A DNA stretch of 64,000 bases from NCBI GenBank assembly GCA_965242695.1, contig CBDESU010000002.1, positions 640,001 through 704,000 on the forward strand, read 5' to 3'. The position numbers and the translations under genes were made by a program. Of this stretch, positions 1-64,000 are shown one piece after another (within the stretch, counting starts at the first letter, position 1; each line of letters starts with the position of its first letter). Origin of the DNA: Cenarchaeum sp. (GTDB lineage: Archaea; Thermoproteota; Nitrososphaeria; Nitrososphaerales; Nitrosopumilaceae). The notes beneath the pieces are model-generated. The model worked only from the letters and a program-made list of their open reading frames with translations, was not told the origin of the DNA and searched no databases.

Positions 1-41
1 CGGCATACCAATATAAGGCGCGGCCGTATCGGCGCGCGCAC

Positions 42-194
42 ATGGCAAAGTACGACGGGCTGCTCGGCCAGCCCGTGCTAGAGGTCGAGGAGCCCGACAA
101 GGAGGGCGGCATCACCGTAATCTTCAAGGACAACAGGTTCCTGTTCATAAAGGCCGCAGACGGAAAGGTCGAGACCGTCTCGATCCCGGAGTGA
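42..194 (+). CDS. small hypothetical protein (50 aa, MAKYDGLLGQPVLEVEEPDKEGGITVIFKDNRFLFIKAADGKVETVSIPE)
   Basis: Translated by hand (absent from the ORF track); ATATAAG TATA-like box at 11-17; similar to the next ORF. Confidence 0.75.
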   Translation: MAKYDGLLGQPVLEVEEPDKEGGITVIFKDNRFLFIKAADGKVETVSIPE

Positions 195-200
195 GTGCGG

Positions 201-368
201 ATGGACAAGTTTGATCCCGTCAGGATGCAGGACCTGGTGCGCGTCGACGACCCCGACGCCGACGGCGGCGTGACCCTGGCCTTCAAGGGGGGCCAGACTA
301 TGAAGATCATCGTCGGAAGCGACGGCAAGCTTGCCTGCACGGTGTCCGCGGGGGACGCCGCATCCTAG
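201..368 (+). CDS. small hypothetical protein (55 aa), paralog of the upstream ORF
   Basis: MDKFDPVRMQDLVRVDDPDADGGVTLAFKGGQ...; shares the V-x-x-PD-x-x-GG-[IV]T-x-x-FK pattern with 42..194; starts 6 bp after its stop. Confidence 0.7.
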   Translation: MDKFDPVRMQDLVRVDDPDADGGVTLAFKGGQTMKIIVGSDGKLACTVSAGDAAS

Positions 369-886
369 CCGCCGGCTGCTCCTCCGGGCCGGTCAGCGGC
401 GGCGTGCCGCTCATAGTACTCTACGGCCCGCTCCTGCTCGTCGCTCTGTATCGAGCCAGGCCGGCGCTCGCGGACGGTCCGAATGGCGTCTGCCGCCGAC
501 ATGCCCTCGTGCCGCACCAGATAGCACGCCAGGATGGTGCCCGCCCTGCCAAGGCCGGCCGCGCAGTGGACCATGGCCGGCGCGCCCCTCTCGACATGCT
601 CGCGGATGAACGCCACGGCCGCATCCGTCCCCTCCACCGTGGGCGCGGTCAGGTCGATGGTAGGCACGTGCAGGTAGTCTACGCCCTCGACCCAGCCGGC
701 GGGCAGCGGGTCCTCGGTCATTGTGACGACGGCCTTGACGCCGCGCTCGCGCAGCCACTCGACCTCGCCGGCCGACATGGGGCGGCCCGAGCCGGCGAGG
801 CTGCCGTCTATGAGCCATGAAAAATTCGTCGGGCGGCCGGTCACGGCGCCGTGCACCCTCCTCCACGCGTTGCCCGGAGCGCTCAA
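365..886 (-). CDS. dual-specificity protein phosphatase
   Basis: VHCAAGLGRAG (HCx5R) motif; PTNFSW N-terminus; RPGSIQ. Confidence 0.92.
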   Translation of the reverse strand: MSAPGNAWRRVHGAVTGRPTNFSWLIDGSLAGSGRPMSAGEVEWLRERGVKAVVTMTEDPLPAGWVEGVDYLHVPTIDLTAPTVEGTDAAVAFIREHVERGAPAMVHCAAGLGRAGTILACYLVRHEGMSAADAIRTVRERRPGSIQSDEQERAVEYYERHAAADRPGGAAGG

Positions 887-889
887 CTG

Positions 890-2506
890 TCAGACCCCCG
901 CATGGCCCGGATCAAATCGGGTCTTCAACTCCTCCCAGATACGGTCTGAACGACGTTCAATAAAGGCATCATAATTATCGTTCCATACACCGTAGGCGTT
1001 CAAGTCGTCGATCAGATGAGTGTTCATGGTTGATCCTAGATCCGAATTTGTGCGTCGGAATTCATCCATATATTTAGATGGCGCTTTATCTTTCATTTCT
1101 TTGTTTAGACGATCGTCCACGAGGGTTATGTTAGCGATCAAGTTTCGTCGACTAGCTACAATATTTTGTTTCTTTAGAAAGGCTTTTGGAAAAAAGTGGT
1201 GATAGCTCCTGCTATTTGACATGTTTAAGCGAGAATTATCCAGTATGATGTCATTGCCGTTCTTGAACGACTTTGGAATGGCGGCTGCAAGTACACACAA
1301 AACGGCATTGTTTATCGATTCACCTACATGGAATTGGAGATCTTGTATGTCTTTCACAGTAAGCGCCACATTAAACTCTTTTCCATAGTGTGGACGATCA
1401 CCGTCTATTATTGTATCTACAAATTTACAGTCGAGTTCGAGCTTGGATTCGACAGAGCTGGTAAATCTAGATGTCAAGGCCGTCTTCCAAAAGTATTCTT
1501 TTAGGTACGTATCTTGCTGCGTGGTGGGATCTGCACTATTTTTGAAAAAAAAGTAGCTAAATGGCACCATAAGGGCGGGATAAGGCAACAAGCGCGAAGA
1601 GGGAATTTTGTACGCTCGCCGGAAGTGGTCAATGGCTTTTTTAATGGAGTCAACGGTATCGTCCCAGATATTGACAATGTCCTCCCGGGGGAGTTCAAGA
1701 ATCACCTTTCGCTTGCACTCTTTCTTCAAGTTAATAGAAACACATTGTAAGAGCTGTGCAGGCGGAATCGCATACGCAACATCGGAAAGATCGTCTTGAA
1801 GAGAGTCATACTTGTCACCAAGATCGAAGGTGTGGTCGTCATATGTTTTTGCAACCATTATTTCAAACAATGTAAGAGATTTGCCGGTCGTGTTAATTCT
1901 GTTAAAGACTTCGACTGCTTTTTCCATGGGATAATCGTTGATTAGAATTGTCGAAAAAGCATAACCACGCAGTACATTTTGATGCGTCTGGATTTTTTCT
2001 AGCTGTTCATTATTGTATTCGCTTGCTAAGTCCGCAATGCCTTTATTGAGAAGATCATAAACGGTTATGCTTGTCCCCTCTGGTTTATCAACGCTTACCA
2101 TGTTTTCCGAATCATGGTGTTTTTCTAAATCTATGTAAATTTTTTTGTAGTCTTCCGATTTGCCATCTTTCTCTACTGTTAATCCATTTAGAATGACAAA
2201 TAGTGAGGCAAGCCTCTGCTGGCCATCTAACACGTACTGAACAAAATTGTCGTCCGGAACTTCGGGCAAGGTTTGATTCCCAAGGCACTTCACGTTGTTG
2301 AGTCGTTCTCTGGTCTTCCAAAGTATAAATGTGCCGATGGGATACCCTTTGAGGATGCTGTCTATGAGGTCGGCCGATTTTTTCTTCTCCCAGACAAAGT
2401 CTCTCTGGAACTTGGGAATCTGAATGTTCCCCTTTTCAATGTCTGAGAGCAGACCCCTATAGTCGCTAAAACCCGGCTTTGGCTGCGCTGGACCCGTGAC
2501 GGCCAT
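890..2506 (-). CDS. GmrSD-like restriction endonuclease (DUF262 plus C-terminal HNH-like DUF1524-type domain)
   Basis: IPKFQRDFVW, LDGQQR, FNRINTTG motifs; C-terminal HHFFPK...NLIANITLV; clearly lower GC than the flanks. Confidence 0.85.
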   Translation of the reverse strand: MAVTGPAQPKPGFSDYRGLLSDIEKGNIQIPKFQRDFVWEKKKSADLIDSILKGYPIGTFILWKTRERLNNVKCLGNQTLPEVPDDNFVQYVLDGQQRLASLFVILNGLTVEKDGKSEDYKKIYIDLEKHHDSENMVSVDKPEGTSITVYDLLNKGIADLASEYNNEQLEKIQTHQNVLRGYAFSTILINDYPMEKAVEVFNRINTTGKSLTLFEIMVAKTYDDHTFDLGDKYDSLQDDLSDVAYAIPPAQLLQCVSINLKKECKRKVILELPREDIVNIWDDTVDSIKKAIDHFRRAYKIPSSRLLPYPALMVPFSYFFFKNSADPTTQQDTYLKEYFWKTALTSRFTSSVESKLELDCKFVDTIIDGDRPHYGKEFNVALTVKDIQDLQFHVGESINNAVLCVLAAAIPKSFKNGNDIILDNSRLNMSNSRSYHHFFPKAFLKKQNIVASRRNLIANITLVDDRLNKEMKDKAPSKYMDEFRRTNSDLGSTMNTHLIDDLNAYGVWNDNYDAFIERRSDRIWEELKTRFDPGHAGV

Positions 2507-2559
2507 ACAGGGCGTGCGAGACGCATACCGTATATATATGAAGCGAAAAGGCAGGGGGC

Positions 2560-3621
2560 ATGGAGGGCAAGGAAGCCGTCCTGTACGAGAAAAAGGAGGG
2601 CGGCAAGGTGCGGTGCACCGCGTGCGCCAGGTACTGCGAGATGGCCCCCGGCCAGGTCGGGCTGTGCGGGGTGCGCGGCAACGAGGGCGGGCGGCTCGAC
2701 CTGTACGTGTACGGCAAGGTCATCGCCGGCCACGTCGACCCCGTAGAGAAGAAGCCGCTGGTGCACTACCGCCCCGGCTCGCCCATATACTCGATCGCCA
2801 CCACGGGCTGCAACTGGCTGTGCCGCTACTGCCAGAACTACGACATCAGCCAGCGGCGAAAGGTCGAGGGCGCAGACATGTCGCCTGCCGACGTAGTCGA
2901 CGAGGCCGTTGCCAACGGCGCCGACGGCATCGCCTACACGTACAACCAGCCGACGATATTCCTAGAGTTCGCGCGCGACTGCGGCTTAGAGGCGCACAGG
3001 CGCGGCCTCTTCAACGCGTTCGTCTCGAACGGATACGACACGCCCGAGGCCGTCGGGATGATGGGCGAGTTCCTCGACTGCATTACCGTCGACTTCAAGG
3101 GAAGCGCCGAGCCTGCCTTCACCAGGAGGTACATCGGCGTGCCCGACCCGCAGCCGATATTCGACACCATACTGGGCATACGCGACAGGACGAACATACA
3201 TGTCGAGATCACCGACCTTATAGTGCCCGAGGTCGGCGACGACCTGGTTGCGGCCAGAAAACTCTGCGAGTTCGTCCGCGACGAGCTCGGCGACGAGACG
3301 CCCGTCCACTTTCTGCGGTTCCACCCCGACTACAAGATGATGGAGTTTGGCAGCACGCCGGTCGAGACGCTCGAGAGGCACCACGCGGTCGCCGTCGAGG
3401 CCGGCCTAAAGTACGCGTACGTCGGCAACGTGCCGGGCCACCCGCTGGAGAAGACGTACTGCCACGGGTGCGGCACGGTGGCAGTCGACAGGTACGGCTT
3501 TGCCATCACGGGCTGGAACCTGGACGACGACAACCGGTGCAACAAGTGCGGCGCGGCCGTCCCCATAACCGGCAGGCCCCCGCCCGGCTACTCGCCGAAC
3601 AGGCTGCGCATACTCGACTAG
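2560..3621 (+). CDS. amrS: AmmeMemoRadiSam system radical SAM enzyme
   Basis: CTACARYC N-terminus, DPVEKKPL, GCNWLCRYCQN (CxxxCxxC), RFHPDYKM. Confidence 0.9.
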   Translation: MEGKEAVLYEKKEGGKVRCTACARYCEMAPGQVGLCGVRGNEGGRLDLYVYGKVIAGHVDPVEKKPLVHYRPGSPIYSIATTGCNWLCRYCQNYDISQRRKVEGADMSPADVVDEAVANGADGIAYTYNQPTIFLEFARDCGLEAHRRGLFNAFVSNGYDTPEAVGMMGEFLDCITVDFKGSAEPAFTRRYIGVPDPQPIFDTILGIRDRTNIHVEITDLIVPEVGDDLVAARKLCEFVRDELGDETPVHFLRFHPDYKMMEFGSTPVETLERHHAVAVEAGLKYAYVGNVPGHPLEKTYCHGCGTVAVDRYGFAITGWNLDDDNRCNKCGAAVPITGRPPPGYSPNRLRILD

Positions 3622-4412
3622 CGGCCGGGCTCCTTGTACCACAGGCCCCGGCGGCTCCCTCCGCCGGCGCGGCGGCGGGGCCTAGACGCGCCGCCGTCCT
3701 TGTACCACAGGCCCTTCCGGCGCCCCGGATCGGTGCCGTCGGGCAGCGGCGGCTCCACCTCGGCCAGGCAGAGCGCCCGCGCCGGCGCCCCCGTCCCGCC
3801 CCTTATCTTCAGCGGCAGGACGGCAAGCCGGAACCGCTCGGTGCGTATCTTTAGCAGCCCTGTCAGGTTCTCGACCACGGGTATGCCTGCGCCGAGCAGC
3901 GCCTTGTGGGCCGGGAACGACGACGCGTTCCCGGCGTCGATGCTCGGCGAGTCGATCCCGACGAGCGCCGGCTTGAGCGAGGCGATGCCGCGCGCGGCAT
4001 CGGCCGACAGGCCGGGGCACTGCTCAAAGTACGAGTCGCGCTCCGGGTGGTCGGACCACCCCGTGCGGATGACGAGCGCCTCGCCCGGCGCCGGCAGGTC
4101 CGGCGGCGGGATGGCGGCAAGGACATCGTTCCGCGTGATCGGCATCGAGGCATCGCGCCCGACGAGCCCGAGTATGACCGCCTCGCAGACCAGCCTGGAC
4201 GGTGCAATGCGGTCGACGGTTGCGCCGCGGCGCACAAAGTGGCGCGGCGCGTCGATGTGCGTTCCCGTGTGGGTGCTCATAAAGACGAGCTCTAGGTTGT
4301 ACCCGTCGTCGTTGATGGTCTCCCACGGGATGACATGCGGGGAGGGCGAGCCGGGAAAGGCCGGCAGGTCCTCCGAGACGGTCATGGTCAGGTCGATCGG
4401 CCGCGAGCCCAT
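3618..4412 (-). CDS. cyclase family protein (kynurenine formamidase-like)
   Basis: HTGTHIDAPRHF, VGIDSPSID, VVENL motifs. Confidence 0.9.
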   Translation of the reverse strand: MGSRPIDLTMTVSEDLPAFPGSPSPHVIPWETINDDGYNLELVFMSTHTGTHIDAPRHFVRRGATVDRIAPSRLVCEAVILGLVGRDASMPITRNDVLAAIPPPDLPAPGEALVIRTGWSDHPERDSYFEQCPGLSADAARGIASLKPALVGIDSPSIDAGNASSFPAHKALLGAGIPVVENLTGLLKIRTERFRLAVLPLKIRGGTGAPARALCLAEVEPPLPDGTDPGRRKGLWYKDGGASRPRRRAGGGSRRGLWYKEPGR

Positions 4413-4503
4413 CCGGCCGCGGCGGCGCGGGCGGGGCCTTATCGGCCTTCCGGCCGCGGCGGCGGCGCGGCGGGCTTAAATAGGGGGGCCGCGTGCCGGC
4501 CCC

Positions 4504-4764
4504 ATGGCCACCGCGTTCGTCCTGATAAACGCCGACTTGGGCTCGGACGGCGACATCATAGCGAGCATAAAGGAGGCCCTCGGGGGCGAAGAGGGCATCG
4601 AGTACGAGGTGCAGGGCGTGTACGGCGTGTACGACATAGTCGTAAAGCTGACGACCGGCGATGCCGCGCTGCTGCGCTCCGTCATCACGGGCAGGATCAG
4701 GCGCATCCCAAAGGTGCAGTCTACGCTGACGATGATGATGATCGACGAGCAAGAGACCCTATAG
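4504..4764 (+). CDS. Lrp/AsnC ligand-binding domain protein
   Basis: AFVLIN...GVYGVYDIVVKL...IRRIPKVQSTLTM; TTAAATA box about 28 bp upstream. Confidence 0.88.
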   Translation: MATAFVLINADLGSDGDIIASIKEALGGEEGIEYEVQGVYGVYDIVVKLTTGDAALLRSVITGRIRRIPKVQSTLTMMMIDEQETL

Positions 4765-5922
4765 GGCCCGCACCGCGTCGGCTAGCATCAGCACCTCCTC
4801 GTCCGTGTTGAAGTAGTGCGGCGAGGCCCTGAGCACCTTTTTGTCGACAAACTCGCGCACCGCCACGACGATGCCCTGCCGCTCAAGTCGGGCAGCCACG
4901 TCGACGGGGTCGCGCCCGCCGACCTCGAACGGCACTATGCTCGTGCGCGCGCGCTCCTCGTCGGGCCCGTACACGGCGACGCCGGGGATGCGCCCGAGCT
5001 CGCCGCGCAGCAGGCCGGCAAGGCGCGCCGCCTCGCGGCGGATGCCGTCTAGCCCGTTCCGCGCTATAGGGCACATCGCGCCGACAAGCCCCGCCGCCCC
5101 GGGATAGTTGCGAAAGCCCGTCTCTAGGCGCTCGGGCATGGCCTTGTACTCTAGGCGGCCGCCGTCGAGCAGGTCGGCCGACTCGCCGCCGATGCCCAGC
5201 GGCTCGAGAAGGTCCTCCGAGCCGCGCCGGCAGTAGAACAGGCCGATGCCCATCGGGCCGCGCAGCCACTTTGACCCGTTGAACGCCATAAAGTCGCACC
5301 CGATCCGCGAGACGTCCATGCGGCCGATGCACCCGACCGTCTGCGCCGCATCGACAAAGTACGGCACGCCCCGCCTTGCGAGCAGCTCGCCGACCTCTTC
5401 GACGGGCAGGACGGCGCCCGTGTTGTACAGGGCGTGGCTGAGCGAGACGAGCGCCGTCCTGCCGCCGTTGTCGTCTAGCGCCGCCTCCAGGTCGGCCATG
5501 CGAAACAGGCCGTTGTCGTCGACCGGCAGGCTCGAGACGCGGGCCGCGCCGGCGAGCCGCAGCCACGGATAGTAGTTGGCGTGGTGCTCGTGGGCGCCGC
5601 CCCGTATTACGATTCCGGCACCGTCCTCCAGCCGCAGCCCCCTGGCCACCGCGTTGACTCCGTCGGTCGTCGACTGCGCCAGTACAATCTCGTCGGGACT
5701 GCACCCGATGACATCGGCGACCGTCGAGCGCGCCGCGGCCACGACCTTGCCGACGTACTCTGACGCGGCATCCGAGTCTGGCCCCATCGCGCTGTACTCG
5801 GACAGAAAGGAATCTACCGCGGAGATCGCGTCGGCCGGCATCGGCGAGACCGATGCGTTGTTCAAGTACGCCCTGCAGCCGCGCCCCTGCGGCCGCAGAA
5901 AGCCAATGTCAACGTCCTTCAT
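4759..5922 (-). CDS. class V PLP-dependent aminotransferase (no SufS-type catalytic Cys visible)
   Basis: YLNNASVSP, EHHAN, VDAAQ, GSKWLRGPMGIG, RASPHYFN. Confidence 0.85.
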   Translation of the reverse strand: MKDVDIGFLRPQGRGCRAYLNNASVSPMPADAISAVDSFLSEYSAMGPDSDAASEYVGKVVAAARSTVADVIGCSPDEIVLAQSTTDGVNAVARGLRLEDGAGIVIRGGAHEHHANYYPWLRLAGAARVSSLPVDDNGLFRMADLEAALDDNGGRTALVSLSHALYNTGAVLPVEEVGELLARRGVPYFVDAAQTVGCIGRMDVSRIGCDFMAFNGSKWLRGPMGIGLFYCRRGSEDLLEPLGIGGESADLLDGGRLEYKAMPERLETGFRNYPGAAGLVGAMCPIARNGLDGIRREAARLAGLLRGELGRIPGVAVYGPDEERARTSIVPFEVGGRDPVDVAARLERQGIVVAVREFVDKKVLRASPHYFNTDEEVLMLADAVRAL

Positions 5923-5951
5923 TATTATACCAGGCCGGCCGCCCCACCCCG

Positions 5952-6608
5952 TTGCCCGTTAAAAACAGTGGCGGGGACGCGGGGCTCCCCGCCGGCCTGT
6001 CGTACGTCGTGTGCGGCGAGCCGCTGCTCAAGGCCGAGTTTCTCGGCCGGCTGGCCGGACAGAGCGGCGGCACCGTCTACATCGATCTCGATATGATGTA
6101 CGGTGGGTTCCTGCGGGCCGGGATGGCGCCGGCGCCGCCCGGCGGCCTTGTACGCATCGGGGCGTCCGGAGGGGACGAGGTGCGCGGGGCGCTCGGCCGG
6201 GCCGTCTCGGCCGTCTCGTCCGGCGGGCCGCGCACCGTAGTCATCGACACCCTCAACGGCATGTACGATGCGGCCGCCGGGATGCCAGACGGCGAGGCGC
6301 GCGCCGATGCGTCCGTCATGATACTCGCGATGGCCGCCATGCACACGTCCTCGCGGGTCGTCGTCGCCTGCGTCGCCGAGCCGGGCAGGGGCTCAAGGGA
6401 GGGGGAGTGGTACCTTATGCCCGGCAGGAGAAGGCTGCCCATGCCGGCCGCGGACACGGGGGGCGCCTCGTGGCTGCGGCTTGCGAGGGGCGATCGCCCC
6501 AAGGGGGGCGGAGAGGGGGCGATCGCGCTCGAGCCGATCGCCCGCGGCCGGCCGGCCTACGGCCGCATGGCCGCCGCATGGCCGCGCCGGGGCGGCCGGC
6601 CGCGCTAG
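5952..6608 (+). CDS. hypothetical protein with degenerate RecA/P-loop-like fold
   Basis: VYIDLD and VVIDTLNG strands; TTG start about 25 bp after ATTATTATA; start uncertain. Confidence 0.55.
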   Translation: MPVKNSGGDAGLPAGLSYVVCGEPLLKAEFLGRLAGQSGGTVYIDLDMMYGGFLRAGMAPAPPGGLVRIGASGGDEVRGALGRAVSAVSSGGPRTVVIDTLNGMYDAAAGMPDGEARADASVMILAMAAMHTSSRVVVACVAEPGRGSREGEWYLMPGRRRLPMPAADTGGASWLRLARGDRPKGGGEGAIALEPIARGRPAYGRMAAAWPRRGGRPR

Positions 6609-6622
6609 CGGAGCGGGTGCGC

Positions 6623-6657
6623 CAAACGGCGTTATAGGCCCTTCAAACGGCGTTATA
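6623..6657 (+). promoter_or_regulatory. 14-bp direct repeat CAAACGGCGTTATA x2 (period 21) upstream of the ferredoxin TATA box
   Basis: Copies at 6623 and 6644; TTATATTA at about 6678. Confidence 0.5.
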
Positions 6658-6710
6658 ATCAGCCTGCCCGGAGCAAGTTATATTAGCAACCCCGCCGGAC
6701 AACGCACACA

Positions 6711-7010
6711 ATGCCAGTAGCAATACTACCAGACATCAGCGAGCAGATGTGCATCGGCTGCGCCCTGTGCGTCGAGATATGCACCACGCTAGGTCCTGAC
6801 GTACTGAGGGTAAAGCCCGTCGAGGGCTGGAAGAGGGGCAAGGCGTTCGTCTTCTACCCCGAGCGGTGCATCTCGGACGGCGCATGCATCGGCGTGTGCC
6901 CGACGAAGGCGATCTTCTGGATGAGGCCCATGGACTTCACCGTCGGTCAGCCAGTCCCGCTCTACAAGAACTCGGTCTTCGTCAAGGGCTGGACCGAACT
7001 CGTCGACTAG
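6711..7010 (+). CDS. 2x[4Fe-4S] ferredoxin
   Basis: CIGCALCVEIC and CISDGACIGVCP motifs. Confidence 0.92.
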   Translation: MPVAILPDISEQMCIGCALCVEICTTLGPDVLRVKPVEGWKRGKAFVFYPERCISDGACIGVCPTKAIFWMRPMDFTVGQPVPLYKNSVFVKGWTELVD

Positions 7011-7103
7011 TCGGTTCGGTCTTTTCTTTTATTTGCCGCCTCGTGGGGGGCCCTGCGCCTCTCCCCCCCCCCCCCGCGTGCCGGGCAGGCGGCCTGCCGG
7101 ACA

Positions 7104-7564
7104 GCCCGCCTACGAACCAAAGCCAAGCCGCGACCTCCACGACCGCTGCCGTGGTGCGTGCGGCCCGCCTACGAACCAAAGCCAAGCCGCGACCTCCACG
7201 ACCGCTGCCGTGGTGCGTGCGGCCCGCCTACGAACCAAAGCCAAGCCGCGACCTCCACGACCGCTGCCGTGGTGCGTGCGGCCCGCCTACGAACCAAAGC
7301 CAAGCCGCGACCTCCACGACCGCTGCCGTGGTGCGTGCGGCCCGCCTACGAACCAAAGCCAAGCCGCGACCTCCACGACCGCTGCCGTGGTGCGTGCGGC
7401 CCGCCTACGAACCAAAGCCAAGCCGCGACCTCCACGACCGCTGCCGTGGTGCGTGCGGCCCGCCTACGAACCAAAGCCAAGCCGCGACCTCCACGACCGC
7501 TGCCGTGGTGCGTGCGGCCCGCCTACGAACCAAAGCCAAGCCGCGACCTCCACGACCGCTGCCG
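7104..7564. repeat. perfect 59-bp tandem repeat, about 7.8 copies, containing the 3' end and stop of the J-domain gene
   Basis: Unit GCCCGCCTACGAACCAAAGCCAAGCCGCGACCTCCACGACCGCTGCCGTGGTGCGTGCG at 7104, 7163, 7222, 7281, 7340, 7399, 7458, and partial at 7517. Confidence 0.95.
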
Positions 7565-8677
7565 GCCATCGGGCCGCATCTCAAAGTTGTCGATCATCTC
7601 GTACGTCACGGGAAAGCCGTCGCCGACCATCGTCGCCGCCGGCGAGGCGGGGCGCGGCGCGCCGGGCGGCACGAGCCGCCCGGGAAGGTCGCTTATGCGG
7701 CGCGTCTTGAGGTCGTGCACGCACAGCGCCTTGCCGTTGTCGAGGGAGACGACCGCATCGTCGCTCAGTCCGAGGACCGAGTTCCGCTCGAAGAACCGCA
7801 GCACGCCGCCGCGCTTGAGCTCGATCCTGACGTCGTACGTCATCTTGCTCCCGTAGACGAGGACCTCCCTGGCCGAGACGGCCACGTCGTCCTCCATGTT
7901 GAGGACCATGACGGCGTCCGCCTCTAGGCTCACCGTGTTGGCCACGTTCTCGGCTATTATCCTGCCGCGCGGCGCGTGCAGGCGCGTGCGCCGCTCGGAC
8001 GTCACGTACAGCCCGACCTTGCCGTCGGGATCCTGCACCTGCACCTTCCTGCCGAACACGTTGCCGACGACGATGTTGCCGCGCTCGGCGAGTATCCGCG
8101 CGCCGTTGTCGACCTTGTACTTGTTCTGGACGGGGTCTACGAACTTGAAGTCGCCGCGCGCGACGGCGATGCTCGTGGCGTGCTCGCCGAAGGTCGGGCT
8201 CGTGATGTTGCCGCGGACCATGACGGGGCCGTCGTACTCTAGCGAGCCGGCCATTATGTTGCCCTTTATGGTGAGGGCCCCGTTGGCCGTCCGCTCAAAC
8301 TCCATCTCGCCTAGCGCGCGCGAGCCGAACAGCCGCGAGCCCGTCCCCCCCGTGCGGCCCAGGGCCGCGGCCCACTCCTCCGCGAGCCGCATCTCGCCGG
8401 CGACCTCGCCGGCGAGTATGCGGTTGCGCCGCCTCGCCTCCTCCTCGTCGTCGCCCGTGTACACGCGCGACCGGCGGGCGCGCTCCTCGTCCGTGTCGGG
8501 GTACCTCTTGCCCTCCTTGAGGTCCTCGTACGCCTGCTTTATCCTCTTGAACCGCTCCGTGTCCCCGCCCCGGTCCGAGTGGTGCTGCAGTGCGAGGCGG
8601 CGGAACGCGGCCTGCACCTCCTTGCGGCCGGCGCCGTCGGCCACGCCGAGTATGTCGTAGTTGCTCTCCACCTGCAC
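7523..8677 (-). CDS. DnaJ (J-domain) protein with beta-rich C-terminal region
   Basis: NYDILGV...AFRRLALQHHSDRGG...FKRIKQAYEDL. Confidence 0.85.
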   Translation of the reverse strand: MQVESNYDILGVADGAGRKEVQAAFRRLALQHHSDRGGDTERFKRIKQAYEDLKEGKRYPDTDEERARRSRVYTGDDEEEARRRNRILAGEVAGEMRLAEEWAAALGRTGGTGSRLFGSRALGEMEFERTANGALTIKGNIMAGSLEYDGPVMVRGNITSPTFGEHATSIAVARGDFKFVDPVQNKYKVDNGARILAERGNIVVGNVFGRKVQVQDPDGKVGLYVTSERRTRLHAPRGRIIAENVANTVSLEADAVMVLNMEDDVAVSAREVLVYGSKMTYDVRIELKRGGVLRFFERNSVLGLSDDAVVSLDNGKALCVHDLKTRRISDLPGRLVPPGAPRPASPAATMVGDGFPVTYEMIDNFEMRPDGRQRSWRSRLGFGS

Positions 8678-8759
8678 TCCCCGTACGGACTCGGCGGCGG
8701 CGGCCGTACTTTAGTTGCGCGGCGGCGCGCCGGCGGCGGCCGTCGCGGCGGCCATACTG

Positions 8760-8784
8760 AACAATGTATAGTCATTGTTATAAG
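8760..8784. promoter_or_regulatory. palindrome AACAATG-N6-CATTGTT abutting the TATA box (TTATAAG) of tfb
   Basis: Perfect 7-bp inverted repeat at 8760-8779 in a divergent promoter region. Confidence 0.55.
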
Positions 8785-8805
8785 CAATGCCGGCGCCTTT
8801 GTTCC

Positions 8806-9768
8806 ATGGACGCGCGCGGCATGGGCCCGAACCCCGTCCTGGCAGGGGCGGCCGCCGACCCGCTCGGCCGCTGCCCGTGTCCCGCCGGCGCGGCCATTAC
8901 CGATCCGGTAAGGGGCGAGATAATCTGCGGCGGGTGCGGCCTGGTCCTGGTGCAGAGGCTCGAAGAGGCGCACGGCTGGGAGGGCGGCGACATCGGCGGC
9001 GGCGGGGCGTCAACGGGGGCGGCCGCCGCGTACGCGCTCGGCACGACGCCGGGGCCGGGCGGCTCGCTGGCGATGCACGACAGGGGCCTGTCGACCGTAA
9101 TGGGAAGGGACGCGAGTCCGGGCGGGAGGCAGGTGCCGGCGGCGGCGCGGCGGTCGATCGACCGCATGCGCGTGTGGGACAAGCGGAGCCGCCCAAAGAG
9201 GGCCGCGAGCCTTGCAAGGGCCCTGTCGCAGCTCAACTCGGTCAGGGACAGGCTGGCCGTCCCCAGGGCGGCCGGCGAGAACGCAGCCCACATCTACCGC
9301 AAGGCCGTCGGCAAGGGGCTCTCGCGCGGGCGGACCATGTCGTCGCTCGTGGCGGCCTCGCTGTACGCGGCCTGCCGCGAGCTGAACATACCGAGGACGC
9401 TCGACGACGTGGCCAGGGCGGGCAACGTCGAGAAGCGGGTCCTCTCGCGCGACCTGCGCACCATGATAATGCGGCTCGAGCTAGACCTGAACCAGTACGA
9501 CACGGCGGCGTTTGCCGTCAAGATGGCCAACAACCTAGGACTCAGGGAGAAGACCAAGAGGGATGCCGTCGAGACGCTCGGGCGGGCCGAGAGGGCGCAC
9601 ATCAGCGCCGGCAAGAACCCGGTGGCCCAGGCGGCGGCGGCAGTGCACATGGCGTGCCTGCTCAACTCGGAGCCGGTGTCGCAGAGGCAGCTTGCCGCCG
9701 AGTCGGGGATCAGCGCGGTGACGATACGCAACAGGGTCGCCACGATCAAGGAAGGTCTCGGAGAGTAG
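8806..9768 (+). CDS. tfb: transcription initiation factor IIB (divergent paralog)
   Basis: Zn ribbon CPC...GEIICGGCGLV, HDRGLST, two cyclin repeats, GKNP, VTIRNR; start chosen from TATA spacing. Confidence 0.9.
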   Translation: MDARGMGPNPVLAGAAADPLGRCPCPAGAAITDPVRGEIICGGCGLVLVQRLEEAHGWEGGDIGGGGASTGAAAAYALGTTPGPGGSLAMHDRGLSTVMGRDASPGGRQVPAAARRSIDRMRVWDKRSRPKRAASLARALSQLNSVRDRLAVPRAAGENAAHIYRKAVGKGLSRGRTMSSLVAASLYAACRELNIPRTLDDVARAGNVEKRVLSRDLRTMIMRLELDLNQYDTAAFAVKMANNLGLREKTKRDAVETLGRAERAHISAGKNPVAQAAAAVHMACLLNSEPVSQRQLAAESGISAVTIRNRVATIKEGLGE

Positions 9769-9949
9769 GGCCGCAGGCCCCCGCGGGGCGGAGGCGGCAG
9801 CATCAGCATCGACGGCAGGGGCCGCGGCTCTGTGCCGGAGAGTGGACTGGCGACTTCAGAATCGGCATTGCCCCGCAGGGACGGCCCGAAGCAGGCGCAA
9901 GGCGGACGGCTTTGGACTTGTGGCCTAGCGCGGGCAGGGAGCAGCCAGG

Positions 9950-10495
9950 CTACGCGGCCGGCGCATCGGCCGCGGCGGCGCCGGCCGGCGCGCCGTCCGC
10001 CGGCAGCTCGATGGCGCCGACGAACTTGTCGACCTCGTACACGCCGATCTTGTCGCGGCCGAGCACGTCGAACTTTTGGAGTATGGTCTCAAAGAGGCAC
10101 TCTTCCTCGACCTGCTCGTTGACGAACCACTGCAGAAAGACCGACGTCGCGTGGTCGCCGTCCTTTTGGGCCAGGCTGGCCATCTTGTTGAACAGCACCG
10201 TCACATTCTGCTCGCTCTTGAGCGCTGCCTTGAAGACGTCCTCGAGCCCCTTGAACGAGGCAGGCGGGGCCGAGACGAGCGGGATGGCCGCGCCGACGCC
10301 TATGTTGTTGAGGTGCTTGACTATCTTTAGCATGTGCATGCGCTCCTCGTCGGCCTGCGCGTAGAGCAGCTTTGCCGACCCCTCGTACCCCTTCAGCTCG
10401 CACCACGTGGCCATCGACAGGTAGTTGTTCGACGCGTACGCCTCGGTGCCCACCTGCGAGTTGAGGGCCTTCTTCATCGCAGCCGACATCTTCAT
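9950..10495 (-). CDS. ftnA: non-heme ferritin
   Basis: LNSQVGTE..AS..YLSMA.W, QADEERMH, FLQWFVNEQVEEE; ATG at 10495. Confidence 0.92.
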   Translation of the reverse strand: MKMSAAMKKALNSQVGTEAYASNNYLSMATWCELKGYEGSAKLLYAQADEERMHMLKIVKHLNNIGVGAAIPLVSAPPASFKGLEDVFKAALKSEQNVTVLFNKMASLAQKDGDHATSVFLQWFVNEQVEEECLFETILQKFDVLGRDKIGVYEVDKFVGAIELPADGAPAGAAAADAPAA

Positions 10496-10563
10496 GCTAT
10501 TCAGGCGGGCCGGCCCGCGGGCCCAATAAAAGCCATCGGGAGGGGCGCGCAGCGCCTGGCGGC

Positions 10564-11475
10564 CTAGAGGTTCAGCGACTCCTTTAGGCCCTTGTAGCGG
10601 TTGCGTATCGTAACCTCGGTGACGTTGGCCGCATGCGCGATGTCGCGCTGCGTCTTGTCCTCGGCGTTCTTTACGCACGACAGGTACAGGGCGGCCGCGG
10701 CCAGGCCCATGGGATCCTTGCCGGCCGACACCTCGCTCTTCTGCGCCTGCTTGAGGACCTTGATTGCGTACCGCTTTGTCTTTTCGGCGATGCCGATGCG
10801 GCTGGCGATCCTAGAGACGCACTGGATCGAGTCGGTGATCGGCATGCGCAGGTCGAGCTCCTTGACGAGCAGGCGGTAGCAGCGCGCGATGTCCTTGCGC
10901 TTTATGTTGGCCGCCTCCTCGACGTCCTTTAGGTTGCGCGGCGTGGCCGTGTCGCGGCAGGCCGCGTACAGGGCCGATGCCATGAGGGCCGAGATGGAGC
11001 GGCCGCGGACGAGCCCCTTCTCGAGCGCCTTGCGGTAGATGTAGGCGGCCTTTTCGATGACCGCGTCAGAGATGGCCAGCTTGTCCTTGAGGCGGTTGAG
11101 CTCGCTGAACGCCTGCCTAAAGTTCCGGTCGACCGGCTCGTGGACCTGGCTGCGGCTGTCCCAGGTGCGCAGGCGCTCTATGGTGCTCTTCATGGACGCG
11201 GCGAGGGGGCGGCCCGAGGCGTCCTTGTTGACGGGGTTGATCACGGTGGCCAGGCCCATGTCGTGCATGGTCAGCGACGTCGGCGCGCCTGCCCTGGCCC
11301 GCTCGCCGTGCTCGTCCTGCGAGAACGATCGCCACTCGGGGCCCGACTCCTGTATCTTCTCGGTGACTACATACCCGCACTTTGAGCAGAACATCTCGCC
11401 GGACTCGTTGTCGGTGACTAGCTTGCCCTTGGCGCACCTCGGGCAAGTGTCGTGGGGGCTGGCCTTTTCTACCAT
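10564..11475 (-). CDS. tfb: transcription initiation factor IIB
   Basis: CPRC...CSKCG, GPEWRSF, HDMGLAT, GKDPMGLAAAALY, VTEVTIRNRYK. Confidence 0.96.
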   Translation of the reverse strand: MVEKASPHDTCPRCAKGKLVTDNESGEMFCSKCGYVVTEKIQESGPEWRSFSQDEHGERARAGAPTSLTMHDMGLATVINPVNKDASGRPLAASMKSTIERLRTWDSRSQVHEPVDRNFRQAFSELNRLKDKLAISDAVIEKAAYIYRKALEKGLVRGRSISALMASALYAACRDTATPRNLKDVEEAANIKRKDIARCYRLLVKELDLRMPITDSIQCVSRIASRIGIAEKTKRYAIKVLKQAQKSEVSAGKDPMGLAAAALYLSCVKNAEDKTQRDIAHAANVTEVTIRNRYKGLKESLNL

Positions 11476-11579
11476 ATCTCTACACCGGCATGCATAATAT
11501 TGGGTTATATATACCCGGCCCCCCGGCCCGCGCCGGCCCCGTGCGAATGTAGAATAACCGCGCGCGGGCAGGGGAGGGC

Positions 11580-12644
11580 ATGGCAGGCGGGGCGCGGCGG
11601 GGCATAGGGGCGGCCCCGGGGGGTCGCAGGGGCGGGCACGGCGCAGGGGCGGCTAGGACGGTGCTGGCCGCCGCTGCGGTGCTGGCCGCCGTTGCCGCCG
11701 CAGGCGGGACAGGGGAAGCCGCGTGGCAGGCGCATGCCGAGACCATACGGTACGATGTCGGCGACGGGATGGAGCTGGAGGTGTCGCATCCCGGGACGGT
11801 CGCGGCAGGCTCCGAGTTCGCCGTGTCCTTTCTGGTGCGCAACGGCGGCTGGGAGGACAAGGATGCGGTCGTGCTGCTCGCCGCGCCCGGCGGGTCGGTC
11901 GCCCCGGCGGGGGCGGCGCCGGGGGAAGGGGCCGGCAACCCGGTCGCGGTCATCGACGCGGGCAAGATCGGCGCCGGCGGGTCGCACGGGCAGGCGGCCG
12001 AGTTTGCCGCCCCGGCCGCGGCGCAGCCCGGCACGCACTACATCAACCTAGAGTACTCGCACGTCCTGCTCGAGAACAACGAGGTCCCAAGGGAGCCGTC
12101 AAGGACGGACATTGCAGTTCCCGTCGAGGTCGTCACGAGGCCGCGCGTGGACGTGGACATCTCGGCGCCCGAGTCGCTGTTTGCCGGCGCCGAGTTTCCG
12201 ATCGGCGTCAAGGTCGGCTCGGGCACGACAGACCTGTCCGATGTGAGGGTCGAGATAGTCGCGCCGCCGGGCGTCGAGCTGCGGGGGCAGTCGCTCCACT
12301 CGTTCTCGCTGATCGGGCGCGGCAGTACAATGGAGGTCGCATCGCGCGTCTGGGTGCCGCCGGCCGACGTCGCGGGCGAGAGCAGGGTGTCGTTGCAGGT
12401 CGTCGTGTCCTACACGGATGCGGACGGCGAGAGCAGGGAGGAGACGAGGACCGTCTCGCCAGTCCTCCGGCCGAGGACGTTCATGGAGCTGACCGGCGAC
12501 GGGGGAGTCTGGATCGGCGACTTTTTCATAGCGCCGTACGTGAGCCTGGGGACCATAATCGGCATACCGGCCGGCGCGCTGCTCTCGCTTGCGATAAGGC
12601 GCAGGGTGACCGGCGGCGGTAAGGGGGGCGAAAAAAATGCGTAG
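11580..12644 (+). CDS. secreted, membrane-anchored Ig-like (S-layer/COG1361-like) protein
   Basis: Signal peptide ending AHA, beta-rich body, C-terminal TM helix followed by basic residues. Confidence 0.7.
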   Translation: MAGGARRGIGAAPGGRRGGHGAGAARTVLAAAAVLAAVAAAGGTGEAAWQAHAETIRYDVGDGMELEVSHPGTVAAGSEFAVSFLVRNGGWEDKDAVVLLAAPGGSVAPAGAAPGEGAGNPVAVIDAGKIGAGGSHGQAAEFAAPAAAQPGTHYINLEYSHVLLENNEVPREPSRTDIAVPVEVVTRPRVDVDISAPESLFAGAEFPIGVKVGSGTTDLSDVRVEIVAPPGVELRGQSLHSFSLIGRGSTMEVASRVWVPPADVAGESRVSLQVVVSYTDADGESREETRTVSPVLRPRTFMELTGDGGVWIGDFFIAPYVSLGTIIGIPAGALLSLAIRRRVTGGGKGGEKNA

Positions 12645-14280
12645 CGTTCGCATGGCCGCTGTTGCGGCGGCCGCGGCGGCCGTGATGCTAGCCGCGGCGG
12701 CCGCGGCGGGGCACGAGGCATACGGCCACGGCGTCGGGTACGAGCTGCTCGACCCCGTGCAGATCGACGGTGTGGGCCTTGCCGCCCTAGAGGTCCAGTC
12801 GACGGAGAACGGCGGCCCGGACGGCGAGGACAGGGAGGTGAGGCTGTCGCTGCTCAACTCGGCAAGCGGCGTGACGGTCAGGGACGTAACGTTCGAGCTG
12901 TCCGCCGCCAAGACGAGCACGGACCTGTTCAGCGGCACGTTCGAGACGGGCGACGGCACCCTTGTGATCGTCCTCGACGGGTCGGGCGACCCGTCAAGCG
13001 TCGAGGTCGTCGACGAGGGCAAGAGGGGCGGGCTGCTAGAGTCGCTCATCGGCCTAGACGAGACCGTCGTGCGCGCAAGGGGCGGGCCGCTGGCCGCCGG
13101 CGGGCTGTACCTGTTCGATGTGGCCGTCACGACGGCCGGCTCGTTCGACAGGCAGCTGGACCCCCCTGTCAGGTTCGCCGCCGGCCTGTCCATACCCGAC
13201 ACGACCACATACGCGATCGACGATGCGGACTTTGGGCGGCAGGAGATCAGCGTGATCACGTACTACGACACGATAGGCGGGTTCGAGTACGACCCAGCCG
13301 GCAGGTCCCTCTCGTTCGAGATGCCCTTTGCCTGGGACGTCGGCAACATCAACGAGACGTCCGTCGTCCACGAGGAGCTGTCGTTCGACAGGCGGTTCGG
13401 AGACATGATGGCGTCCCGGTACGACATGTCGGTCAACGGCGTGCAGATGCCCGACCGCGTGGTCACAATAGACGACCTGTCGCTCGACAGCGGGCGCATC
13501 GTCCACATGGTCCTCAACCAGAACGACCTGTACTACCTGCTCGGAAGGCAGGGGCAGGAGGCCGGGCCGGGCGGCTACGGCGGCCTGATGAGGTTCGAGC
13601 TAGAGGCCGGCGAGCGCGCCCCGCTAGGCGCAACGGTCGACAACGGGCAGTTCAAGGTGTCTGTCGGGTGGGACCCGTGGTACATCAGGTCGGGCGGTGA
13701 CGTAGAGTTTGGGTTCAACATAACCGACGTGTTCCTCAGGGACAGGCCGGTGGCCACCAAGTACGACGTGTCGCTCGTGCACGGGGAGAGCGGGGCCGTG
13801 ATTGCGTCGGACTCTGGCACGACGGACGCCTCGGCGGACACCGGTGCGAGGTTTGCGACTCAGATACCCGACGGCGTGGGAGGGCCCGCCGTCCTACGGT
13901 TCGAGAACCTGGGCGGGGCGGCGCTGGCAAGGACCGAGATCCCGGTCGTGATAGACAGGGCCGGCGGGGGCGGTGGGGAGGACGGCGAAGGGGGCGCGAT
14001 CGTCATACCCGGTTGGATCAAGGACAGCGCCCGGTGGTGGGCCGACGGGGCCATCAGCGACCAAGAGTTTGCCCGCAGCCTACAGTACATGATGGCGGAG
14101 GGGATCGTCTCGGTGCCGGGCGCCGGCGGGCCCGAGGGCCCGTCCGAGGACGGCGGTGAAGAGACGATCCCCGCGTGGGTCAAGGACAGCGCCCGGTGGT
14201 GGGCCGACGGGGCCATCAGCGACCGCGACTTTGCCTTTGGCATACAGTACATGGTGGCAGAGGGGATCATCAGGGTGTAG
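12637..14280 (+). CDS. secreted thaumarchaeal surface protein with duplicated IPxWxK-ARWWADG C-terminal domain
   Basis: Signal peptide; two copies of IP[GA]W[IV]KDSARWWADGAISD; overlaps the upstream stop. Confidence 0.8.
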   Translation: MRSVRMAAVAAAAAAVMLAAAAAAGHEAYGHGVGYELLDPVQIDGVGLAALEVQSTENGGPDGEDREVRLSLLNSASGVTVRDVTFELSAAKTSTDLFSGTFETGDGTLVIVLDGSGDPSSVEVVDEGKRGGLLESLIGLDETVVRARGGPLAAGGLYLFDVAVTTAGSFDRQLDPPVRFAAGLSIPDTTTYAIDDADFGRQEISVITYYDTIGGFEYDPAGRSLSFEMPFAWDVGNINETSVVHEELSFDRRFGDMMASRYDMSVNGVQMPDRVVTIDDLSLDSGRIVHMVLNQNDLYYLLGRQGQEAGPGGYGGLMRFELEAGERAPLGATVDNGQFKVSVGWDPWYIRSGGDVEFGFNITDVFLRDRPVATKYDVSLVHGESGAVIASDSGTTDASADTGARFATQIPDGVGGPAVLRFENLGGAALARTEIPVVIDRAGGGGGEDGEGGAIVIPGWIKDSARWWADGAISDQEFARSLQYMMAEGIVSVPGAGGPEGPSEDGGEETIPAWVKDSARWWADGAISDRDFAFGIQYMVAEGIIRV

Positions 14281-14361
14281 CGTACGAGGTCAGATCCCCC
14301 TACGCTGGGAGTCAAGATGTTGTGACTCCCCCCGTCTTATGGTCGCGCCACAAGGCGTGTC

Positions 14362-16761
14362 GTGCATTGTGAGCATGGGTGCCATGTCAGGATCGCCGAG
14401 CTCGAAGCGAGAGTTGACGAGATGGAGGGCGTTGCGAGGCGGGAGCGCGAGGACAAGGAGAAGGCGCTTGCCGCATGCCAGTTCGTCCAGGACCGCCTGG
14501 AATTTATCGAGCCGATGTACTGTACCGTGCGCCGCGACAACGAGGGCCTGTGGGCGGCCATTGCATCCATGCGGACGAGGCTGCGGGGCGAGGAGGCGGG
14601 GCGGGCAGAGGCCGAGGAGGAGCGCGACATGTACCGCGGCGCGGCGGCCGAGGCCCAGTCCCTCCGGGGGCAGCTGGCCGCCGAGACGGATGCCCGGCTC
14701 AATGCGGAGGATCACTGCCGGACGCTGATCAGCCATCTCCGCGTCGATCCGCGCACGGGCAGGACGGTGTACAGGAACGGGCCCAACACGCCGTCGTCGG
14801 CGCGCAAAAAGGCGGCAGTGGAGCAGGCGGCGGCGGCCGACGGCCGGCAGGGGGGCTCGGCAGGAGGAGGGAGAGGCGGCGGCGGCGTGAGGAGGAGGCG
14901 CACCGTGCCGGGAAGGCCCGGCGGCAGGCCGGGCCACCAGGGCCACGGACGCTCCTACAAGCCGACAAGGACGGTACGCAACAACCTCCCGCGAAACCCC
15001 GACGGGACGCTGGCCCTGCAGCCGTGCAGGTGCGGCGGGGGCCACTGGGAGCTTGTCAACAACGAGGGGCGGATCATCCTGGATCTGCGCTACATCCTCG
15101 AGTGCATAAAGTCCGTCCGGGAGATGGCCAAGTGCACCGGCTGCGGCGCGATGCGCCCGGCCGTCGACGGGCTGCCTGCAAAGGGCAGCTGGAGCCGCCC
15201 CCTGTGCGGCTTTGGCGCGTCGCTTCGGGCCCACAAGATGAGCAACGGCGACATCTCAGATGTGCTCACCGACATGGCCCCTCCGGGGATCAAGGTGACA
15301 AAGTCGAACGTGGTCGACTCGCTCGGAAGGATCTGCGATGCGTCAAGGCCCCACTCGGAGGCCATACTCTCGAAGATCAACGACGAGGCGGTGGTCTACG
15401 AGGACGAGACGACGTCGCTTGCGGTGCCGCCCAGGCACACGGCCGAGCGGGCCGAGAAGCTTGCCGTTGCGGGGTCGATCAGCGCGGCCCTGATCGCATC
15501 CGTCCCGCCAAGCGGACTGCCGGCCGTGCTTGCGGTCGATCCCTCGGCCTCGTCGTGGCCAGTCTCGGCTGCCCTGGACGCCAATGCGGCCCTTGGGCTG
15601 GAAGACTATGACTGCGCCCTCGGCATCCCGCCGCCCAGCGCGGCGGGGCCCGGCCCGCCGGCATCGGCGCCCTCGGCGCCCTCGGCTGCCGCATCGGGGC
15701 TGGAAGAGGGTCGCGGCGGCGGCGGCGGCGGCGGCGCTGGCGCCCTCGGCATCCCGCCGCCCAGCGCGGCGGGGCCCGGCCCGCCGGCATCGGCGCTGGA
15801 AGGAGAGTGGAACGGCCGCGTTGCCGCCCCCGCCGCCGCCCGCCCCCGCTGCCAGGCCTCCTCGCACCCCAATGGAGCGGCGGGCCTGCTGGCGGCTGCA
15901 CTGGCGGCGGCGGCAGACGGCATGCCCGGGCGGCCTGCGGCCGCGGCCGCGGCCCGGTGGCCGAGCCTCGGGGATGCGGCCGCGGCCGCGGCCGCAGGCA
16001 TCTCGGCCGCCTCGCTGATCGACGCGGCGGCCCGCACGGCCGCCGGCATCGGGCCGGACGAGGACCTGGTCGGGGCCGCGGCGGAGGCGTGCCTCCGGGA
16101 CGGCTCGGCCGACGGCTCGGGATGGGTATGGGTATTTGCGGCCGCCAGCGGCCTCGTCGCCTACCGGTTTGGGCTGACCCGCGCGGGCGACATGCACGAC
16201 AAGTACATGGCGGGATTCAAGGGAATCCTCGTCTCCGACCGGTTCCCGGTGTACCGGAGCAGGTTCGAGGCCGACGGCAGGCTCCAGCTGTGCTGGGCCC
16301 ACGAGCTTCGCGACATAGCCGAGGCCGCGATACGGCCGGGATCGTCGCTGGCCGTCAGGCGCCTGTACCGGGACGTGCTGGGCGTGTTCAGGGCCGCCAG
16401 GGATGCGGCCGCCGACGCCGGCATTCCCCGCACGGGGGAGCTGCGGGCCATGCACGAGAAGCGCCTGGACGACGTGCTCGACAGGTACCGCGGGTGCGGG
16501 GAGGAGGATGCGGAGAGGATGGTGGCCATGCTGGACCGGGACAAGCGGTCCCTGTTTACATTCCTAGAGCACGAGGGGGTCGAGCCGACCAACAACAGGG
16601 CCGAGAGGGCCCTCCGCTACATCGTCCTGCTGCGCAAGATATTCGGACAGATCAAGGGCGGCCGGATATCCATGGAGCGGTGGGGCCACTTTGCCACGTG
16701 CGTGATGAGCTGGCGGGCCCAGGGCAAGTCGATAATGGCAGAGGTCGCCCGGATCATGTAG
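14362..16761 (+). CDS. IS66-family DDE transposase with low-complexity insertion
   Basis: Coiled coil, PGGRPGHQG, Cys pairs, DET, WVWV, LVSDR, QLCWAHELR, PTNNRAERALR. Confidence 0.88.
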   Translation: MHCEHGCHVRIAELEARVDEMEGVARREREDKEKALAACQFVQDRLEFIEPMYCTVRRDNEGLWAAIASMRTRLRGEEAGRAEAEEERDMYRGAAAEAQSLRGQLAAETDARLNAEDHCRTLISHLRVDPRTGRTVYRNGPNTPSSARKKAAVEQAAAADGRQGGSAGGGRGGGGVRRRRTVPGRPGGRPGHQGHGRSYKPTRTVRNNLPRNPDGTLALQPCRCGGGHWELVNNEGRIILDLRYILECIKSVREMAKCTGCGAMRPAVDGLPAKGSWSRPLCGFGASLRAHKMSNGDISDVLTDMAPPGIKVTKSNVVDSLGRICDASRPHSEAILSKINDEAVVYEDETTSLAVPPRHTAERAEKLAVAGSISAALIASVPPSGLPAVLAVDPSASSWPVSAALDANAALGLEDYDCALGIPPPSAAGPGPPASAPSAPSAAASGLEEGRGGGGGGGAGALGIPPPSAAGPGPPASALEGEWNGRVAAPAAARPRCQASSHPNGAAGLLAAALAAAADGMPGRPAAAAAARWPSLGDAAAAAAAGISAASLIDAAARTAAGIGPDEDLVGAAAEACLRDGSADGSGWVWVFAAASGLVAYRFGLTRAGDMHDKYMAGFKGILVSDRFPVYRSRFEADGRLQLCWAHELRDIAEAAIRPGSSLAVRRLYRDVLGVFRAARDAAADAGIPRTGELRAMHEKRLDDVLDRYRGCGEEDAERMVAMLDRDKRSLFTFLEHEGVEPTNNRAERALRYIVLLRKIFGQIKGGRISMERWGHFATCVMSWRAQGKSIMAEVARIM

Positions 16762-17134
16762 CCGGGGCGGCGGACCGGCCGGCCCTTCCGCCGTCCGGCC
16801 TCCTCTTCTCCTTCTTCTTCCCGCCGCCCTTCCCGCTCCCCCCGCCGCCCCGCCAGCTTGCAGCGACTGCGGCCGCGGCCGCGGGGCCGAGCTCTGCCTT
16901 GATCCGCGCCGTCTCGGCCCTGATCCGCGCCGTCTCGGCCCTGACGCGGGCTATCTCTTCCATGTACCAGGCCCTGTCGCCGAGCAGCTGCTCGCGCAGG
17001 CGCATCTGCTCCTTGATGCCCTCCTCAAAGAGCCCGACCTTGGCCATCTTCTCTGCCGCCATGGCGGCCAGCATCCTACTGGCCATCCGATCGCTCGCTA
17101 TGGATCGCCGGAGCTCGTCCTCCCTGTCGCACAT
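16754..17134 (-). CDS. IS-internal coiled-coil protein with Lys-rich tail
   Basis: 126-aa ORF inside the TIRs; 21-bp repeats encoding RAETARI. Confidence 0.45.
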   Translation of the reverse strand: MCDREDELRRSIASDRMASRMLAAMAAEKMAKVGLFEEGIKEQMRLREQLLGDRAWYMEEIARVRAETARIRAETARIKAELGPAAAAAVAASWRGGGGSGKGGGKKKEKRRPDGGRAGRSAAPAT

Positions 17135-17273
17135 GCCGCACGATCCCGTGTTGCCGCTAGGGTCGCCGTGTCAACATCCTTCTGTCCTGCGGTAAGGGGG
17201 ATCTGACCACGTACGGTGTAGCGGCCAGAACAATGTTCCGCATCTCTTTTATACGCGGCGGGGCAGAAGCCCC

Positions 17274-17711
17274 GTGATCTTGCAGGGGAGGCAGGCGGTC
17301 GAGGGCGGACGCGACGAGGAGGCCCTGCACATGGGCGCGCCCCGCGACATAGGCCGCCATGTGCCGAATGCCGGCGGCGAGGGCAGTGGCGCCGCCACAC
17401 CCGGGCGATCGGCAGGGGAGGTGGTCAGGACGATCGGCAGGCGTCTGTCATCCCTGTTCAGGGGCGGCGACAGGCGCCGCGCCGAGACCGGCGCCCGGCA
17501 GCAGCAACGGCAGCTGCGGCGCAGCAAGTGGTGGTTTTTGTTGCCCATATTTCTGCACGCAGTAGGCGGCATCATGGCCTTCTTTGTGCTACGCGAAGAC
17601 GATGCCAGAACGGCCCGCAACTGCCTGTACCTAGGCCTGTCGCTGACGGCACTCATGCTCGGGCCGCTTGTAGTGCTAGCGGCCATGGCCGGCTCCGGCG
17701 CCATCGACTAG
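17274..17711 (+). CDS. hypothetical membrane protein
   Basis: C-terminal hydrophobic segments (WWFLLPIFL...LYLGLSL); TTTTTATA about 25 bp upstream. Confidence 0.7.
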   Translation: MILQGRQAVEGGRDEEALHMGAPRDIGRHVPNAGGEGSGAATPGRSAGEVVRTIGRRLSSLFRGGDRRRAETGARQQQRQLRRSKWWFLLPIFLHAVGGIMAFFVLREDDARTARNCLYLGLSLTALMLGPLVVLAAMAGSGAID

Positions 17712-17925
17712 CGCGGCGAGTGCATTATCGCGTCTGCTGCGCGCCAGCGCGAACAAGAATGCAACCACACCACCGGCACAGCGTGACATCACCGTTCCTG
17801 CCCTCACCCCATCCATGCGAGGACCAAGAGATGGCCAGCAAGGCGTGCAGGCATGGCCCACACCACGGCGGCACGGCTAGGTGCCGCCTACGAGGGTTTT
17901 TGTAAGGACGGGTCGGCGGCAGGTC

Positions 17926-20900
17926 GTGGAGATCACTCTTGACGCCGAGCAGAAGAAGGCGGTCGAATACGATGGAGGGCCGCTACTGGTCGTGGCGGGG
18001 CCCGGAAGCGGCAAGACGAGGGTTCTTACCGAGAGGGTCCGCCACCTTGTCAGGCAGGGCAAGGCCACGCCGGAGGAGATCCTGTGCCTTACGTTTACCG
18101 ACAAGGCCGCCGGCGAGATGACCAAGCGGCTGGAAAAACAAGGAATGGACGTATCAAACATGGACATAGGCACGTTCCATTCGTTTGCCAGAAAGGTGCT
18201 GAGCGACAACGAGCTCGATACGGGGCTGGACATACACGGTGGCGTGCTCGAAAAGGCAGAGTCGGCCGTGTGGGCAATCAACCACATCGACGACTTTGGC
18301 CTCAAGAGCGTCAAGGTCGGTAACAACGCAACCGGCGTGATGAGGAGCATCATGGACGGGATCAGTTCGTTTGCAAAGGCGCTGTACACGCCGGACGACA
18401 TTGACAAGTACGTGTCCGAAAGGGTCGGCGGGGCCGACGAGGAGGAGGTGGAGGAGCTTCTCGCACTGGCAGACCTAAGTAGGGTGTACCGCGCATACCA
18501 AGAGTTCAAGAAGAGCATGCACGTAATAGACTATGACGATATGGTGTCCGAGGCCATAAGGCTGTTCGAGGCAAGTCCGACCATACGCCGCAGGTACCGC
18601 AAAAGGTACAAGCACATACTAGTCGACGAGCTGCAAGACAACAACTTCGCGCAGTTCAGTCTTGTGCGGCAGCTGGCCGAAGGCGGCAACGTCACCGGCG
18701 TCGGTGACGGGGACCAGTCGATCTACAGCTTCCAAGGCGCGTACAGGGGCATATTCGACGAGTTTAGGAGCACCTTTGAAGGAACGCATGTCGTGAACCT
18801 CACCACAAACTACCGTAGTACAGAAAACATAGTGCGAGTCACTAACGACTGGATGGAGGACAAGACGGACGCATTCGCAAAGCGGCTGCAATCTGCAAGT
18901 AAGATAGACGGGGAGAAGATTGCCGTCGTCGAGTGCGACGCAGACCGGGGCGAGGCTGAATATGTGGCCAATAAAATAGTAGAGATCGAGGGACTGCCGC
19001 ACGAGGCGGGGGCGGGGGGCAAGGGGGGCAACTACAAGGAAATTGCCATACTTACAAGAAGAAAAATCGACGGCGACAAGTTCGAGGCGGCCTTGGCAGA
19101 GAGAGGCATTCCTGTAAAGTACGCCGGCTCGACAGACCTGCTGTACACGCCAATCGTGCGTGATCTGATGGCACACATCAAGATAGCTGCAAGGCCATCC
19201 ACATCAGGCGCCGAGATCACACAGCTGATGAAAATGCATGGAATTACGGAAAAGAACATTGCGAGGATCAACAGGGCCGCAAAAATGAACATGTTCAAAG
19301 ACAAGAAGGTGGGAGGCGGAGGGGGCGACTACGTCCTCGTGACGATCAAGGGCGAAGATGGATACAGCAGGCCACGAACAACCCAAGAGAGTGAAATGGA
19401 CGAACTAGAAGCAAAAATTGACAGACTTATCGACATAGGGAGAGGAACAATGCCGCTAGACCAAGCAGTTCACGCGATCATGATGTCCGTGTCGGGCCTG
19501 TACAAGAAGGTGGTCCAAGACGACTCGAAGCACGGCAAGATGCAGCGGTGGCAGCTCAACGAAGTGCACCGCATAGCGGTAGAGCACGCAAGGCTCTACA
19601 AGGCTCGCAGTCACGAAGATCTAGAGGATTCGAGCGAGAATCGCATGGCAGAGCGTGCAAAGCGCGACAAGGAATCCACCCTGAAGGGGTTCATAAAGTA
19701 CATGTACCAGATGGGCGAGCAGGAGGGCGAGTCTAGGGACTCTCTGGCAGCCGAGAACGCCGTAGAGATCACTACTATACACCAAAGCAAGGGAAGGGAA
19801 TTCAAAGCAGTCTTCGTGCCCTGCGTTTCAAAAAACAGGCTTCCCACCACGTACAGGTCCAAAAAATTTAACGTGCCCAATGACCTGTCTAGGGACAAGG
19901 ACAGAAAAGCAGACAAGAAAGCCGTGCACAAAAACGAGGAGCGCAGGCTACTGTACGTGGCTATGACTAGGGCCAAGAACAGGCTATTCATAACTTTTTC
20001 AAAAAAGTACGATGGGAATGTAAACGACTCAAAGCCCTCAGACTTTCTTGGCGAGGGCGAGCTGGACTATAAAAACCTCGATCGAATCGCGGCCGAAACG
20101 TATCCCGGAAGCGGCGCCGGTGCTCCTGTCGAAAAGCCGGACGTCGTCGAAAAGTTAATGCGTGACAAGCAGGAGCAGGCCATTACGGCTATCGGAGGTA
20201 TGAGCCTCAATACGGCGGTGCGAAGAATTGTGGAGCTCTCAAAGATCAAATATTTTGAAATGCATGGGAAATTTGCTGGCTTCGATCCGGCAGTGGTGCT
20301 CGAGATGGAGGGGGAGGGGGGCGAAGCGGGTATGGAGGACGAGTTGAGGGGCACCAAGGGGGCGTTGCTTGACGCCGACTCGTACGAGTTTAGCGCATCG
20401 AAGATCGAGGCGTACGAAAAGTGCCCCCGACTGTTCAAGTTCCGCCATGTGCTAGAGGTTCCTAGCCGGTCCGCTGATGCTAGCCGCAAGGGAATTGCCG
20501 TTCACAAGGTTTTAGAACAGATCGGCCTGCGCCGCATGAACGGCGTGGATACTAGCGAAGAGCAGGCGCTGGAACTATTGGAAATGCACTGGGAAGGCGA
20601 TGCGTTCGACAGCAAAAAAACCTCCGACGAGAATAAAGAGGCTGCAAAGGAGATGATTTACGCCGTTATGAAGCGAGACAGTGATGCGGTAGAAGGCAGC
20701 AGTACAATTGTCGGTGTTGAGAAAAAGTTTGCGTTAGAATTGGATGAGGGCTTGAAGTTTGGGGGCAAAATGGACAGGATCGACAAGGCGGCGGACGGAA
20801 GCTACATCGTCATAGACTACAAGACGGGCAAGGCCAAGGACATAAGAAAAATAGCTGAGAATATTCAGATGAATATGTACGCCATGGGTACCGAGAGCAT

Positions 20901-21132
20901 CTACGGCAGGCTTCCCGCCAAAGCGATGCAGCTATATGTGCCAGATCTCAAGGAAGTCGGCTTTGCAATCCAAAAGGGGCAGCTGGACAAACAGCGCAGC
21001 AGGATCGCCGAAGTGGCCAAGGCGGCCCTGCGGGGCGAGTTTGCGCCCACGCCGAGCGCCAAGGCTTGCTACAGATGTGATTACCTAGACATATGCGACG
21101 ACAGACATCCCAGCTCGGAGAAGAGGCGCTGA
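17926..21132 (+). CDS. UvrD/PcrA superfamily-1 helicase fused to C-terminal PD-(D/E)XK nuclease
   Basis: AGPGSGKT, LVDELQD, GDGDQSIY, NYRS, TIHQSKGREF, EERRLLYVAMTRA; GKMDRID, IDYKTG, C..CDY...C; start uncertain (17881 possible). Confidence 0.92.
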   Translation: MEITLDAEQKKAVEYDGGPLLVVAGPGSGKTRVLTERVRHLVRQGKATPEEILCLTFTDKAAGEMTKRLEKQGMDVSNMDIGTFHSFARKVLSDNELDTGLDIHGGVLEKAESAVWAINHIDDFGLKSVKVGNNATGVMRSIMDGISSFAKALYTPDDIDKYVSERVGGADEEEVEELLALADLSRVYRAYQEFKKSMHVIDYDDMVSEAIRLFEASPTIRRRYRKRYKHILVDELQDNNFAQFSLVRQLAEGGNVTGVGDGDQSIYSFQGAYRGIFDEFRSTFEGTHVVNLTTNYRSTENIVRVTNDWMEDKTDAFAKRLQSASKIDGEKIAVVECDADRGEAEYVANKIVEIEGLPHEAGAGGKGGNYKEIAILTRRKIDGDKFEAALAERGIPVKYAGSTDLLYTPIVRDLMAHIKIAARPSTSGAEITQLMKMHGITEKNIARINRAAKMNMFKDKKVGGGGGDYVLVTIKGEDGYSRPRTTQESEMDELEAKIDRLIDIGRGTMPLDQAVHAIMMSVSGLYKKVVQDDSKHGKMQRWQLNEVHRIAVEHARLYKARSHEDLEDSSENRMAERAKRDKESTLKGFIKYMYQMGEQEGESRDSLAAENAVEITTIHQSKGREFKAVFVPCVSKNRLPTTYRSKKFNVPNDLSRDKDRKADKKAVHKNEERRLLYVAMTRAKNRLFITFSKKYDGNVNDSKPSDFLGEGELDYKNLDRIAAETYPGSGAGAPVEKPDVVEKLMRDKQEQAITAIGGMSLNTAVRRIVELSKIKYFEMHGKFAGFDPAVVLEMEGEGGEAGMEDELRGTKGALLDADSYEFSASKIEAYEKCPRLFKFRHVLEVPSRSADASRKGIAVHKVLEQIGLRRMNGVDTSEEQALELLEMHWEGDAFDSKKTSDENKEAAKEMIYAVMKRDSDAVEGSSTIVGVEKKFALELDEGLKFGGKMDRIDKAADGSYIVIDYKTGKAKDIRKIAENIQMNMYAMGTESIYGRLPAKAMQLYVPDLKEVGFAIQKGQLDKQRSRIAEVAKAALRGEFAPTPSAKACYRCDYLDICDDRHPSSEKRR

Positions 21133-21137
21133 TCGCC

Positions 21138-22004
21138 ATGGGCAAAGCGCGCCGCCCCCCAACGCCGAACGTGATAGCGGTCATCTGCGACTGCGACGAG
21201 ACCCTCGCGCCGAACACGACGAGCCTGCTGCTCGAGCACAACGGCATCGAAGTCGAGCCGTTCTGGGACGCCATCACGGACGGGTTCGTGCGGCACGGGT
21301 GGGATCCGCCGCAGGCGTACCTGAGCGAGATGCTCCGGCTCATGAGGGAGGGGCGCATCGAGCAGGACACGCCGGCCAAGATGCGCGCCTTTGCCAGGTC
21401 GGCCGTCAGGCCGTACCCCGGCGCGACCACGTTCATCGGCGAGCTGCGCGACTGGCTTGCGTCCGATTCCGGCATTGCCGGCGAGGGGGCGCGCCTCGAG
21501 GGGTACATCATCTCGTCCGGGATAGAGGACATGGTCAAGGGGTGCAGGTTCGCCGGCCAGTTCGACGGCATATTCGGCGCGCGCTACGCAACGGGCCCCG
21601 ACGGGCGCTACGCCGCGGTAAAGTCGACCATAACGTTCACCGAAAAGACAAAGTTCCTGTACGCGATAAACAAGGGGATCAAGGAAAAGAACCTGCGCAG
21701 CAACCCGTACTTGGTCAACACGTACGTCCCCCGCCAAGGGCGCCGCATCCCGTTCGAGAACATGATCTACATCGGCGACGGGCCGAGCGACGTGCCATGC
21801 TTCTCGGCCGTGCGCGACAACGGGGGGCACTGCATGGGCATCATCGACAAGAAGATGCCCAAGAGGGCGTACGAGCTCGCGCACGGCAGGCGCACAAACT
21901 ACGGTATATACTCGGGCGACTTTAGGGCGCGCAGCGACCTGCGGCTGGTCCTCAAGACGATCATATCCGAGATCGGCGAGAAGATGCAGCACTGCGGCGG
22001 CTAG
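21138..22004 (+). CDS. HAD-superfamily hydrolase
   Basis: DCDETL (DxD), IISSG, YIGDGPSDVP; starts 5 bp after the helicase stop. Confidence 0.85.
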   Translation: MGKARRPPTPNVIAVICDCDETLAPNTTSLLLEHNGIEVEPFWDAITDGFVRHGWDPPQAYLSEMLRLMREGRIEQDTPAKMRAFARSAVRPYPGATTFIGELRDWLASDSGIAGEGARLEGYIISSGIEDMVKGCRFAGQFDGIFGARYATGPDGRYAAVKSTITFTEKTKFLYAINKGIKEKNLRSNPYLVNTYVPRQGRRIPFENMIYIGDGPSDVPCFSAVRDNGGHCMGIIDKKMPKRAYELAHGRRTNYGIYSGDFRARSDLRLVLKTIISEIGEKMQHCGG

Positions 22005-22831
22005 CGGGCGCCGCGCTGCTTGGCGGCAACGGCCAGCGCGGCGCCGCCTACGGCCAGGCCCGCGATGCCGAGCCCCATGGCCGCGTACGCGATGCCGGGA
22101 TCCGGCGGGGGCGCCGCATCGGCGGCGGCAGCGGCCGCATCGGCGGCGGCAGCGGCGGCCCGCACGCCGGTGGCCAGCCCGTCCAGGTCGGCCCTGATCG
22201 AGTCCAGCTCCGCCGTTATGTTGCCGTGCTCGGCGGCTATCTCGCGGACCCTTGCGTCGGCCGGCGCCGGAAACTCGATGTACGCTCGCTCGTCGACCTT
22301 TGGGGGGTGCATCGACAGGCTGATCCCTGTAGTGGGCAGGTCCCCGATCAGGTTGGCCTGGTAGTATCCGGATACGGTCGGGTTGACGAACGCATAGTAC
22401 TTGCCCTCGGTGTTGTGATCGGCAGACAGCGGCAGCCATATCTTCTCGCCCCTGTACACGAGCTGCACCTGCAGGTCGTCCTCCAGGCCCGCAATGCCGT
22501 CGGCAAACTCCTGCGAGGCCGCGCAGTCCATGGGAACGTCGATGTCGGGGCAGGGCTCTAGCGGGCTGATGTACAGCTCGATCCCGTTCGTCTCGCCGCT
22601 TACGACCGGCTCGTTCATCCAGCCTATCTCGATCCTGTACTCGCCGACCGCGTCGATCGTGTGGGCGTGGGCGGCCGGTAGGAACGGGGCGGCCGCGCAG
22701 GCGGCCGCCAAGGCAACGACGACAGATGCCAAGGCAAGGGTCGTCCCGCGGCCCCGTACCGATGGGCGGGTGGCCACGCCAGATGCAAGGCGGCGCGAGT
22801 GCTTCACGGCGCATCTAGCCGGCCGCCCCAT
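22001..22831 (-). CDS. secreted, membrane-anchored hypothetical protein
   Basis: Signal peptide ending AHA followed by His, IEIGWMNEP, coiled coil, C-terminal TM; true start may be 22807. Confidence 0.7.
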   Translation of the reverse strand: MGRPARCAVKHSRRLASGVATRPSVRGRGTTLALASVVVALAAACAAAPFLPAAHAHTIDAVGEYRIEIGWMNEPVVSGETNGIELYISPLEPCPDIDVPMDCAASQEFADGIAGLEDDLQVQLVYRGEKIWLPLSADHNTEGKYYAFVNPTVSGYYQANLIGDLPTTGISLSMHPPKVDERAYIEFPAPADARVREIAAEHGNITAELDSIRADLDGLATGVRAAAAAADAAAAAADAAPPPDPGIAYAAMGLGIAGLAVGGAALAVAAKQRGAR

Positions 22832-22876
22832 AAATATCCCGGCCCTGCCGCCGCCAGCGCAACGCCGTAGGCGGGC

Positions 22877-24346
22877 CTACGCATCGGCGTACATCGAGAC
22901 TTCCCAGGGCGTCGGGGTCTGCGCGAACGCGACGTACTCTTGGCGCTTCAGGTCCGAGTACTTGTCGAGAAAGTCGCGAGTAAAGACCTCTTCCAGGAAG
23001 CCGCAGTCGCTGCCGAGCGCGTCAAGGGCGCCCTTGAGCGAGGCCGGCAGCGTGCCGATGCCGTACTCGCGCTTCTTCTCGGGCGTGAGCCTGTACGCAT
23101 TCTCCTCAACGGGCGAGCCGGGATCGGCCTTGCGCCGTATGCCGTCTAGCCCCGCCAGCAGCAGCGCCGCCTCTAGCAGGTAGATGTTGGCGGTCGGGTC
23201 CGGCACCCTGTACTCGATCCTCTTGCTCTTTTGCTGGTTGCGGTAGTACATGGGCACCCTGATCGCCGCCGAGCGGTTTCCCATCCCCCAGCACACGTTG
23301 ACCGGCGCCTCGAACCCCGGCACGAGCCGCTTGTACGAGTTTGTCGTCGGGTTGGAGATGGCGCACAGCGCGGCCGCGTGGTCGAGGATGCCGCCGACGT
23401 AGTACCTGCCGGTCTGGCTCAGCTGCGCTACCTCGTCGTCTGGATCGTACATGGCGTTGGTCTCGCCGTTCCACAGGCTCTGGTGCGTGTGCATCGCAGA
23501 CGCGTTGTCGCCGTATATGGGCTTGGGCATGAACGTGGCGACCTTGTTGCGGCGCCTGGCCTTTACCCTCACGACGTTCTTGGCGGCGACCACGTTGTCG
23601 GCCATTGCCATCATGTCGTCGTACACGAGGTTGATCTCGCACTGCCCCGACGTGGCGACCTCGTGGTGCTCGGCCTCTATCTTTATGCCAAAGTAGCGGT
23701 ACAGGTCCTCGCAGATGTCCTTGCGGAACGACTCTAGCGTGTCCTTTGGCTGCGACGGGTAGTACCCCTCCTTGAGGTCGATGGCCGTGCTGATGTTGCC
23801 CTTTGACCACGGCGACTCCTTGGACTCTATCGAGTAGCCGGACCCGCCGTACGAGTGCGTCGCCGCGTACGGGGACGGGTACACCGTGATGGTGTCGAAC
23901 ACGAAGAACTCTAGCTCGGGCCCCCAGAAGGCGTGCGTCAGGCCGGCCTCGGAGAGCTTGGCGGCCGCCTTCTTCGTGATGCCGCGCGAGTCGCGGTTGT
24001 AGCGCGACTCGTACGAGGTGTTGCCCTCGTACAGGTCGCAGATGAGGCGGGCGTTCTTGCGGCGCCCGTCGTCGTACTCGGGAGGCAGTATGCAGAACGT
24101 GGACGGGTCGGGCTTTAGGATCATGTCGGACCGGTTGACCGACTTGAAGCCGAGTATAGAGCTCGCGTCTAGCTTTTCAAGGCCGTTCTTGAAGCTGTCC
24201 GCGTCGATGGCGTAGCTCGGCATGCCCATGCGCCGCAGCTCGCCGAATATGTCGACGAACCAAAAGTCGACGAACGTGATCCGCTCGTCGTCAATCGCCT
24301 TGAGGACGGCGGCCGCATCCAACGCGCGGCGGCGCCGGGGCGGCAT
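22877..24346 (-). CDS. glnA: glutamine synthetase type I family (copy 1)
   Basis: GPELEFF, HHEVA, TFMPKP, NSYKRLVPGFEAP, NRSAAIRVP, IEYRVPD. Confidence 0.92.
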   Translation of the reverse strand: MPPRRRRALDAAAVLKAIDDERITFVDFWFVDIFGELRRMGMPSYAIDADSFKNGLEKLDASSILGFKSVNRSDMILKPDPSTFCILPPEYDDGRRKNARLICDLYEGNTSYESRYNRDSRGITKKAAAKLSEAGLTHAFWGPELEFFVFDTITVYPSPYAATHSYGGSGYSIESKESPWSKGNISTAIDLKEGYYPSQPKDTLESFRKDICEDLYRYFGIKIEAEHHEVATSGQCEINLVYDDMMAMADNVVAAKNVVRVKARRRNKVATFMPKPIYGDNASAMHTHQSLWNGETNAMYDPDDEVAQLSQTGRYYVGGILDHAAALCAISNPTTNSYKRLVPGFEAPVNVCWGMGNRSAAIRVPMYYRNQQKSKRIEYRVPDPTANIYLLEAALLLAGLDGIRRKADPGSPVEENAYRLTPEKKREYGIGTLPASLKGALDALGSDCGFLEEVFTRDFLDKYSDLKRQEYVAFAQTPTPWEVSMYADA

Positions 24347-24377
24347 TAATGAGGGTTGGGCAGGTGCGCAGGGGCGG

Positions 24378-25745
24378 CTAGTCCCTTGCCAGCTTGCGGG
24401 CGCCCGAGTACCTTGCGGCCAGCTCGTCCTCGAAGAAGAACTTGTCGTCGAACGCCGGCCTGAGGTCGTCGAGCCATATGGCCGACTCGTCGTACTCGGC
24501 GTACATCGGCCGGTTGACCCACTCGGGGTTGCGCCCCTGCAGGAACCGCAGCGACATGACCTTCTTGCCGTTGATAACGGGCGTGCCGTCGATCATGACC
24601 TTGCCCGGCGTGGCCGACATGCTCGGGCCCCGCACGGTCCGGCCCAGGCCGCTGACCTGCCTGTAGGCTGTGCGGAATATCTCGTACGCCCGAACGAGCG
24701 GGATGCCAAAGTAGTGCTGCGCGCCGGTGTCGCGCACGACGAACATGTAGTACGGAATGCAGCCGAGCCGGACCTGCTCGCGCCACATCTGCGCCCACAC
24801 GCCGGCATCGTCGTTGATGTGCGAGAGGAGCGGCGACTGCGTGCGTATCTGCGCGCCGGTCGCGCGCACCTTTTTGATCGCGTCCGCCACGGCGGGCGTG
24901 CCCATCTCGACGTGGTGGTTGAAGTGCGACATGATGGCAAGGTGCAGCCCCGCGTCGGTTATCTCGCCGAATACGGAGAGCAGTTCCTCCGCATCGGGGT
25001 CGGTGAGCACCTTGTACGGCCAGTACGCGAGCATCTTTGTCCCTATCCGAATGGTCCGGAGGTGGGGGATTCTGGCCTCTATCAGGGCCCGAACGTACCT
25101 GCCGAACATGCCGGCCTTCATTATCATCGGATCGCCGCCGGTGAACAGGATGTCGGATATCTCGGGGTGCTCCTGCACGTACTGGACTAGCTGCTCGCCC
25201 TCGCGCATCGCAAACTTCATGTCGTCCATGCCGACGAACTGCGGCCACCTAAAGCAAAAGCTGCAGTACGCGTGGCACGTCTGGCTCTGGCTCGGAAAGA
25301 ACAGGCACGTCTCCTTGTACTTGTGCTGCATCCCGTACAGCTTTGTGCCGTCCCTCAGCGACGGGACGTTCAGCTCTAGCTGGCCGGCCGGGTGGGGGTT
25401 GAGCTGCAGCCGTATCTCGTTGGCCGTCTCGGCGACCTCCTTGCGGTCTGCGCCCGCGCGTAGCTTGCCGGCCATCTGCTCAAAGTGCCTCGGCTTGAGC
25501 ATGTTGCGCTGCGGGAACGTCAGGACGTACATCGGGTCGTTCGGCACGTTGTCCCAGTCGATGAGCTGCTCGACGACGTAGTTGTTGGCCTTGAACGGCA
25601 GGACGCTGCCGACGACCTCCATCTCGAAGCGGGTCTCCTCGGGGAGCTTTTCGATCTGGGGCAGCTTGCGAAAGTTCGAGAGCGTGTAGGACGCGAGCGA
25701 CGGCGGCTCGGCCTCGCTCCACATGGCCTGCTGCTGGAGGGACAC
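24378..25745 (-). CDS. KamA family radical SAM aminomutase (lysine 2,3-aminomutase-like)
   Basis: HKYKET, CHAYCSFCFR, FTGGDP, QSPLL.HINDD, PYYMF, PGK (PLP Lys); GTG at 25745 lies after a TTAAAAAG box. Confidence 0.88.
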   Translation of the reverse strand: MSLQQQAMWSEAEPPSLASYTLSNFRKLPQIEKLPEETRFEMEVVGSVLPFKANNYVVEQLIDWDNVPNDPMYVLTFPQRNMLKPRHFEQMAGKLRAGADRKEVAETANEIRLQLNPHPAGQLELNVPSLRDGTKLYGMQHKYKETCLFFPSQSQTCHAYCSFCFRWPQFVGMDDMKFAMREGEQLVQYVQEHPEISDILFTGGDPMIMKAGMFGRYVRALIEARIPHLRTIRIGTKMLAYWPYKVLTDPDAEELLSVFGEITDAGLHLAIMSHFNHHVEMGTPAVADAIKKVRATGAQIRTQSPLLSHINDDAGVWAQMWREQVRLGCIPYYMFVVRDTGAQHYFGIPLVRAYEIFRTAYRQVSGLGRTVRGPSMSATPGKVMIDGTPVINGKKVMSLRFLQGRNPEWVNRPMYAEYDESAIWLDDLRPAFDDKFFFEDELAARYSGARKLARD

Positions 25746-25831
25746 TAGGCGTGCCGGAAGGCGGGCCTTTTTAAGTCTTGAATATGGGGCCTGCGCGGGG
25801 CGGCGGCGCCGGCTGGCTTTGGAGGTCTGCG

Positions 25832-26340
25832 CTGCCTGCACCTGCTCGGCGGCCTGGACGTGGAGGCCATCACGTGGGGCGGGAACGTCACCTCTGCAAA
25901 GGACACGATCACGACGGGCGCGGGCGCTGCGGATGTGGGCGCCGCCAGCGCTGAATATCTGCCTGCGAAGGACGCGATCACGACGGTCTCGGACGCGGGG
26001 AACGTCACGGTGCTGGACTCGGAGCCGTTCAGGGCGGGTCGCCCGGATCTGCTAGCCCCGTCATGTCGATCGTCACGCTGGTGGCATCTCCCGCGCCGGT
26101 GAAGTTGCGCAGTGTGGAGGCGCCATCCATGTCCAGCTCCTTGATGACAGCCCACAGCGGCTCGGGGTCGCCGATGTGGGGCATCACTGGCCCAACGGCA
26201 ATGGCCCCCACGCTGTTGAACTCGTCCTCGGACACGTCGGGGAGCAGGGAGGACGCAAACGTCCCGTTCGGGTTGAGCGCCTGGACTCGATCATCCTGTC
26301 GTCGACTGCGACGATCTCACGGTTTGGCCCGACGGCCATG
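25832..26340 (-). pseudogene. frameshifted fragment paralogous to the NHL-repeat surface protein (about 28470-28955)
   Basis: Pieces AVGPNREIV, AVGPVMPHIGDPEPLWAV and LNGSESSTVTFPASETVVIASFA lie in different frames, with a deletion and a duplication. Confidence 0.8.
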
Positions 26341-26581
26341 TGGCGAGGGCGCCCAGCCCTGTCGGAGCTCGAGCCCCGGCGCTCCGGCACGGGGCCGGAA
26401 CGGGGGGGCGGCGCGATCGACAGCAGGCAGGCCGCCGGCCGCCTTAGGGCCTCTGGCCGCCTCTCAACGCCCGCAAATCCCCACACTCTATCCGGCGCGA
26501 TGCACGGTTGCGGAACGGCCAGCAGGCGGCGCGGCGGCCGCCCTAGTCGGGCGGTCAGCATAGGTGCGGATGAGGAATCAA

Positions 26582-26788
26582 CTAAGGACGCCGTGCAAAC
26601 AAACCAAGAACGACACCGATCGCAAAAACAACAAACCCAACCAAACCTAAAGCCATGGCATCCAATAAGGTCTTACCATTCACAAGAATGCCTTTAACCT
26701 CAACAAAAGACGACGCAATGACCACAAACAAAATGCCCACAACGGCCATGCCCACCCCAACAGCAAACACAGCACGTCCCATAATCAC
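26582..26788 (-). CDS. small two-TM membrane protein
   Basis: 68-aa hydrophobic ORF, lower GC, TTATATT upstream on the minus strand. Confidence 0.6.
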   Translation of the reverse strand: MIMGRAVFAVGVGMAVVGILFVVIASSFVEVKGILVNGKTLLDAMALGLVGFVVFAIGVVLGLFARRP

Positions 26789-26942
26789 GACCGGCGCCCG
26801 CGCCTAACAATATAATCAATCGCAAACTAACATGAGCTGCCGTCCAGCAGGCAGGCCGGCGGCCGCCGCGTTGGGCCCTCAGGCTGACGGTGCGCCCTGA
26901 CCTGCTGGACGGCCGCCGTCTTGCTCCCCGCCGCTCAAGCCC

Positions 26943-27434
26943 TTACCCCAGGGACTGGCCGCCGGAACGGGGCGCCGCGCGGGGCTCGAGCTCCGGCAAC
27001 CCGCGGCTGGCGTCGACGGCCCACAAGGCCTCCCGCCACACGACGCGCAAAAGATTACCGACGAACTCAAGGCGGTTGCGGGGGACGGCATCCAAGGCCC
27101 AGCGCGGCAAGGGCGCGCCGTACGGACCACGGCACGCACCTGCTCCAGTACCGTGCCGCTTATCCCAGACCTGCGACATATAGACGACGTGCTTGCCGAG
27201 GCGCCGCGCATGGTCGATCTCGTCCTGCGCATCGGCGTCGATATAGAGGCGGCACCGGTGGGCGGCCAGGCCGTCGGGCAAGTCGACGACGAAGACAATC
27301 GACGAGGCCTCAATCTTGTCGCGGTGCGAACCGATCGAGGACACGCTCCAGCCATCGAGAGCGAGCATGCGCGATACGAAATCGGACGCCTCGGCGTGCC
27401 GGACCGGGCAGATCAGGGTGCAGGTGCGGATCAT
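26943..27434 (-). CDS. hypothetical protein, nucleoside 2-deoxyribosyltransferase-like fold
   Basis: HRDKIEASSIVFVV...YID...EIDHARRLGKHVVY; its ATG overlaps the NHL gene stop (ATGA). Confidence 0.5.
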   Translation of the reverse strand: MIRTCTLICPVRHAEASDFVSRMLALDGWSVSSIGSHRDKIEASSIVFVVDLPDGLAAHRCRLYIDADAQDEIDHARRLGKHVVYMSQVWDKRHGTGAGACRGPYGAPLPRWALDAVPRNRLEFVGNLLRVVWREALWAVDASRGLPELEPRAAPRSGGQSLG

Positions 27435-30400
27435 GCAGGGGGCACCACCATGGGAGCGTCCGGCGCGCGCGGGACCGTGGGCGGCGCCGCTGGCTCGACG
27501 CATTCCGCCTGATAGGTAATACTCTGCGTGAGCGTGCCGCCCTGCAAGGCATCGTAAGGCGTCAGGTTGAGCCTGAACGACAAATCAACCCAATTGTCGG
27601 CCCCAAGCCCCCTGCCCACGACGGCCGTCCCGTCGACAAGCGGCGCATAATCAACCCCGTCCCCACTCTCAATGAACTCGCCTCCGACAAAGCGGCCCGC
27701 CTCACGCATCTCGGTTACGCTGGCCGGCATGGTCGCGAGCAGATATGCGGTAAAGACACTTGGCGCAGTGCCCCCAACTTGCCCAGAGGTGGAGGGAGGC
27801 AAGGGCGGGCGTGGCGCGGCCGGCAACGGCATCGCCGCGTCCTGCCAGGGGGTTGCCTCGATCTCGACCTGCGCGAACGGCAGTGATCCCGCATTCTGCA
27901 CCTCCTGGATAAACGGCTCCGAATACCCGCCCGGCATCGCTGTCAAGGCAAATTCAGGCTCGGAGAGGTAAACCGAGCACGTCGGCCCGAACGTCGGCTC
28001 GACGGCGGGATCGGGCGGGGGCACGACGACGACGGGCGGCAGAGGGGCAACCGTTCCGTTGGTGCCATTACTTCCGCCCCCGCCGCCTCCGGGCATGAAG
28101 GATGGGATGGTCGGCTGGTCAGGATCGACGACGATGCCTGGGACGGGGCCCCCGGCGGACACCGTGCCGAACTTGGTCAGGTGATAAGTATGGACCACTT
28201 TGGCGCCGTCCGCAGAGTCTATCTGGCACTCGCCGACGCCGCCCATCTGCTGATGCGCCGCGTCGACATCGTCGGCTGCGCATGCCGCGTCAATGGGAAC
28301 GATCGTGCCGTTGGGCCCCTCGATATAGAACGCGCGGCCGCCCGCCTGTCCCTCAAGCGCTATGCGGATCGGCAGATCAAACATGATGCGCGGGCCCGCC
28401 TCGGCGCCGACCTCGACGACGCTCTGCAACAGCACGACCAGCTCGGGTCCGCTCCCGTTCCGCCCCAGCGCAGCCTGCACCTGCTCGGCGGCCGGCACGT
28501 CGGCGGCCACCCGCAGGGCCAGCTTCCCGCCGGCCGGCACATACGAGGCCGTCACATTGGGCGGGAACGTCACCTCTGCGAAGGACGCAATCACGACGGT
28601 CTCTGACGCGGGGAACGTTACGGTGCTGGACTCGGAGCCGTTCAGGGAATCGGCCCCGCCCGGCCCCGCCAGCGCCGCCACGTCGATCGTCACGTTGGCA
28701 ACGTCCCCCACGTCGGTGAAGTTGCGCAGTATGGGGCCACCCACATCCGGCCCGACGACGGCCCACAGTGGATCGGGATCGCCGATGGGGCGGGGCATCA
28801 CGGGCCCGACGGCAACGGCCCCCACGCCGTCGAACTTGCCCTGGGACACGTCGGGGAGCAGGGCGAACGCAAACGTGCCGTTCGGGTTGAACACCTGGAC
28901 TCGATCAGCATCGTCGTCGACCACAACGATCTCACGGTTCGGGCCGACGGCCACGCTTACGGCATCGACATCGATCTCGGTGGCGAACGCAAATGTCCCA
29001 TCGGGATTGAACACCCGACTGAGGCTGCCCTGAACCACCACGAACCGGCCGTCAGGGCCGACGGCAACCGCATCGGCGGTGCCAAAGAGGTGAGTGGGCG
29101 GCCGATCCAACGGAATGGTAAAGGCCACCGTGCCATTGGGTTCGAATACATGGATGCCCGAGCTCTCGGAATAGGCCTCAGTCACCAGAATTCTGCCGTC
29201 GGGGCTGACAGCCGCCTGCCCCGGACTCCAATGCCAAGAATCACCACGGAGCTCTGACACGGACATACCGTCGGGGCTGAACACCTGAACACGGCCGCCA
29301 GAACCATACGGCGCGTCGACCACCACAATGTTCCCGTTCGGGGCAACGGCCACATCGCGCACGTGGTTGATCTGCCCCGCACCCCCACCACTCGACCCGA
29401 ACGCCAAGGCGGGCGCGCCGTCAGGCTCGAACACCAAGATGCGGTGCTTGCGGGTATCCCCGACGACGATCCTGCCATCCGGCCCGACGGCAACCTGGTG
29501 CGGCTCATAGAACGCATCGTCGCCATGCCCATACTCCCCGAACGCGAAGTCAAGCGTCCCGTTGGGATGGAAGACGCTAATGGTGCGGTTGCCAGGCTCC
29601 GCCACCACGATCCTGCCATCCGGCCCGACGGCCGCATCCGTCGGGCGATCGAACCCGCCCTGCACGCTTCCATGGCCTCCAAAGGTCAGCGCCCGCGTCC
29701 CGTTGGCGTGAAAGACGCGAACGAGGTCGTCATTACTCCCAACCACGATCTCCCCGTTCGGCCCGACGGCAACCCCTGAATAATCCCCGACATTAGTAAC
29801 CTCAATGCCAGGCATGTCCACGATCGTTCCGTTGGTGCCTGGCTTGTAGGATGTTCCGTTGAGGGGAAGGTTTAAGAACGTGCCGTTGGGGAGAGGGCGG
29901 TAGACCTGGACACCATAACTCGTCCCCACCACGATCTGCCCGTCCGGGGCGACGTCGACACCATTAATCACACCACAATGATCATCGTAGACGGCAAACG
30001 AAAGCGCAGCCGTTCCGTTGGGGTGGATGATCCGGACATCGTTTCGATCATAACAACCACCCCGATAATTAAAATCACTCACCACGATCCGGCCGTTGGG
30101 GGCGACGACCATGCCCGTGACGCCCCAAGATCGCGGAGGAGGCTCATCGTGGCGCGACACCCCAAACACGGACGCAAACGTGCCGTCCGGCTCGAACACC
30201 TGGATGCGGCTGGCCTCTGCGACGACGATCCGGCCGTTGGGGGCGACGGCGGCCGCCACAGGATGCTGCACAAGCCCGATGCCCTCACCATGCCACACGA
30301 CCTGGAACGCATACGTGCCATTGGGGTAGAACGCATGGACGCCCAAATACGGCTCGGTCGTCACGATCATCCCGTCCGACCCGATGTCGATTGAATTGGC

Positions 30401-30643
30401 TTTGCCAAATCCCAATCCAAACGTGAAGGCAAATGTCCCGTCTGGGTAGAACGCCTGGAGGCGGTTATTGCCTCGGTCAGCCACGACGATCATGCCCGGC
30501 TCGGCGCCGTCTTGGTCGGCATGGGCCGCCGGCAGGCCGAGCCCCGCCGCCGCGGGAACCATAACCGCCAGGCCCGCGGCGACGACAACGGCGGCTGTCA
30601 GCGCCAGCGCCCTGCCCCCTTCAACTCCTCGCAACCCCCGCAT
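27431..30643 (-). CDS. large secreted NHL-repeat (beta-propeller) protein
   Basis: Signal peptide; many xAVGPDGRIVVx...RIxVFxPxGT repeats; Pro/Gly linker and C-terminal domains. Confidence 0.9.
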   Translation of the reverse strand: MRGLRGVEGGRALALTAAVVVAAGLAVMVPAAAGLGLPAAHADQDGAEPGMIVVADRGNNRLQAFYPDGTFAFTFGLGFGKANSIDIGSDGMIVTTEPYLGVHAFYPNGTYAFQVVWHGEGIGLVQHPVAAAVAPNGRIVVAEASRIQVFEPDGTFASVFGVSRHDEPPPRSWGVTGMVVAPNGRIVVSDFNYRGGCYDRNDVRIIHPNGTAALSFAVYDDHCGVINGVDVAPDGQIVVGTSYGVQVYRPLPNGTFLNLPLNGTSYKPGTNGTIVDMPGIEVTNVGDYSGVAVGPNGEIVVGSNDDLVRVFHANGTRALTFGGHGSVQGGFDRPTDAAVGPDGRIVVAEPGNRTISVFHPNGTLDFAFGEYGHGDDAFYEPHQVAVGPDGRIVVGDTRKHRILVFEPDGAPALAFGSSGGGAGQINHVRDVAVAPNGNIVVVDAPYGSGGRVQVFSPDGMSVSELRGDSWHWSPGQAAVSPDGRILVTEAYSESSGIHVFEPNGTVAFTIPLDRPPTHLFGTADAVAVGPDGRFVVVQGSLSRVFNPDGTFAFATEIDVDAVSVAVGPNREIVVVDDDADRVQVFNPNGTFAFALLPDVSQGKFDGVGAVAVGPVMPRPIGDPDPLWAVVGPDVGGPILRNFTDVGDVANVTIDVAALAGPGGADSLNGSESSTVTFPASETVVIASFAEVTFPPNVTASYVPAGGKLALRVAADVPAAEQVQAALGRNGSGPELVVLLQSVVEVGAEAGPRIMFDLPIRIALEGQAGGRAFYIEGPNGTIVPIDAACAADDVDAAHQQMGGVGECQIDSADGAKVVHTYHLTKFGTVSAGGPVPGIVVDPDQPTIPSFMPGGGGGGSNGTNGTVAPLPPVVVVPPPDPAVEPTFGPTCSVYLSEPEFALTAMPGGYSEPFIQEVQNAGSLPFAQVEIEATPWQDAAMPLPAAPRPPLPPSTSGQVGGTAPSVFTAYLLATMPASVTEMREAGRFVGGEFIESGDGVDYAPLVDGTAVVGRGLGADNWVDLSFRLNLTPYDALQGGTLTQSITYQAECVEPAAPPTVPRAPDAPMVVPPA

Positions 30644-30828
30644 GGCGCCCCGCTAATCACTGCTCTATAAGAACCCGCACCGCCGACCAAACGTATGACA
30701 GTGTAATACAGCAGGAGCCTCGGCGGGGCGTCGCAACGCGCCGCACGGTCACCCGCACCCGCCCCGCCGACGGCGCGGCGGCCCCTCCGCCGAACGGTTT
30801 TTGAGGGCTCGCCAGCCGCGCCGGCGCG

Positions 30829-32589
30829 ATGGCCAACGGAGAGATCGTCGATGCCGTCTCGGGGCAGGCAGGCCAGTTCGAGGCCGTCTCGCAGCTGCTC
30901 GCGACGCACCCGTCCCTCCAGGTCGCCGTCGTGGCCCTCGTCGCTGGCATCATCGGCATCATGCTTGTATACAGGAGGCTCGCCCGCTGGTCGCTCTCCA
31001 AGAGGTTCTCGTACACCAGACCGCACGTGTCCCGGTTCGTCCGGGTCGCAGTCCTGCCGTTCTTTGCGATCGCCCTAATCAGCTCGATCAACGCCTACGC
31101 CCACGCGTTCGAGCTGTTCGGGCACCACCCGGGCCTGTCGGCAGAGGCAGCCGAGGCCAACCGCATAGCGAGCGAGACGTTTGCAAAGCTGCTCAACACG
31201 ATGAACATCCTCGTCATCGGGTACGCCGTGGCCCACCTGATCCCGATCATCCTCACAAAGCGCGAAAAGTCGCTGCTCGAAAAGGAGGATTTTGACGAGT
31301 GGTTTGCAAGGCGGGGGTTTGCCGACGACGACGGCGACGTGTTCCACACGATGTACAAGTGGACGCCGCCGCGGACGGCCCCCGAAGGCATGGGGGACGC
31401 CGAGTTCCAAGAAAAGCTCGGGACGGACGAGGGACGGAGGCACCTGGAGGAGTACCACACCCCCAAGGGCAACCCGATCGGCAGCTACGAGGAGGTCGCC
31501 GGCGACCCGTTCGAAAAGTGGAAGATCGCCGAGCGGGCAAAGTACGCCAGGTACCTCGACGCGTGCCTGTCGGGCGGCAACGAGTCGGGCAGAGTGCTGC
31601 GCATGGGGCAGAGGCCCGGCGAGATATACCCCATCGACACGTGGAGAGAGGAGAAGCGCCGCGGCGGGCACGCCGGGATATCGGCGGGCGCCCGGCCGCC
31701 GGGCTATGCCGCAAGGAAGCGCAAGGACATGCCCAGGTCGGTCACGCAGATCATGCCGGTCGCGATTTTCCTGTCCGTCGTGCTCGGCGTCGTCAGCTGG
31801 TGGGGCGTCGACCTGATCGTACTTGCGACCGCAACCGGCGGGCTTGCCATCGGCATCGGGTTCGCCCTGCAGGAGACGATGCAGAACTGGTTCGCCTACA
31901 TCATGATCAGAAAGGACAAGATCATGGTCGAGGGCGACCGCGTCCTGCTCGACACGGGGTACAACGGGTACGTCCACAAGATAACGGCGCGGGTCACGTA
32001 CGTGCGGCACGCGATGAACGAGTCGTTTGCGACCATACCGACGAGGCAGCTCGTCAACGCCCAGATCATAAACTACACGAGGGGCGCAAAGCTCGTCCCC
32101 GTGACGGTCGAGGTAGGCGTGTCGTACCTCAACGACCCCAGGCAGGTCGCCGCGATCCTCATGAAGGTCGGCAGGCGCACGATGCGCGAGGCCAAGAGCG
32201 CGTCCGGCAAGCACCTGGTGCGGCAGAAGCGCTGCCCGTACATCGAGGAGAACAGGCCGAGCTGCGGGTGCGACAAGGGGCTGCACGTCGACATTACGCA
32301 GCCGGTCGTGAGGTTCAACCACTTCAACGACTCGGCCCTCGACTTTGCCCTGTGGGTGTACGTAAAGTCGTACGGCGACCAGTTTGCGCTAAAGTCGGAC
32401 ATGCGCATGATAATGTACGAGGAGTTCAAGAGGTACGACATACGCATACCGTGGCCCATACGGACCGTCTACCAGGGCGACGAGAAGAGAGAGGCCGAGG
32501 AGATCGGCTCGCTCGACGCCGAGCGCGACCGGGTCGTCAAAGAGTACGGGACGGGCGACATCACGGCCGGCGGCGAAGAGGACGAGTAG
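30829..32589 (+). CDS. mechanosensitive ion channel, MscS family
   Basis: TM helices, GLAIGIGFALQETMQN, EGDRV, IPTRQL, DIRIPWP. Confidence 0.88.
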   Translation: MANGEIVDAVSGQAGQFEAVSQLLATHPSLQVAVVALVAGIIGIMLVYRRLARWSLSKRFSYTRPHVSRFVRVAVLPFFAIALISSINAYAHAFELFGHHPGLSAEAAEANRIASETFAKLLNTMNILVIGYAVAHLIPIILTKREKSLLEKEDFDEWFARRGFADDDGDVFHTMYKWTPPRTAPEGMGDAEFQEKLGTDEGRRHLEEYHTPKGNPIGSYEEVAGDPFEKWKIAERAKYARYLDACLSGGNESGRVLRMGQRPGEIYPIDTWREEKRRGGHAGISAGARPPGYAARKRKDMPRSVTQIMPVAIFLSVVLGVVSWWGVDLIVLATATGGLAIGIGFALQETMQNWFAYIMIRKDKIMVEGDRVLLDTGYNGYVHKITARVTYVRHAMNESFATIPTRQLVNAQIINYTRGAKLVPVTVEVGVSYLNDPRQVAAILMKVGRRTMREAKSASGKHLVRQKRCPYIEENRPSCGCDKGLHVDITQPVVRFNHFNDSALDFALWVYVKSYGDQFALKSDMRMIMYEEFKRYDIRIPWPIRTVYQGDEKREAEEIGSLDAERDRVVKEYGTGDITAGGEEDE

Positions 32590-32610
32590 CGGCCGGCGAG
32601 GGGCGGCGCC

Positions 32611-33948
32611 CTAACGGCTTGGCGCCGCCGGCCGGCAGCCGCATTGCGGCGCAGGCGGCTGCGCCACGAGGGGACGGCCGCACCGGCTGCACGCGCTCGC
32701 GCGGGGGCCCATGCCGTGCCCGAATATGCGCGACCATGCGACGAGGTACGGCGGCCCGTCGTACGGATCGGCCTGCCGGAGGCATGCCGCGCAGCGCGGG
32801 CGCCTGTCCGCGCCGCCGCTGCGCTCCATGACAATGTCGGGCTCTGCTACGCGCGGTTCAATCCCAGCACTCTCCTCGGCCAGGGTGACCGCCTCGTCAA
32901 TCCTCGCCCGCGGGCTTGCTTTTTTCATAAACTCGGCCCAGCCGTCAAGCACGACCCACATCAGTATGTTGTAGCGGCCGCGGAAAAAGTCGAACGCCTC
33001 CGGCTTTAGGCGCAGCTCCTGATCGTCGTCGCTGTAGTCGTAAAAGACGGGGTTTGGGGCGACGCGCCACCCCATGCCGCCAGGGCCGCCCGGCCCGCAT
33101 ACGACGTTCTGGAAGCGCGGCACGACCAGGGACGTCTTCTTGCGGGCGTGGCCGAAGACCTGCCGCATGATGTGCTTCTCGACATCGGCGCGGTCGGCGC
33201 GGCCCAGGCTATAGTACGGCCCGCTGGCGCGGGCCCCCGCCCCGATGGGCGGCGCGAGGCGGACGCCCTTTACCGCCGCCGGCAGGCTCTTCTTGAGGGT
33301 CTGCCCGAGCCCGAACACGCGGTCGAGCGGCCAGTAGTACTCGGCAAAGCGCCCGGCCAGGTACCGGTAGGGCACGACCAGTCGCGAGCCGCCGTGCTCG
33401 CGGTTGGTGCTGCAGTACTCTAGCAGGGCCCTGGCCAGGGCGAACTTGTACGTGTTGTCCTTTTTGCCCGACCGGATGATGCCGGTGAACACGCAGTAGA
33501 GGGGAGCCTGCGGGTCAGCCGCCCCCGATGCGGCGCCTCTCGAGAATGGCCCGCCCTCGGCCGTGCTCGTCGACAGGACGGCCGGAGGGTCGGGAGGGAG
33601 GGGAGCCGCAAGCCTCCACACCCCAAGGCCCGAGCCGGCCCGCCAGTCCTGTATGTGGCCTTTGCGCCGAAGGCGCGAGATCTCGTCGGCTACGGACTTG
33701 TACAGCTCGTTGTCGTCCCGGTCGGGGCCAACGACCCTGCCCTCGGCAAGCTTTAGGCGGGCGGCCACGCAGCGGTCGATCTCGGGCTTGGAGTGCCAGA
33801 CATTCTCGCTGCGGAAGGGGCGCGCAGCGGCATCCCCGGGGTGCGTAGCCTCGTCAAGAATGTCGCGTATGGGGAGGCCAGGGGCCCGCAGGCACTCGCG
33901 GACCGCGGCGGCCACCAGGGCGCTCGGAATCCTGGCGGGCGGGGCCAC
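32611..33948 (-). CDS. HNH-endonuclease-related protein with apparently degenerate HNH
   Basis: KDNTYKFALARALLE, FAEYYW, VVPRFQ; C-terminal CAAC...CSRC lacking the DH and N residues. Confidence 0.6.
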   Translation of the reverse strand: MAPPARIPSALVAAAVRECLRAPGLPIRDILDEATHPGDAAARPFRSENVWHSKPEIDRCVAARLKLAEGRVVGPDRDDNELYKSVADEISRLRRKGHIQDWRAGSGLGVWRLAAPLPPDPPAVLSTSTAEGGPFSRGAASGAADPQAPLYCVFTGIIRSGKKDNTYKFALARALLEYCSTNREHGGSRLVVPYRYLAGRFAEYYWPLDRVFGLGQTLKKSLPAAVKGVRLAPPIGAGARASGPYYSLGRADRADVEKHIMRQVFGHARKKTSLVVPRFQNVVCGPGGPGGMGWRVAPNPVFYDYSDDDQELRLKPEAFDFFRGRYNILMWVVLDGWAEFMKKASPRARIDEAVTLAEESAGIEPRVAEPDIVMERSGGADRRPRCAACLRQADPYDGPPYLVAWSRIFGHGMGPRASACSRCGRPLVAQPPAPQCGCRPAAPSR

Positions 33949-34078
33949 GGACAGCGGAACGGAGGGCGCCTAAAAAGTTGACCGGTGGCGGGCGGGGGCG
34001 CATCCGGCTTGGCAGTCCCTGGGCAGACCCCTTGCGCCGCTCTCAAAATTTAAGAGCCGTGCGGCGGGCGGCGGGGCG

Positions 34079-34975
34079 TTGGCGAGCCTCACTGTAGTCG
34101 GCAGCCGGGGCGGCCTGGCGGCCAGCGTTGCGGGCAGGCTTCGCGCAGCCCACGTCAAGGTCGATGTCAGGATGTTTCCCGACGGCGAGGGCAAGATCAC
34201 CCTGGACTCTAGGCCGGAGAAGGGGGTGCCGGCTGCCGTCGTGCACTCGGTCTCGCCGCCGGTCGACTCCAACCTGGTGCGGGCCCTGTCGATGATCCAC
34301 GAGGCCCGCAAGTTCACGGACGACGTGACGGCCGTGGTTCCCTACATGGGGTACGCCAGGCAGGACCAGGTGTTCCTTGACGGCGAGGTCGTGACAATGG
34401 GGGTCGTGGCAAGCCTGCTAGAGTCTGCCGGCGCGTCCCGGATCGTCGTCGTCGACATACACAGCGAAAAGGCCCTGTCGCACTTTTCGGTGCCGGCGGC
34501 CAACATTTCGGCCGTGCCCGAGCTGGCCGACCACTTTGCGGGGATGGACCTGCCCGAGCCGCTGGTGGTCTCGCCCGATGCCGGCGGGCTTGAGAGGGCG
34601 CGCGAGTTTGCGAGGCGGCTCGGCGCCGGATGCGCCGTGCTCGAAAAGGAGCGGAACAGGCACACGGGCGAGGTGCGCATAGTCGGATCCGACCTTGGAG
34701 AGACGGCCGGGCGGGACATTGTCCTTGTCGACGACATGATAAGCACGGGCGGCAGCATAGTCAAGGCCGCCGAGTTCCTCGGGAAGCGCGGGTGCGGCCG
34801 CATATTCGCGGCGTGCACGCACGCGCTGCTCGTGGGCGGGGCCGGCGCCATGATCGGCGAGGCCGGCGTGGCAAGCATCGTCGGCACCAATACGATCGAC
34901 GGGTGGGGCGCGCATGACGGGAAAACTGAGGTCGTCGATGTGGCGGGCATCATAGCCGCGTCATTGGAAGACTAA
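34079..34975 (+). CDS. prs: ribose-phosphate pyrophosphokinase
   Basis: FPDGE, PYMGYARQD, VSPDAGG, VDDMISTGGS. Confidence 0.95.
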   Translation: MASLTVVGSRGGLAASVAGRLRAAHVKVDVRMFPDGEGKITLDSRPEKGVPAAVVHSVSPPVDSNLVRALSMIHEARKFTDDVTAVVPYMGYARQDQVFLDGEVVTMGVVASLLESAGASRIVVVDIHSEKALSHFSVPAANISAVPELADHFAGMDLPEPLVVSPDAGGLERAREFARRLGAGCAVLEKERNRHTGEVRIVGSDLGETAGRDIVLVDDMISTGGSIVKAAEFLGKRGCGRIFAACTHALLVGGAGAMIGEAGVASIVGTNTIDGWGAHDGKTEVVDVAGIIAASLED

Positions 34976-35097
34976 AAGGCAAGCAGAGCAACAGGTTCGC
35001 CGTAACCGCCCACCAAGTTGCGGGTGTGATAGTAATGTTCGAGTCGATACGGATTTGTCCGTCATGTCGATAACATCTGCAAGCAGGGGCCAAAAAG

Positions 35098-35829
35098 TTA
35101 CAGATCCCAGTTGTTTTTGTAGCTGTCCATGTTTGAAGCTTTGCAACGGAATGAGCCGCGATGGTGTGTGAATATTACCTGATAGGTTGACACGTTCTTT
35201 TGTGCTTTAGCGGTTATCTTGCGCGCCGTAATCATTCCCTGGATTACATCACGAGGAACGATGATAAACACCATGTCGCCAGTAAGTCGCACCCTTATCC
35301 CGAATACATAATATGTGCCGGGCTGGTTGGCCCTGTCAAACGAATCCTTCCTGATGGTAAACGAGTAGGGCGGCTTGTCCGTGTTGATGGTTTTCACCTG
35401 GATATAGAATGTTTGATCATTCCTGGTAGCCACTATGTCGACGCCACGATCCGGCGTTGGCTTGCTAACCTCGAACCCACGAAACAACAACTCGCTTTGA
35501 ATTCGCGCCTCTCCGGCAGGACCTGTAAATATACCGGAGACTTCGGATTTTGTCTGATCGCCGTTCGGTGAAGACTCTGTCTCGGCTGTTACCTCAGTCC
35601 TATGCCCCTTAGGAGATAGGTCAAATTCGTTCTTGCCCGTTTTTTGAAACCTTGCATTCTCTCCCTGCGTTTTGATCTCATGTATTATCATCGATGCAAG
35701 TGATGTGTAGGCCTTTGGGTTGGCGGTCTGTATTCTGCCCTTGTCTGTGGCTTCTTTAATGATGTCCTTGACATGCATGGGCCCGCCCACCTCTTTGAGT
35801 AGCCGGAATGCTTCCTCCTTATACCCCAC
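35098..35829 (-). CDS. HARE-HTH plus PD-(D/E)XK restriction-type endonuclease
   Basis: AFRLLKEVGGPMHVKDI...F.KTGKNEF HTH; GE..IQSELL, DRGVDIV, IQVKT; low GC; GTG after TTTATTAA. Confidence 0.8.
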   Translation of the reverse strand: MGYKEEAFRLLKEVGGPMHVKDIIKEATDKGRIQTANPKAYTSLASMIIHEIKTQGENARFQKTGKNEFDLSPKGHRTEVTAETESSPNGDQTKSEVSGIFTGPAGEARIQSELLFRGFEVSKPTPDRGVDIVATRNDQTFYIQVKTINTDKPPYSFTIRKDSFDRANQPGTYYVFGIRVRLTGDMVFIIVPRDVIQGMITARKITAKAQKNVSTYQVIFTHHRGSFRCKASNMDSYKNNWDL

Positions 35830-36354
35830 GACGGGGCGCGCCCCACGCCGCCTTAATAAACCATAGCGACGCATGCCCCCTTTTTTGGCCCACACGGACC
35901 TGCTAGTCAGACGATCGAGGCGTAGTGCCACTGTCCCCTAGGCGGCCTTGGCCCAGATGCCGAGGGAATCCCATGAAGCGCTTGGGTGGCGTTGTACCGT
36001 CGTCAGTCGACGCGGTTGCGTCTGATCGACGGGGGCACACTGGGATGAACAGGCAGTTCGCTAGGTAATCTTGCGGTTGCTATAGCGGCGGCTCTAGGTG
36101 GCTTCAGTTAGTCCGGGCGAGCTCTGGTTGACTTTGATCGTCAAGAGGCACGCGCGGCCCTCACGCGCCCCCCACAAACGCTGTCACCCGTATGCCTAGA
36201 GAAAGCGCAACATGAACACAGCAAAGTCCGTCGCTATAACACCGACAGGGATCAACGGCAACGACGTGTCAGCTGCCCTAGACAGCCGAGTCTCGGTCAT
36301 CCTGCTTGGCGGTCACCCGTATATGCATAAAACGCCCCGCACCGCCGCCGCCGC

Positions 36355-37278
36355 ATGAGGCTCGTCTTCCTCGGCACGGCCGCGGCCTGCCCCACGCCCA
36401 GCCGCGGCCTGGCGTGCACGTGCCTTGCGACCGACGAGGGCGAGATCGTCATGTTCGACGCCGGCGAGGGCGCGCAGATCGCCTACACGAGGGCGGGGCT
36501 CGGGTGGAACAAGCCGATGAAGGTGTTCATAACGCACATGCACGGCGACCACTGCCTCGGCATACCGGGGCTTCTCATGACGATGGGCATGCGCGGCAGG
36601 ACCGAGCCCGTCGAGTTGTTCGGGCCGGCCGGAATCACAGAGTACGTGAGGGCCAACGTCAGGGCCCTCGGCCTCGGCGTGCCGTTCGGACTGACCGTCC
36701 GCGAGGTCGGCGAGGGCAGGGATGTGGCGGCCGGCAAGGGGTACAGGATGCACGCCTGCAGGGCAGACCACACGGTGCCCGCCCTGTCGTACCTGTTCGC
36801 CGAGGACGGCCGGCCGGGCACGTTCCACCCCGACAGGGCCAAGGAGCTCGGCGTGCCGGAGGGACCCCTCTGGAGCGCGCTGCAGCGCGGGCAAACCGTT
36901 GCCGGCGAGGGCGGCCGAGCCGTCAGGCCCGAGGACGTGCTCGGCAGGGGGCGCGCGGGCAGGACTGTCGGATACTCGGGCGACACGCGACCAGCTCGCA
37001 GGCTTGCCGAGTTCTTTCGCGGGGCAAGCTGCCTGGTCTTCGACTCTACGTTCGCCGACGACCACGCCGAGCGGGCCGAAGAGACGGGCCACTCGACGGC
37101 GTCGGGGGCAGGGCGCCTTGCAAGGGATGCCGGCGTCGAGCACCTGGTGCTGACGCACTTTTCGTCTAGGTACCCCGACGCGGCCGTAATGGTCGCCGAG
37201 GCCGGCAAGCTGCACCCGCGCGTGACGGCCGCGCGGGACCTGATGGAGGTCGAGGTGGAGTGGCCAGAGGCGGCATGA
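36355..37278 (+). CDS. rnz: ribonuclease Z
   Basis: FLGTAA, FDAGEG, THMHGDH, YSGDT, HST, LTHFSSRY. Confidence 0.95.
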   Translation: MRLVFLGTAAACPTPSRGLACTCLATDEGEIVMFDAGEGAQIAYTRAGLGWNKPMKVFITHMHGDHCLGIPGLLMTMGMRGRTEPVELFGPAGITEYVRANVRALGLGVPFGLTVREVGEGRDVAAGKGYRMHACRADHTVPALSYLFAEDGRPGTFHPDRAKELGVPEGPLWSALQRGQTVAGEGGRAVRPEDVLGRGRAGRTVGYSGDTRPARRLAEFFRGASCLVFDSTFADDHAERAEETGHSTASGAGRLARDAGVEHLVLTHFSSRYPDAAVMVAEAGKLHPRVTAARDLMEVEVEWPEAA

Positions 37279-38090
37279 ACTCGAGGCCCGAAGAGGGCGG
37301 CGGAGCCCCGCCGGCGGGGATCGGCGCCGCAACGGCCAAGCGGCTCGCAGAGGCCGAGAAGATCGCCGTGTTCACCGGCGCCGGCGTCTCGACCGAGAGC
37401 GGCATACCGACGTTCCGCGGCAAGGACGGCCTGTGGCGCAACTACGACCCGATGGAGCTTGCCACCGTGGGCGCCTTCGAGAGGAACCCGAAGCTGGTCT
37501 GGGAGTGGTACGATGACCGCCGCGCAAACATACGCGCCGCCAAGCCGAACGCGGGGCACCGCGCCATCGCATCCCTCGAGGAGACGCACGAGGTCTCGGT
37601 CATAACGCAGAACATCGACGGGCTGCACCAGCGCGCGGGCAGCACGGACGTGATCGAGCTGCACGGCAGCATAGTGCGCACGCGGTGCAGCTCGTGCGGG
37701 GCGCCCGACGAGTCCGACGACGGCTCGCGCGCGCACCCCGTATTGCCGCCCCCGTGCGCCGCCGGCTGCGGCGGGATCATGCGCCCCGACGTGGTCTGGT
37801 TCGGAGAGGCCCTGCCGGCCGGCGCCCTCGAGAGGGCGGCCGAGAAGGCCCGCGCGTGCGATGCAATGATCATAGCCGGCACGTCGCTGGCCGTGGCGCC
37901 GGCCAACATGCTGCCCGGCGAGGCAAGGGCCGGCGGGGCCGTCATAGTCAACGTCAACCCCGAGGGCGGGCCCATGTCCCATATGATGGACGCCGAGGTT
38001 CGCGGCGGGGCGGCCGCCTCGCTCCCCCGGCTGGCCGCCTTCATCGCCGGGCGCGGCGGGAGGGGGCGCGGCCAAGGCGCGCAGGGCTAG
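37275..38090 (+). CDS. cobB: Sir2-family NAD-dependent deacylase
   Basis: TGAGVSTESGIPTFRG, TQNIDGLH, LHGS, RPDVVWFGE, GTS. Confidence 0.93.
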   Translation: MNSRPEEGGGAPPAGIGAATAKRLAEAEKIAVFTGAGVSTESGIPTFRGKDGLWRNYDPMELATVGAFERNPKLVWEWYDDRRANIRAAKPNAGHRAIASLEETHEVSVITQNIDGLHQRAGSTDVIELHGSIVRTRCSSCGAPDESDDGSRAHPVLPPPCAAGCGGIMRPDVVWFGEALPAGALERAAEKARACDAMIIAGTSLAVAPANMLPGEARAGGAVIVNVNPEGGPMSHMMDAEVRGGAAASLPRLAAFIAGRGGRGRGQGAQG

Positions 38091-38120
38091 AACCGCAGGC
38101 ACCACCCCCGCAGGCGGTTC

Positions 38121-38682
38121 TCAGCGGGGAATGCACATCGCCGGCATCTTTGGCCCGTCGGCGTCCGTGCGCGACAGCGACACAAGCGTTCCGATCGACG
38201 CCTCGGCTGCCGCCGCCTTGGCCGTGGCGGCAGGCGCGCCGTCCGCCCCGTCGGCGCCGTCCGCCCCGTCGGCGCCTGCCGGGGCGCGCGGCTGCGAGGT
38301 CACGACCGTGGGCGCCTTGGAGGGCAGAGAGCCGCTGCCGCTACCGGCGGCGGCAGGGACGCCGAGTGCGGCCGCCCCGTCGCCTACTGCCCGCGCCGAT
38401 CCGCACGCGATCGCGCTTGCCGTGGTGCTAGACGCCGAGTGCGGCCGCCCCGTCGCCTACTGCCCGGGTCGCGTTGTCGACCGCCCCGCCCACGGCCCGG
38501 GTCGCGTTGTCGACCACTCCGCCGACCGCCCCCTGCGCCTGCGCCCCGATGCTGGACACGTCGGACGCGACCGAGCCGATGATCTCGCCGGGATCGGGGA
38601 ACAGCGATGCCGTCTGCGGCAGGAAGAGCGCCACGAGGATGGCGACCGCCGCCACGCCGGCGCCGATGATTATCAGTCCCAT
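38121..38682 (-). pseudogene. membrane-anchored low-complexity protein gene apparently split by a 73-bp duplication/insertion (5' ORF 38428..38682, 84 aa)
   Basis: N-terminal TM; 36-bp direct repeat at 38358 and 38431; the downstream frame repeats AVGDGAAALGV and stays open to 38121. Confidence 0.5.
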
Positions 38683-38707
38683 GCCACCTGCCGGCGGCCG
38701 CGAGTAT

Positions 38708-39208
38708 CTAGGGGGCGGGTGAAATCTTTGCGCGCGCAGCTCTAATTTTGTTGAGCTGGCCCGGCGCCAGCCAGTCGATGACCTCTTCGATGCCCGGCGA
38801 GCTGACGGTAACGCGGATGGGGCCAAGCGGCGACTCGTCGGCCTCGGCGCACAGCGCGACGCGCCCCGCGGCGGCCGCCTGCTTGTTGAGGTAGAACCAC
38901 GTGCTGCCTCCCGCCGAACCGCCCTCGCCGCATTCCATGTTCCGCAGCATGCAGCGCAGGTACGCGGCCTGGCTCGACCTGGAGCGGACGGTCTCGGCGA
39001 TGCGCGAGAGGCATCCTAGGCCGCTCGCCGACGCCTCGGCCCTGCCCGCCCCCGCGCCGGCGGCGGACTCGTCGACCCGCACCGACGCGCCGGGGACGAC
39101 CTCGGACAGGGCGGCGGCCACCGCCTGCGCATCCTCCGAGGGGCGCACCTCGCACTCTGCCACAACCGAGCAGGGCACGCCCTGGGGGAGAGCAACAGAG
39201 GGGGTCAT
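38708..39208 (-). CDS. UPF0201/DUF54 RNA-binding-domain protein
   Basis: EVRPSED...FYLNKQAAAAG.V..C...ESPLGPI.V...IDWL. Confidence 0.85.
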   Translation of the reverse strand: MTPSVALPQGVPCSVVAECEVRPSEDAQAVAAALSEVVPGASVRVDESAAGAGAGRAEASASGLGCLSRIAETVRSRSSQAAYLRCMLRNMECGEGGSAGGSTWFYLNKQAAAAGRVALCAEADESPLGPIRVTVSSPGIEEVIDWLAPGQLNKIRAARAKISPAP

Positions 39209-39822
39209 CGCCGGCCGCCGTCTCCCGCCTCTCCGCCCTCGCCTTCGCCGCCGGCCTCCTCGGCCGCCCACCGCGCTATGATCGAGGCGGCGCGGCCGAC
39301 GAGCGCGTCGATGCCGCCCGAGTTGTTCGACAGCGACTCGTCGGCCATTGCTATCGAGCCGCTTATGCCGATGCCGAGCTCGCGCCGGTCGCGCTCGTCG
39401 AACCTGTCCCGGTCGGCAGAGTCGTCGGACCGGCCGCGCCGGCCCAGGAACCCGAACCGCGTCTCGGCCGACGCATGCACGGACAGTATGCGGACGCGGC
39501 CGAGCGACCTAAAGTGGTCGATCTCGGCGTTTGAGCGTATGCCGTCGACGACCACCGTGTGGCCCGGCGGGGCCGCCTCGACGCTCGGGCCGACCAGCCT
39601 AGCGATCGCGCCGGGGCCGCCGCTCTCGCGCAGCTCGACCATCAGGGAGCCGAGGTTGGCCGCGGTCGGCTCTAGGCCCCTCCTGCCAGCCTCGGCCCGC
39701 ACCGCATCGCCCATGTTGACAAGCGTGTGGCCGCCGAGCCTGCGCAGGCCGCCGGCGATCGTCGACTTGCCGGCGCCCGGCATGCCGGTCAGGCACACGA
39801 TCAGCCTGTCCCCCGCGCCCAC
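39205..39822 (-). CDS. UPF0200 dephospho-CoA kinase-like NMP kinase
   Basis: LTGMPGAGKST, VVDGIRS, RGRSDD, RDRREL. Confidence 0.88.
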   Translation of the reverse strand: MGAGDRLIVCLTGMPGAGKSTIAGGLRRLGGHTLVNMGDAVRAEAGRRGLEPTAANLGSLMVELRESGGPGAIARLVGPSVEAAPPGHTVVVDGIRSNAEIDHFRSLGRVRILSVHASAETRFGFLGRRGRSDDSADRDRFDERDRRELGIGISGSIAMADESLSNNSGGIDALVGRAASIIARWAAEEAGGEGEGGEAGDGGRR

Positions 39823-39896
39823 GCCGCGCCGCCCCGCACGGTTTCTATCAACCTAGCGGAGACTTTATAACATAGGGGCCGGGTTTATCGGCAACG

Positions 39897-40499
39897 ATGA
39901 GGGCCTTCGTGTGCGTGGACGTGACCGATGCGGCCGTCCTGGCGGCAGTCGGCAGGGCGCAGCAGCGGCTGCGCGACGAGGCCGGCGCGCGGCCCGTGGG
40001 GCCGGCCCCGATCCACTTTACCCTCGCCTTCCTCGGCGACGTGCCGGACGAGGGGGAGGGAGGAGGGGGGAGGATAGCAGCGGCCCTCGCCTCGATCAGG
40101 TTCAAGGCGTTCAGCGCCGCGGTCGTCGGCGTCGGCGCGTTCCCGAGCGCCCGCAGGCCGCGGGCGGTATGGGTCGGCGCCGATGCCGAGGAGGGCGGCA
40201 GGGGGCTGGCCGAACTGGCCGCGTCCGTCGCCGGCGCGCTAGGGCCGCTCGGTCCCGCGGCCGGCAAGGCCGGGGGAGGGGGCGGCAGGCCGTTCAGGCC
40301 GCATGCCACCATATGCCGCATGGCCGGGGCCCGGGAGGGCGCGCAGGAAAAGGCCGCCGCGGCAGGGCCGATCATCGAGTCGCTAAGATCCGAGCGGTTC
40401 GGCACGCAGCGCGTCGGCTCGTTCAAGCTAAAGAAGAGCGTCCTAGCGCCGGGCGGCGCCGTCCACACCGACGTCTCCGAGGTGGTGGCCTCACCATGA
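39897..40499 (+). CDS. thpR: RNA 2',3'-cyclic phosphodiesterase (2H phosphoesterase)
   Basis: HFTLAFLG and PHATI motifs. Confidence 0.9.
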   Translation: MRAFVCVDVTDAAVLAAVGRAQQRLRDEAGARPVGPAPIHFTLAFLGDVPDEGEGGGGRIAAALASIRFKAFSAAVVGVGAFPSARRPRAVWVGADAEEGGRGLAELAASVAGALGPLGPAAGKAGGGGGRPFRPHATICRMAGAREGAQEKAAAAGPIIESLRSERFGTQRVGSFKLKKSVLAPGGAVHTDVSEVVASP

Positions 40500-41848
40500 A
40501 CAAGTCGAGCGTGGCCGGCGTCGCGCGCAGGGCCCTCGGCAAGGCCTCGCCGTCGGCCAAGGAGCAGCGCATCATGGACGACGTGGCAAGCTCGGCGCTA
40601 GACCTGATACGAAACAAGGCCAAGATGTATCCGGATATAGTAGACGTCGAGCTCGGCGGTTCGTACATCAAGGGCACGTGGATACCCGGCGCCGATGCGG
40701 ACATCGACGTGTTCATCCGGTTCAAGGAGGAGACGGGGTCAGAGGCGTTCGCCGACACGGCCCTCGTAATCGGCGGCGAGGCCCTCTCCGACTATGATCC
40801 GTACACGCGATTCTCCGAGCACCCGTACGTCGAGTGCAGGGTCCGCGGAATCAGGGTCAACGCGGTCCCCTGCTACGCCGTCCCAAGGGGCAAGTGGAAG
40901 AGCGCGGCGGACCGCTCGCACTACCACACCGAGTTCATGCGCGAAAGGCTCACGTCGGCGACCAGAAAGGGCGCGAGGCTCCTAAAGCTGCTCCTCAAGA
41001 GCAACAGGCTGTACGGCGCGCAGATAGCCATGCAGGGGCTGAGCGGGTACGCGGCCGAGTCGCTCGTCCTGCACTACAACGGCTTTGAGGAGACGGTCCG
41101 CGCGCTCGCCGGCGTAGAGCCCGGGCAGGTCATCGGAACGGCGTCGAAAAAGTTCGACACCCCCATCGCGATAGCCGACCCGATAGACCCCGCGCGCAAC
41201 CTCGCCGCGTCGGCGTCCGTCGAGAACATCGGCAGGCTCGTCCTGCTGTGCAGGTCGTTCCTGAGGGCGCCGGCCGTCTCGTACTTTGCCCCGCCCGAGC
41301 CGAAGCGCAACGACGCCCTCATCGGCAACTGCGTGGCCGTCTCGTTCAGCTACTCGGAGCGCAGCCCCGACGTCGTGTGGGGGCAGCTAAAGTCGGCCGC
41401 GCGGGCCGTGGCCGAGCAGCTCGGCAGGGCCGGGTTCCAGGTCGTCCGGTACGACGCGCACACGGACGAGGCCGGCGCGGCCGAGCTGCTGTTCATGCTA
41501 GGCGCCACGACCATACCCGAGTACCACCTCAGGGAGGGGCCGTGGTTCTTCAGCACGCCCGAGGCCGAGCAGTTCGTCGGCAAGAACGTGAGGGACTCGC
41601 CGTTCATGTGGATAGGCCCGAACGCGCGCATCAGGGTCATGGAGAGGCGCCGGCACCCCGGCGTCGCCTCGTTCCTCGAGGACCTGCTCGGGAGGCTCGT
41701 CGACGAGTCCGGCGTGCCGTCCGGCCTCGCCCCCGACCTCAGGGCCGGCTTTGAGATCACCGTCGGCGGGCGCGGCACGTCAAAGGCGGTCAAGAGGCAG
41801 CTGATGGAGCTGATCTCTACCGATGCGGCGGTATTTCCGCCGGGCTGA
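40496..41848 (+). CDS. cca: archaeal CCA-adding enzyme
   Basis: GGSYIKGTW..DADIDVF, EHPYV, SAADRS, SGY..E, DPIDP.RNLAA; ATG overlaps the thpR stop. Confidence 0.92.
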   Translation: MNKSSVAGVARRALGKASPSAKEQRIMDDVASSALDLIRNKAKMYPDIVDVELGGSYIKGTWIPGADADIDVFIRFKEETGSEAFADTALVIGGEALSDYDPYTRFSEHPYVECRVRGIRVNAVPCYAVPRGKWKSAADRSHYHTEFMRERLTSATRKGARLLKLLLKSNRLYGAQIAMQGLSGYAAESLVLHYNGFEETVRALAGVEPGQVIGTASKKFDTPIAIADPIDPARNLAASASVENIGRLVLLCRSFLRAPAVSYFAPPEPKRNDALIGNCVAVSFSYSERSPDVVWGQLKSAARAVAEQLGRAGFQVVRYDAHTDEAGAAELLFMLGATTIPEYHLREGPWFFSTPEAEQFVGKNVRDSPFMWIGPNARIRVMERRRHPGVASFLEDLLGRLVDESGVPSGLAPDLRAGFEITVGGRGTSKAVKRQLMELISTDAAVFPPG

Positions 41849-42632
41849 CGAGCTGCGGGGGCCCCCGTACTCGGGGCTCGTCGCGTACCCGGGGCGCGCC
41901 GGCGGCCGCGGCGCTGCCCGGCGCGTAGTCGAGCAGCGCCTGGCAGAGATGGAGAGGCTCGGCATTACTGGGGTGTCGTTCGAGGGGCCGACCGAGATAT
42001 GCGGCGTGCGGCTTCTCGGCAGGGGCCACACCGGTATAGTCGTGCTCGCCTCGCGCGGGCGCGGCAGGGCCGCGGCCGCCCTCAAGATGCGGCGCACCGA
42101 CTCGCCGCGCGCTTCCATGGCGCGGGAGGCGCGCCTGCTCGCCGCGGCCAACGAGGCGGGGGCCGGGCCGCTCCTGTTCGGGCACACGCGCAACCTGCTG
42201 GCCATGGAGCACCTCGACGGGACGACGATCGAGCGGTGGATCGGCGGCGGGGTCGAAGAGGCCGAGGCCAAGGCCGTCGCGCGTATGGTCCTCGAGGACT
42301 GCTACCGCCTGGACGAGCGCGGCCTGGACCACGGCGAGCTTAGCAACATAGCGCGGCACGTCGTCGTCGCGCCTAGGCGGCGCGGCGGGCGGGGAAGGGG
42401 CGGCATCGACGCATGCATTGTCGACTTTGAGGGCGCAAGCGACGGCAGGCGCGCTTCCAACGTGACGTCGGCCGCCCAGAGCATGTTCATCGGCTCGGCA
42501 GTGGCTAGGGGAATGGCCAGGGCCTACGCCGTCCCCCCAAGGGACGAGATCATCGGGGCGCTCCGGGCGTACAAGCGCGAGGGGGGGCCGGACAGCTTTG
42601 GCAGGCTGCTCGGCCTGCTCGGCCTGCTATGA
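41823..42632 (+). CDS. RIO-type Ser/Thr protein kinase
   Basis: LGRGHTGIV, ALKMRRTDS, DHGELS, IVDFE. Confidence 0.85.
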   Translation: MRRYFRRADELRGPPYSGLVAYPGRAGGRGAARRVVEQRLAEMERLGITGVSFEGPTEICGVRLLGRGHTGIVVLASRGRGRAAAALKMRRTDSPRASMAREARLLAAANEAGAGPLLFGHTRNLLAMEHLDGTTIERWIGGGVEEAEAKAVARMVLEDCYRLDERGLDHGELSNIARHVVVAPRRRGGRGRGGIDACIVDFEGASDGRRASNVTSAAQSMFIGSAVARGMARAYAVPPRDEIIGALRAYKREGGPDSFGRLLGLLGLL

Positions 42633-43291
42633 AGCGCGCCGGCGGGGGCGGGGCCCCCGAAGAGGAAGGGGCGGCGGGGCGGACCGTAGATGCAGAGGCC
42701 ATCGACCACCTCTGCATGGACCCAAGGCTCGAGGCCGTCATCAGGGAGGTCGGCGAGTACGCAATCGAGCCGCCCGGCGACAGGTACGAGTCGCTCGTCG
42801 AGCTGATCATCACGCAGCAGCTCTCCGGCAAGGCGGCCGGCGCCATCACGGCCCGGCTCAGGGCCGCGTACGGCGGCGCGCTCCCCTCGCCGGCCGACAT
42901 TCTGGCCGCCTCCGACGAGGACCTCAGGGCCACGGGAATGTCGAGGATGAAGGCGTCGTACCTAAGGGACCTGGCCGAGAGGGTCGCATCCGGGCGGCTC
43001 CGGCTCGGCGAGCTCGACGGCCTGTCCGACGAGGAGGCCATCGCGAGGCTCTCCGAGGTCAGGGGGGTCGGCAGGTGGACTGCCGAGATATTCCTGATAT
43101 TCACGATGGGCCGGCTCGACGTGCTGCCCGCCGGCGACCTGTGGTTCAGGAAGGGGATCAAGGAGGCGTACTCGACGCGGCTCATACCAAACGAGGAAGA
43201 GGCGGCGCGCATTGCGGAGCGGTGGAGGCCGTACAGGTCGGTCGCGGCGTGGTACCTGTGGAAGTACCAGCCCGGCTTTGACAAGGTGTGA
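42629..43291 (+). CDS. DNA-3-methyladenine glycosylase II (AlkA/HhH-GPD family), copy 1
   Basis: IITQQLSGKAA, VRGVGRWTAE, DVLPAGD, WRPYRS. Confidence 0.92.
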   Translation: MKRAGGGGAPEEEGAAGRTVDAEAIDHLCMDPRLEAVIREVGEYAIEPPGDRYESLVELIITQQLSGKAAGAITARLRAAYGGALPSPADILAASDEDLRATGMSRMKASYLRDLAERVASGRLRLGELDGLSDEEAIARLSEVRGVGRWTAEIFLIFTMGRLDVLPAGDLWFRKGIKEAYSTRLIPNEEEAARIAERWRPYRSVAAWYLWKYQPGFDKV

Positions 43292-43352
43292 CCGCGCAGG
43301 CGGGAGGGCGTGCCCTAGCAGCTGTTATAGAGAGCCGCGCGGCCCGGGCCGC

Positions 43353-44444
43353 GTGCAGCGGCAGGGGCGCGGCGGAGGCGCAGGGGCTCTGGCAAAAAAG
43401 GAGGCCGGCAGGGGGCGCGGGAACGCAAGGTCTCCGTTCGGCGGCAAGGAGGCCGGCAGGAAGCGCAAGGCATCGCCGGGCGCTGCGGCGGCAAGGGCGG
43501 CGAAGGCCAAGCCGAAGGCCGGGCGCAAGGCATCGCCGGGCGCTGCGGCGGCGAAGGCCAAGCCGAAGGCCGGGCGCAAGGCATCGCCGGGCGCTGCGGC
43601 GGCGAAGGCCAAGCCGAAGGCCGGGCGCAAGGCATCGCCGGGCGCTGCGGCGGCGAAGGCCAAGCCGAAGGCCGGGCGCAAGGCATCGCCGGGCGCTGCG
43701 GCGGCGAAGGCCAAGCCGAAGGCCGGGCGCAAGGCATCGCCGGGCGCAAGGCAGGGCGGGAGACGCGGCGGAAAGGCCCCCGGCAGGACAGCAGGGGCGG
43801 CCGGCAGGGGGCGCAAGCCAAAGCGCCCGGACAGGCTGCCGATCCGCACCGAGATCATCGACCACCTGTGCACCGACCCAAGGCTAGAGGCGGCCGTCCG
43901 AGAGGTCGGCGAGTACGACATCAGGCTCGACTCGGACAAGTACGAGTCGCTCGTGCAGGCGATCATCACGCAGCAGCTCTCCGGCAAGGCGTCCGGCGCC
44001 ATCACGGCCCGGCTCAAGGCAATGTACGGCGGCGCGCTTCCCTCCCCGGCCGACGTCCTGGCCACCTCCGACGAGGACCTCAGGGCGGCCGGCCTGTCTC
44101 GCGGCAAGGTCTCGTACATCAAGGGCATCTCGGAGCTCGTCGAGTCCGGCGGCCTGGACCTGGACTCGCTCGAGAATATGTCCGACGACGACGTCGTTGC
44201 GACGCTCACCGCGGTGAAGGGGATCGGCAGGTGGACGGCCGAGATGTTCCTCATATTCACGCTAGGCCGGCTCGACGTCCTGCCCGTCGGCGACCTGGGC
44301 CTCCGCAAGGGAATCAAGATGGTGTACTCGACCAGGACGCTTCCGACAGCGGCCGAGGCGACGCGCATTGCCGAGCGGTGGAGGCCGTACAGGACCGTCG
44401 CGACCTGGTACCTGTGGAAGTACCAGCACATGCTCGACAGGTGA
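43353..44444 (+). CDS. DNA-3-methyladenine glycosylase II, copy 2, with Lys/Ala/Pro-rich repeat N-terminus
   Basis: Same HhH-GPD motifs; in-frame RKASPGAAAAKAKPKAG repeats; GTG about 28 bp after TTATAGA; start uncertain. Confidence 0.85.
   Translation: MQRQGRGGGAGALAKKEAGRGRGNARSPFGGKEAGRKRKASPGAAAARAAKAKPKAGRKASPGAAAAKAKPKAGRKASPGAAAAKAKPKAGRKASPGAAAAKAKPKAGRKASPGAAAAKAKPKAGRKASPGARQGGRRGGKAPGRTAGAAGRGRKPKRPDRLPIRTEIIDHLCTDPRLEAAVREVGEYDIRLDSDKYESLVQAIITQQLSGKASGAITARLKAMYGGALPSPADVLATSDEDLRAAGLSRGKVSYIKGISELVESGGLDLDSLENMSDDDVVATLTAVKGIGRWTAEMFLIFTLGRLDVLPVGDLGLRKGIKMVYSTRTLPTAAEATRIAERWRPYRTVATWYLWKYQHMLDR
43463..43747 (+). repeat. 51-bp coding tandem repeat (first unit 60 bp), six RKASPG copies
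   Basis: GCGCAAGGCATCGCCGGGCGC at 43463, 43523, 43574, 43625, 43676, 43727. Confidence 0.92.
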
Positions 44445-44476
44445 GCGGGGGCCGCGCCGGCGCGGCGCGCGCAGCC

Positions 44477-45025
44477 CTAGCGGCCGCCGCCGCCCCCGCC
44501 GGAAGCGCGCCCTCCGCCCGCGACGAGGTCGTACAGGCCGTACTTTTGCTGCAGGGCGGCCCGGCGGCGGGCGATGGACGGCCCCTGCGGGGAACCTCCG
44601 CCCTCGTCGCCGGCGCCCGCCATGAGCATGGCTATGTCGTAGCAGTGCAGGCGTAGGCGGAGGCTGTTGATGCGGTCAAGCGGCTTGTGGTGCATTACGT
44701 CGTTTCGCAGCGACAGGATGATTCTCATCTTGTGCTGGAAGACCGGCTTGTCGTGGAACACGGGCCCAAAGACCTCCCGCCAGTTGTCGCGGCGCGCGAT
44801 AATCTTCTCGTACGCGTCGAACCCGAGATAGTCCGCCTCTGCATGGTCCGGCTTGCCGAGGACCCTGTTGAGGGTCCTTGTCGACGCATGCCGCGCGGCG
44901 GCGCTCTGCCTCAGGGCTGCCGGCACGCGCGACTCCCACCAGTCGCCGTGGGCCGCGGAGAGCCGGGCTACTACGAACTCCCTGATCGACTTTTCAAACC
45001 GCGCGACCACCGCCGCATCGTCCAT
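44477..45025 (-). CDS. Swt1-like HEPN domain protein
   Basis: E..IR.FV...L....G.WW..RVP, DYL.F..Y.KII...NW..F, LRNDVMH (RxxxxH). Confidence 0.8.
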   Translation of the reverse strand: MDDAAVVARFEKSIREFVVARLSAAHGDWWESRVPAALRQSAAARHASTRTLNRVLGKPDHAEADYLGFDAYEKIIARRDNWREVFGPVFHDKPVFQHKMRIILSLRNDVMHHKPLDRINSLRLRLHCYDIAMLMAGAGDEGGGSPQGPSIARRRAALQQKYGLYDLVAGGGRASGGGGGGR

Positions 45026-45224
45026 GCGGCGGCGGAGGACGGCCGGCCTTTAAGTGCACAATGGAGGCGCGGGAGGCGTATCCCGGGAGCGCCGGCACGG
45101 GGGCCGCAGGGGCGGGCAGGGGGCCGCAGGGGCGGGCAGGGGGCCAGGGCAGCCCCGAACGGGCGGGCCCGAAGAGCGGGTGCCGGGTTTCGTCCCCGGC
45201 AGGCAGCCGCTGCCGCTACTGCGA

Positions 45225-45314
45225 CTAGCGGCCGTCCGCGCCGCCGTCCTCGTCGGCCGACTCTCTGACCTTTTTCATGACGCAGTATTTCTTGAGGCGG
45301 TTGCGTAGTCCCAT
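45225..45314 (-). CDS. putative small protein (29 aa, MGLRNRLKKYCVMKKVRESADEDGGADGR)
   Basis: CTTATATC TATA-like box about 25 bp upstream of the ATG. Confidence 0.4.
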   Translation of the reverse strand: MGLRNRLKKYCVMKKVRESADEDGGADGR

Positions 45315-45375
45315 GCGGCCCGGCGGCGGCGGCCCGATATAAGCGTATTCGGCCCCCGCGGACGGCTGTTGATAA

Positions 45376-45453
45376 TGGTGGGACCGGCAGGATTTGAACC
45401 TGCGACCTCTAGCACCCCAGGCTAGCATCATAACCAAGCTAGACGACGGCCCC
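45376..45453 (-). tRNA. tRNA-Pro(GGG), encoded CCA, no intron
   Basis: Acceptor GGGGCCG/CGGTCCC-ACCA, anticodon stem CTAGC/GCTAG with loop CTGGGGT, T-arm GGTTCAAATCC. Confidence 0.96.
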
Positions 45454-45506
45454 GCGGACGGGGCAAACCGGGGCAAATTATTAAACCGTTAGGTTGGCGG
45501 CTGCGC

Positions 45507-45800
45507 ATGGACGGCGGCGGAGGCGGCATCGCAACGTGCTCGGTATGCGGCAGGATATCGGCGTCCGGCGGCGACCACCTGGACTGCGCCGAGATGCGGC
45601 GCGCCAGGCTCGAGGACGAAAGGATCGGGGCGGCCGCGCGCAACGAGCTGTTTGGCCCGGACGGCGGAAGCCGTGCAGACGGGGCGGATCTTGCCGTCGA
45701 GATGCGGGCCGTGCTGGACCACATCGGCGGCGGCGAAGGCGGGGCAGGCGCGGGGCAGGCGCCTGCGCGGCGCCCTAGCGCTCCTGAACGGTCGGCCTGA
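45507..45800 (+). CDS. small hypothetical protein with Cys/His motif
   Basis: CSVCG...DHLDC; TTATTAAA about 25 bp upstream. Confidence 0.6.
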   Translation: MDGGGGGIATCSVCGRISASGGDHLDCAEMRRARLEDERIGAAARNELFGPDGGSRADGADLAVEMRAVLDHIGGGEGGAGAGQAPARRPSAPERSA

Positions 45801-46515
45801 CGAGGACCTCGTTGACGCTTACGTGGTCGGGCTGCTCGACTGCGTACAGGACGGCGCGCGCAATGTCGTCTGCCTGCAGGGCGGCCATCTTCTTGGCCCC
45901 CTCCACAAACGCATGGAGCGACTCGTCCGTGATCGTGTCGGTCAGGTCGGTGGCGACCACGCCGGGCTCGATCGACGTGACCCTGACCCCTGAGCGCGCG
46001 CTCAGCTCTTGGCGCAGGCCCTCGGTAAAGGCGGTGACCGCGTGCTTGGTCGCGCAGTACACGCTGCCGGCCGGAAAGACGATCCTGCCGGCGACCGACG
46101 ACATGTTGACGATGTGGCCCGAGCCGCGCTCGCGCATGTGCCCGACGACGGCGGCCGTGCAGTGCAGCACCCCCTTTACGTTGACGTCGATCATCCTGTC
46201 CCACTCGTCCACCTTGAGGTTCTTGACAAAGCTCAGCGGCATGATGCCGGCGTTGTTGACCAGTATGTCGATGCGGCCCCACTTGTCGAGCGCCGCGGCC
46301 GCAAAGGCGTCGCACTGGGCCCTGTCGGCCACGTCGAGCCTGCACGCGATGGCCTCGCCGCCTGCCGACTCGATCTCGGACACGAGGGACTCTAGGAGGT
46401 CGGTGCGCCGCGCCCCGGCGGCCACCCTTGCGCCGGCGCGCGCCAGGGACGCGGCCGTGGCCCTGCCGATGCCGCCGCTTGCACCCGTCACAAGGGCAAC
46501 CTTGCCTTCCAGCAC
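45775..46515 (-). CDS. short-chain dehydrogenase/reductase
   Basis: TGASGGIG, NNAG, YCATK. Confidence 0.93.
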   Translation of the reverse strand: MLEGKVALVTGASGGIGRATAASLARAGARVAAGARRTDLLESLVSEIESAGGEAIACRLDVADRAQCDAFAAAALDKWGRIDILVNNAGIMPLSFVKNLKVDEWDRMIDVNVKGVLHCTAAVVGHMRERGSGHIVNMSSVAGRIVFPAGSVYCATKHAVTAFTEGLRQELSARSGVRVTSIEPGVVATDLTDTITDESLHAFVEGAKKMAALQADDIARAVLYAVEQPDHVSVNEVLVRPTVQER

Positions 46516-46606
46516 GGCGCGGCCCCCCGCCGGCCGTGTAAAAACCCTCCGGGCCGGCCCCTGGCCTCCCAACCTTTTATTATACGACCCTTCCTAACGG
46601 AGGGCC

Positions 46607-46831
46607 GTGAAGACCGAAAAGTGCGCCTACTGCGGCGACATGACGGACATGCCGTTTGAGTGCAGCTATTGCAGGGATCCGTTCTGCGCCGAGCACCGGC
46701 TTCCCGAGGAGCACCGGTGCGTAAAGCTCACCCAGATCAGGTCCAGCAAGTTCGGGCAGAGGGGCGTCATCAGGGACGGCAACAGGGGCAGGCCCAGCCT
46801 GCTGCGGAGAATGTTCGGGCGGGGCGGCTGA
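46607..46831 (+). CDS. AN1-type zinc finger protein
   Basis: CAYC...PFECSYC...FCAEHRLPEEH.C. Confidence 0.9.
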   Translation: MKTEKCAYCGDMTDMPFECSYCRDPFCAEHRLPEEHRCVKLTQIRSSKFGQRGVIRDGNRGRPSLLRRMFGRGG

Positions 46832-46852
46832 GCCGGGGGCCGGACAGGGCCG

Positions 46853-47128
46853 TCAGTACTCCTGCTTGGAGGGGTCCAGCCAGACGCGCCGGGCCTGGTA
46901 GAAGAGGGCCGCCGCCAGGGCAAGCAGCACTATGGACGTGAGCCAGTGCGCCGTAATCATGGTCACGTACGCGACGGCAAAGCCTGCCGAGGCGAGGCCC
47001 TGCGCGAAGAGCTTTGCCCACGACGGGAACCGGATGATCCTGTACGCCACCTCGACGGCGAGCAGGCCCGCCGCGGGGTACACCGTGAGCAGCAGAAAGT
47101 CGATGACATCTACGTCAAGATGCGACAT
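46853..47128 (-). CDS. small three-TM membrane protein
   Basis: Hydrophobic 91-aa ORF in operon context. Confidence 0.7.
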   Translation of the reverse strand: MSHLDVDVIDFLLLTVYPAAGLLAVEVAYRIIRFPSWAKLFAQGLASAGFAVAYVTMITAHWLTSIVLLALAAALFYQARRVWLDPSKQEY

Positions 47129-47155
47129 GCAGGCGCGCCTCCCTGTACGGCCCCG

Positions 47156-47857
47156 CTAGCCGCGGTCCGTGCCGACCCGCGCGGCCGCCCCCTGCGAGAC
47201 GAGGGCCGCCGCATTCTCGAGCGGAATGGTCGCCACGTCCTCCGCCGAGTACGGGCCGTACCGCGCCATGTCGGCGCCGGTCATCTCGTCGACCGGCTTG
47301 AGCATCCTGACCATGACCAGCCCCGTCCTGTGCGCGGCCGTGACGGACTCGAGGAGCCGCGGGCGGCCCGAGACAATGCCGTCAAGGACAAGCGAGCGCC
47401 TCTCGTCCATGTCCGTGCCGGGGTAGAGGATGTACTTTTCCTCGTCGAGCAGGTTGCCGGGGCCGGGGGGCGGGGCGGGACCCTGGGGGGGCGGGGCGTC
47501 CTGCTCGCCCGCCAGAGCGCCGTCGGGGGGCGAAAAGTCGGCGGGCGGGCCGGGGGCGGGGGCCTCTTCGCCGGCCGGGGGCGGGGCGCCCCGGCGCGGA
47601 CGGCCGCGCCGGCCGGCCGCCTTCTCTAGGCGCATCTCGAGCAGCAGCGAGAGCATGAGCGTGGCCCTGGACGTGACGGCCCTCTTCACGGCCGCCTCTG
47701 CGCCGTCGTACCGCTCGTGCTTGAGGCGGCCGAGGTACTCGGACGCGGCCCTGTAGAAGTCGGGGTCCATCTCCTGTATGACGTCGTCGCGCGCCTCGCG
47801 CAGCGCCGCCTCGTAGAGCATGCCCAGGCTGACATCGGTCGTCTCCACGGCCGCCAA
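47156..47857 (-). CDS. GINS family replication protein (Gins15/51-type)
   Basis: QEMDPDFY, MRLEK, LLDEEKYI, G.D...YGPY.AEDVATIP.ENA..L. Confidence 0.82.
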   Translation of the reverse strand: MAAVETTDVSLGMLYEAALREARDDVIQEMDPDFYRAASEYLGRLKHERYDGAEAAVKRAVTSRATLMLSLLLEMRLEKAAGRRGRPRRGAPPPAGEEAPAPGPPADFSPPDGALAGEQDAPPPQGPAPPPGPGNLLDEEKYILYPGTDMDERRSLVLDGIVSGRPRLLESVTAAHRTGLVMVRMLKPVDEMTGADMARYGPYSAEDVATIPLENAAALVSQGAAARVGTDRG

Positions 47858-47894
47858 TCCTTAAATCCTAGGTATTTATCTTGCCGCCGTATAG

Positions 47895-49355
47895 TTGCCA
47901 TACAGGGTAAGCCACGGGAAGGCGCTAGAGCTGCGCTACTCGGCAGATGAGGTCTTCTCCAAGATACAGCACGAGGGCATAAAGTTCGTCGACCTCCAGT
48001 TCACGGGGCTGACCGGCCGGTTCCACCACACGACCATCTCGGCCGACACGTTCACGCCCGAGCAGATGACCGACGGCCTGCCAAAGCTCGACGGCTCGTC
48101 GATCGTCGGCTTTACGAACATCGACGACTCGGACCTGGTCCTCAAGCCGGACCCGAACACGTTCGCCGTCGTCCCCTGGTACTCGGAGAACAAGACGGCC
48201 AGGCTCCTGTGCGACGTGTACTGGGGCGCCGGCAGGGGCAGGCTCAACCGCGACCCGAGGGGCATAGCGCAAAAGGCCGAAGAGTCCGTCAAGGCCGCCG
48301 GGTTCGACTTTAGCGCGTGGGGCCCCGAGGTCGAGTTCTTCGTCTTCGACAAGGTCCACTGGGACGTCCTGACGCCGTACAAGGGGCAGTCGTACTCGAT
48401 CGAGTCCGAGGAGGCGCCGTGGAGCCAGGAGGGGACGGGGTACCCCATGGGCCTGCAGGAGGGGTACTATCCGAGCACGCCGTCGGACACGCTCACGCCG
48501 TTCCGCAACGAGTGCGTCAACGTCCTCAACGAGTCCTTTGGCATACTGTGCGACAACCACCACCACGAGGTGGCCACCGCCGGCCAGTGCGAGATAGACA
48601 TCAGGTACGACTACCTCACCAACGCGGCCGACGCGACGCAGTCGTACAAGTTCGTCATACGGAACATCGCCAAGAAGTACGGCAAGATCGCCACGATGAT
48701 GCCAAAGCCGATCTCGATGGACTCTGGCTCTGGGATGCACACCAACGTGAGCCTGTGGAAGAAGAAGAAGAACATCTTCTTCGACCCCGAGGGCGACATG
48801 GAGCTGAGCCAGACCGGCAGGTACTTTTGCGGCGGCATCCTGTCGCACGCAAAGGCGCTGTGCGCGATAACCAACCCGACGACAAACTCGTACCACAGGC
48901 TCGTCCCCGGCTACGAGGCGCCCGTGTACGTGGCGTGGAGCGGCAGCAACCGCTCGGCCATAGTCAGGGTGCCCCGGCACTTCAAGGGCGAGGGGTACGC
49001 GGCGCTCAAGCGCCTCGAGTTCAGGGCGCCGGACCCGTCGGCCAACCCGTACCTGGTGTTCTCGTCGGTGCTGGCAGCGGGGCTCGACGGCGTCAAGAGG
49101 AAGGTCGACCCCGGAGACCAGGTCAAGGAGGACATATTCAAGATGACAAAGTCCGAGAGGTCAAAGAGGAACATCGGCGTCCTGCCGGCCAACCTGGGCG
49201 AGGCCCTCGATGCGCTGGAGAGCGACCGCAAGTTCCTCGCGTCCATATTCCCGGACGACGTCGTCGACAAGCTCATCGAGCTCGAGCGGCGCGACCAGCG
49301 CGAGATCTCGATCAGGCCCCACCCGCACGAGTTCTACCTGTACTTTGACGTGTAG
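47895..49355 (+). CDS. glnA: glutamine synthetase type I (copy 2)
   Basis: DGSSI.GF, GPEVEFF, HHEVA, MPKP..DSGSGMH, RLVPGYEAP, NRSA, EFRAPD. Confidence 0.93.
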   Translation: MPYRVSHGKALELRYSADEVFSKIQHEGIKFVDLQFTGLTGRFHHTTISADTFTPEQMTDGLPKLDGSSIVGFTNIDDSDLVLKPDPNTFAVVPWYSENKTARLLCDVYWGAGRGRLNRDPRGIAQKAEESVKAAGFDFSAWGPEVEFFVFDKVHWDVLTPYKGQSYSIESEEAPWSQEGTGYPMGLQEGYYPSTPSDTLTPFRNECVNVLNESFGILCDNHHHEVATAGQCEIDIRYDYLTNAADATQSYKFVIRNIAKKYGKIATMMPKPISMDSGSGMHTNVSLWKKKKNIFFDPEGDMELSQTGRYFCGGILSHAKALCAITNPTTNSYHRLVPGYEAPVYVAWSGSNRSAIVRVPRHFKGEGYAALKRLEFRAPDPSANPYLVFSSVLAAGLDGVKRKVDPGDQVKEDIFKMTKSERSKRNIGVLPANLGEALDALESDRKFLASIFPDDVVDKLIELERRDQREISIRPHPHEFYLYFDV

Positions 49356-49600
49356 TCGGCGGCGGCGGCCGCCGGGCGGCGGGGGCATTAGTGCGCCTGC
49401 GATACGGCCCGCCCTGCGGCGGCCCAGAGTCCTCGGGGCGTCCCAGCGAGAGTAGGCCCAAGTCTTGGGGCGCTGCGAGCGCCGTGCTGCCTGCCGGCAA
49501 GGCTCGGCAGGGCGGCGCGCGGCCGCGCTTAGCCCCGTCGCGCCTGCGGGCCGGTCCGCGGCGGCCGCCGCATTGCGCGGGTTGGCGGCTTTGGCGCGGC

Positions 49601-49699
49601 GGCGGCCGGGTGCGGCCTAGATGACGGTTGTTAGGGACAGGGCGGCCGAGTTGGGGTAGTCCGGCGCCGGCGGGCGGCCGGGTGCGGCCTAGATGACGG
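49601..49699. repeat. 27-bp direct repeat with 45-bp unique spacer, duplicating a gene stop region
   Basis: GGCGGCCGGGTGCGGCCTAGATGACGG at 49601 and 49673. Confidence 0.85.
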
Positions 49700-49985
49700 C
49701 CCCGAAGCGGTTGGTCAGGAGCAGGATCAGGAACAGCGAGGCGGCGAGCAGCCCGAACCCCGCCCCCATGTACACGCCCCTGCGCTCGTTGAGCGTTACG
49801 CCCTTGTAGACCAGGATTGCGCCGGCGAGCCCCAGCGACAGGACCAGCGTGCCGGCCACCACCCCCTCAAAGCTCGCCCCCGTGATCACGGGGTAGAAGA
49901 ACCCCGACAGGAGGACAAAGAGGACCGCCAGATAGACGTACTTGCCGCCGCCGATGAGCTTTGAGGCAATCTGTTCCGTGTTCAT
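49689..49985 (-). CDS. small three-TM membrane protein
   Basis: Hydrophobic 98-aa ORF downstream of the thermosome gene. Confidence 0.75.
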   Translation of the reverse strand: MNTEQIASKLIGGGKYVYLAVLFVLLSGFFYPVITGASFEGVVAGTLVLSLGLAGAILVYKGVTLNERRGVYMGAGFGLLAASLFLILLLTNRFGAVI

Positions 49986-50048
49986 TAGAGTCCCCCCGGC
50001 GAGCCGGCTAGCAAACGTGGGATGGTAAAGGGTGTCATGCGCGGGCGC

Positions 50049-51755
50049 TCACATGTCCATGTCGCCCATGCCACCCATTCCGCCCATGCCGCCGCCCATG
50101 CCACCCATTCCGCCCATGCCGCCTCCGGGCCCGCCCCCTTCGCCTCCAGGGGGGCCCGACGACTTGGCGGTGGCCACGACATCGTCGATCCTAAGTATCA
50201 TGCAGGCCGCCTCCGCCGCGGCCGAGACGATCTGCGTCTTTACCGCGAGCGGCTCGATAATGTCGCTCGTCTTCATGTTGGCCGTCTTCGCCTTCATGAC
50301 GTCGATGCCGGTCCACTTTTCGCCCTTTAGCTGCCTTGACCGCAGGGCCGTAATGGTGTCGATTGGATCCATGCCGGCGTTCTCGGCCAGCGTGAGGGGT
50401 ATGGACTCTAGCGAGTCGGCAAACTTTTCGGCCGCCAGCTGCTCGCGGCCGACCAGCGACTTTGACCACGCGCGTATCTTGGACGCCGCGTACGTCTCGG
50501 GCGCGCCGCCGCCTGCCACCACGGACGGCATCTCCATGACGTCCTTTACGACCATGATGGCGTCGTGGACGGACCGCTCGACCTCGTCGACCACGCGCTG
50601 CGAGCCGCCGCGCAGCAGGAGCGTCACCGACTTGGGGTGGCGGCAGCCCTCGACGAACACCCAGCGATCCTCCTCGATCTTGCGCTCCTCGACGGTCTCG
50701 GCCGAGCCCAGATCCCTCTCGTAGAGGTCGTCGATGTTGGTTACAATGCGCGCATCCGTGGCGCGGGCCAGCTTTGTCAGGTCGCTCTCCTTTATCCGCC
50801 TGACGGCCAGCACGCCGGCCTTGGAGAGATAGTGCTGGGCCATGTCGTCGATTCCCTTTTGGCACAGCACCACGTTGGCCCCCGCGCCGATCAGCTTGTC
50901 GACCATCTCCTTGAGGATGCGGTTCTCCTCGTCCAGGAACGACTTGAGCTGCTGCGGGTTCGAGATGTTGATCTTTGCGTCCGTCTCGGTCTTGCTGATC
51001 TCGAGCGCCGCGTTGACGAGGGCAATCTTGGCCCCGGACACCTTCTTGGGCATCCCGCCGTGGACGACTTCCTTGTCCAGGACAATCCCCTTGACGAGGC
51101 GCGAGTCCTTGATCGAGCCGCCCGGCTTTTTCTCGACCTTTATGTCGTCGTCGTCGACCTCGTACGTGTCGCCGTCCCTCTCGGCGACGGCAGAGACGGA
51201 CTGGACGACCAAGTCGGACAGGGCATCCGAGTCCTTGCGGACGAGCTTTGTCTGCAGCGACGTCTTTGCCACCTTTGAGAGCATGGCCTGGTCGCCGGCC
51301 GAGACGGCATCGGCGATCTCCCTGAGGTAGCTCTCGGCCATGCGGGCCGCCTTGCGGTAGCCGTCGACGATGATGGTCGGGTGAACGTCCTGCGTGATGA
51401 GCGACTCGGCGTTCTCCAGCAGGGAGCCCGCCAGCACGACCGCCGAGGTCGTCCCGTCGCCGACCTCGTTGTCCGTCGTCTTTGATATCTCGACGAGCAT
51501 CTTGGCCGCAGGGTGCTGCACGTCGATCTCCTTGAGGATCGTCGCGCCGTCGTTGGTGATCGTGACGTCGCCGAGCGAGTCGACGAGCATCTTGTCCATG
51601 CCGCGCGGGCCTAGGCTGGAGTGGACGATCTCGGCGACGACCTTCGAGGCGGCGATGTTGTTCTTCTGGGCGTCGCGGCCCTTGGTCTCGGTCGAGCCCT
51701 CCTTGAGTAGGACTACGGGCATGGTTCCCTTTGACGAGGCCTGTACGTGGCTCAC
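50049..51755 (-). CDS. ths: thermosome subunit (group II chaperonin)
   Basis: [25 protein letters not shown]-rich tail. Confidence 0.97.
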
Positions 51756-51792
51756 GGGCGGGCCGCTTTCGGGGCCACATATAAGGTATCCG

Positions 51793-51804
51793 AATTGCGC
51801 AATT
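51793..51804. promoter_or_regulatory. perfect palindrome AATTGCGCAATT next to the thermosome TATA box
   Basis: 12-bp palindrome; CTTATATG on the minus strand at about 51778-51785. Confidence 0.5.
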
Positions 51805-51830
51805 TCGGGCCGTCGGGGCGGTTCGGCGCC

Positions 51831-52037
51831 CGTGCGCAGGCGTGGGGGGGGCGCCCGTGCGCAGGCGTGGGGGGGTTCGTTGGGGGGGGGCGTGCGCAGG
51901 CGTGGGGGGGTTCGGCGTCTGGGGGGGGGGGCAGGGGCGCCAGGTCACGCGTCGGTGTCGGGAGGGGCGACGGGGGCAGGCACCCGGCCCCGCAAAGGGG
52001 GCAGGGGCGCCAGGTCACGCGTCGATGTCGGGAGGGG
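51831..52037. repeat. G-rich intergenic repeats (20-bp unit x3; 41-bp unit x2, period 70)
   Basis: CGTGCGCAGGCGTGGGGGGG at 51831, 51856, 51891; GGGGGCAGGGGCGCCAGGTCACGCGTCG... at 51927 and 51997. Confidence 0.85.
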
Positions 52038-52239
52038 GCGGCCGCCGGCCCGGCCCGGCCCTGCCAGCCGTGCCGTCCGGCACCTCTGCTTCCAGCACCC
52101 CCTTGTGTGCGGCGCCGCTACCGCCGGCCCCTCCCCGCGGAGGGCAGGACAGGGCCGCAGGCCCCACGCCGTAGCTGGGGCGAGGGGGGCGGCCACCCAC
52201 CCTAGACGTTTTAAATGGGGATGGATGCGCAGGGGCTGC

Positions 52240-53568
52240 ATGGCAGACAAGTACGTGACCACTCCTAGGGAAATGTACCGGCAGGTCTTTGACGATCTGC
52301 AACGGCACCACAGGTGGTTCCAGAATGCGATACCGCTCATAGCAAGCGAGAACATACCGAGTCCCGCAGTGCGCGAGGCCCTCGCATCGGACTTTGGCAA
52401 CCGGTACGCCGAGGGCTGGCCCGGCGAGCGCGTCTACGCCGGATGCACCTACATCGACAAGGTCGAGGTCATGTGCGCCAAGATCGCGCGGACGCTGTTC
52501 AGGGCCCAGTTTGCCGACGTCAGGCCGATCTCGGGCGTAGTGGCCAACCTGGCCGTCTACTCGGCGTTTTCAAAGCCGGGCGACACGATGCTGGCCCCGT
52601 CCATACCGGCCGGCGGGCACATATCCCACGGCAAGAGGGAGCACTCGGGGACGGCCGGCCTGGTCCACGGCCTCGACATCGAGTTCTTCCCGTTCGATCC
52701 GATGGAGATGAACATAGACGTGGATGCGACCAAGAAGAAGGTGCGCCAGCTAAAGGGCTCGAAAAGGCCCAAGATTGCGATGTTCGGCGGGTCGCTGTTC
52801 CTGTTCCCCCATCCGGTCAAGGAGCTGTCCGAGTTCCTCAAGGGTTACGGCATGCACGTCAACTACGACGGGGCCCATGTGGCGGGGCTGATCGCCGGCG
52901 GAATGTTCCAGGATCCCCTGCGCGAGGGGGCAGACACGTTCACGGCCAGCACCCACAAGACCCTGTTCGGGCCGCAGGGCGGAATGGTCCTAGGCCGCAA
53001 GGAGCATGCCGATCCGATCAAAAAGGCCGTCTTCCCCGGCCTGACAAGCAGCCACCACATACACCACATGGCCGCAAAGGCCATCGCGTACGCGGAGGCG
53101 CTCAAGTTCGCAGAGCCGTACGCCAAGCAGGTCGTTGCCAACGCCAAGGCGCTCGCGGAGGCGCTCAGCGAAGAGGGCTTCAAGGTGCTCGGTGAGTCCA
53201 ACGGGTTTACAAAGTCGCACCAGGTGGCGGTCGACGTCCTCAAGTACTCGGACGGCGGCAAGGTCGAGAAGGCCCTCGAAATGGCCAACATCATAGTCAA
53301 CAGGCAGCTCATACCCGGCGACATCAAGGCTGGCAGGCACTACCTGCACCCGGGCGGCATCCGCCTGGGCGTGGCCGAGGTCACTAGGCTCGGCATGAAG
53401 GGCGACGAGATGAAGAGGATTGCCGAGCTCATCAGGCAGGTCGTCATAGACCGGGTGGATCCTAAGGACAACAGGATCAGGGCCAAGACGCTCAGGCGCG
53501 ACTTCCAGACAGTCTACTACTGCTTTGACCGCGCGACGCCGGCGTACAAGTACCTCCGGCTCAGGTAG
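52240..53568 (+). CDS. glyA: serine hydroxymethyltransferase
   Basis: [36 protein letters not shown]; TTTTAAA upstream. Confidence 0.96.
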
Positions 53569-53642
53569 CCCCCGGCGCGACGGCCGCCAAGGGCAGCGCC
53601 CGACGATCATCCTCCCCAAGCTTCGCCGCCCGTTGGCACCGC

Positions 53643-56600
53643 CTACTCCGCATAGTCCGTGAGCAACGCCTGGTCGCCGCCCCCCTTGCCGAACACCAGT
53701 TCGATCTCGTCGGCCAGGGCGTGGATGCGCCCGTGGTTGTACTTGCCGACTTCGTACTGCTCGACAAGGCGCTTGGCCGGCCCCAGGTACTTTTCGACCG
53801 AGGCCCTCGTAATGGTCTGTATGATCTCGTGGCCGCATTTGCAGCGGCCCTTGAGGGGCGGCCGCCGGTAGGACGTGTTGCAGGCGGTGCACCGCAGCTG
53901 CTGCCGCGCGTACGACCGCAGGTTGCCCATGATGTCGGGCACTAGGTGCGAGGAGATCACGTTCGTGACTATCACGGTCGTGTCGACGGCGCGTATCAGG
54001 TCGGCGTTGCGTATCTGCATGTCGAGCTTGTCGAGCATTGAGCCGACCGTCGAGTAGGCGCTGCGCGAGTTCGACGAGGCCAGCTGCGACGTCGCGTGCG
54101 TGTAGTGGTAGTTGCGGAACTGCTCGGGCGAGTCGAGGCGGGACCGGATGATCTCGATGCAGTCTATGTCGGACGCCTTTGGTAGGCCGAGCGTGGCCTC
54201 GAAGAACCTTGCGGGAAAGGCGCGCATGACCTCGAGGTTGTGCGCCTGCGGCTGCGACTCGTGAGGCAGGACAAGCGGCTGTATGAGCAGCGGCGCGTCC
54301 ATGAGCCCGCCGATCCTGTCGGACAGGTAGTCGCGCGAGAAGTTGAGCAGGACGTCCATGAGGAGCATTACAGAGTCGGCGTCGCCGTCGGCGTCGCGCC
54401 GCTTGGCCGAGTGCCAGTTCGGCGTCCCAAAGCACACCTGCATGCCCGTCCGGCCGATTATCCTGGCCACCACGCCGACCGAGGTGTGCGGCGCAAGTCC
54501 GACGACAAGGTGGCCCACCAGGCCGTCGGCGTCCTTGACGTTGTAGTAGCGCGGCCTGCCGTAGAGCCGCTCAAGCTCGTCGTCTATGTACCTGCACGCC
54601 TTGACAAGGTACGAGGCGCCCTCCTCGGGGATGACTATATCCTGCATCATAATCTCGACGGTCTGGTCGTCTCGCTCGAGTGGAAGGCCGTCTACGTCGC
54701 GCTCGTACCCGAGCTCCCTGAGCCGGGCCACGCTCGTGCCTATCCACGACGGCCTGAAGTGGGTCAGTGGCGAGTTGGTCGCGTCGAACCGAACCGTCCC
54801 GTCCTTGAAGACGGTTAGTCCGCAGCTCTGCCGGATCAGCCCCTTCTCGAGCGGCTCGGCGGCGCGGTCGTGGCTGATCAGCTCGTTGACCCCCTTGAGG
54901 GGGGTGTGCGCCCGAACGCGGGCCTGTTCCTGGGCCGCCGCGAGCATCTTCTTAAGCGGAACGGGCTTGTACGAGTATGCGGCAACCTTCCTGCCGCACG
55001 TATCGCACTCGGCGCCGTCCACGCTGGTGCGGCACTTGGAGCAGGTGCGCTCTAGCGATGTCTTCTCTCCGCATGCGGCGCACCGGATGCCGAGGGACAG
55101 CTCTCCGCATGCGGCGCACTTCCGGTTCGATATGTTCGTGAAGAAGGACGGCTCGTCGGCCGCCTTGATCAGGTCGCGCTGCGGCCCGCCCTTTGACGAG
55201 ACGGGAAACAGGCAGTGTACGGGAGGGTTCATGCTGCGCGCTGCCGCCTTTTCGGGGCGGCCAATCCTGACCCCCAGCGCGGTCGAGAATTTCGGCCGTA
55301 TCTCGACCCCGGACGATGCGGTGATCGCTGCCGGGACGGTCGGTCGGGCCCCGTCGCCAGAGCCCAGATCCGGCCGCTTTTCATAGAGCAGTACGTTGAA
55401 CAGGACGGCCTCGTCGCCGGACAGGACGGCCTCGTCGCCGTCGAGCCGATGGGGCACGCCAAGGCTCTCAAGGACGGGCTTGCACGTGGCAGCGTCAAGG
55501 CGCAGCTCGGCCGCGGCCGCATCGCCGCCGCCTCCGCCGTCCCCGTGCAGCACGCCCTCCAGCAACGCAGCCAGGTCGTCGATTGTGATCTGATCCCAGT
55601 AGTGTAGGTAGCGCGGGTGCAGCGGCACGCCAGCGTCCCGGGCAAGGCGCAACGACTCGGCAAGCGACGGGGGCTTTTCGAGGAAGCGGCCCAGGGCGGC
55701 GCGCGCCTCGTACCCGCCCTCCTTTATTCGGGCAGCCAGCTCCGCCTCCCAGTACTCCTCGACGTACCCGGACGGCACAAGCGGCGCGTTGTTCTCGAGA
55801 AAGTCGCCGAACGAGACGAGGGCGTCGCCGAGGTGGATCACCTCCTTGATCTTCCCCTTGAGGCGGGCGGCGTGCGCCGCGTCGCGGACCCGAACGACAT
55901 CGCCGCCGGCGAGCATCACCGTCGGCGGCTCGATCGAGTCGACCAGCGCCACGGTGGCGCCCTTTCCCGGCATGTCGATCTTGACCTGCGTGCCGACCGT
56001 TATCGTGTGCTCGAGGATCTCGGCGACCGCCGGATGGAACCCGACCGCCGCAAACCCCGTGTTGCATGCCCTGCCGTACCGCAGCCGGAAGCCGCCCAGC
56101 CGTCCCGGCGTGGACAGCACCGACCGGCCAATGATCACCTCGCGCATGCGCTTGGCCGCCGCGCCCTCCTCGTCGTCGCCCGTCTGGTCTGCGCCGTGCA
56201 GGTCCGCCAGCCACTCCCAGCCCTCGAGCTTGTACATGTCGATGCGCTTGAGGAGTTTTTTGGACCTGCCGATGAGCCCGTCGTTGAGGACGCGCAGCGC
56301 CCCGCCGCGCACCCGATCCGTCTTGATCCGCCGCATGCCTTTGTGGTTTACCACCTCGACGGGATCCGTGTCGACCCCGTCGAGCTCCACGGGCAGGTTC
56401 GATATGACCTTGACTATATCCTCGTCCTTGACGCGGTACTGGAACCCTATGCCCGACTCGCGCTCGTACACCCGCAGCTCCTCGACGAAGCGGCCCGTCT
56501 CGTCGTCGAACGAGTTGGCGGCGTACTTGTCCAGGCCGGCCGTCTTGCGCACGTGGTCCGCGAGCAGCATCGTGACGGCCGACTCGGTGCCGCCGGCCGA

Positions 56601-57077
56601 CCGCATCGGCCCCGCAATCGACACGGACAGGTACTCGCTCTCGTCCTTGTTCTTCTTTATGGTCACGTCGGCGATGCCCTGCAACGGGGCAATCGTCACT
56701 CCCTCGGTCACTACGGCCAGCCCGACCCTGACCGCCATGTCCAGGCGCTCGACGAGCTCTGCGTCCGGCTGCATGTACTTGCCGCGCGCGATCTCCTCGG
56801 ACAGGCGCAGCGCCGTAACCTCCTTGCCCTGCGATGCGAGGCGCTCGCGCAGGTCGGCGGCTATGTCGATATCGTGCATCCTCGCGACGCGGTCGGCCAG
56901 ATCGTACGCAATGCGCGGCTCTACGCTCGACGAGGCGTCGACGAGCGTCGACTTTGCCGCCGCCGCCGCCTCAAACTCGTCGCCCGACCGCTTCGTCAGC
57001 CCCGCGTAGTAGTCGTAGTAGTGGCCCGGCATGTCCATGCCGCGAAGGCGGCCCAGGGCATCGTCGTACGAGCTCAC
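53643..57077 (-). CDS. polC: DNA polymerase D large subunit DP2
   Basis: GPMRSAGGT, GGFRLRYGR, KDGTVRFD, AKRRDADGD.D, Zn fingers; no intein seen. Confidence 0.97.
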   Translation of the reverse strand: MSSYDDALGRLRGMDMPGHYYDYYAGLTKRSGDEFEAAAAAKSTLVDASSSVEPRIAYDLADRVARMHDIDIAADLRERLASQGKEVTALRLSEEIARGKYMQPDAELVERLDMAVRVGLAVVTEGVTIAPLQGIADVTIKKNKDESEYLSVSIAGPMRSAGGTESAVTMLLADHVRKTAGLDKYAANSFDDETGRFVEELRVYERESGIGFQYRVKDEDIVKVISNLPVELDGVDTDPVEVVNHKGMRRIKTDRVRGGALRVLNDGLIGRSKKLLKRIDMYKLEGWEWLADLHGADQTGDDEEGAAAKRMREVIIGRSVLSTPGRLGGFRLRYGRACNTGFAAVGFHPAVAEILEHTITVGTQVKIDMPGKGATVALVDSIEPPTVMLAGGDVVRVRDAAHAARLKGKIKEVIHLGDALVSFGDFLENNAPLVPSGYVEEYWEAELAARIKEGGYEARAALGRFLEKPPSLAESLRLARDAGVPLHPRYLHYWDQITIDDLAALLEGVLHGDGGGGGDAAAAELRLDAATCKPVLESLGVPHRLDGDEAVLSGDEAVLFNVLLYEKRPDLGSGDGARPTVPAAITASSGVEIRPKFSTALGVRIGRPEKAAARSMNPPVHCLFPVSSKGGPQRDLIKAADEPSFFTNISNRKCAACGELSLGIRCAACGEKTSLERTCSKCRTSVDGAECDTCGRKVAAYSYKPVPLKKMLAAAQEQARVRAHTPLKGVNELISHDRAAEPLEKGLIRQSCGLTVFKDGTVRFDATNSPLTHFRPSWIGTSVARLRELGYERDVDGLPLERDDQTVEIMMQDIVIPEEGASYLVKACRYIDDELERLYGRPRYYNVKDADGLVGHLVVGLAPHTSVGVVARIIGRTGMQVCFGTPNWHSAKRRDADGDADSVMLLMDVLLNFSRDYLSDRIGGLMDAPLLIQPLVLPHESQPQAHNLEVMRAFPARFFEATLGLPKASDIDCIEIIRSRLDSPEQFRNYHYTHATSQLASSNSRSAYSTVGSMLDKLDMQIRNADLIRAVDTTVIVTNVISSHLVPDIMGNLRSYARQQLRCTACNTSYRRPPLKGRCKCGHEIIQTITRASVEKYLGPAKRLVEQYEVGKYNHGRIHALADEIELVFGKGGGDQALLTDYAE

Positions 57078-57847
57078 GGCCCAGACCCGCCGCTTCGGCG
57101 CCGCTGCCCCTGCATGGCGCCGATCATCTCCTCGATCACCGCAAGGCGGTCCGGCCCGGCGGCCTCTAGCAGCGTCCCGACGACGACTGCGTCGGCGCCG
57201 GCGGCCGATATCCGCCCCGCCGTCTCGGCGTCGCGAATGCCGCCGCCCACGATCAAAAAGCCGTCAAACACCTTGCGCACCGCGGCGACCATCTCGGGCC
57301 TTACGCTGGAGGCGGCCCCCGAGCCCGCCTCCAAGTACACAAACCGCATGCCAAGAAACCGCGCGGCCAGCGAGTACGCCGCGGCGATGGCAGGCTTGCC
57401 GTGCGGAATGGCCCGGGCCGAGCCGACAAACCAGGCCGTCGTGCCCTCGCCGACGACCAGATACGCGGTCGGAAGCGCCTCGAGGCCGTGCCGAAGGACG
57501 CTTGGCGCCGCCAGCGCCTGCGCCTGCGTGATGTAGTAGGGGTTTTCCGAGTTCATCAGCGAGCTGAACAGGATTGCGTCGGCGCCGCCAACCACCCCCG
57601 TGATGTTGCCGGGGAACAGCACGACGGGCACGCCCACGGCGTCCTTTATGCCCTGCACGGTTCGGGCAAGATCAACCTGGTCAGCCGTCGTCGACCCGCC
57701 GACCAGTATGGCCGAGGCGCCGCCAGACTCGGCCCGCCGGGCCGACTCGCTTGCCGCCGACGCGTCGGACACCTCCGAGTCGATGAGGGCAAACAGCAAC
57801 GTCCCCTTTTCAGAGCGCTCCCGGCGCAGCCTGGCCTCCACACCCAC
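57074..57847 (-). CDS. geranylgeranylglyceryl phosphate synthase
   Basis: ILVGGST, LFPG, YLEAGSGA, VGGGIR. Confidence 0.93.
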   Translation of the reverse strand: MGVEARLRRERSEKGTLLFALIDSEVSDASAASESARRAESGGASAILVGGSTTADQVDLARTVQGIKDAVGVPVVLFPGNITGVVGGADAILFSSLMNSENPYYITQAQALAAPSVLRHGLEALPTAYLVVGEGTTAWFVGSARAIPHGKPAIAAAYSLAARFLGMRFVYLEAGSGAASSVRPEMVAAVRKVFDGFLIVGGGIRDAETAGRISAAGADAVVVGTLLEAAGPDRLAVIEEMIGAMQGQRRRSGGSGP

Positions 57848-57914
57848 GAGGAGGCGCCCGTCTGACGGTCTTTAAAGTTTAAGTGGCAGGCCCCGCATAC
57901 AGATTTGTATAGCT

Positions 57915-58277
57915 TTGACGGAACACGACGAGTCTGGTTTCAAGGGGATTATTAGGGAAATAATAGAAAAATCCCTGTTTACGGAGCGTCAAATTGAAAT
58001 TTTGTTACATTCGAAGGGCCTCAAGGAATCTAGTCTGGGCATTAGCAGGGGTGCGTACTACAGGCAGGAGGGCCAGGCGCGCGACAAACTGGCCCGATTC
58101 TACTACACGGCCGTCCTCCTGCGCGCCCTAGGCGTGCTACTGCCAGATGACATGGATGTAATGTCACGCCTAGCCGAGCAGGTATCAGTGATACTAGATG
58201 GTGATATTGGGGAGGAGCGCAACGATGAGGTGTTAGATGTGATTGAAAAGATCATAAAACAGGCGTCAAAAGTGTGA
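57915..58277 (+). CDS. hypothetical HTH-like protein
   Basis: SLFTERQIEI...ISRGAYYR..GQAR; TTG start; TTTAAA boxes upstream. Confidence 0.7.
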   Translation: MTEHDESGFKGIIREIIEKSLFTERQIEILLHSKGLKESSLGISRGAYYRQEGQARDKLARFYYTAVLLRALGVLLPDDMDVMSRLAEQVSVILDGDIGEERNDEVLDVIEKIIKQASKV

Positions 58278-58400
58278 TTTGCGGGCGCGACCACGTGCGA
58301 CTCCATGCACAGTCTATGAGGCCAGCGTTGCAAAGATCGCGTGATTTGTGAGTTTTAGTTGACCAAACGACTTAAATCACCATACGGGGCGGGGCCAGCG

Positions 58401-59006
58401 TTGGCCATTGAACTGACGGCCCTAGAGATGGTGCTGGGCGGCATACTCGCCTTCCTTGCGGGGCTGTTCGCCCTGCTGTTCTACTACGAGCGGCGGACGG
58501 CGCGCCAGACGGCACAGAGTGGACAGGATCCGGCACACCTTGATCGCCTGGAACAGTACGAAAACCAGTTGATTGGTATGAAAATACGCCTAGATGCCCT
58601 CAGCTTAGGTGTCACAGAGCCGGCAGGCCAGGCAGGGCAAGAAGAGGGCGGCAGCCAGGACGCGTCAAGGGCTGCGGACGACAGGCAGGGAGAGCCGAGC
58701 AGGGAGAAGGCAACCACAAGCGAGCCACCGGCGCCTGTAGCGGCGTCCGGCTCAAAGCAGCCCCCGGCAGGCCCATATGATATTACAAATCACATATTAC
58801 AACTTATCACATCAAAGTCAATGACCTCTCGTGATATTCAAATCACAATCGGTAGGACGCGCGAGCATACATCAAGGCTAATGAAGCGGCTGGCAGAGGA
58901 AGGCCTCGTCAAGAGGCACCCCGGCTCGAGGCCATACACATACTCGATCACAGAGCGTGGGAAGGAGAGACTGGGAGGCCAGAAGAGCATAGCATCAGAA
59001 CCATAG
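58401..59006 (+). CDS. membrane-anchored winged-helix DNA-binding protein
   Basis: N-terminal TM, coiled coil, linker, C-terminal TSRDIQ...REHTSRLMKRL..EG.V.R...PY.Y.IT..G; start uncertain (58359 or 58401). Confidence 0.78.
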   Translation: MAIELTALEMVLGGILAFLAGLFALLFYYERRTARQTAQSGQDPAHLDRLEQYENQLIGMKIRLDALSLGVTEPAGQAGQEEGGSQDASRAADDRQGEPSREKATTSEPPAPVAASGSKQPPAGPYDITNHILQLITSKSMTSRDIQITIGRTREHTSRLMKRLAEEGLVKRHPGSRPYTYSITERGKERLGGQKSIASEP

Positions 59007-59099
59007 CGGCAGGCCATGCACCGCCCCCTCTCAAGGCCTTCTCCCTATACACTCGCGCCACAGCAACCTGGCATGTTATTCCTAGACCTGTCATGTACA

Positions 59100-59212
59100 C
59101 ATGTTCATTTTACGCTTAAATTAACATGTATTATTATTATTTTAATAAGTATTAATTATTATAAATTAGGCTTTTTATACCATAATAAATTATTTATAAT
59201 CAAAAATAATGC
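59100..59212. other. extremely AT-rich tract (candidate unwinding element or promoter region)
   Basis: About 110 bp that is almost entirely A/T in a GC-rich genome. Confidence 0.7.
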
Positions 59213-59221
59213 TTGGGCGGT

Positions 59222-59383
59222 ATGGATACGCAACATGACGAAGCGCTTGTCAAGGTCACAGTGGCAGGCACCATCTCGCTGCCAAAGCAGTTCAGAAAGT
59301 ACATGGACTTGCAAAGGGGCGACTATGTCAAGGTCGTACTTGACGGGGATCGGCTGACTGTGAGAAAGGCTGTTATCACATAG
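59222..59383 (+). CDS. AbrB/MazE/SpoVT family DNA-binding protein (53 aa)
   Basis: Translated by hand: VKVTVAGTISLPKQFRKYMDLQRGDYV; absent from the ORF track. Confidence 0.85.
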   Translation: MDTQHDEALVKVTVAGTISLPKQFRKYMDLQRGDYVKVVLDGDRLTVRKAVIT

Positions 59384-59795
59384 GCAGTCTTCCCGCTTGG
59401 CTGGCGGCCACCAGAGGGGCCTCCTTGACCACGTGGTACGACCACTCCCTGCCTGTTTTGACCCTCTCAAGCTGCCCCTTGTGGGCAAACCTCGACAGGT
59501 AGGTCGATATGACGCTCAGCTTGATGGGGCGATTGTACTCGTCCTCGTATTTTTCAAGCACAGCCGTCGAGGTAAACCGTCCCATTGGGTACTCCTTCTC
59601 AACGACATGCCATATCCTAGAGCCTACCGAGTCTAGGCTAGGCGCCTCCTTTGGGTCGTCCTCTATGTTTATCATCTCCATGGCCTCGAATATCCTAAGG
59701 ACCTTCTCCCTCGTGACTGCCCCCTCGAGCTTGATGTCGTACCTCATCCCGTCGGCATCCTCCATGTCGATGCGGATACGCTTGCGTCCCATCAC
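59376..59795 (-). CDS. hypothetical winged-helix protein
   Basis: FTS..VLE.YEDEY..PIKLSVISTYLSR...G.L.R.K.GREW.Y. Confidence 0.75.
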   Translation of the reverse strand: MMGRKRIRIDMEDADGMRYDIKLEGAVTREKVLRIFEAMEMINIEDDPKEAPSLDSVGSRIWHVVEKEYPMGRFTSTAVLEKYEDEYNRPIKLSVISTYLSRFAHKGQLERVKTGREWSYHVVKEAPLVAASQAGRLPM

Positions 59796-59799
59796 ACCC

Positions 59800-60370
59800 T
59801 GTAGTGTGGCGCGCCGTTAACCCCTCTTGTCAATCTTTGTTAACATGCTAGGTTGTGAAAGTTGACGCCTAGTAGCCGCGCTGTAGGGGCCTGACGATAA
59901 CAGGCCTGCCGCTGGGGTGCCTGCCGCTGGGGTGCCTGCCACGCCTAGAGTGGAAATGAAGGGGTCAAACCGGCCCCTTCACAGTGTTAACGCCCATCTT
60001 CACGCCTAGAGTGGAAATGAAGGGGTCAAACCGGCCCCTCCTAGGCTGGACTTCACACCTACCTAGCGGCTGTGAACGGGCCTTGCCCTGTGTACCGTAC
60101 CCTCTACTCTACCCACACACCATCATTTCCACTCTCTTTCTTTTCAAATTTTTTTCAAGAGTAGCTGTCTGTGGGTGTGGTGTCGTCATGCCAGTATGAT
60201 CTAGAGTGGAAACGTGGGTGTGTGGGCAGGCAGGCGTGGCGGGGGAGGGACGGGGAGGGATGAACGCGGGTGGGTGCATGGGCGAAGGCGGCAGTCTTGG
60301 CAGGCTGTAGTCAACATCTTTACACCTCTGCCGAACAAACATCGACAAGCGGCGTTAACGACGGCCGGTG
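59800..60370. promoter_or_regulatory. probable replication origin oriC with ORB elements
   Basis: CTAGAGTGGAAATGAAGGGG at 59945 and 60006, inverted CATTTCCACTCT at 60124, CTAGAGTGGAAAC at 60201; T-rich tract at 60137-60158; directly upstream of cdc6. Confidence 0.85.
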
Positions 60371-60382
60371 CGACCCTGCAAC

Positions 60383-61597
60383 ATGAGGGCGGTCTACGAG
60401 GACCCAGTCGAGAGGCTGTTCGAGGCGGCCGAGGCGGGGCAGATGCTCATCCAGAACAGGGAGATACTCCACTTCACCTACATCCCCGACGTGATACGGC
60501 ACAGGGACACGGAGCAAAAACAGGTGGCGCAGTCGCTCCTGCCGATCCTAAAGCAGTCGAAGCCGTCGAACCTCCTCGTGTACGGCAAGCCGGGAACCGG
60601 CAAGACGCTGGTGGTCCGCAAGATACTCGACCAGATACGCGAGAGGGTAGACCGCTCCGAGTTCCCGATAAGGCTCGTCTACTCCAACGCCAAGGAGGAG
60701 ACTACATTGTACGGGCTGTTCATAAGCCTCGGCAAGCAGCTGGGCCTCAGCGACAAGGACATGCCGGCGACGGGGCTTGCCATCGCCGAGATATTCCGGC
60801 GCATACTGGCGGCCGTCTCAAAGGGCGCCCTCAACGTGGTCTTCGTGATCGACGAGATCGACCACCTGGCGCACATGGTGGCCAAGACGCACAACGACGT
60901 GCTGTACCAGCTGACGAGGGCTAACGAGCGCGTCAAGGCAGGCTCGATAACCATAGTCGGCATATCCAACGACCTGACGTTCAAGGAACGCCTCGACCCG
61001 AGGGTGATCAGCACCCTGCGCGAGGAAGAGATAGTCTTTACCAACTATACGATAAGCCAGATACAGAGCATACTGAGGGACAGGATTGGCGCCGCGTTCG
61101 TCGCCGGCTCGGTGAGCGATCCCGCCCTGAGCCTCTGCGCTGCCATGGCGGGGCGCGAGCACGGCGATGCAAGGAGGGCCCTGGACCTGCTGCGCGTGGC
61201 GGGCGAGGTGGCCGAGCGCGAGCAGGCGCCGGCGGTCACCGAGGTCCACATCAGGGAGGCCGCCTCGAAGATAGAGGAGAACAAGGAGGTTACCGCCCTC
61301 AGGTCGTACCCCCTGCACGAGAAGCTGCTGATACTGGCCGTGATGAGGGCGCAGGGGTCGACGACCGGCGAGATATATGCCACGTACAAGAGCCTGGCGC
61401 GGACGATCCGCCAGAGCGAGCTGACCAACAGGCGCGTCACGCAGATGCTCAGTGAGATAGAGATGTCCGGGATGATATCCGGACGGATAGCCCACCAGGG
61501 CCGGCACGGGCGCACCAAGAAGTTCCGGCTTATGGTCTCGCCGGACATGGTAAAGAAGACGTTTGCCGGCGACCTAGCCCTGGTCGACGTCCTCTAG
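60383..61597 (+). CDS. cdc6: Orc1/Cdc6 replication initiator
   Basis: YGKPGTGKT, IDEID, GISND, GDARRALDLL, wHTH with GRHGRTK. Confidence 0.96.
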   Translation: MRAVYEDPVERLFEAAEAGQMLIQNREILHFTYIPDVIRHRDTEQKQVAQSLLPILKQSKPSNLLVYGKPGTGKTLVVRKILDQIRERVDRSEFPIRLVYSNAKEETTLYGLFISLGKQLGLSDKDMPATGLAIAEIFRRILAAVSKGALNVVFVIDEIDHLAHMVAKTHNDVLYQLTRANERVKAGSITIVGISNDLTFKERLDPRVISTLREEEIVFTNYTISQIQSILRDRIGAAFVAGSVSDPALSLCAAMAGREHGDARRALDLLRVAGEVAEREQAPAVTEVHIREAASKIEENKEVTALRSYPLHEKLLILAVMRAQGSTTGEIYATYKSLARTIRQSELTNRRVTQMLSEIEMSGMISGRIAHQGRHGRTKKFRLMVSPDMVKKTFAGDLALVDVL

Positions 61598-61601
61598 GGG
61601 G

Positions 61602-63152
61602 CTAGGCAAGGCCGGACGACGCATCGCCGTGCTCCACGCAGTCCTTGGTGAAGACCTTGAACGTCTTGAGGTTGACCAGGACGGCCTGGCCGGCGTCGGG
61701 CTGTATGCCGCGCGCCTGCTGGAAGGGGGTCTGCGACTGCCACGTGCCAGAGTTGACCGTCAGCACGCCGCGGTGCAGCCCAAAGCCGAGCCTGTGGACG
61801 TGACCCACGTGCAGTATGTCCGGCACCTCGTCGATGACGAGCATGTCCTCGGTCTCGGGCGCGATGGGCGTCTGGCTGCCGTAGATGGGGCTGAGGTGAC
61901 GCGCCTTGAGCAGCGCCTCCATGACCGGCCCCGGCTCGTCGTAGCTTAGGCCCGGCGCGGCCTTTACGAGGTCGTCGGCGCTCTGGCCGTGGAACATGGT
62001 CACGCGCACGCCGTTGAGCGAGATGCTGGCGGGGTTGCCGAGCATTTCGACGTTGGGCATGGCCCACATCTCGGGGCAGAACTTTTCGGGTATGGCCGGC
62101 TGCGGCAGGGCGCGCCTGCCGGGGTCGTGGTTGCCCGGTATGACGAATATTTTGATGTGCTCGGGGACGAGCGAGAGCAGCGATGCGAGCTTTGACATCT
62201 GCTCGCCGGCCGTCTTGTGGATGAGCTCCTTGTCCTGGTCGGGGTAGACGCCGACGCCGTCGACGACGTCGCCGCAGAGCAGGACAAACCGCACCCTCCT
62301 TGCAGTCGGGTCGGGGCCGGACAGCCACCTGGCAAAGAACTCGAACTCGCGCTCGAGGAAGAACCGGCTGCCCACGTGCAGGTCGGAGAGGAGCACGGCG
62401 TAGGCGTCGGTCTTTGACCGGCGCCTGGCCGTGTCGGCCACGTCGGGGGACATTATCTCGCGCGCGACGAGGCCGCTTCCCCTGCCCGCGCCCACCCTTG
62501 CCACCACAAGCTGATCGTGGAACAGCGCCTCGGCGTCCTTGCGCACGTCCTCGTCGTACGCGACAAGCTCGACCGTGCCCGTCGGGTCGTCGATTGTGAC
62601 GCGCACCGCCGTGCGGTCGGTCGACTTTGACGTCACAAGGCCGCACACGTACGGATCGTCGCCCCCCTCGCCGCCGCGTCCGCCTCCTCCCCCTGCCCTG
62701 CCCCCCTCGCCCCCCTCTTCCCTCCCTCCCTCTCCCCCCTTCCTGCCTCGCGGGCGCGGCGGGGCCGGCGGCGACTCGACCAGGGACTTGATCGTGCGCA
62801 TGCGCTTGGCCTCGGGCCGGTCTGCCACGATCGCCCTGAGCTTTTCAAAGCGGCTCTTGAAGAGGGCCGCGTACCCTTCCGCACCCTCGCCGGATGCCGT
62901 CCGCCCCGTAGGATCCGATACGACCTCGTAGTCGGCGTCCACCTCTTCGTCCCCGCCCACGCCGAGCAGCTCGTCAAGGTCGGCCGGCCCTATGTGGTAT
63001 GCGCGCTGGCGGGTCTTTTCCTTGACCAGGTCCCGGATCAGCTTCGGCAGGGCGCCCGGCTCGATGCCCTCCAGCGTGAGCAGGGCGTCGGGGTGCACCT
63101 GGAACCCCCTGCTCAGGGCGTAGCTGAGCGCCTGCTTCACGTCCCTTCTCAT
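61602..63152 (-). CDS. polB: DNA polymerase D small subunit DP1
   Basis: SDLHVGS, GDVVDG.GVYP.Q, PGNHD, FHG, HVGHVH, NSGTWQ. Confidence 0.95.
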   Translation of the reverse strand: MRRDVKQALSYALSRGFQVHPDALLTLEGIEPGALPKLIRDLVKEKTRQRAYHIGPADLDELLGVGGDEEVDADYEVVSDPTGRTASGEGAEGYAALFKSRFEKLRAIVADRPEAKRMRTIKSLVESPPAPPRPRGRKGGEGGREEGGEGGRAGGGGGRGGEGGDDPYVCGLVTSKSTDRTAVRVTIDDPTGTVELVAYDEDVRKDAEALFHDQLVVARVGAGRGSGLVAREIMSPDVADTARRRSKTDAYAVLLSDLHVGSRFFLEREFEFFARWLSGPDPTARRVRFVLLCGDVVDGVGVYPDQDKELIHKTAGEQMSKLASLLSLVPEHIKIFVIPGNHDPGRRALPQPAIPEKFCPEMWAMPNVEMLGNPASISLNGVRVTMFHGQSADDLVKAAPGLSYDEPGPVMEALLKARHLSPIYGSQTPIAPETEDMLVIDEVPDILHVGHVHRLGFGLHRGVLTVNSGTWQSQTPFQQARGIQPDAGQAVLVNLKTFKVFTKDCVEHGDASSGLA

Positions 63153-63249
63153 TTGCCTCGCACGGCGGCCGTTTTAATTAAACCTGCGCGGCCTGCCGCC
63201 CACGCCCGCAGACGAAGGCGCTTATAGCGCCTCGGCGCCCCCGCCACAT

Positions 63250-63798
63250 GTGCAGCGGCTCTACCTGTTCTTTGCATTCACGGCGGTGTTTTCCGCGGCG
63301 TACCAGCTCGGCGCCATGTACGACGTCGACGAGGAGGAGGCGCAGGAGTTCATGGACCAGTTTGGCGGGCTAATCGAGGGCATTGACGCGCCTGGCATAT
63401 TCCGGCACAACATGATGATCGCGCTGCCGATGTTCGTGCCCGGCCTCGGCGTCGGCTGGGGCCTCTTCTCGGCGTGGTCCACGGGGTATGCCTTTGCGTC
63501 GATTGCGACCGTCAACCCGTCGCTCGGCGGCATCCTGCCCCTGGCCGTCCTGTACCTGTCGCCGTTCGGGCTCATGGAGCTGGCCGCGTACTCGCTTGCC
63601 GTCTCGCGCAGCTTTGTCCTGGCGCTTGCGCTGGCGCGCCGCAGGCCGTTTCGTCCCCTCCTTCCCGCCACGGCGGCCGAGGTTGCCGTGCTGGCGGGGC
63701 TCCTGCTTGCGGCCGCGTACATCGAGATGCACATGATCGAGGCGCTCGCCGGCGGCGAGGGGGCGGTGCCCGGCCTCGGCGTGGAGGGGCCCGGGTGA
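63250..63798 (+). CDS. SpoIIM-like membrane protein
   Basis: IF.HN..IAL.MF.PG.G, PFG.MEL.AY, AAYIE. Confidence 0.8.
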   Translation: MQRLYLFFAFTAVFSAAYQLGAMYDVDEEEAQEFMDQFGGLIEGIDAPGIFRHNMMIALPMFVPGLGVGWGLFSAWSTGYAFASIATVNPSLGGILPLAVLYLSPFGLMELAAYSLAVSRSFVLALALARRRPFRPLLPATAAEVAVLAGLLLAAAYIEMHMIEALAGGEGAVPGLGVEGPG

Positions 63799-63848
63799 CC
63801 GCCGCACGGCCGGTTTATATCGAACGGCCCGCGCGACGCGCCGCCGTC

Positions 63849-64000
63849 TTGACAGCAGAAAGCGGGCGTCCGCGCGACGCAGAGCTGCACGGCCTGATCT
63901 CCAGGCTTGCGCTGTCGCACAGCGACGAGCCCGTGCTGCTCGCCTCGGGCAGGCGGTCGCGCAGCTACTTTGACCTGCGGCGGCTGACGGGGGATCCGAG
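63849..64000 (+). CDS. pyrE: orotate phosphoribosyltransferase-like protein, 5' part (cut by window end)
   Basis: TTG start after TTTATAT; LASGRRSRSYFDLR motif. Confidence 0.65.
   Translation, partial: MTAESGRPRDAELHGLISRLALSHSDEPVLLASGRRSRSYFDLRRLTGDP

Follow-up and report, generated by a model that had tools for sequence, protein, structure and literature searches.

The locus and its replication origin

In the window, by which we mean the whole 64,000-nucleotide stretch of Cenarchaeum sp. DNA that was analysed, four genuine small genes (ORF1 to ORF4) lie between the gene for GGGP synthase and an ORB-box origin. The features of this region, in window coordinates, are the following.

52240..53568, + strand: serine hydroxymethyltransferase (SHMT; PF00464, E 8.8e-79), outer member of the conserved block
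53643..57077, - strand: DNA polymerase D large subunit (DP2; tblastn/phmmer matches in relatives), context
57074..57847, - strand: GGGP synthase (PcrB PF01884, E 6.6e-51; NF003198, 292 bits), divergent from ORF1
57896..57911, no strand: dyad-symmetric element CATACAGATTTGTATA, conserved in relatives
57915..58277, + strand: ORF1, 120 aa, HTH (LuxR/sigma-r4-like, from weak fold matches) with a helical hairpin at the C-terminus
58401..59006, + strand: ORF2, membrane-anchored winged-helix protein (HTH_27); longest ORF from 58359
59100..59212, no strand: AT-rich stretch (by GC) with a ATAAATTAT core conserved in six relatives
59213..59383, + strand: ORF3, AbrB/SpoVT-type small DNA-binding protein, 56 aa (PF04014, TIGR01439)
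59376..59795, - strand: ORF4, beta-beta-alpha unit plus BlaI-like winged helix, 139 aa (AF2, Penicillinase_R)
59816..60359, no strand: four GTTAAC boxes (59816, 59839, 59986, 60354), interleaved with the ORBs
59904..59940, no strand: 15-nt tandem repeat, 2.5 copies (TRF score 74), abutting ORB1
59940..60229, no strand: origin core with direct and inverted ORB repeats
60368..61597, + strand: Orc1/Cdc6 initiator (TIGR02928, 354.6 bits; Cdc6_lid, Cdc6_C)
61602..63152, - strand: DNA polymerase D small subunit (DP1; DNA_pol_E_B, Metallophos), context

We take 53643..57077 to encode DP2 on our reading of the sequence, the name having been given from homologue matches only, without a family scan. Two ORF calls on the minus strand (52557-52841 and 52863-53327) were rejected as antisense artefacts within the SHMT gene, and a search of 57000-61000 against Rfam gave no match at E<=0.1.

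The ORB boxes seen in the first-pass annotation are real: where 64 kb should by chance contain 1.07 copies of the 10-nt ORB core, there are four exact ones, all within 59947-60212. ORB1 (59940-59978) and ORB2 (60001-60039) are two identical 39-nt repeats, followed by an inverted ORB (60109-60135), a T-rich stretch (60136-60160) and a further ORB (60201-60229); the inverted arms are 85-89% complementary. A canonical archaeal oriC has repeated ORBs in both orientations about an AT-rich stretch, next to an orc1/cdc6 gene; the same arrangement is seen here, with cdc6 starting at 60368. At the position of the 15-nt tandem repeat, the closest relative also carries a repeat, with other spacer letters. 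Reportedly, Pelve et al. mapped the origin of Nitrosopumilus maritimus in 2013.

Products of the four small genes

That the four small ORFs encode proteins with DNA-binding-type domains, as had been suggested, is supported by family and fold matches, weakly so for ORF1. For comparison we used three sets of 20 loci each, drawn from the organism's own family and order (set A), from its class (set B) and from other classes of the phylum (set C). The proposed four-gene module holds for ORF1, ORF2 and ORF4, which are conserved, but not for ORF3, which was found in 12 of the 20 set-A loci and in none of the 20 loci of set B or the 20 of set C, and which is a lineage- or family-specific insertion outside the conserved core. 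Its description as AbrB-like is confirmed by matches above cut-off to PF04014 (31.4 bits; cut-off 24.7) and TIGR01439 (36.1 bits; cut-off 28.3). The AT-rich stretch in front of it, with a windowed GC content of 0.43-0.44 in a genome of 67% GC and with its conserved ATAAATTAT core, is probably the ORF3 promoter.

These properties bear on a reading that makes ORF3 an antitoxin of the MazE/AbrB type and the small genes mobile or toxin-antitoxin remnants that landed near the origin. The above-threshold match to MazE_antitoxin/AbrB would fit, as would the lower GC3 of ORF1-4 (0.58-0.75, versus 0.86-0.89 in the neighbouring genes). However, no toxin family was found beside ORF3, whose neighbours are ORF2 and the convergent ORF4, and each of the five high-GC relatives tested shows the same low GC3. 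Since the ORF genes are vertically conserved across the class, a recent arrival is excluded; given the synteny data, this reading is extremely improbable and close to refuted.

The ORF1 protein of the window has no Pfam or NCBIfam match, none of 18 family members has a credible Pfam match, and no PDB sequence was matched at E<=10. Its AF2 model (pLDDT 84) consists of five helices, of which residues 19-74 superpose weakly on the LuxR/sigma-region-4 HTH (VIA Z 6.1, 56 residues, EsrB), and Foldseek matches to HTH folds are likewise weak (E>1). The first-pass label "HTH-like" is therefore plausible, with weak support. Residues S20, Q26, G46, R50 and Q54 are invariant in the family alignment. ORF1 is adjacent to ORF2 in 20/20, 16/20 and 7/20 loci of sets A, B and C, respectively. 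A predicted complex between ORF1 and the cytoplasmic portion of ORF2 scored 0.01, which says neither for nor against an interaction, and a profile-profile comparison of the two proteins found nothing.

The CATACAGATTTGTATA dyad is placed between a TATA-like box, TTTAAAG, and the start of ORF1, 4 nt before the latter. Perfect 6+4+6 palindromes occur 5' of ORF1 in 22 of 45 loci, compared to 2.5 in shuffled sequences, and the arms co-vary across relatives (TATACA/TGTATA, AATACA/TGTATT, TTTACG/CGTAAA), while ATACA-N4-TGTAT has only three sites in the whole 3.9-Mb genome. The dyad could equally be read as an RNA hairpin in the 5' leader. A further motif, GGCAGGCMCC (four of six exact sites within 57885-59940), is not conserved in AT-richer relatives; it was therefore treated as lineage-specific and dropped.

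For ORF2, the longest reading frame spans 58359-59006 on the plus strand (215 aa), the likelier start being the TTG at 58401 (201 aa), as in relatives. The protein consists of an N-terminal membrane helix, a short heptad helix, a variable linker and a C-terminal winged helix, in agreement with the earlier description of a membrane segment joined to a wHTH domain; the coiled coil of that description is putative, with the leucine spacing in the conserved heptad helix as its sole basis. The winged helix scores above the cut-off for HTH_27 (23.8 versus 22.2 bits) and below those for TrmB (22.9 versus 25.6) and MarR (17.5 versus 24.6), and comparison with PDB sequences gave only weak wHTH matches. 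MarR proteins are usually soluble dimers in which further helices flank the winged helix. ORF2 is built differently, with a membrane helix, a heptad helix and a disordered linker preceding a lone C-terminal winged helix. It was found in 39 of 41 genomes of the order, as a single match in 37 of these 39 and in its own genome, and the source names of 2615 homologues are MarR-family, predicted regulator or putative membrane protein. Variants of the recognition helix of the form REH[T/A]xR co-occur with GTTAAC boxes in 22/26 loci and REH[I/V/N]xR variants in only 4/13, a correlation that is confounded by shared descent and is weak evidence.

The hydrophobic N-terminal helix, followed by K/R residues, is kept in 42 of 47 ORF2 homologues, with a charge bias for an N-out, C-in orientation. 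ORF2 might be a physical tether between oriC and the membrane, serving ParA-free segregation or the sequestration of newly fired origins, with ORF1, ORF3 and ORF4 compacting or regulating the region. In keeping with this, the winged helix is strongly conserved and the linker variable in length, and as only some 7-20 residues lie outside the membrane, there is no sensor domain; recognition helix and origin boxes co-vary, with the weakness just described. The absence of ParA/SegA also stands: no ParA-type ATPase was detected among 53 window proteins scanned (45 window ORFs, 17 of them without a Pfam match and two being the SHMT antisense artefacts, plus 8), the sole AAA_31 match of the genome lying on another contig (C1). 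Against a tether, ORF2 is the member that departs from the origin when the gene block breaks, and 5 of the 47 matches lack the anchor, all of them in set C, including the weak match L061, which is maybe not an ortholog. Moreover, a membrane anchor is equally a hallmark of plain membrane-bound transcription factors. We thus consider a tether rather improbable, and nothing speaks specifically for the tethering, compaction or segregation that the first-pass annotation had suggested.

ORF4, earlier described as a wHTH protein, fits that description. In its AF2 model, residues 57-122 form a winged helix with pLDDT >90, preceded by a beta-beta-alpha unit. The window protein stays below the Penicillinase_R cut-off (20.6 versus 22.6 bits); 16 of 19 family members match this family at E<=0.05, with a best E of 1.1e-7. 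Foldseek yields generic wHTH matches and PDB sequences weak ones (2k4b and 1p6r, E 0.04-0.3), while the profile-profile comparison with the ORF2 winged helix shows generic likeness only (probability 28%). In BlaI, the winged helix is N-terminal and the dimerisation part C-terminal. By sequence, the winged helix of ORF4 is nearest to the BlaI/MecI/CopY (Penicillinase_R) family; ORF4 differs from these proteins in carrying it at the C-terminus, behind a novel N-terminal beta-beta-alpha domain. ORF4 is present in 135/151 genomes of the class, which by homologue source names is apparently Nitrososphaeria, in 110/111 of its high-quality genomes and in 134/201 genomes of the phylum, with a single match in all but one of the genomes that carry it. 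Every named homologue is a "hypothetical protein", and homologue P0228 gave only clusters of that name. A search for fused or longer forms gave a single doubtful match; it lies on a 1.3-kb contig and spans 31% of the query.

Conserved linkage to cdc6 and the GTTAAC boxes

The synteny check suggested in the first-pass annotation comes out in favour of linkage to oriC, which persists in relatives: ORF4, transcribed away from the origin, has cdc6 as its neighbour on the other side of the origin in 17/20, 19/20 and 10/20 loci of sets A, B and C, and ORF1-ORF2 mostly accompany it. In set A, these 17 pairs are at most 1.2 kb apart; of the three misses, two fall at contig ends and one in a rearranged genome. 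Of the 19 adjacent pairs in set B, 18 are divergent, the sole miss of that set being at a contig end, and in set C all ten adjacent pairs are divergent; the ORF4-cdc6 gap holds at 317-829 bp. Thermosome, glutamine synthetase and SpoIIM, used as control genes, are present in 13, 13 and 12 of 20 set-A loci and in 0/20 of sets B and C. With these flanking genes lost, the conserved block therefore outlives general synteny. SHMT lies within 10 kb in 18/20, 10/20 and 2/20 loci and GGGP synthase belongs to the block in 20/20, 12/20 and 8/20 (sets A, B and C, respectively); since these two genes share the conserved block, position alone does not give function.

The three proteins could be ordinary local transcription factors that play no part in replication, their proximity to the origin being a legacy of gene order in a "replication island" that rearranges slowly. 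ORF1 would then autoregulate ORF1-ORF2, and ORF2 and ORF4 would control neighbouring or dispersed genes, such as those for GGGP synthase, PolD or membrane-related functions; the state of the membrane could be signalled by a membrane-bound regulator encoded next to the first committed lipid gene. Several observations agree with this. Housekeeping genes are found within the same block, ORF1 and GGGP synthase are divergent with a gap of 60-96 bp in 14/20 set-A loci, and where the block is broken ORF1-ORF2 remain with GGGP synthase and not with cdc6, 59 kb away from it in one genome (G022) and 6-9 kb in two loci (L037, L038). The ORF1 dyad, rare in the genome, resembles a classical operator, and the names of ORF2 homologues point to MarR-family or predicted regulators. 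On the other hand, GGGP synthase is gone from the block in several lineages that keep ORF1-ORF2-ORF4-cdc6 (L040, L042, L044-L046, L052), and the GTTAAC boxes find no explanation: they form the sole genomic cluster, at the origin, and lie among the ORBs at conserved positions that are 200-300 bp away from either start codon. On balance, we regard this reading as unlikely.

In the 64-kb window, GTTAAC occurs only four times, always within the ORF4-cdc6 gap, and among 50 sites in the 3.89-Mb genome the origin holds the only cluster. Across 46 ORF4-cdc6 gaps we counted 88 sites, compared to 8.45 +/- 2.9 expected from dinucleotide shuffles (the largest count in 200 shuffles being 17), which ranks GTTAAC first among the 64 palindromic hexamers. 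The enrichment also holds when the remainder of each 20-kb locus serves as the reference (84 observed, 5.4 expected). At least one site is present in 33 of the 46 gaps, and none in 13 although the proteins are present. Relative to the ORF4 start, the boxes keep to positions near +20, +50, +110, +195 and +288, and the ORBs to positions near +160, +222 and +320. Five genomes have ORF4 and cdc6 separated by 22-505 kb, and there the boxes go with neither gene: the 1.6 kb at cdc6 contain 0, 0, 0, 0 and 1 sites and the vicinity of ORF4 1, 1, 0, 0 and 0. The regions upstream of cdc6 in eight more distant genomes show no GTTAAC cluster, which is uninformative on function because origin positions there are not established.

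The origin thus resembles canonical archaeal oriC in its ORBs, T-rich stretch and cdc6, and departs from it in a second conserved box class interleaved with the ORBs. The GTTAAC boxes and the co-varying palindrome upstream of ORF1 are DNA elements new here, and our searches of the openly accessible literature gave no account of this second box class.

A possible role at the origin and its significance

As uncharacterised DNA-binding proteins beside the origin, both in this archaeon of the ammonia-oxidiser type and in most of the distant relatives, ORF1, ORF2 and ORF4 are good candidates for controlling the start of replication. We tentatively propose, with confidence somewhat short of even, that they are origin-associated regulators binding in and beside oriC. 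The proposal draws on the conserved linkage, the distribution of the proteins, the GTTAAC boxes, the ORF1 dyad and, as weak evidence, the recognition-helix correlation. Against it count the 13 gaps without a box, the boxes that go with neither gene where ORF4 and cdc6 are apart, the retention of ORF1-ORF2 beside GGGP synthase when the block splits, and the housekeeping genes of the block, which make clear that genes can keep a place at the origin with no function there. The three would represent an old, vertically inherited origin-associated set; several other classes of the phylum carry it as well. As ORF4 is divergent from cdc6, its promoter lies inside the origin region of roughly 450-640 bp. 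There, a second set of palindromic boxes with the consensus TGTTAACA occupies fixed places between the ORBs. While the data show the genes with their domains, the conserved linkage, the membrane helix and the two DNA elements, we infer which protein binds which site, and any effect on initiation, as follows: ORF4 and/or ORF2, as a dimer, may bind the TGTTAACA boxes, and their occupancy could tune access of Orc1/Cdc6, transcription of cdc6 and that of ORF4 itself. ORF1 would most likely autoregulate the ORF1-ORF2 operon through the dyad, which overlaps the expected transcription start. On a flexible linker of variable length, ORF2 may keep its winged helix at the membrane's inner face, so that bound DNA would be drawn to the membrane.

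Known systems offer partial parallels. An origin-near position has been reported for some SegAB/ParABS-type loci. Such loci use a small site-specific DNA-binding protein (SegAB: PMC7617429); their defining feature is a Walker-type ParA/SegA ATPase gene beside this adaptor, and none was detected among the window proteins scanned. ArnR/ArnR1 of Sulfolobus acidocaldarius are membrane-bound transcription activators that are encoded beside their target genes and bind inverted repeats (PMC10117864). ORF2, like them, is an archaeal DNA-binding protein fixed in the membrane, and this precedent of a membrane-bound regulator of adjacent genes favours the ordinary-regulator reading. ORF2, however, reverses the ArnR order of N-terminal HTH, HAMP/sensor part and C-terminal membrane helix, has no HAMP or sensor domain and is far more widely conserved.

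The haloarchaeal oapABC genes (origin-associated protein; now ArvABC) form a conserved cluster on the strand opposite orc1, directly across the main origin (PMC7921747). They are thus similar to ORF1-4 as a conserved origin-adjacent cluster, for which a replication role was first guessed from position alone. The oapABC products are a small GTPase, a protein with DUF2073 and a zinc-ribbon protein with DUF2072; unlike those of ORF1-4, they include no HTH or wHTH protein, and no Pfam match to these families was found in ORF1-4 or their family members. Knockout of oapABC/ArvABC abolishes extracellular vesicle formation (PMC10927574), and that an origin-adjacent cluster turned out to be vesicle-related rather than replicative speaks against our proposal. 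In the openly accessible literature, our searches returned nothing on the ORF1, ORF2 and ORF4 families or on a thaumarchaeal origin-flanking module.

An extension of the proposal, which we hold to be speculative and doubtful, is that a membrane-anchored ORF2 dimer on the TGTTAACA boxes holds oriC at the membrane, with ORF4 competing or cooperating, in a system without ParA that links replication initiation, the positioning of the origin and membrane growth. If true, such a tether would be at work in ammonia-oxidising archaea and related lineages, handed down from a time before the phylum divided into its classes.

Archaeal control of origin firing beyond Orc1/Cdc6, as well as origin placement and segregation, is largely an open field. 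Into it, the locus brings three families of uncharacterised proteins, of which two have no Pfam family. All three occur mostly as one match per genome and almost throughout a globally abundant group, and their physical tie to the origin spans very long evolutionary distances. The locus also brings a new conserved DNA box class inside the origin, which makes a vague question experimentally addressable. Even if the proteins are plain local regulators, several thousand "hypothetical proteins" would gain an annotation, and the locus would be the second case, after haloarchaeal oapABC, of conserved origin-adjacent genes that need an explanation.

Gene order around the origin and its conservation

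The four small genes between GGGP synthase and orc1/cdc6 belong to a Cenarchaeum sp. genome of 3.89 Mb and 67% GC. The stretch is present in sponge metagenomes, and source names on homologues include Nitrosopumilus, Nitrosarchaeum, Nitrosotenuis and 'Cenarchaeum symbiont'. The locus is laid out as follows.

52240-53568, + strand, SHMT
53643-57077, - strand, PolD large subunit (DP2)
57074-57847, - strand, GGGP synthase (GGGPS)
57915-58277, + strand, ORF1
58359 or 58401-59006, + strand, ORF2
59213-59383, + strand, ORF3
59376-59795, - strand, ORF4
572 bp between ORF4 and orc1/cdc6, origin region
60368-61597, + strand, orc1/cdc6
61602-63152, - strand, PolD small subunit (DP1)
after the PolD small subunit, gene for a SpoIIM-family protein

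The origin consists of two identical 39-nt ORBs (origin repeats for Orc1/Cdc6), a third ORB in inverted orientation, a stretch rich in T and a fourth ORB. Exact matches to the 10-nt ORB core number four in the 64 kb, as against 1.07 expected, and all are at the origin. ORB1 is adjoined at 59904-59940 by 2.5 copies of a 15-nt tandem repeat (GCCTGCCGCTGGGGT). In the closest relative a repeat with different spacer letters occupies this position, and AT-rich relatives lack one. The Gins51 gene (47156-47857) lies ~12 kb from the origin.

Synteny was scored in 20-kb stretches from three sets of 20 genomes, every fetched locus being counted and none dropped, with genes 1.2 kb or less apart taken as linked.

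Linked pairs; stretches were centred on the ORF2 homologue in set A (genomes of the same family or order) and on ORF4 in sets B (other families within the class) and C (other classes within the phylum)
ORF4-cdc6: A 17/20, B 19/20, C 10/20
ORF2-ORF4: A 18/20, B 14/20, C 7/20
ORF1-ORF2: A 20/20, B 16/20, C 7/20

The first-pass annotation had described a four-gene DNA-binding module beside oriC. Its synteny with cdc6 holds for ORF4 across relatives, and the linkage of ORF1, ORF2 and ORF4 recurs in all three sets; ORF3 drops out of the module, being restricted to set A (12/20 loci). Transcription of ORF4 and cdc6 diverges in 17 loci of set A, 18 of set B and 10 of set C. Of the set-A and set-B loci without a linked ORF4-cdc6 pair, three are cut off by a contig end and the fourth belongs to genome G022, where ORF4-cdc6-DP1 lies 59 kb away from DP2-GGGPS-ORF1-ORF2. 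Three other genes of the window served as an internal control and turned up in set A only: thermosome in 13 loci, glutamine synthetase in 13 and SpoIIM in 12. The origin block thus persists where general gene order has decayed. This block is not purely one of replication, since it includes SHMT (18, 10 and 2 of 20 loci in sets A, B and C) and GGGP synthase (20, 12 and 8). Such housekeeping company speaks against a role at the origin, as does the fact that, where the block is broken up, ORF1-ORF2 stay with GGGP synthase. The three genes might be ordinary regulators whose position is inherited, which we consider somewhat less likely than action at the origin.

In whole-genome searches, ORF2 was found in 39/41 genomes of the order, and ORF4 in 135/151 of the class (a tally with one unpublished genome, G158), in 110/111 of the high-quality ones and in 134/201 of the phylum. 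With one exception, the class genomes that have ORF4 give a single match each; in the phylum, the search found no ORF4 in several entire families (e.g. 0/16 in one, f35). Five other-class genomes, each with two or three cdc6 paralogues, have ORF4 22-505 kb from the best cdc6. Three loci from one family of the class (L037, L038, L039) keep the cdc6-ORF4 adjacency, with no PolD subunit detected within 10 kb of it; Nitrosocaldus, a lineage to which these genomes may belong, is reported to lack PolD (PMC5797428).

Elsewhere, the window carries two TFB paralogues (8764-9768 and 10564-11475) and two glutamine synthetase genes (22877-24346 and 47895-49355). The parts at 890-2506 and 14362-21132, with a GmrSD-type restriction gene (GC3 only 0.47), an IS66-family transposase and a UvrD-helicase/PD-(D/E)XK fusion (GC3 0.69), are likely foreign DNA. 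The 485-bp intergenic stretch between thermosome and SHMT (51756-52240) reaches 80% GC and is strongly G-skewed, with tandem repeats of 25 and 35 nt and numerous runs of G7-G10, and judged by sequence it looks G-quadruplex-prone.

The four proteins

All four products had been thought to look DNA-binding, which is borne out for ORF2 and ORF4 (winged helices, not close paralogues) and for ORF3, a clear AbrB/SpoVT domain. ORF1, for which Pfam, NCBIfam and PDB gave no match by sequence, is modelled by AF2 as five helices (pLDDT 84) with a helical hairpin at residues 76-120, and its residues 19-74 only weakly resemble LuxR/sigma-region-4 HTH domains (Z 6.1 over 56 residues). The C-terminal winged helix of ORF4 is modelled with confidence and is nearest to the BlaI/MecI family; its N-terminal beta-beta-alpha unit has lower model confidence and no match was found for it. 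Those ORF4 homologues that bear any name are all 'hypothetical protein'.

The membrane anchor proposed for ORF2 stands: an N-terminal hydrophobic helix is kept in 42/47 homologues, the five exceptions being in other classes and including a weak match (L061) that may be no ortholog. Start TTG 58401 is the likelier one, because relatives begin M-L-V-E-I-P-D right ahead of this helix. Nearly all homologues that have the helix carry two to six Lys/Arg after it, which places the winged helix on the cytoplasmic side. Between anchor and C-terminal winged helix, whose HTH_27 score barely exceeds the cut-off, lie a conserved helix (consensus RLEYYERQLIDMKIRLDAL), a putative coiled coil by leucine spacing alone, and a linker of highly variable length and composition. 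Homologues are named MarR-family, predicted regulator or 'putative membrane protein'.

GC3 of ORF1 to ORF4 (57915-59795) is 0.58, 0.63, 0.65 and 0.75 as against 0.86-0.89 in flanking genes, a dip that recurs in 4/4 other high-GC relatives tested (L013, L014, L016, L023); weak codon adaptation and selection for AT-richer origin-side DNA are possibilities.

Palindromic DNA elements

The window has four GTTAAC sites, all inside the ORF4-cdc6 gap, which is the only place in the genome (50 sites) with at least three within 700 bp or any two within 400 bp. Across 46 such gaps (45 relatives and the window) we counted 88 GTTAAC, compared with 8.45 +/- 2.9 in 200 dinucleotide shuffles of the same gaps (largest value 17), making it the top-enriched of 64 palindromic hexamers; at least one is present in 33/46 gaps and at least two in 24/46. 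With flanking bases the box reads TGTTAACA. Boxes recur at ~ +20, +50, +110, +195 and +288 from the ORF4 start and alternate with ORBs (~ +160, +222, +320), in other class families too. ORF2 recognition-helix variants track box presence (22/26 vs 4/13 loci), a correspondence not independent of phylogeny. AT-rich relatives have few GTTAAC sites beyond the origin gap (L021, L022 and further set-A loci of low GC; e.g. none in 19.4 kb at 35% GC), and the Cenarchaeum genome as a whole has mildly fewer than expected (50 observed, 75 expected). Selection against stray sites for the binder could account for this, as could restriction avoidance.

Just upstream of the ORF1 start codon, separated from it by a few bases, lies a dyad, TATACA-N4-TGTATA, with a TTTAAAG box ahead of it. 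Perfect 6+4+6 palindromes occupy this position in 22/45 loci vs 2.5 in shuffles, many remaining loci have the same dyad with one mismatch, and the arms change together across lineages. The genome's two other ATACA-N4-TGTAT sites are in tandem, upstream of an archaeal-ATPase-family gene. This pair of TATACATTTTTGTATA, nearly the ORF1 dyad (contig positions 1245114-1245149; L073 2115-2150), lies between that gene (AAA_16/ATPase_2) and an unannotated 396-aa ORF and may be a second target of the putative dyad binder. Upstream of ORF3, ~110 bp (59100-59212) are extremely AT-rich against a genomic GC of 67%, and their core, ATAAATTAT, is conserved among relatives; this is probably a strong promoter, and an unwinding or protein-binding role is also conceivable.

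Possible action at the origin and known systems

Since the boxes lie too far from either start codon for simple promoter parts and are palindromic, we infer a dimeric DNA-binding protein, which would share the origin with Orc1/Cdc6 and for which ORF4 and ORF2 are the nearest candidates; the ORF4 promoter overlaps the first boxes. ORF1 looks like a putative autoregulator of an ORF1-ORF2 operon. The anchor of ORF2, which has no external domain, might either localise bound DNA or hold the regulator inactive until release. That ORF1, ORF2 and ORF4 act at the origin is our tentative reading. Against it stand the 13/46 gaps without boxes and the five genomes with ORF4 away from cdc6, where 0, 0, 0, 0 and 1 boxes per 1.6 kb lie upstream of cdc6 and 1, 1, 0, 0 and 0 upstream of ORF4. 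The haloarchaeal oapABC genes also argue against it: they too lie beside an origin and were at first presumed to take part in replication, and their knockout abolished vesicle formation (PMC7921747 and PMC10927574).

A specific tether or segregation system, the first-pass annotation's candidate, appears improbable. SegAB-type systems require a ParA-like ATPase, and, as that annotation had said, none was found among the window proteins scanned. Membrane-bound archaeal regulators are known in ArnR and ArnR1 (PMC10117864); unlike ORF2 these include a sensor part, and their domains come in the reverse order. Our literature searches found no mention of the ORF families or the GTTAAC boxes, nor do excerpts of two reviews (PMC4010727, PMC7617429) and of a phylogenomic study (PMC3914693) refer to them; this body excludes a Nitrosopumilus origin-mapping paper of possible relevance to the boxes. 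Altogether, the finding falls under two known kinds, origin-adjacent conserved genes and membrane-bound regulators, with a modest chance that it is something new in kind.
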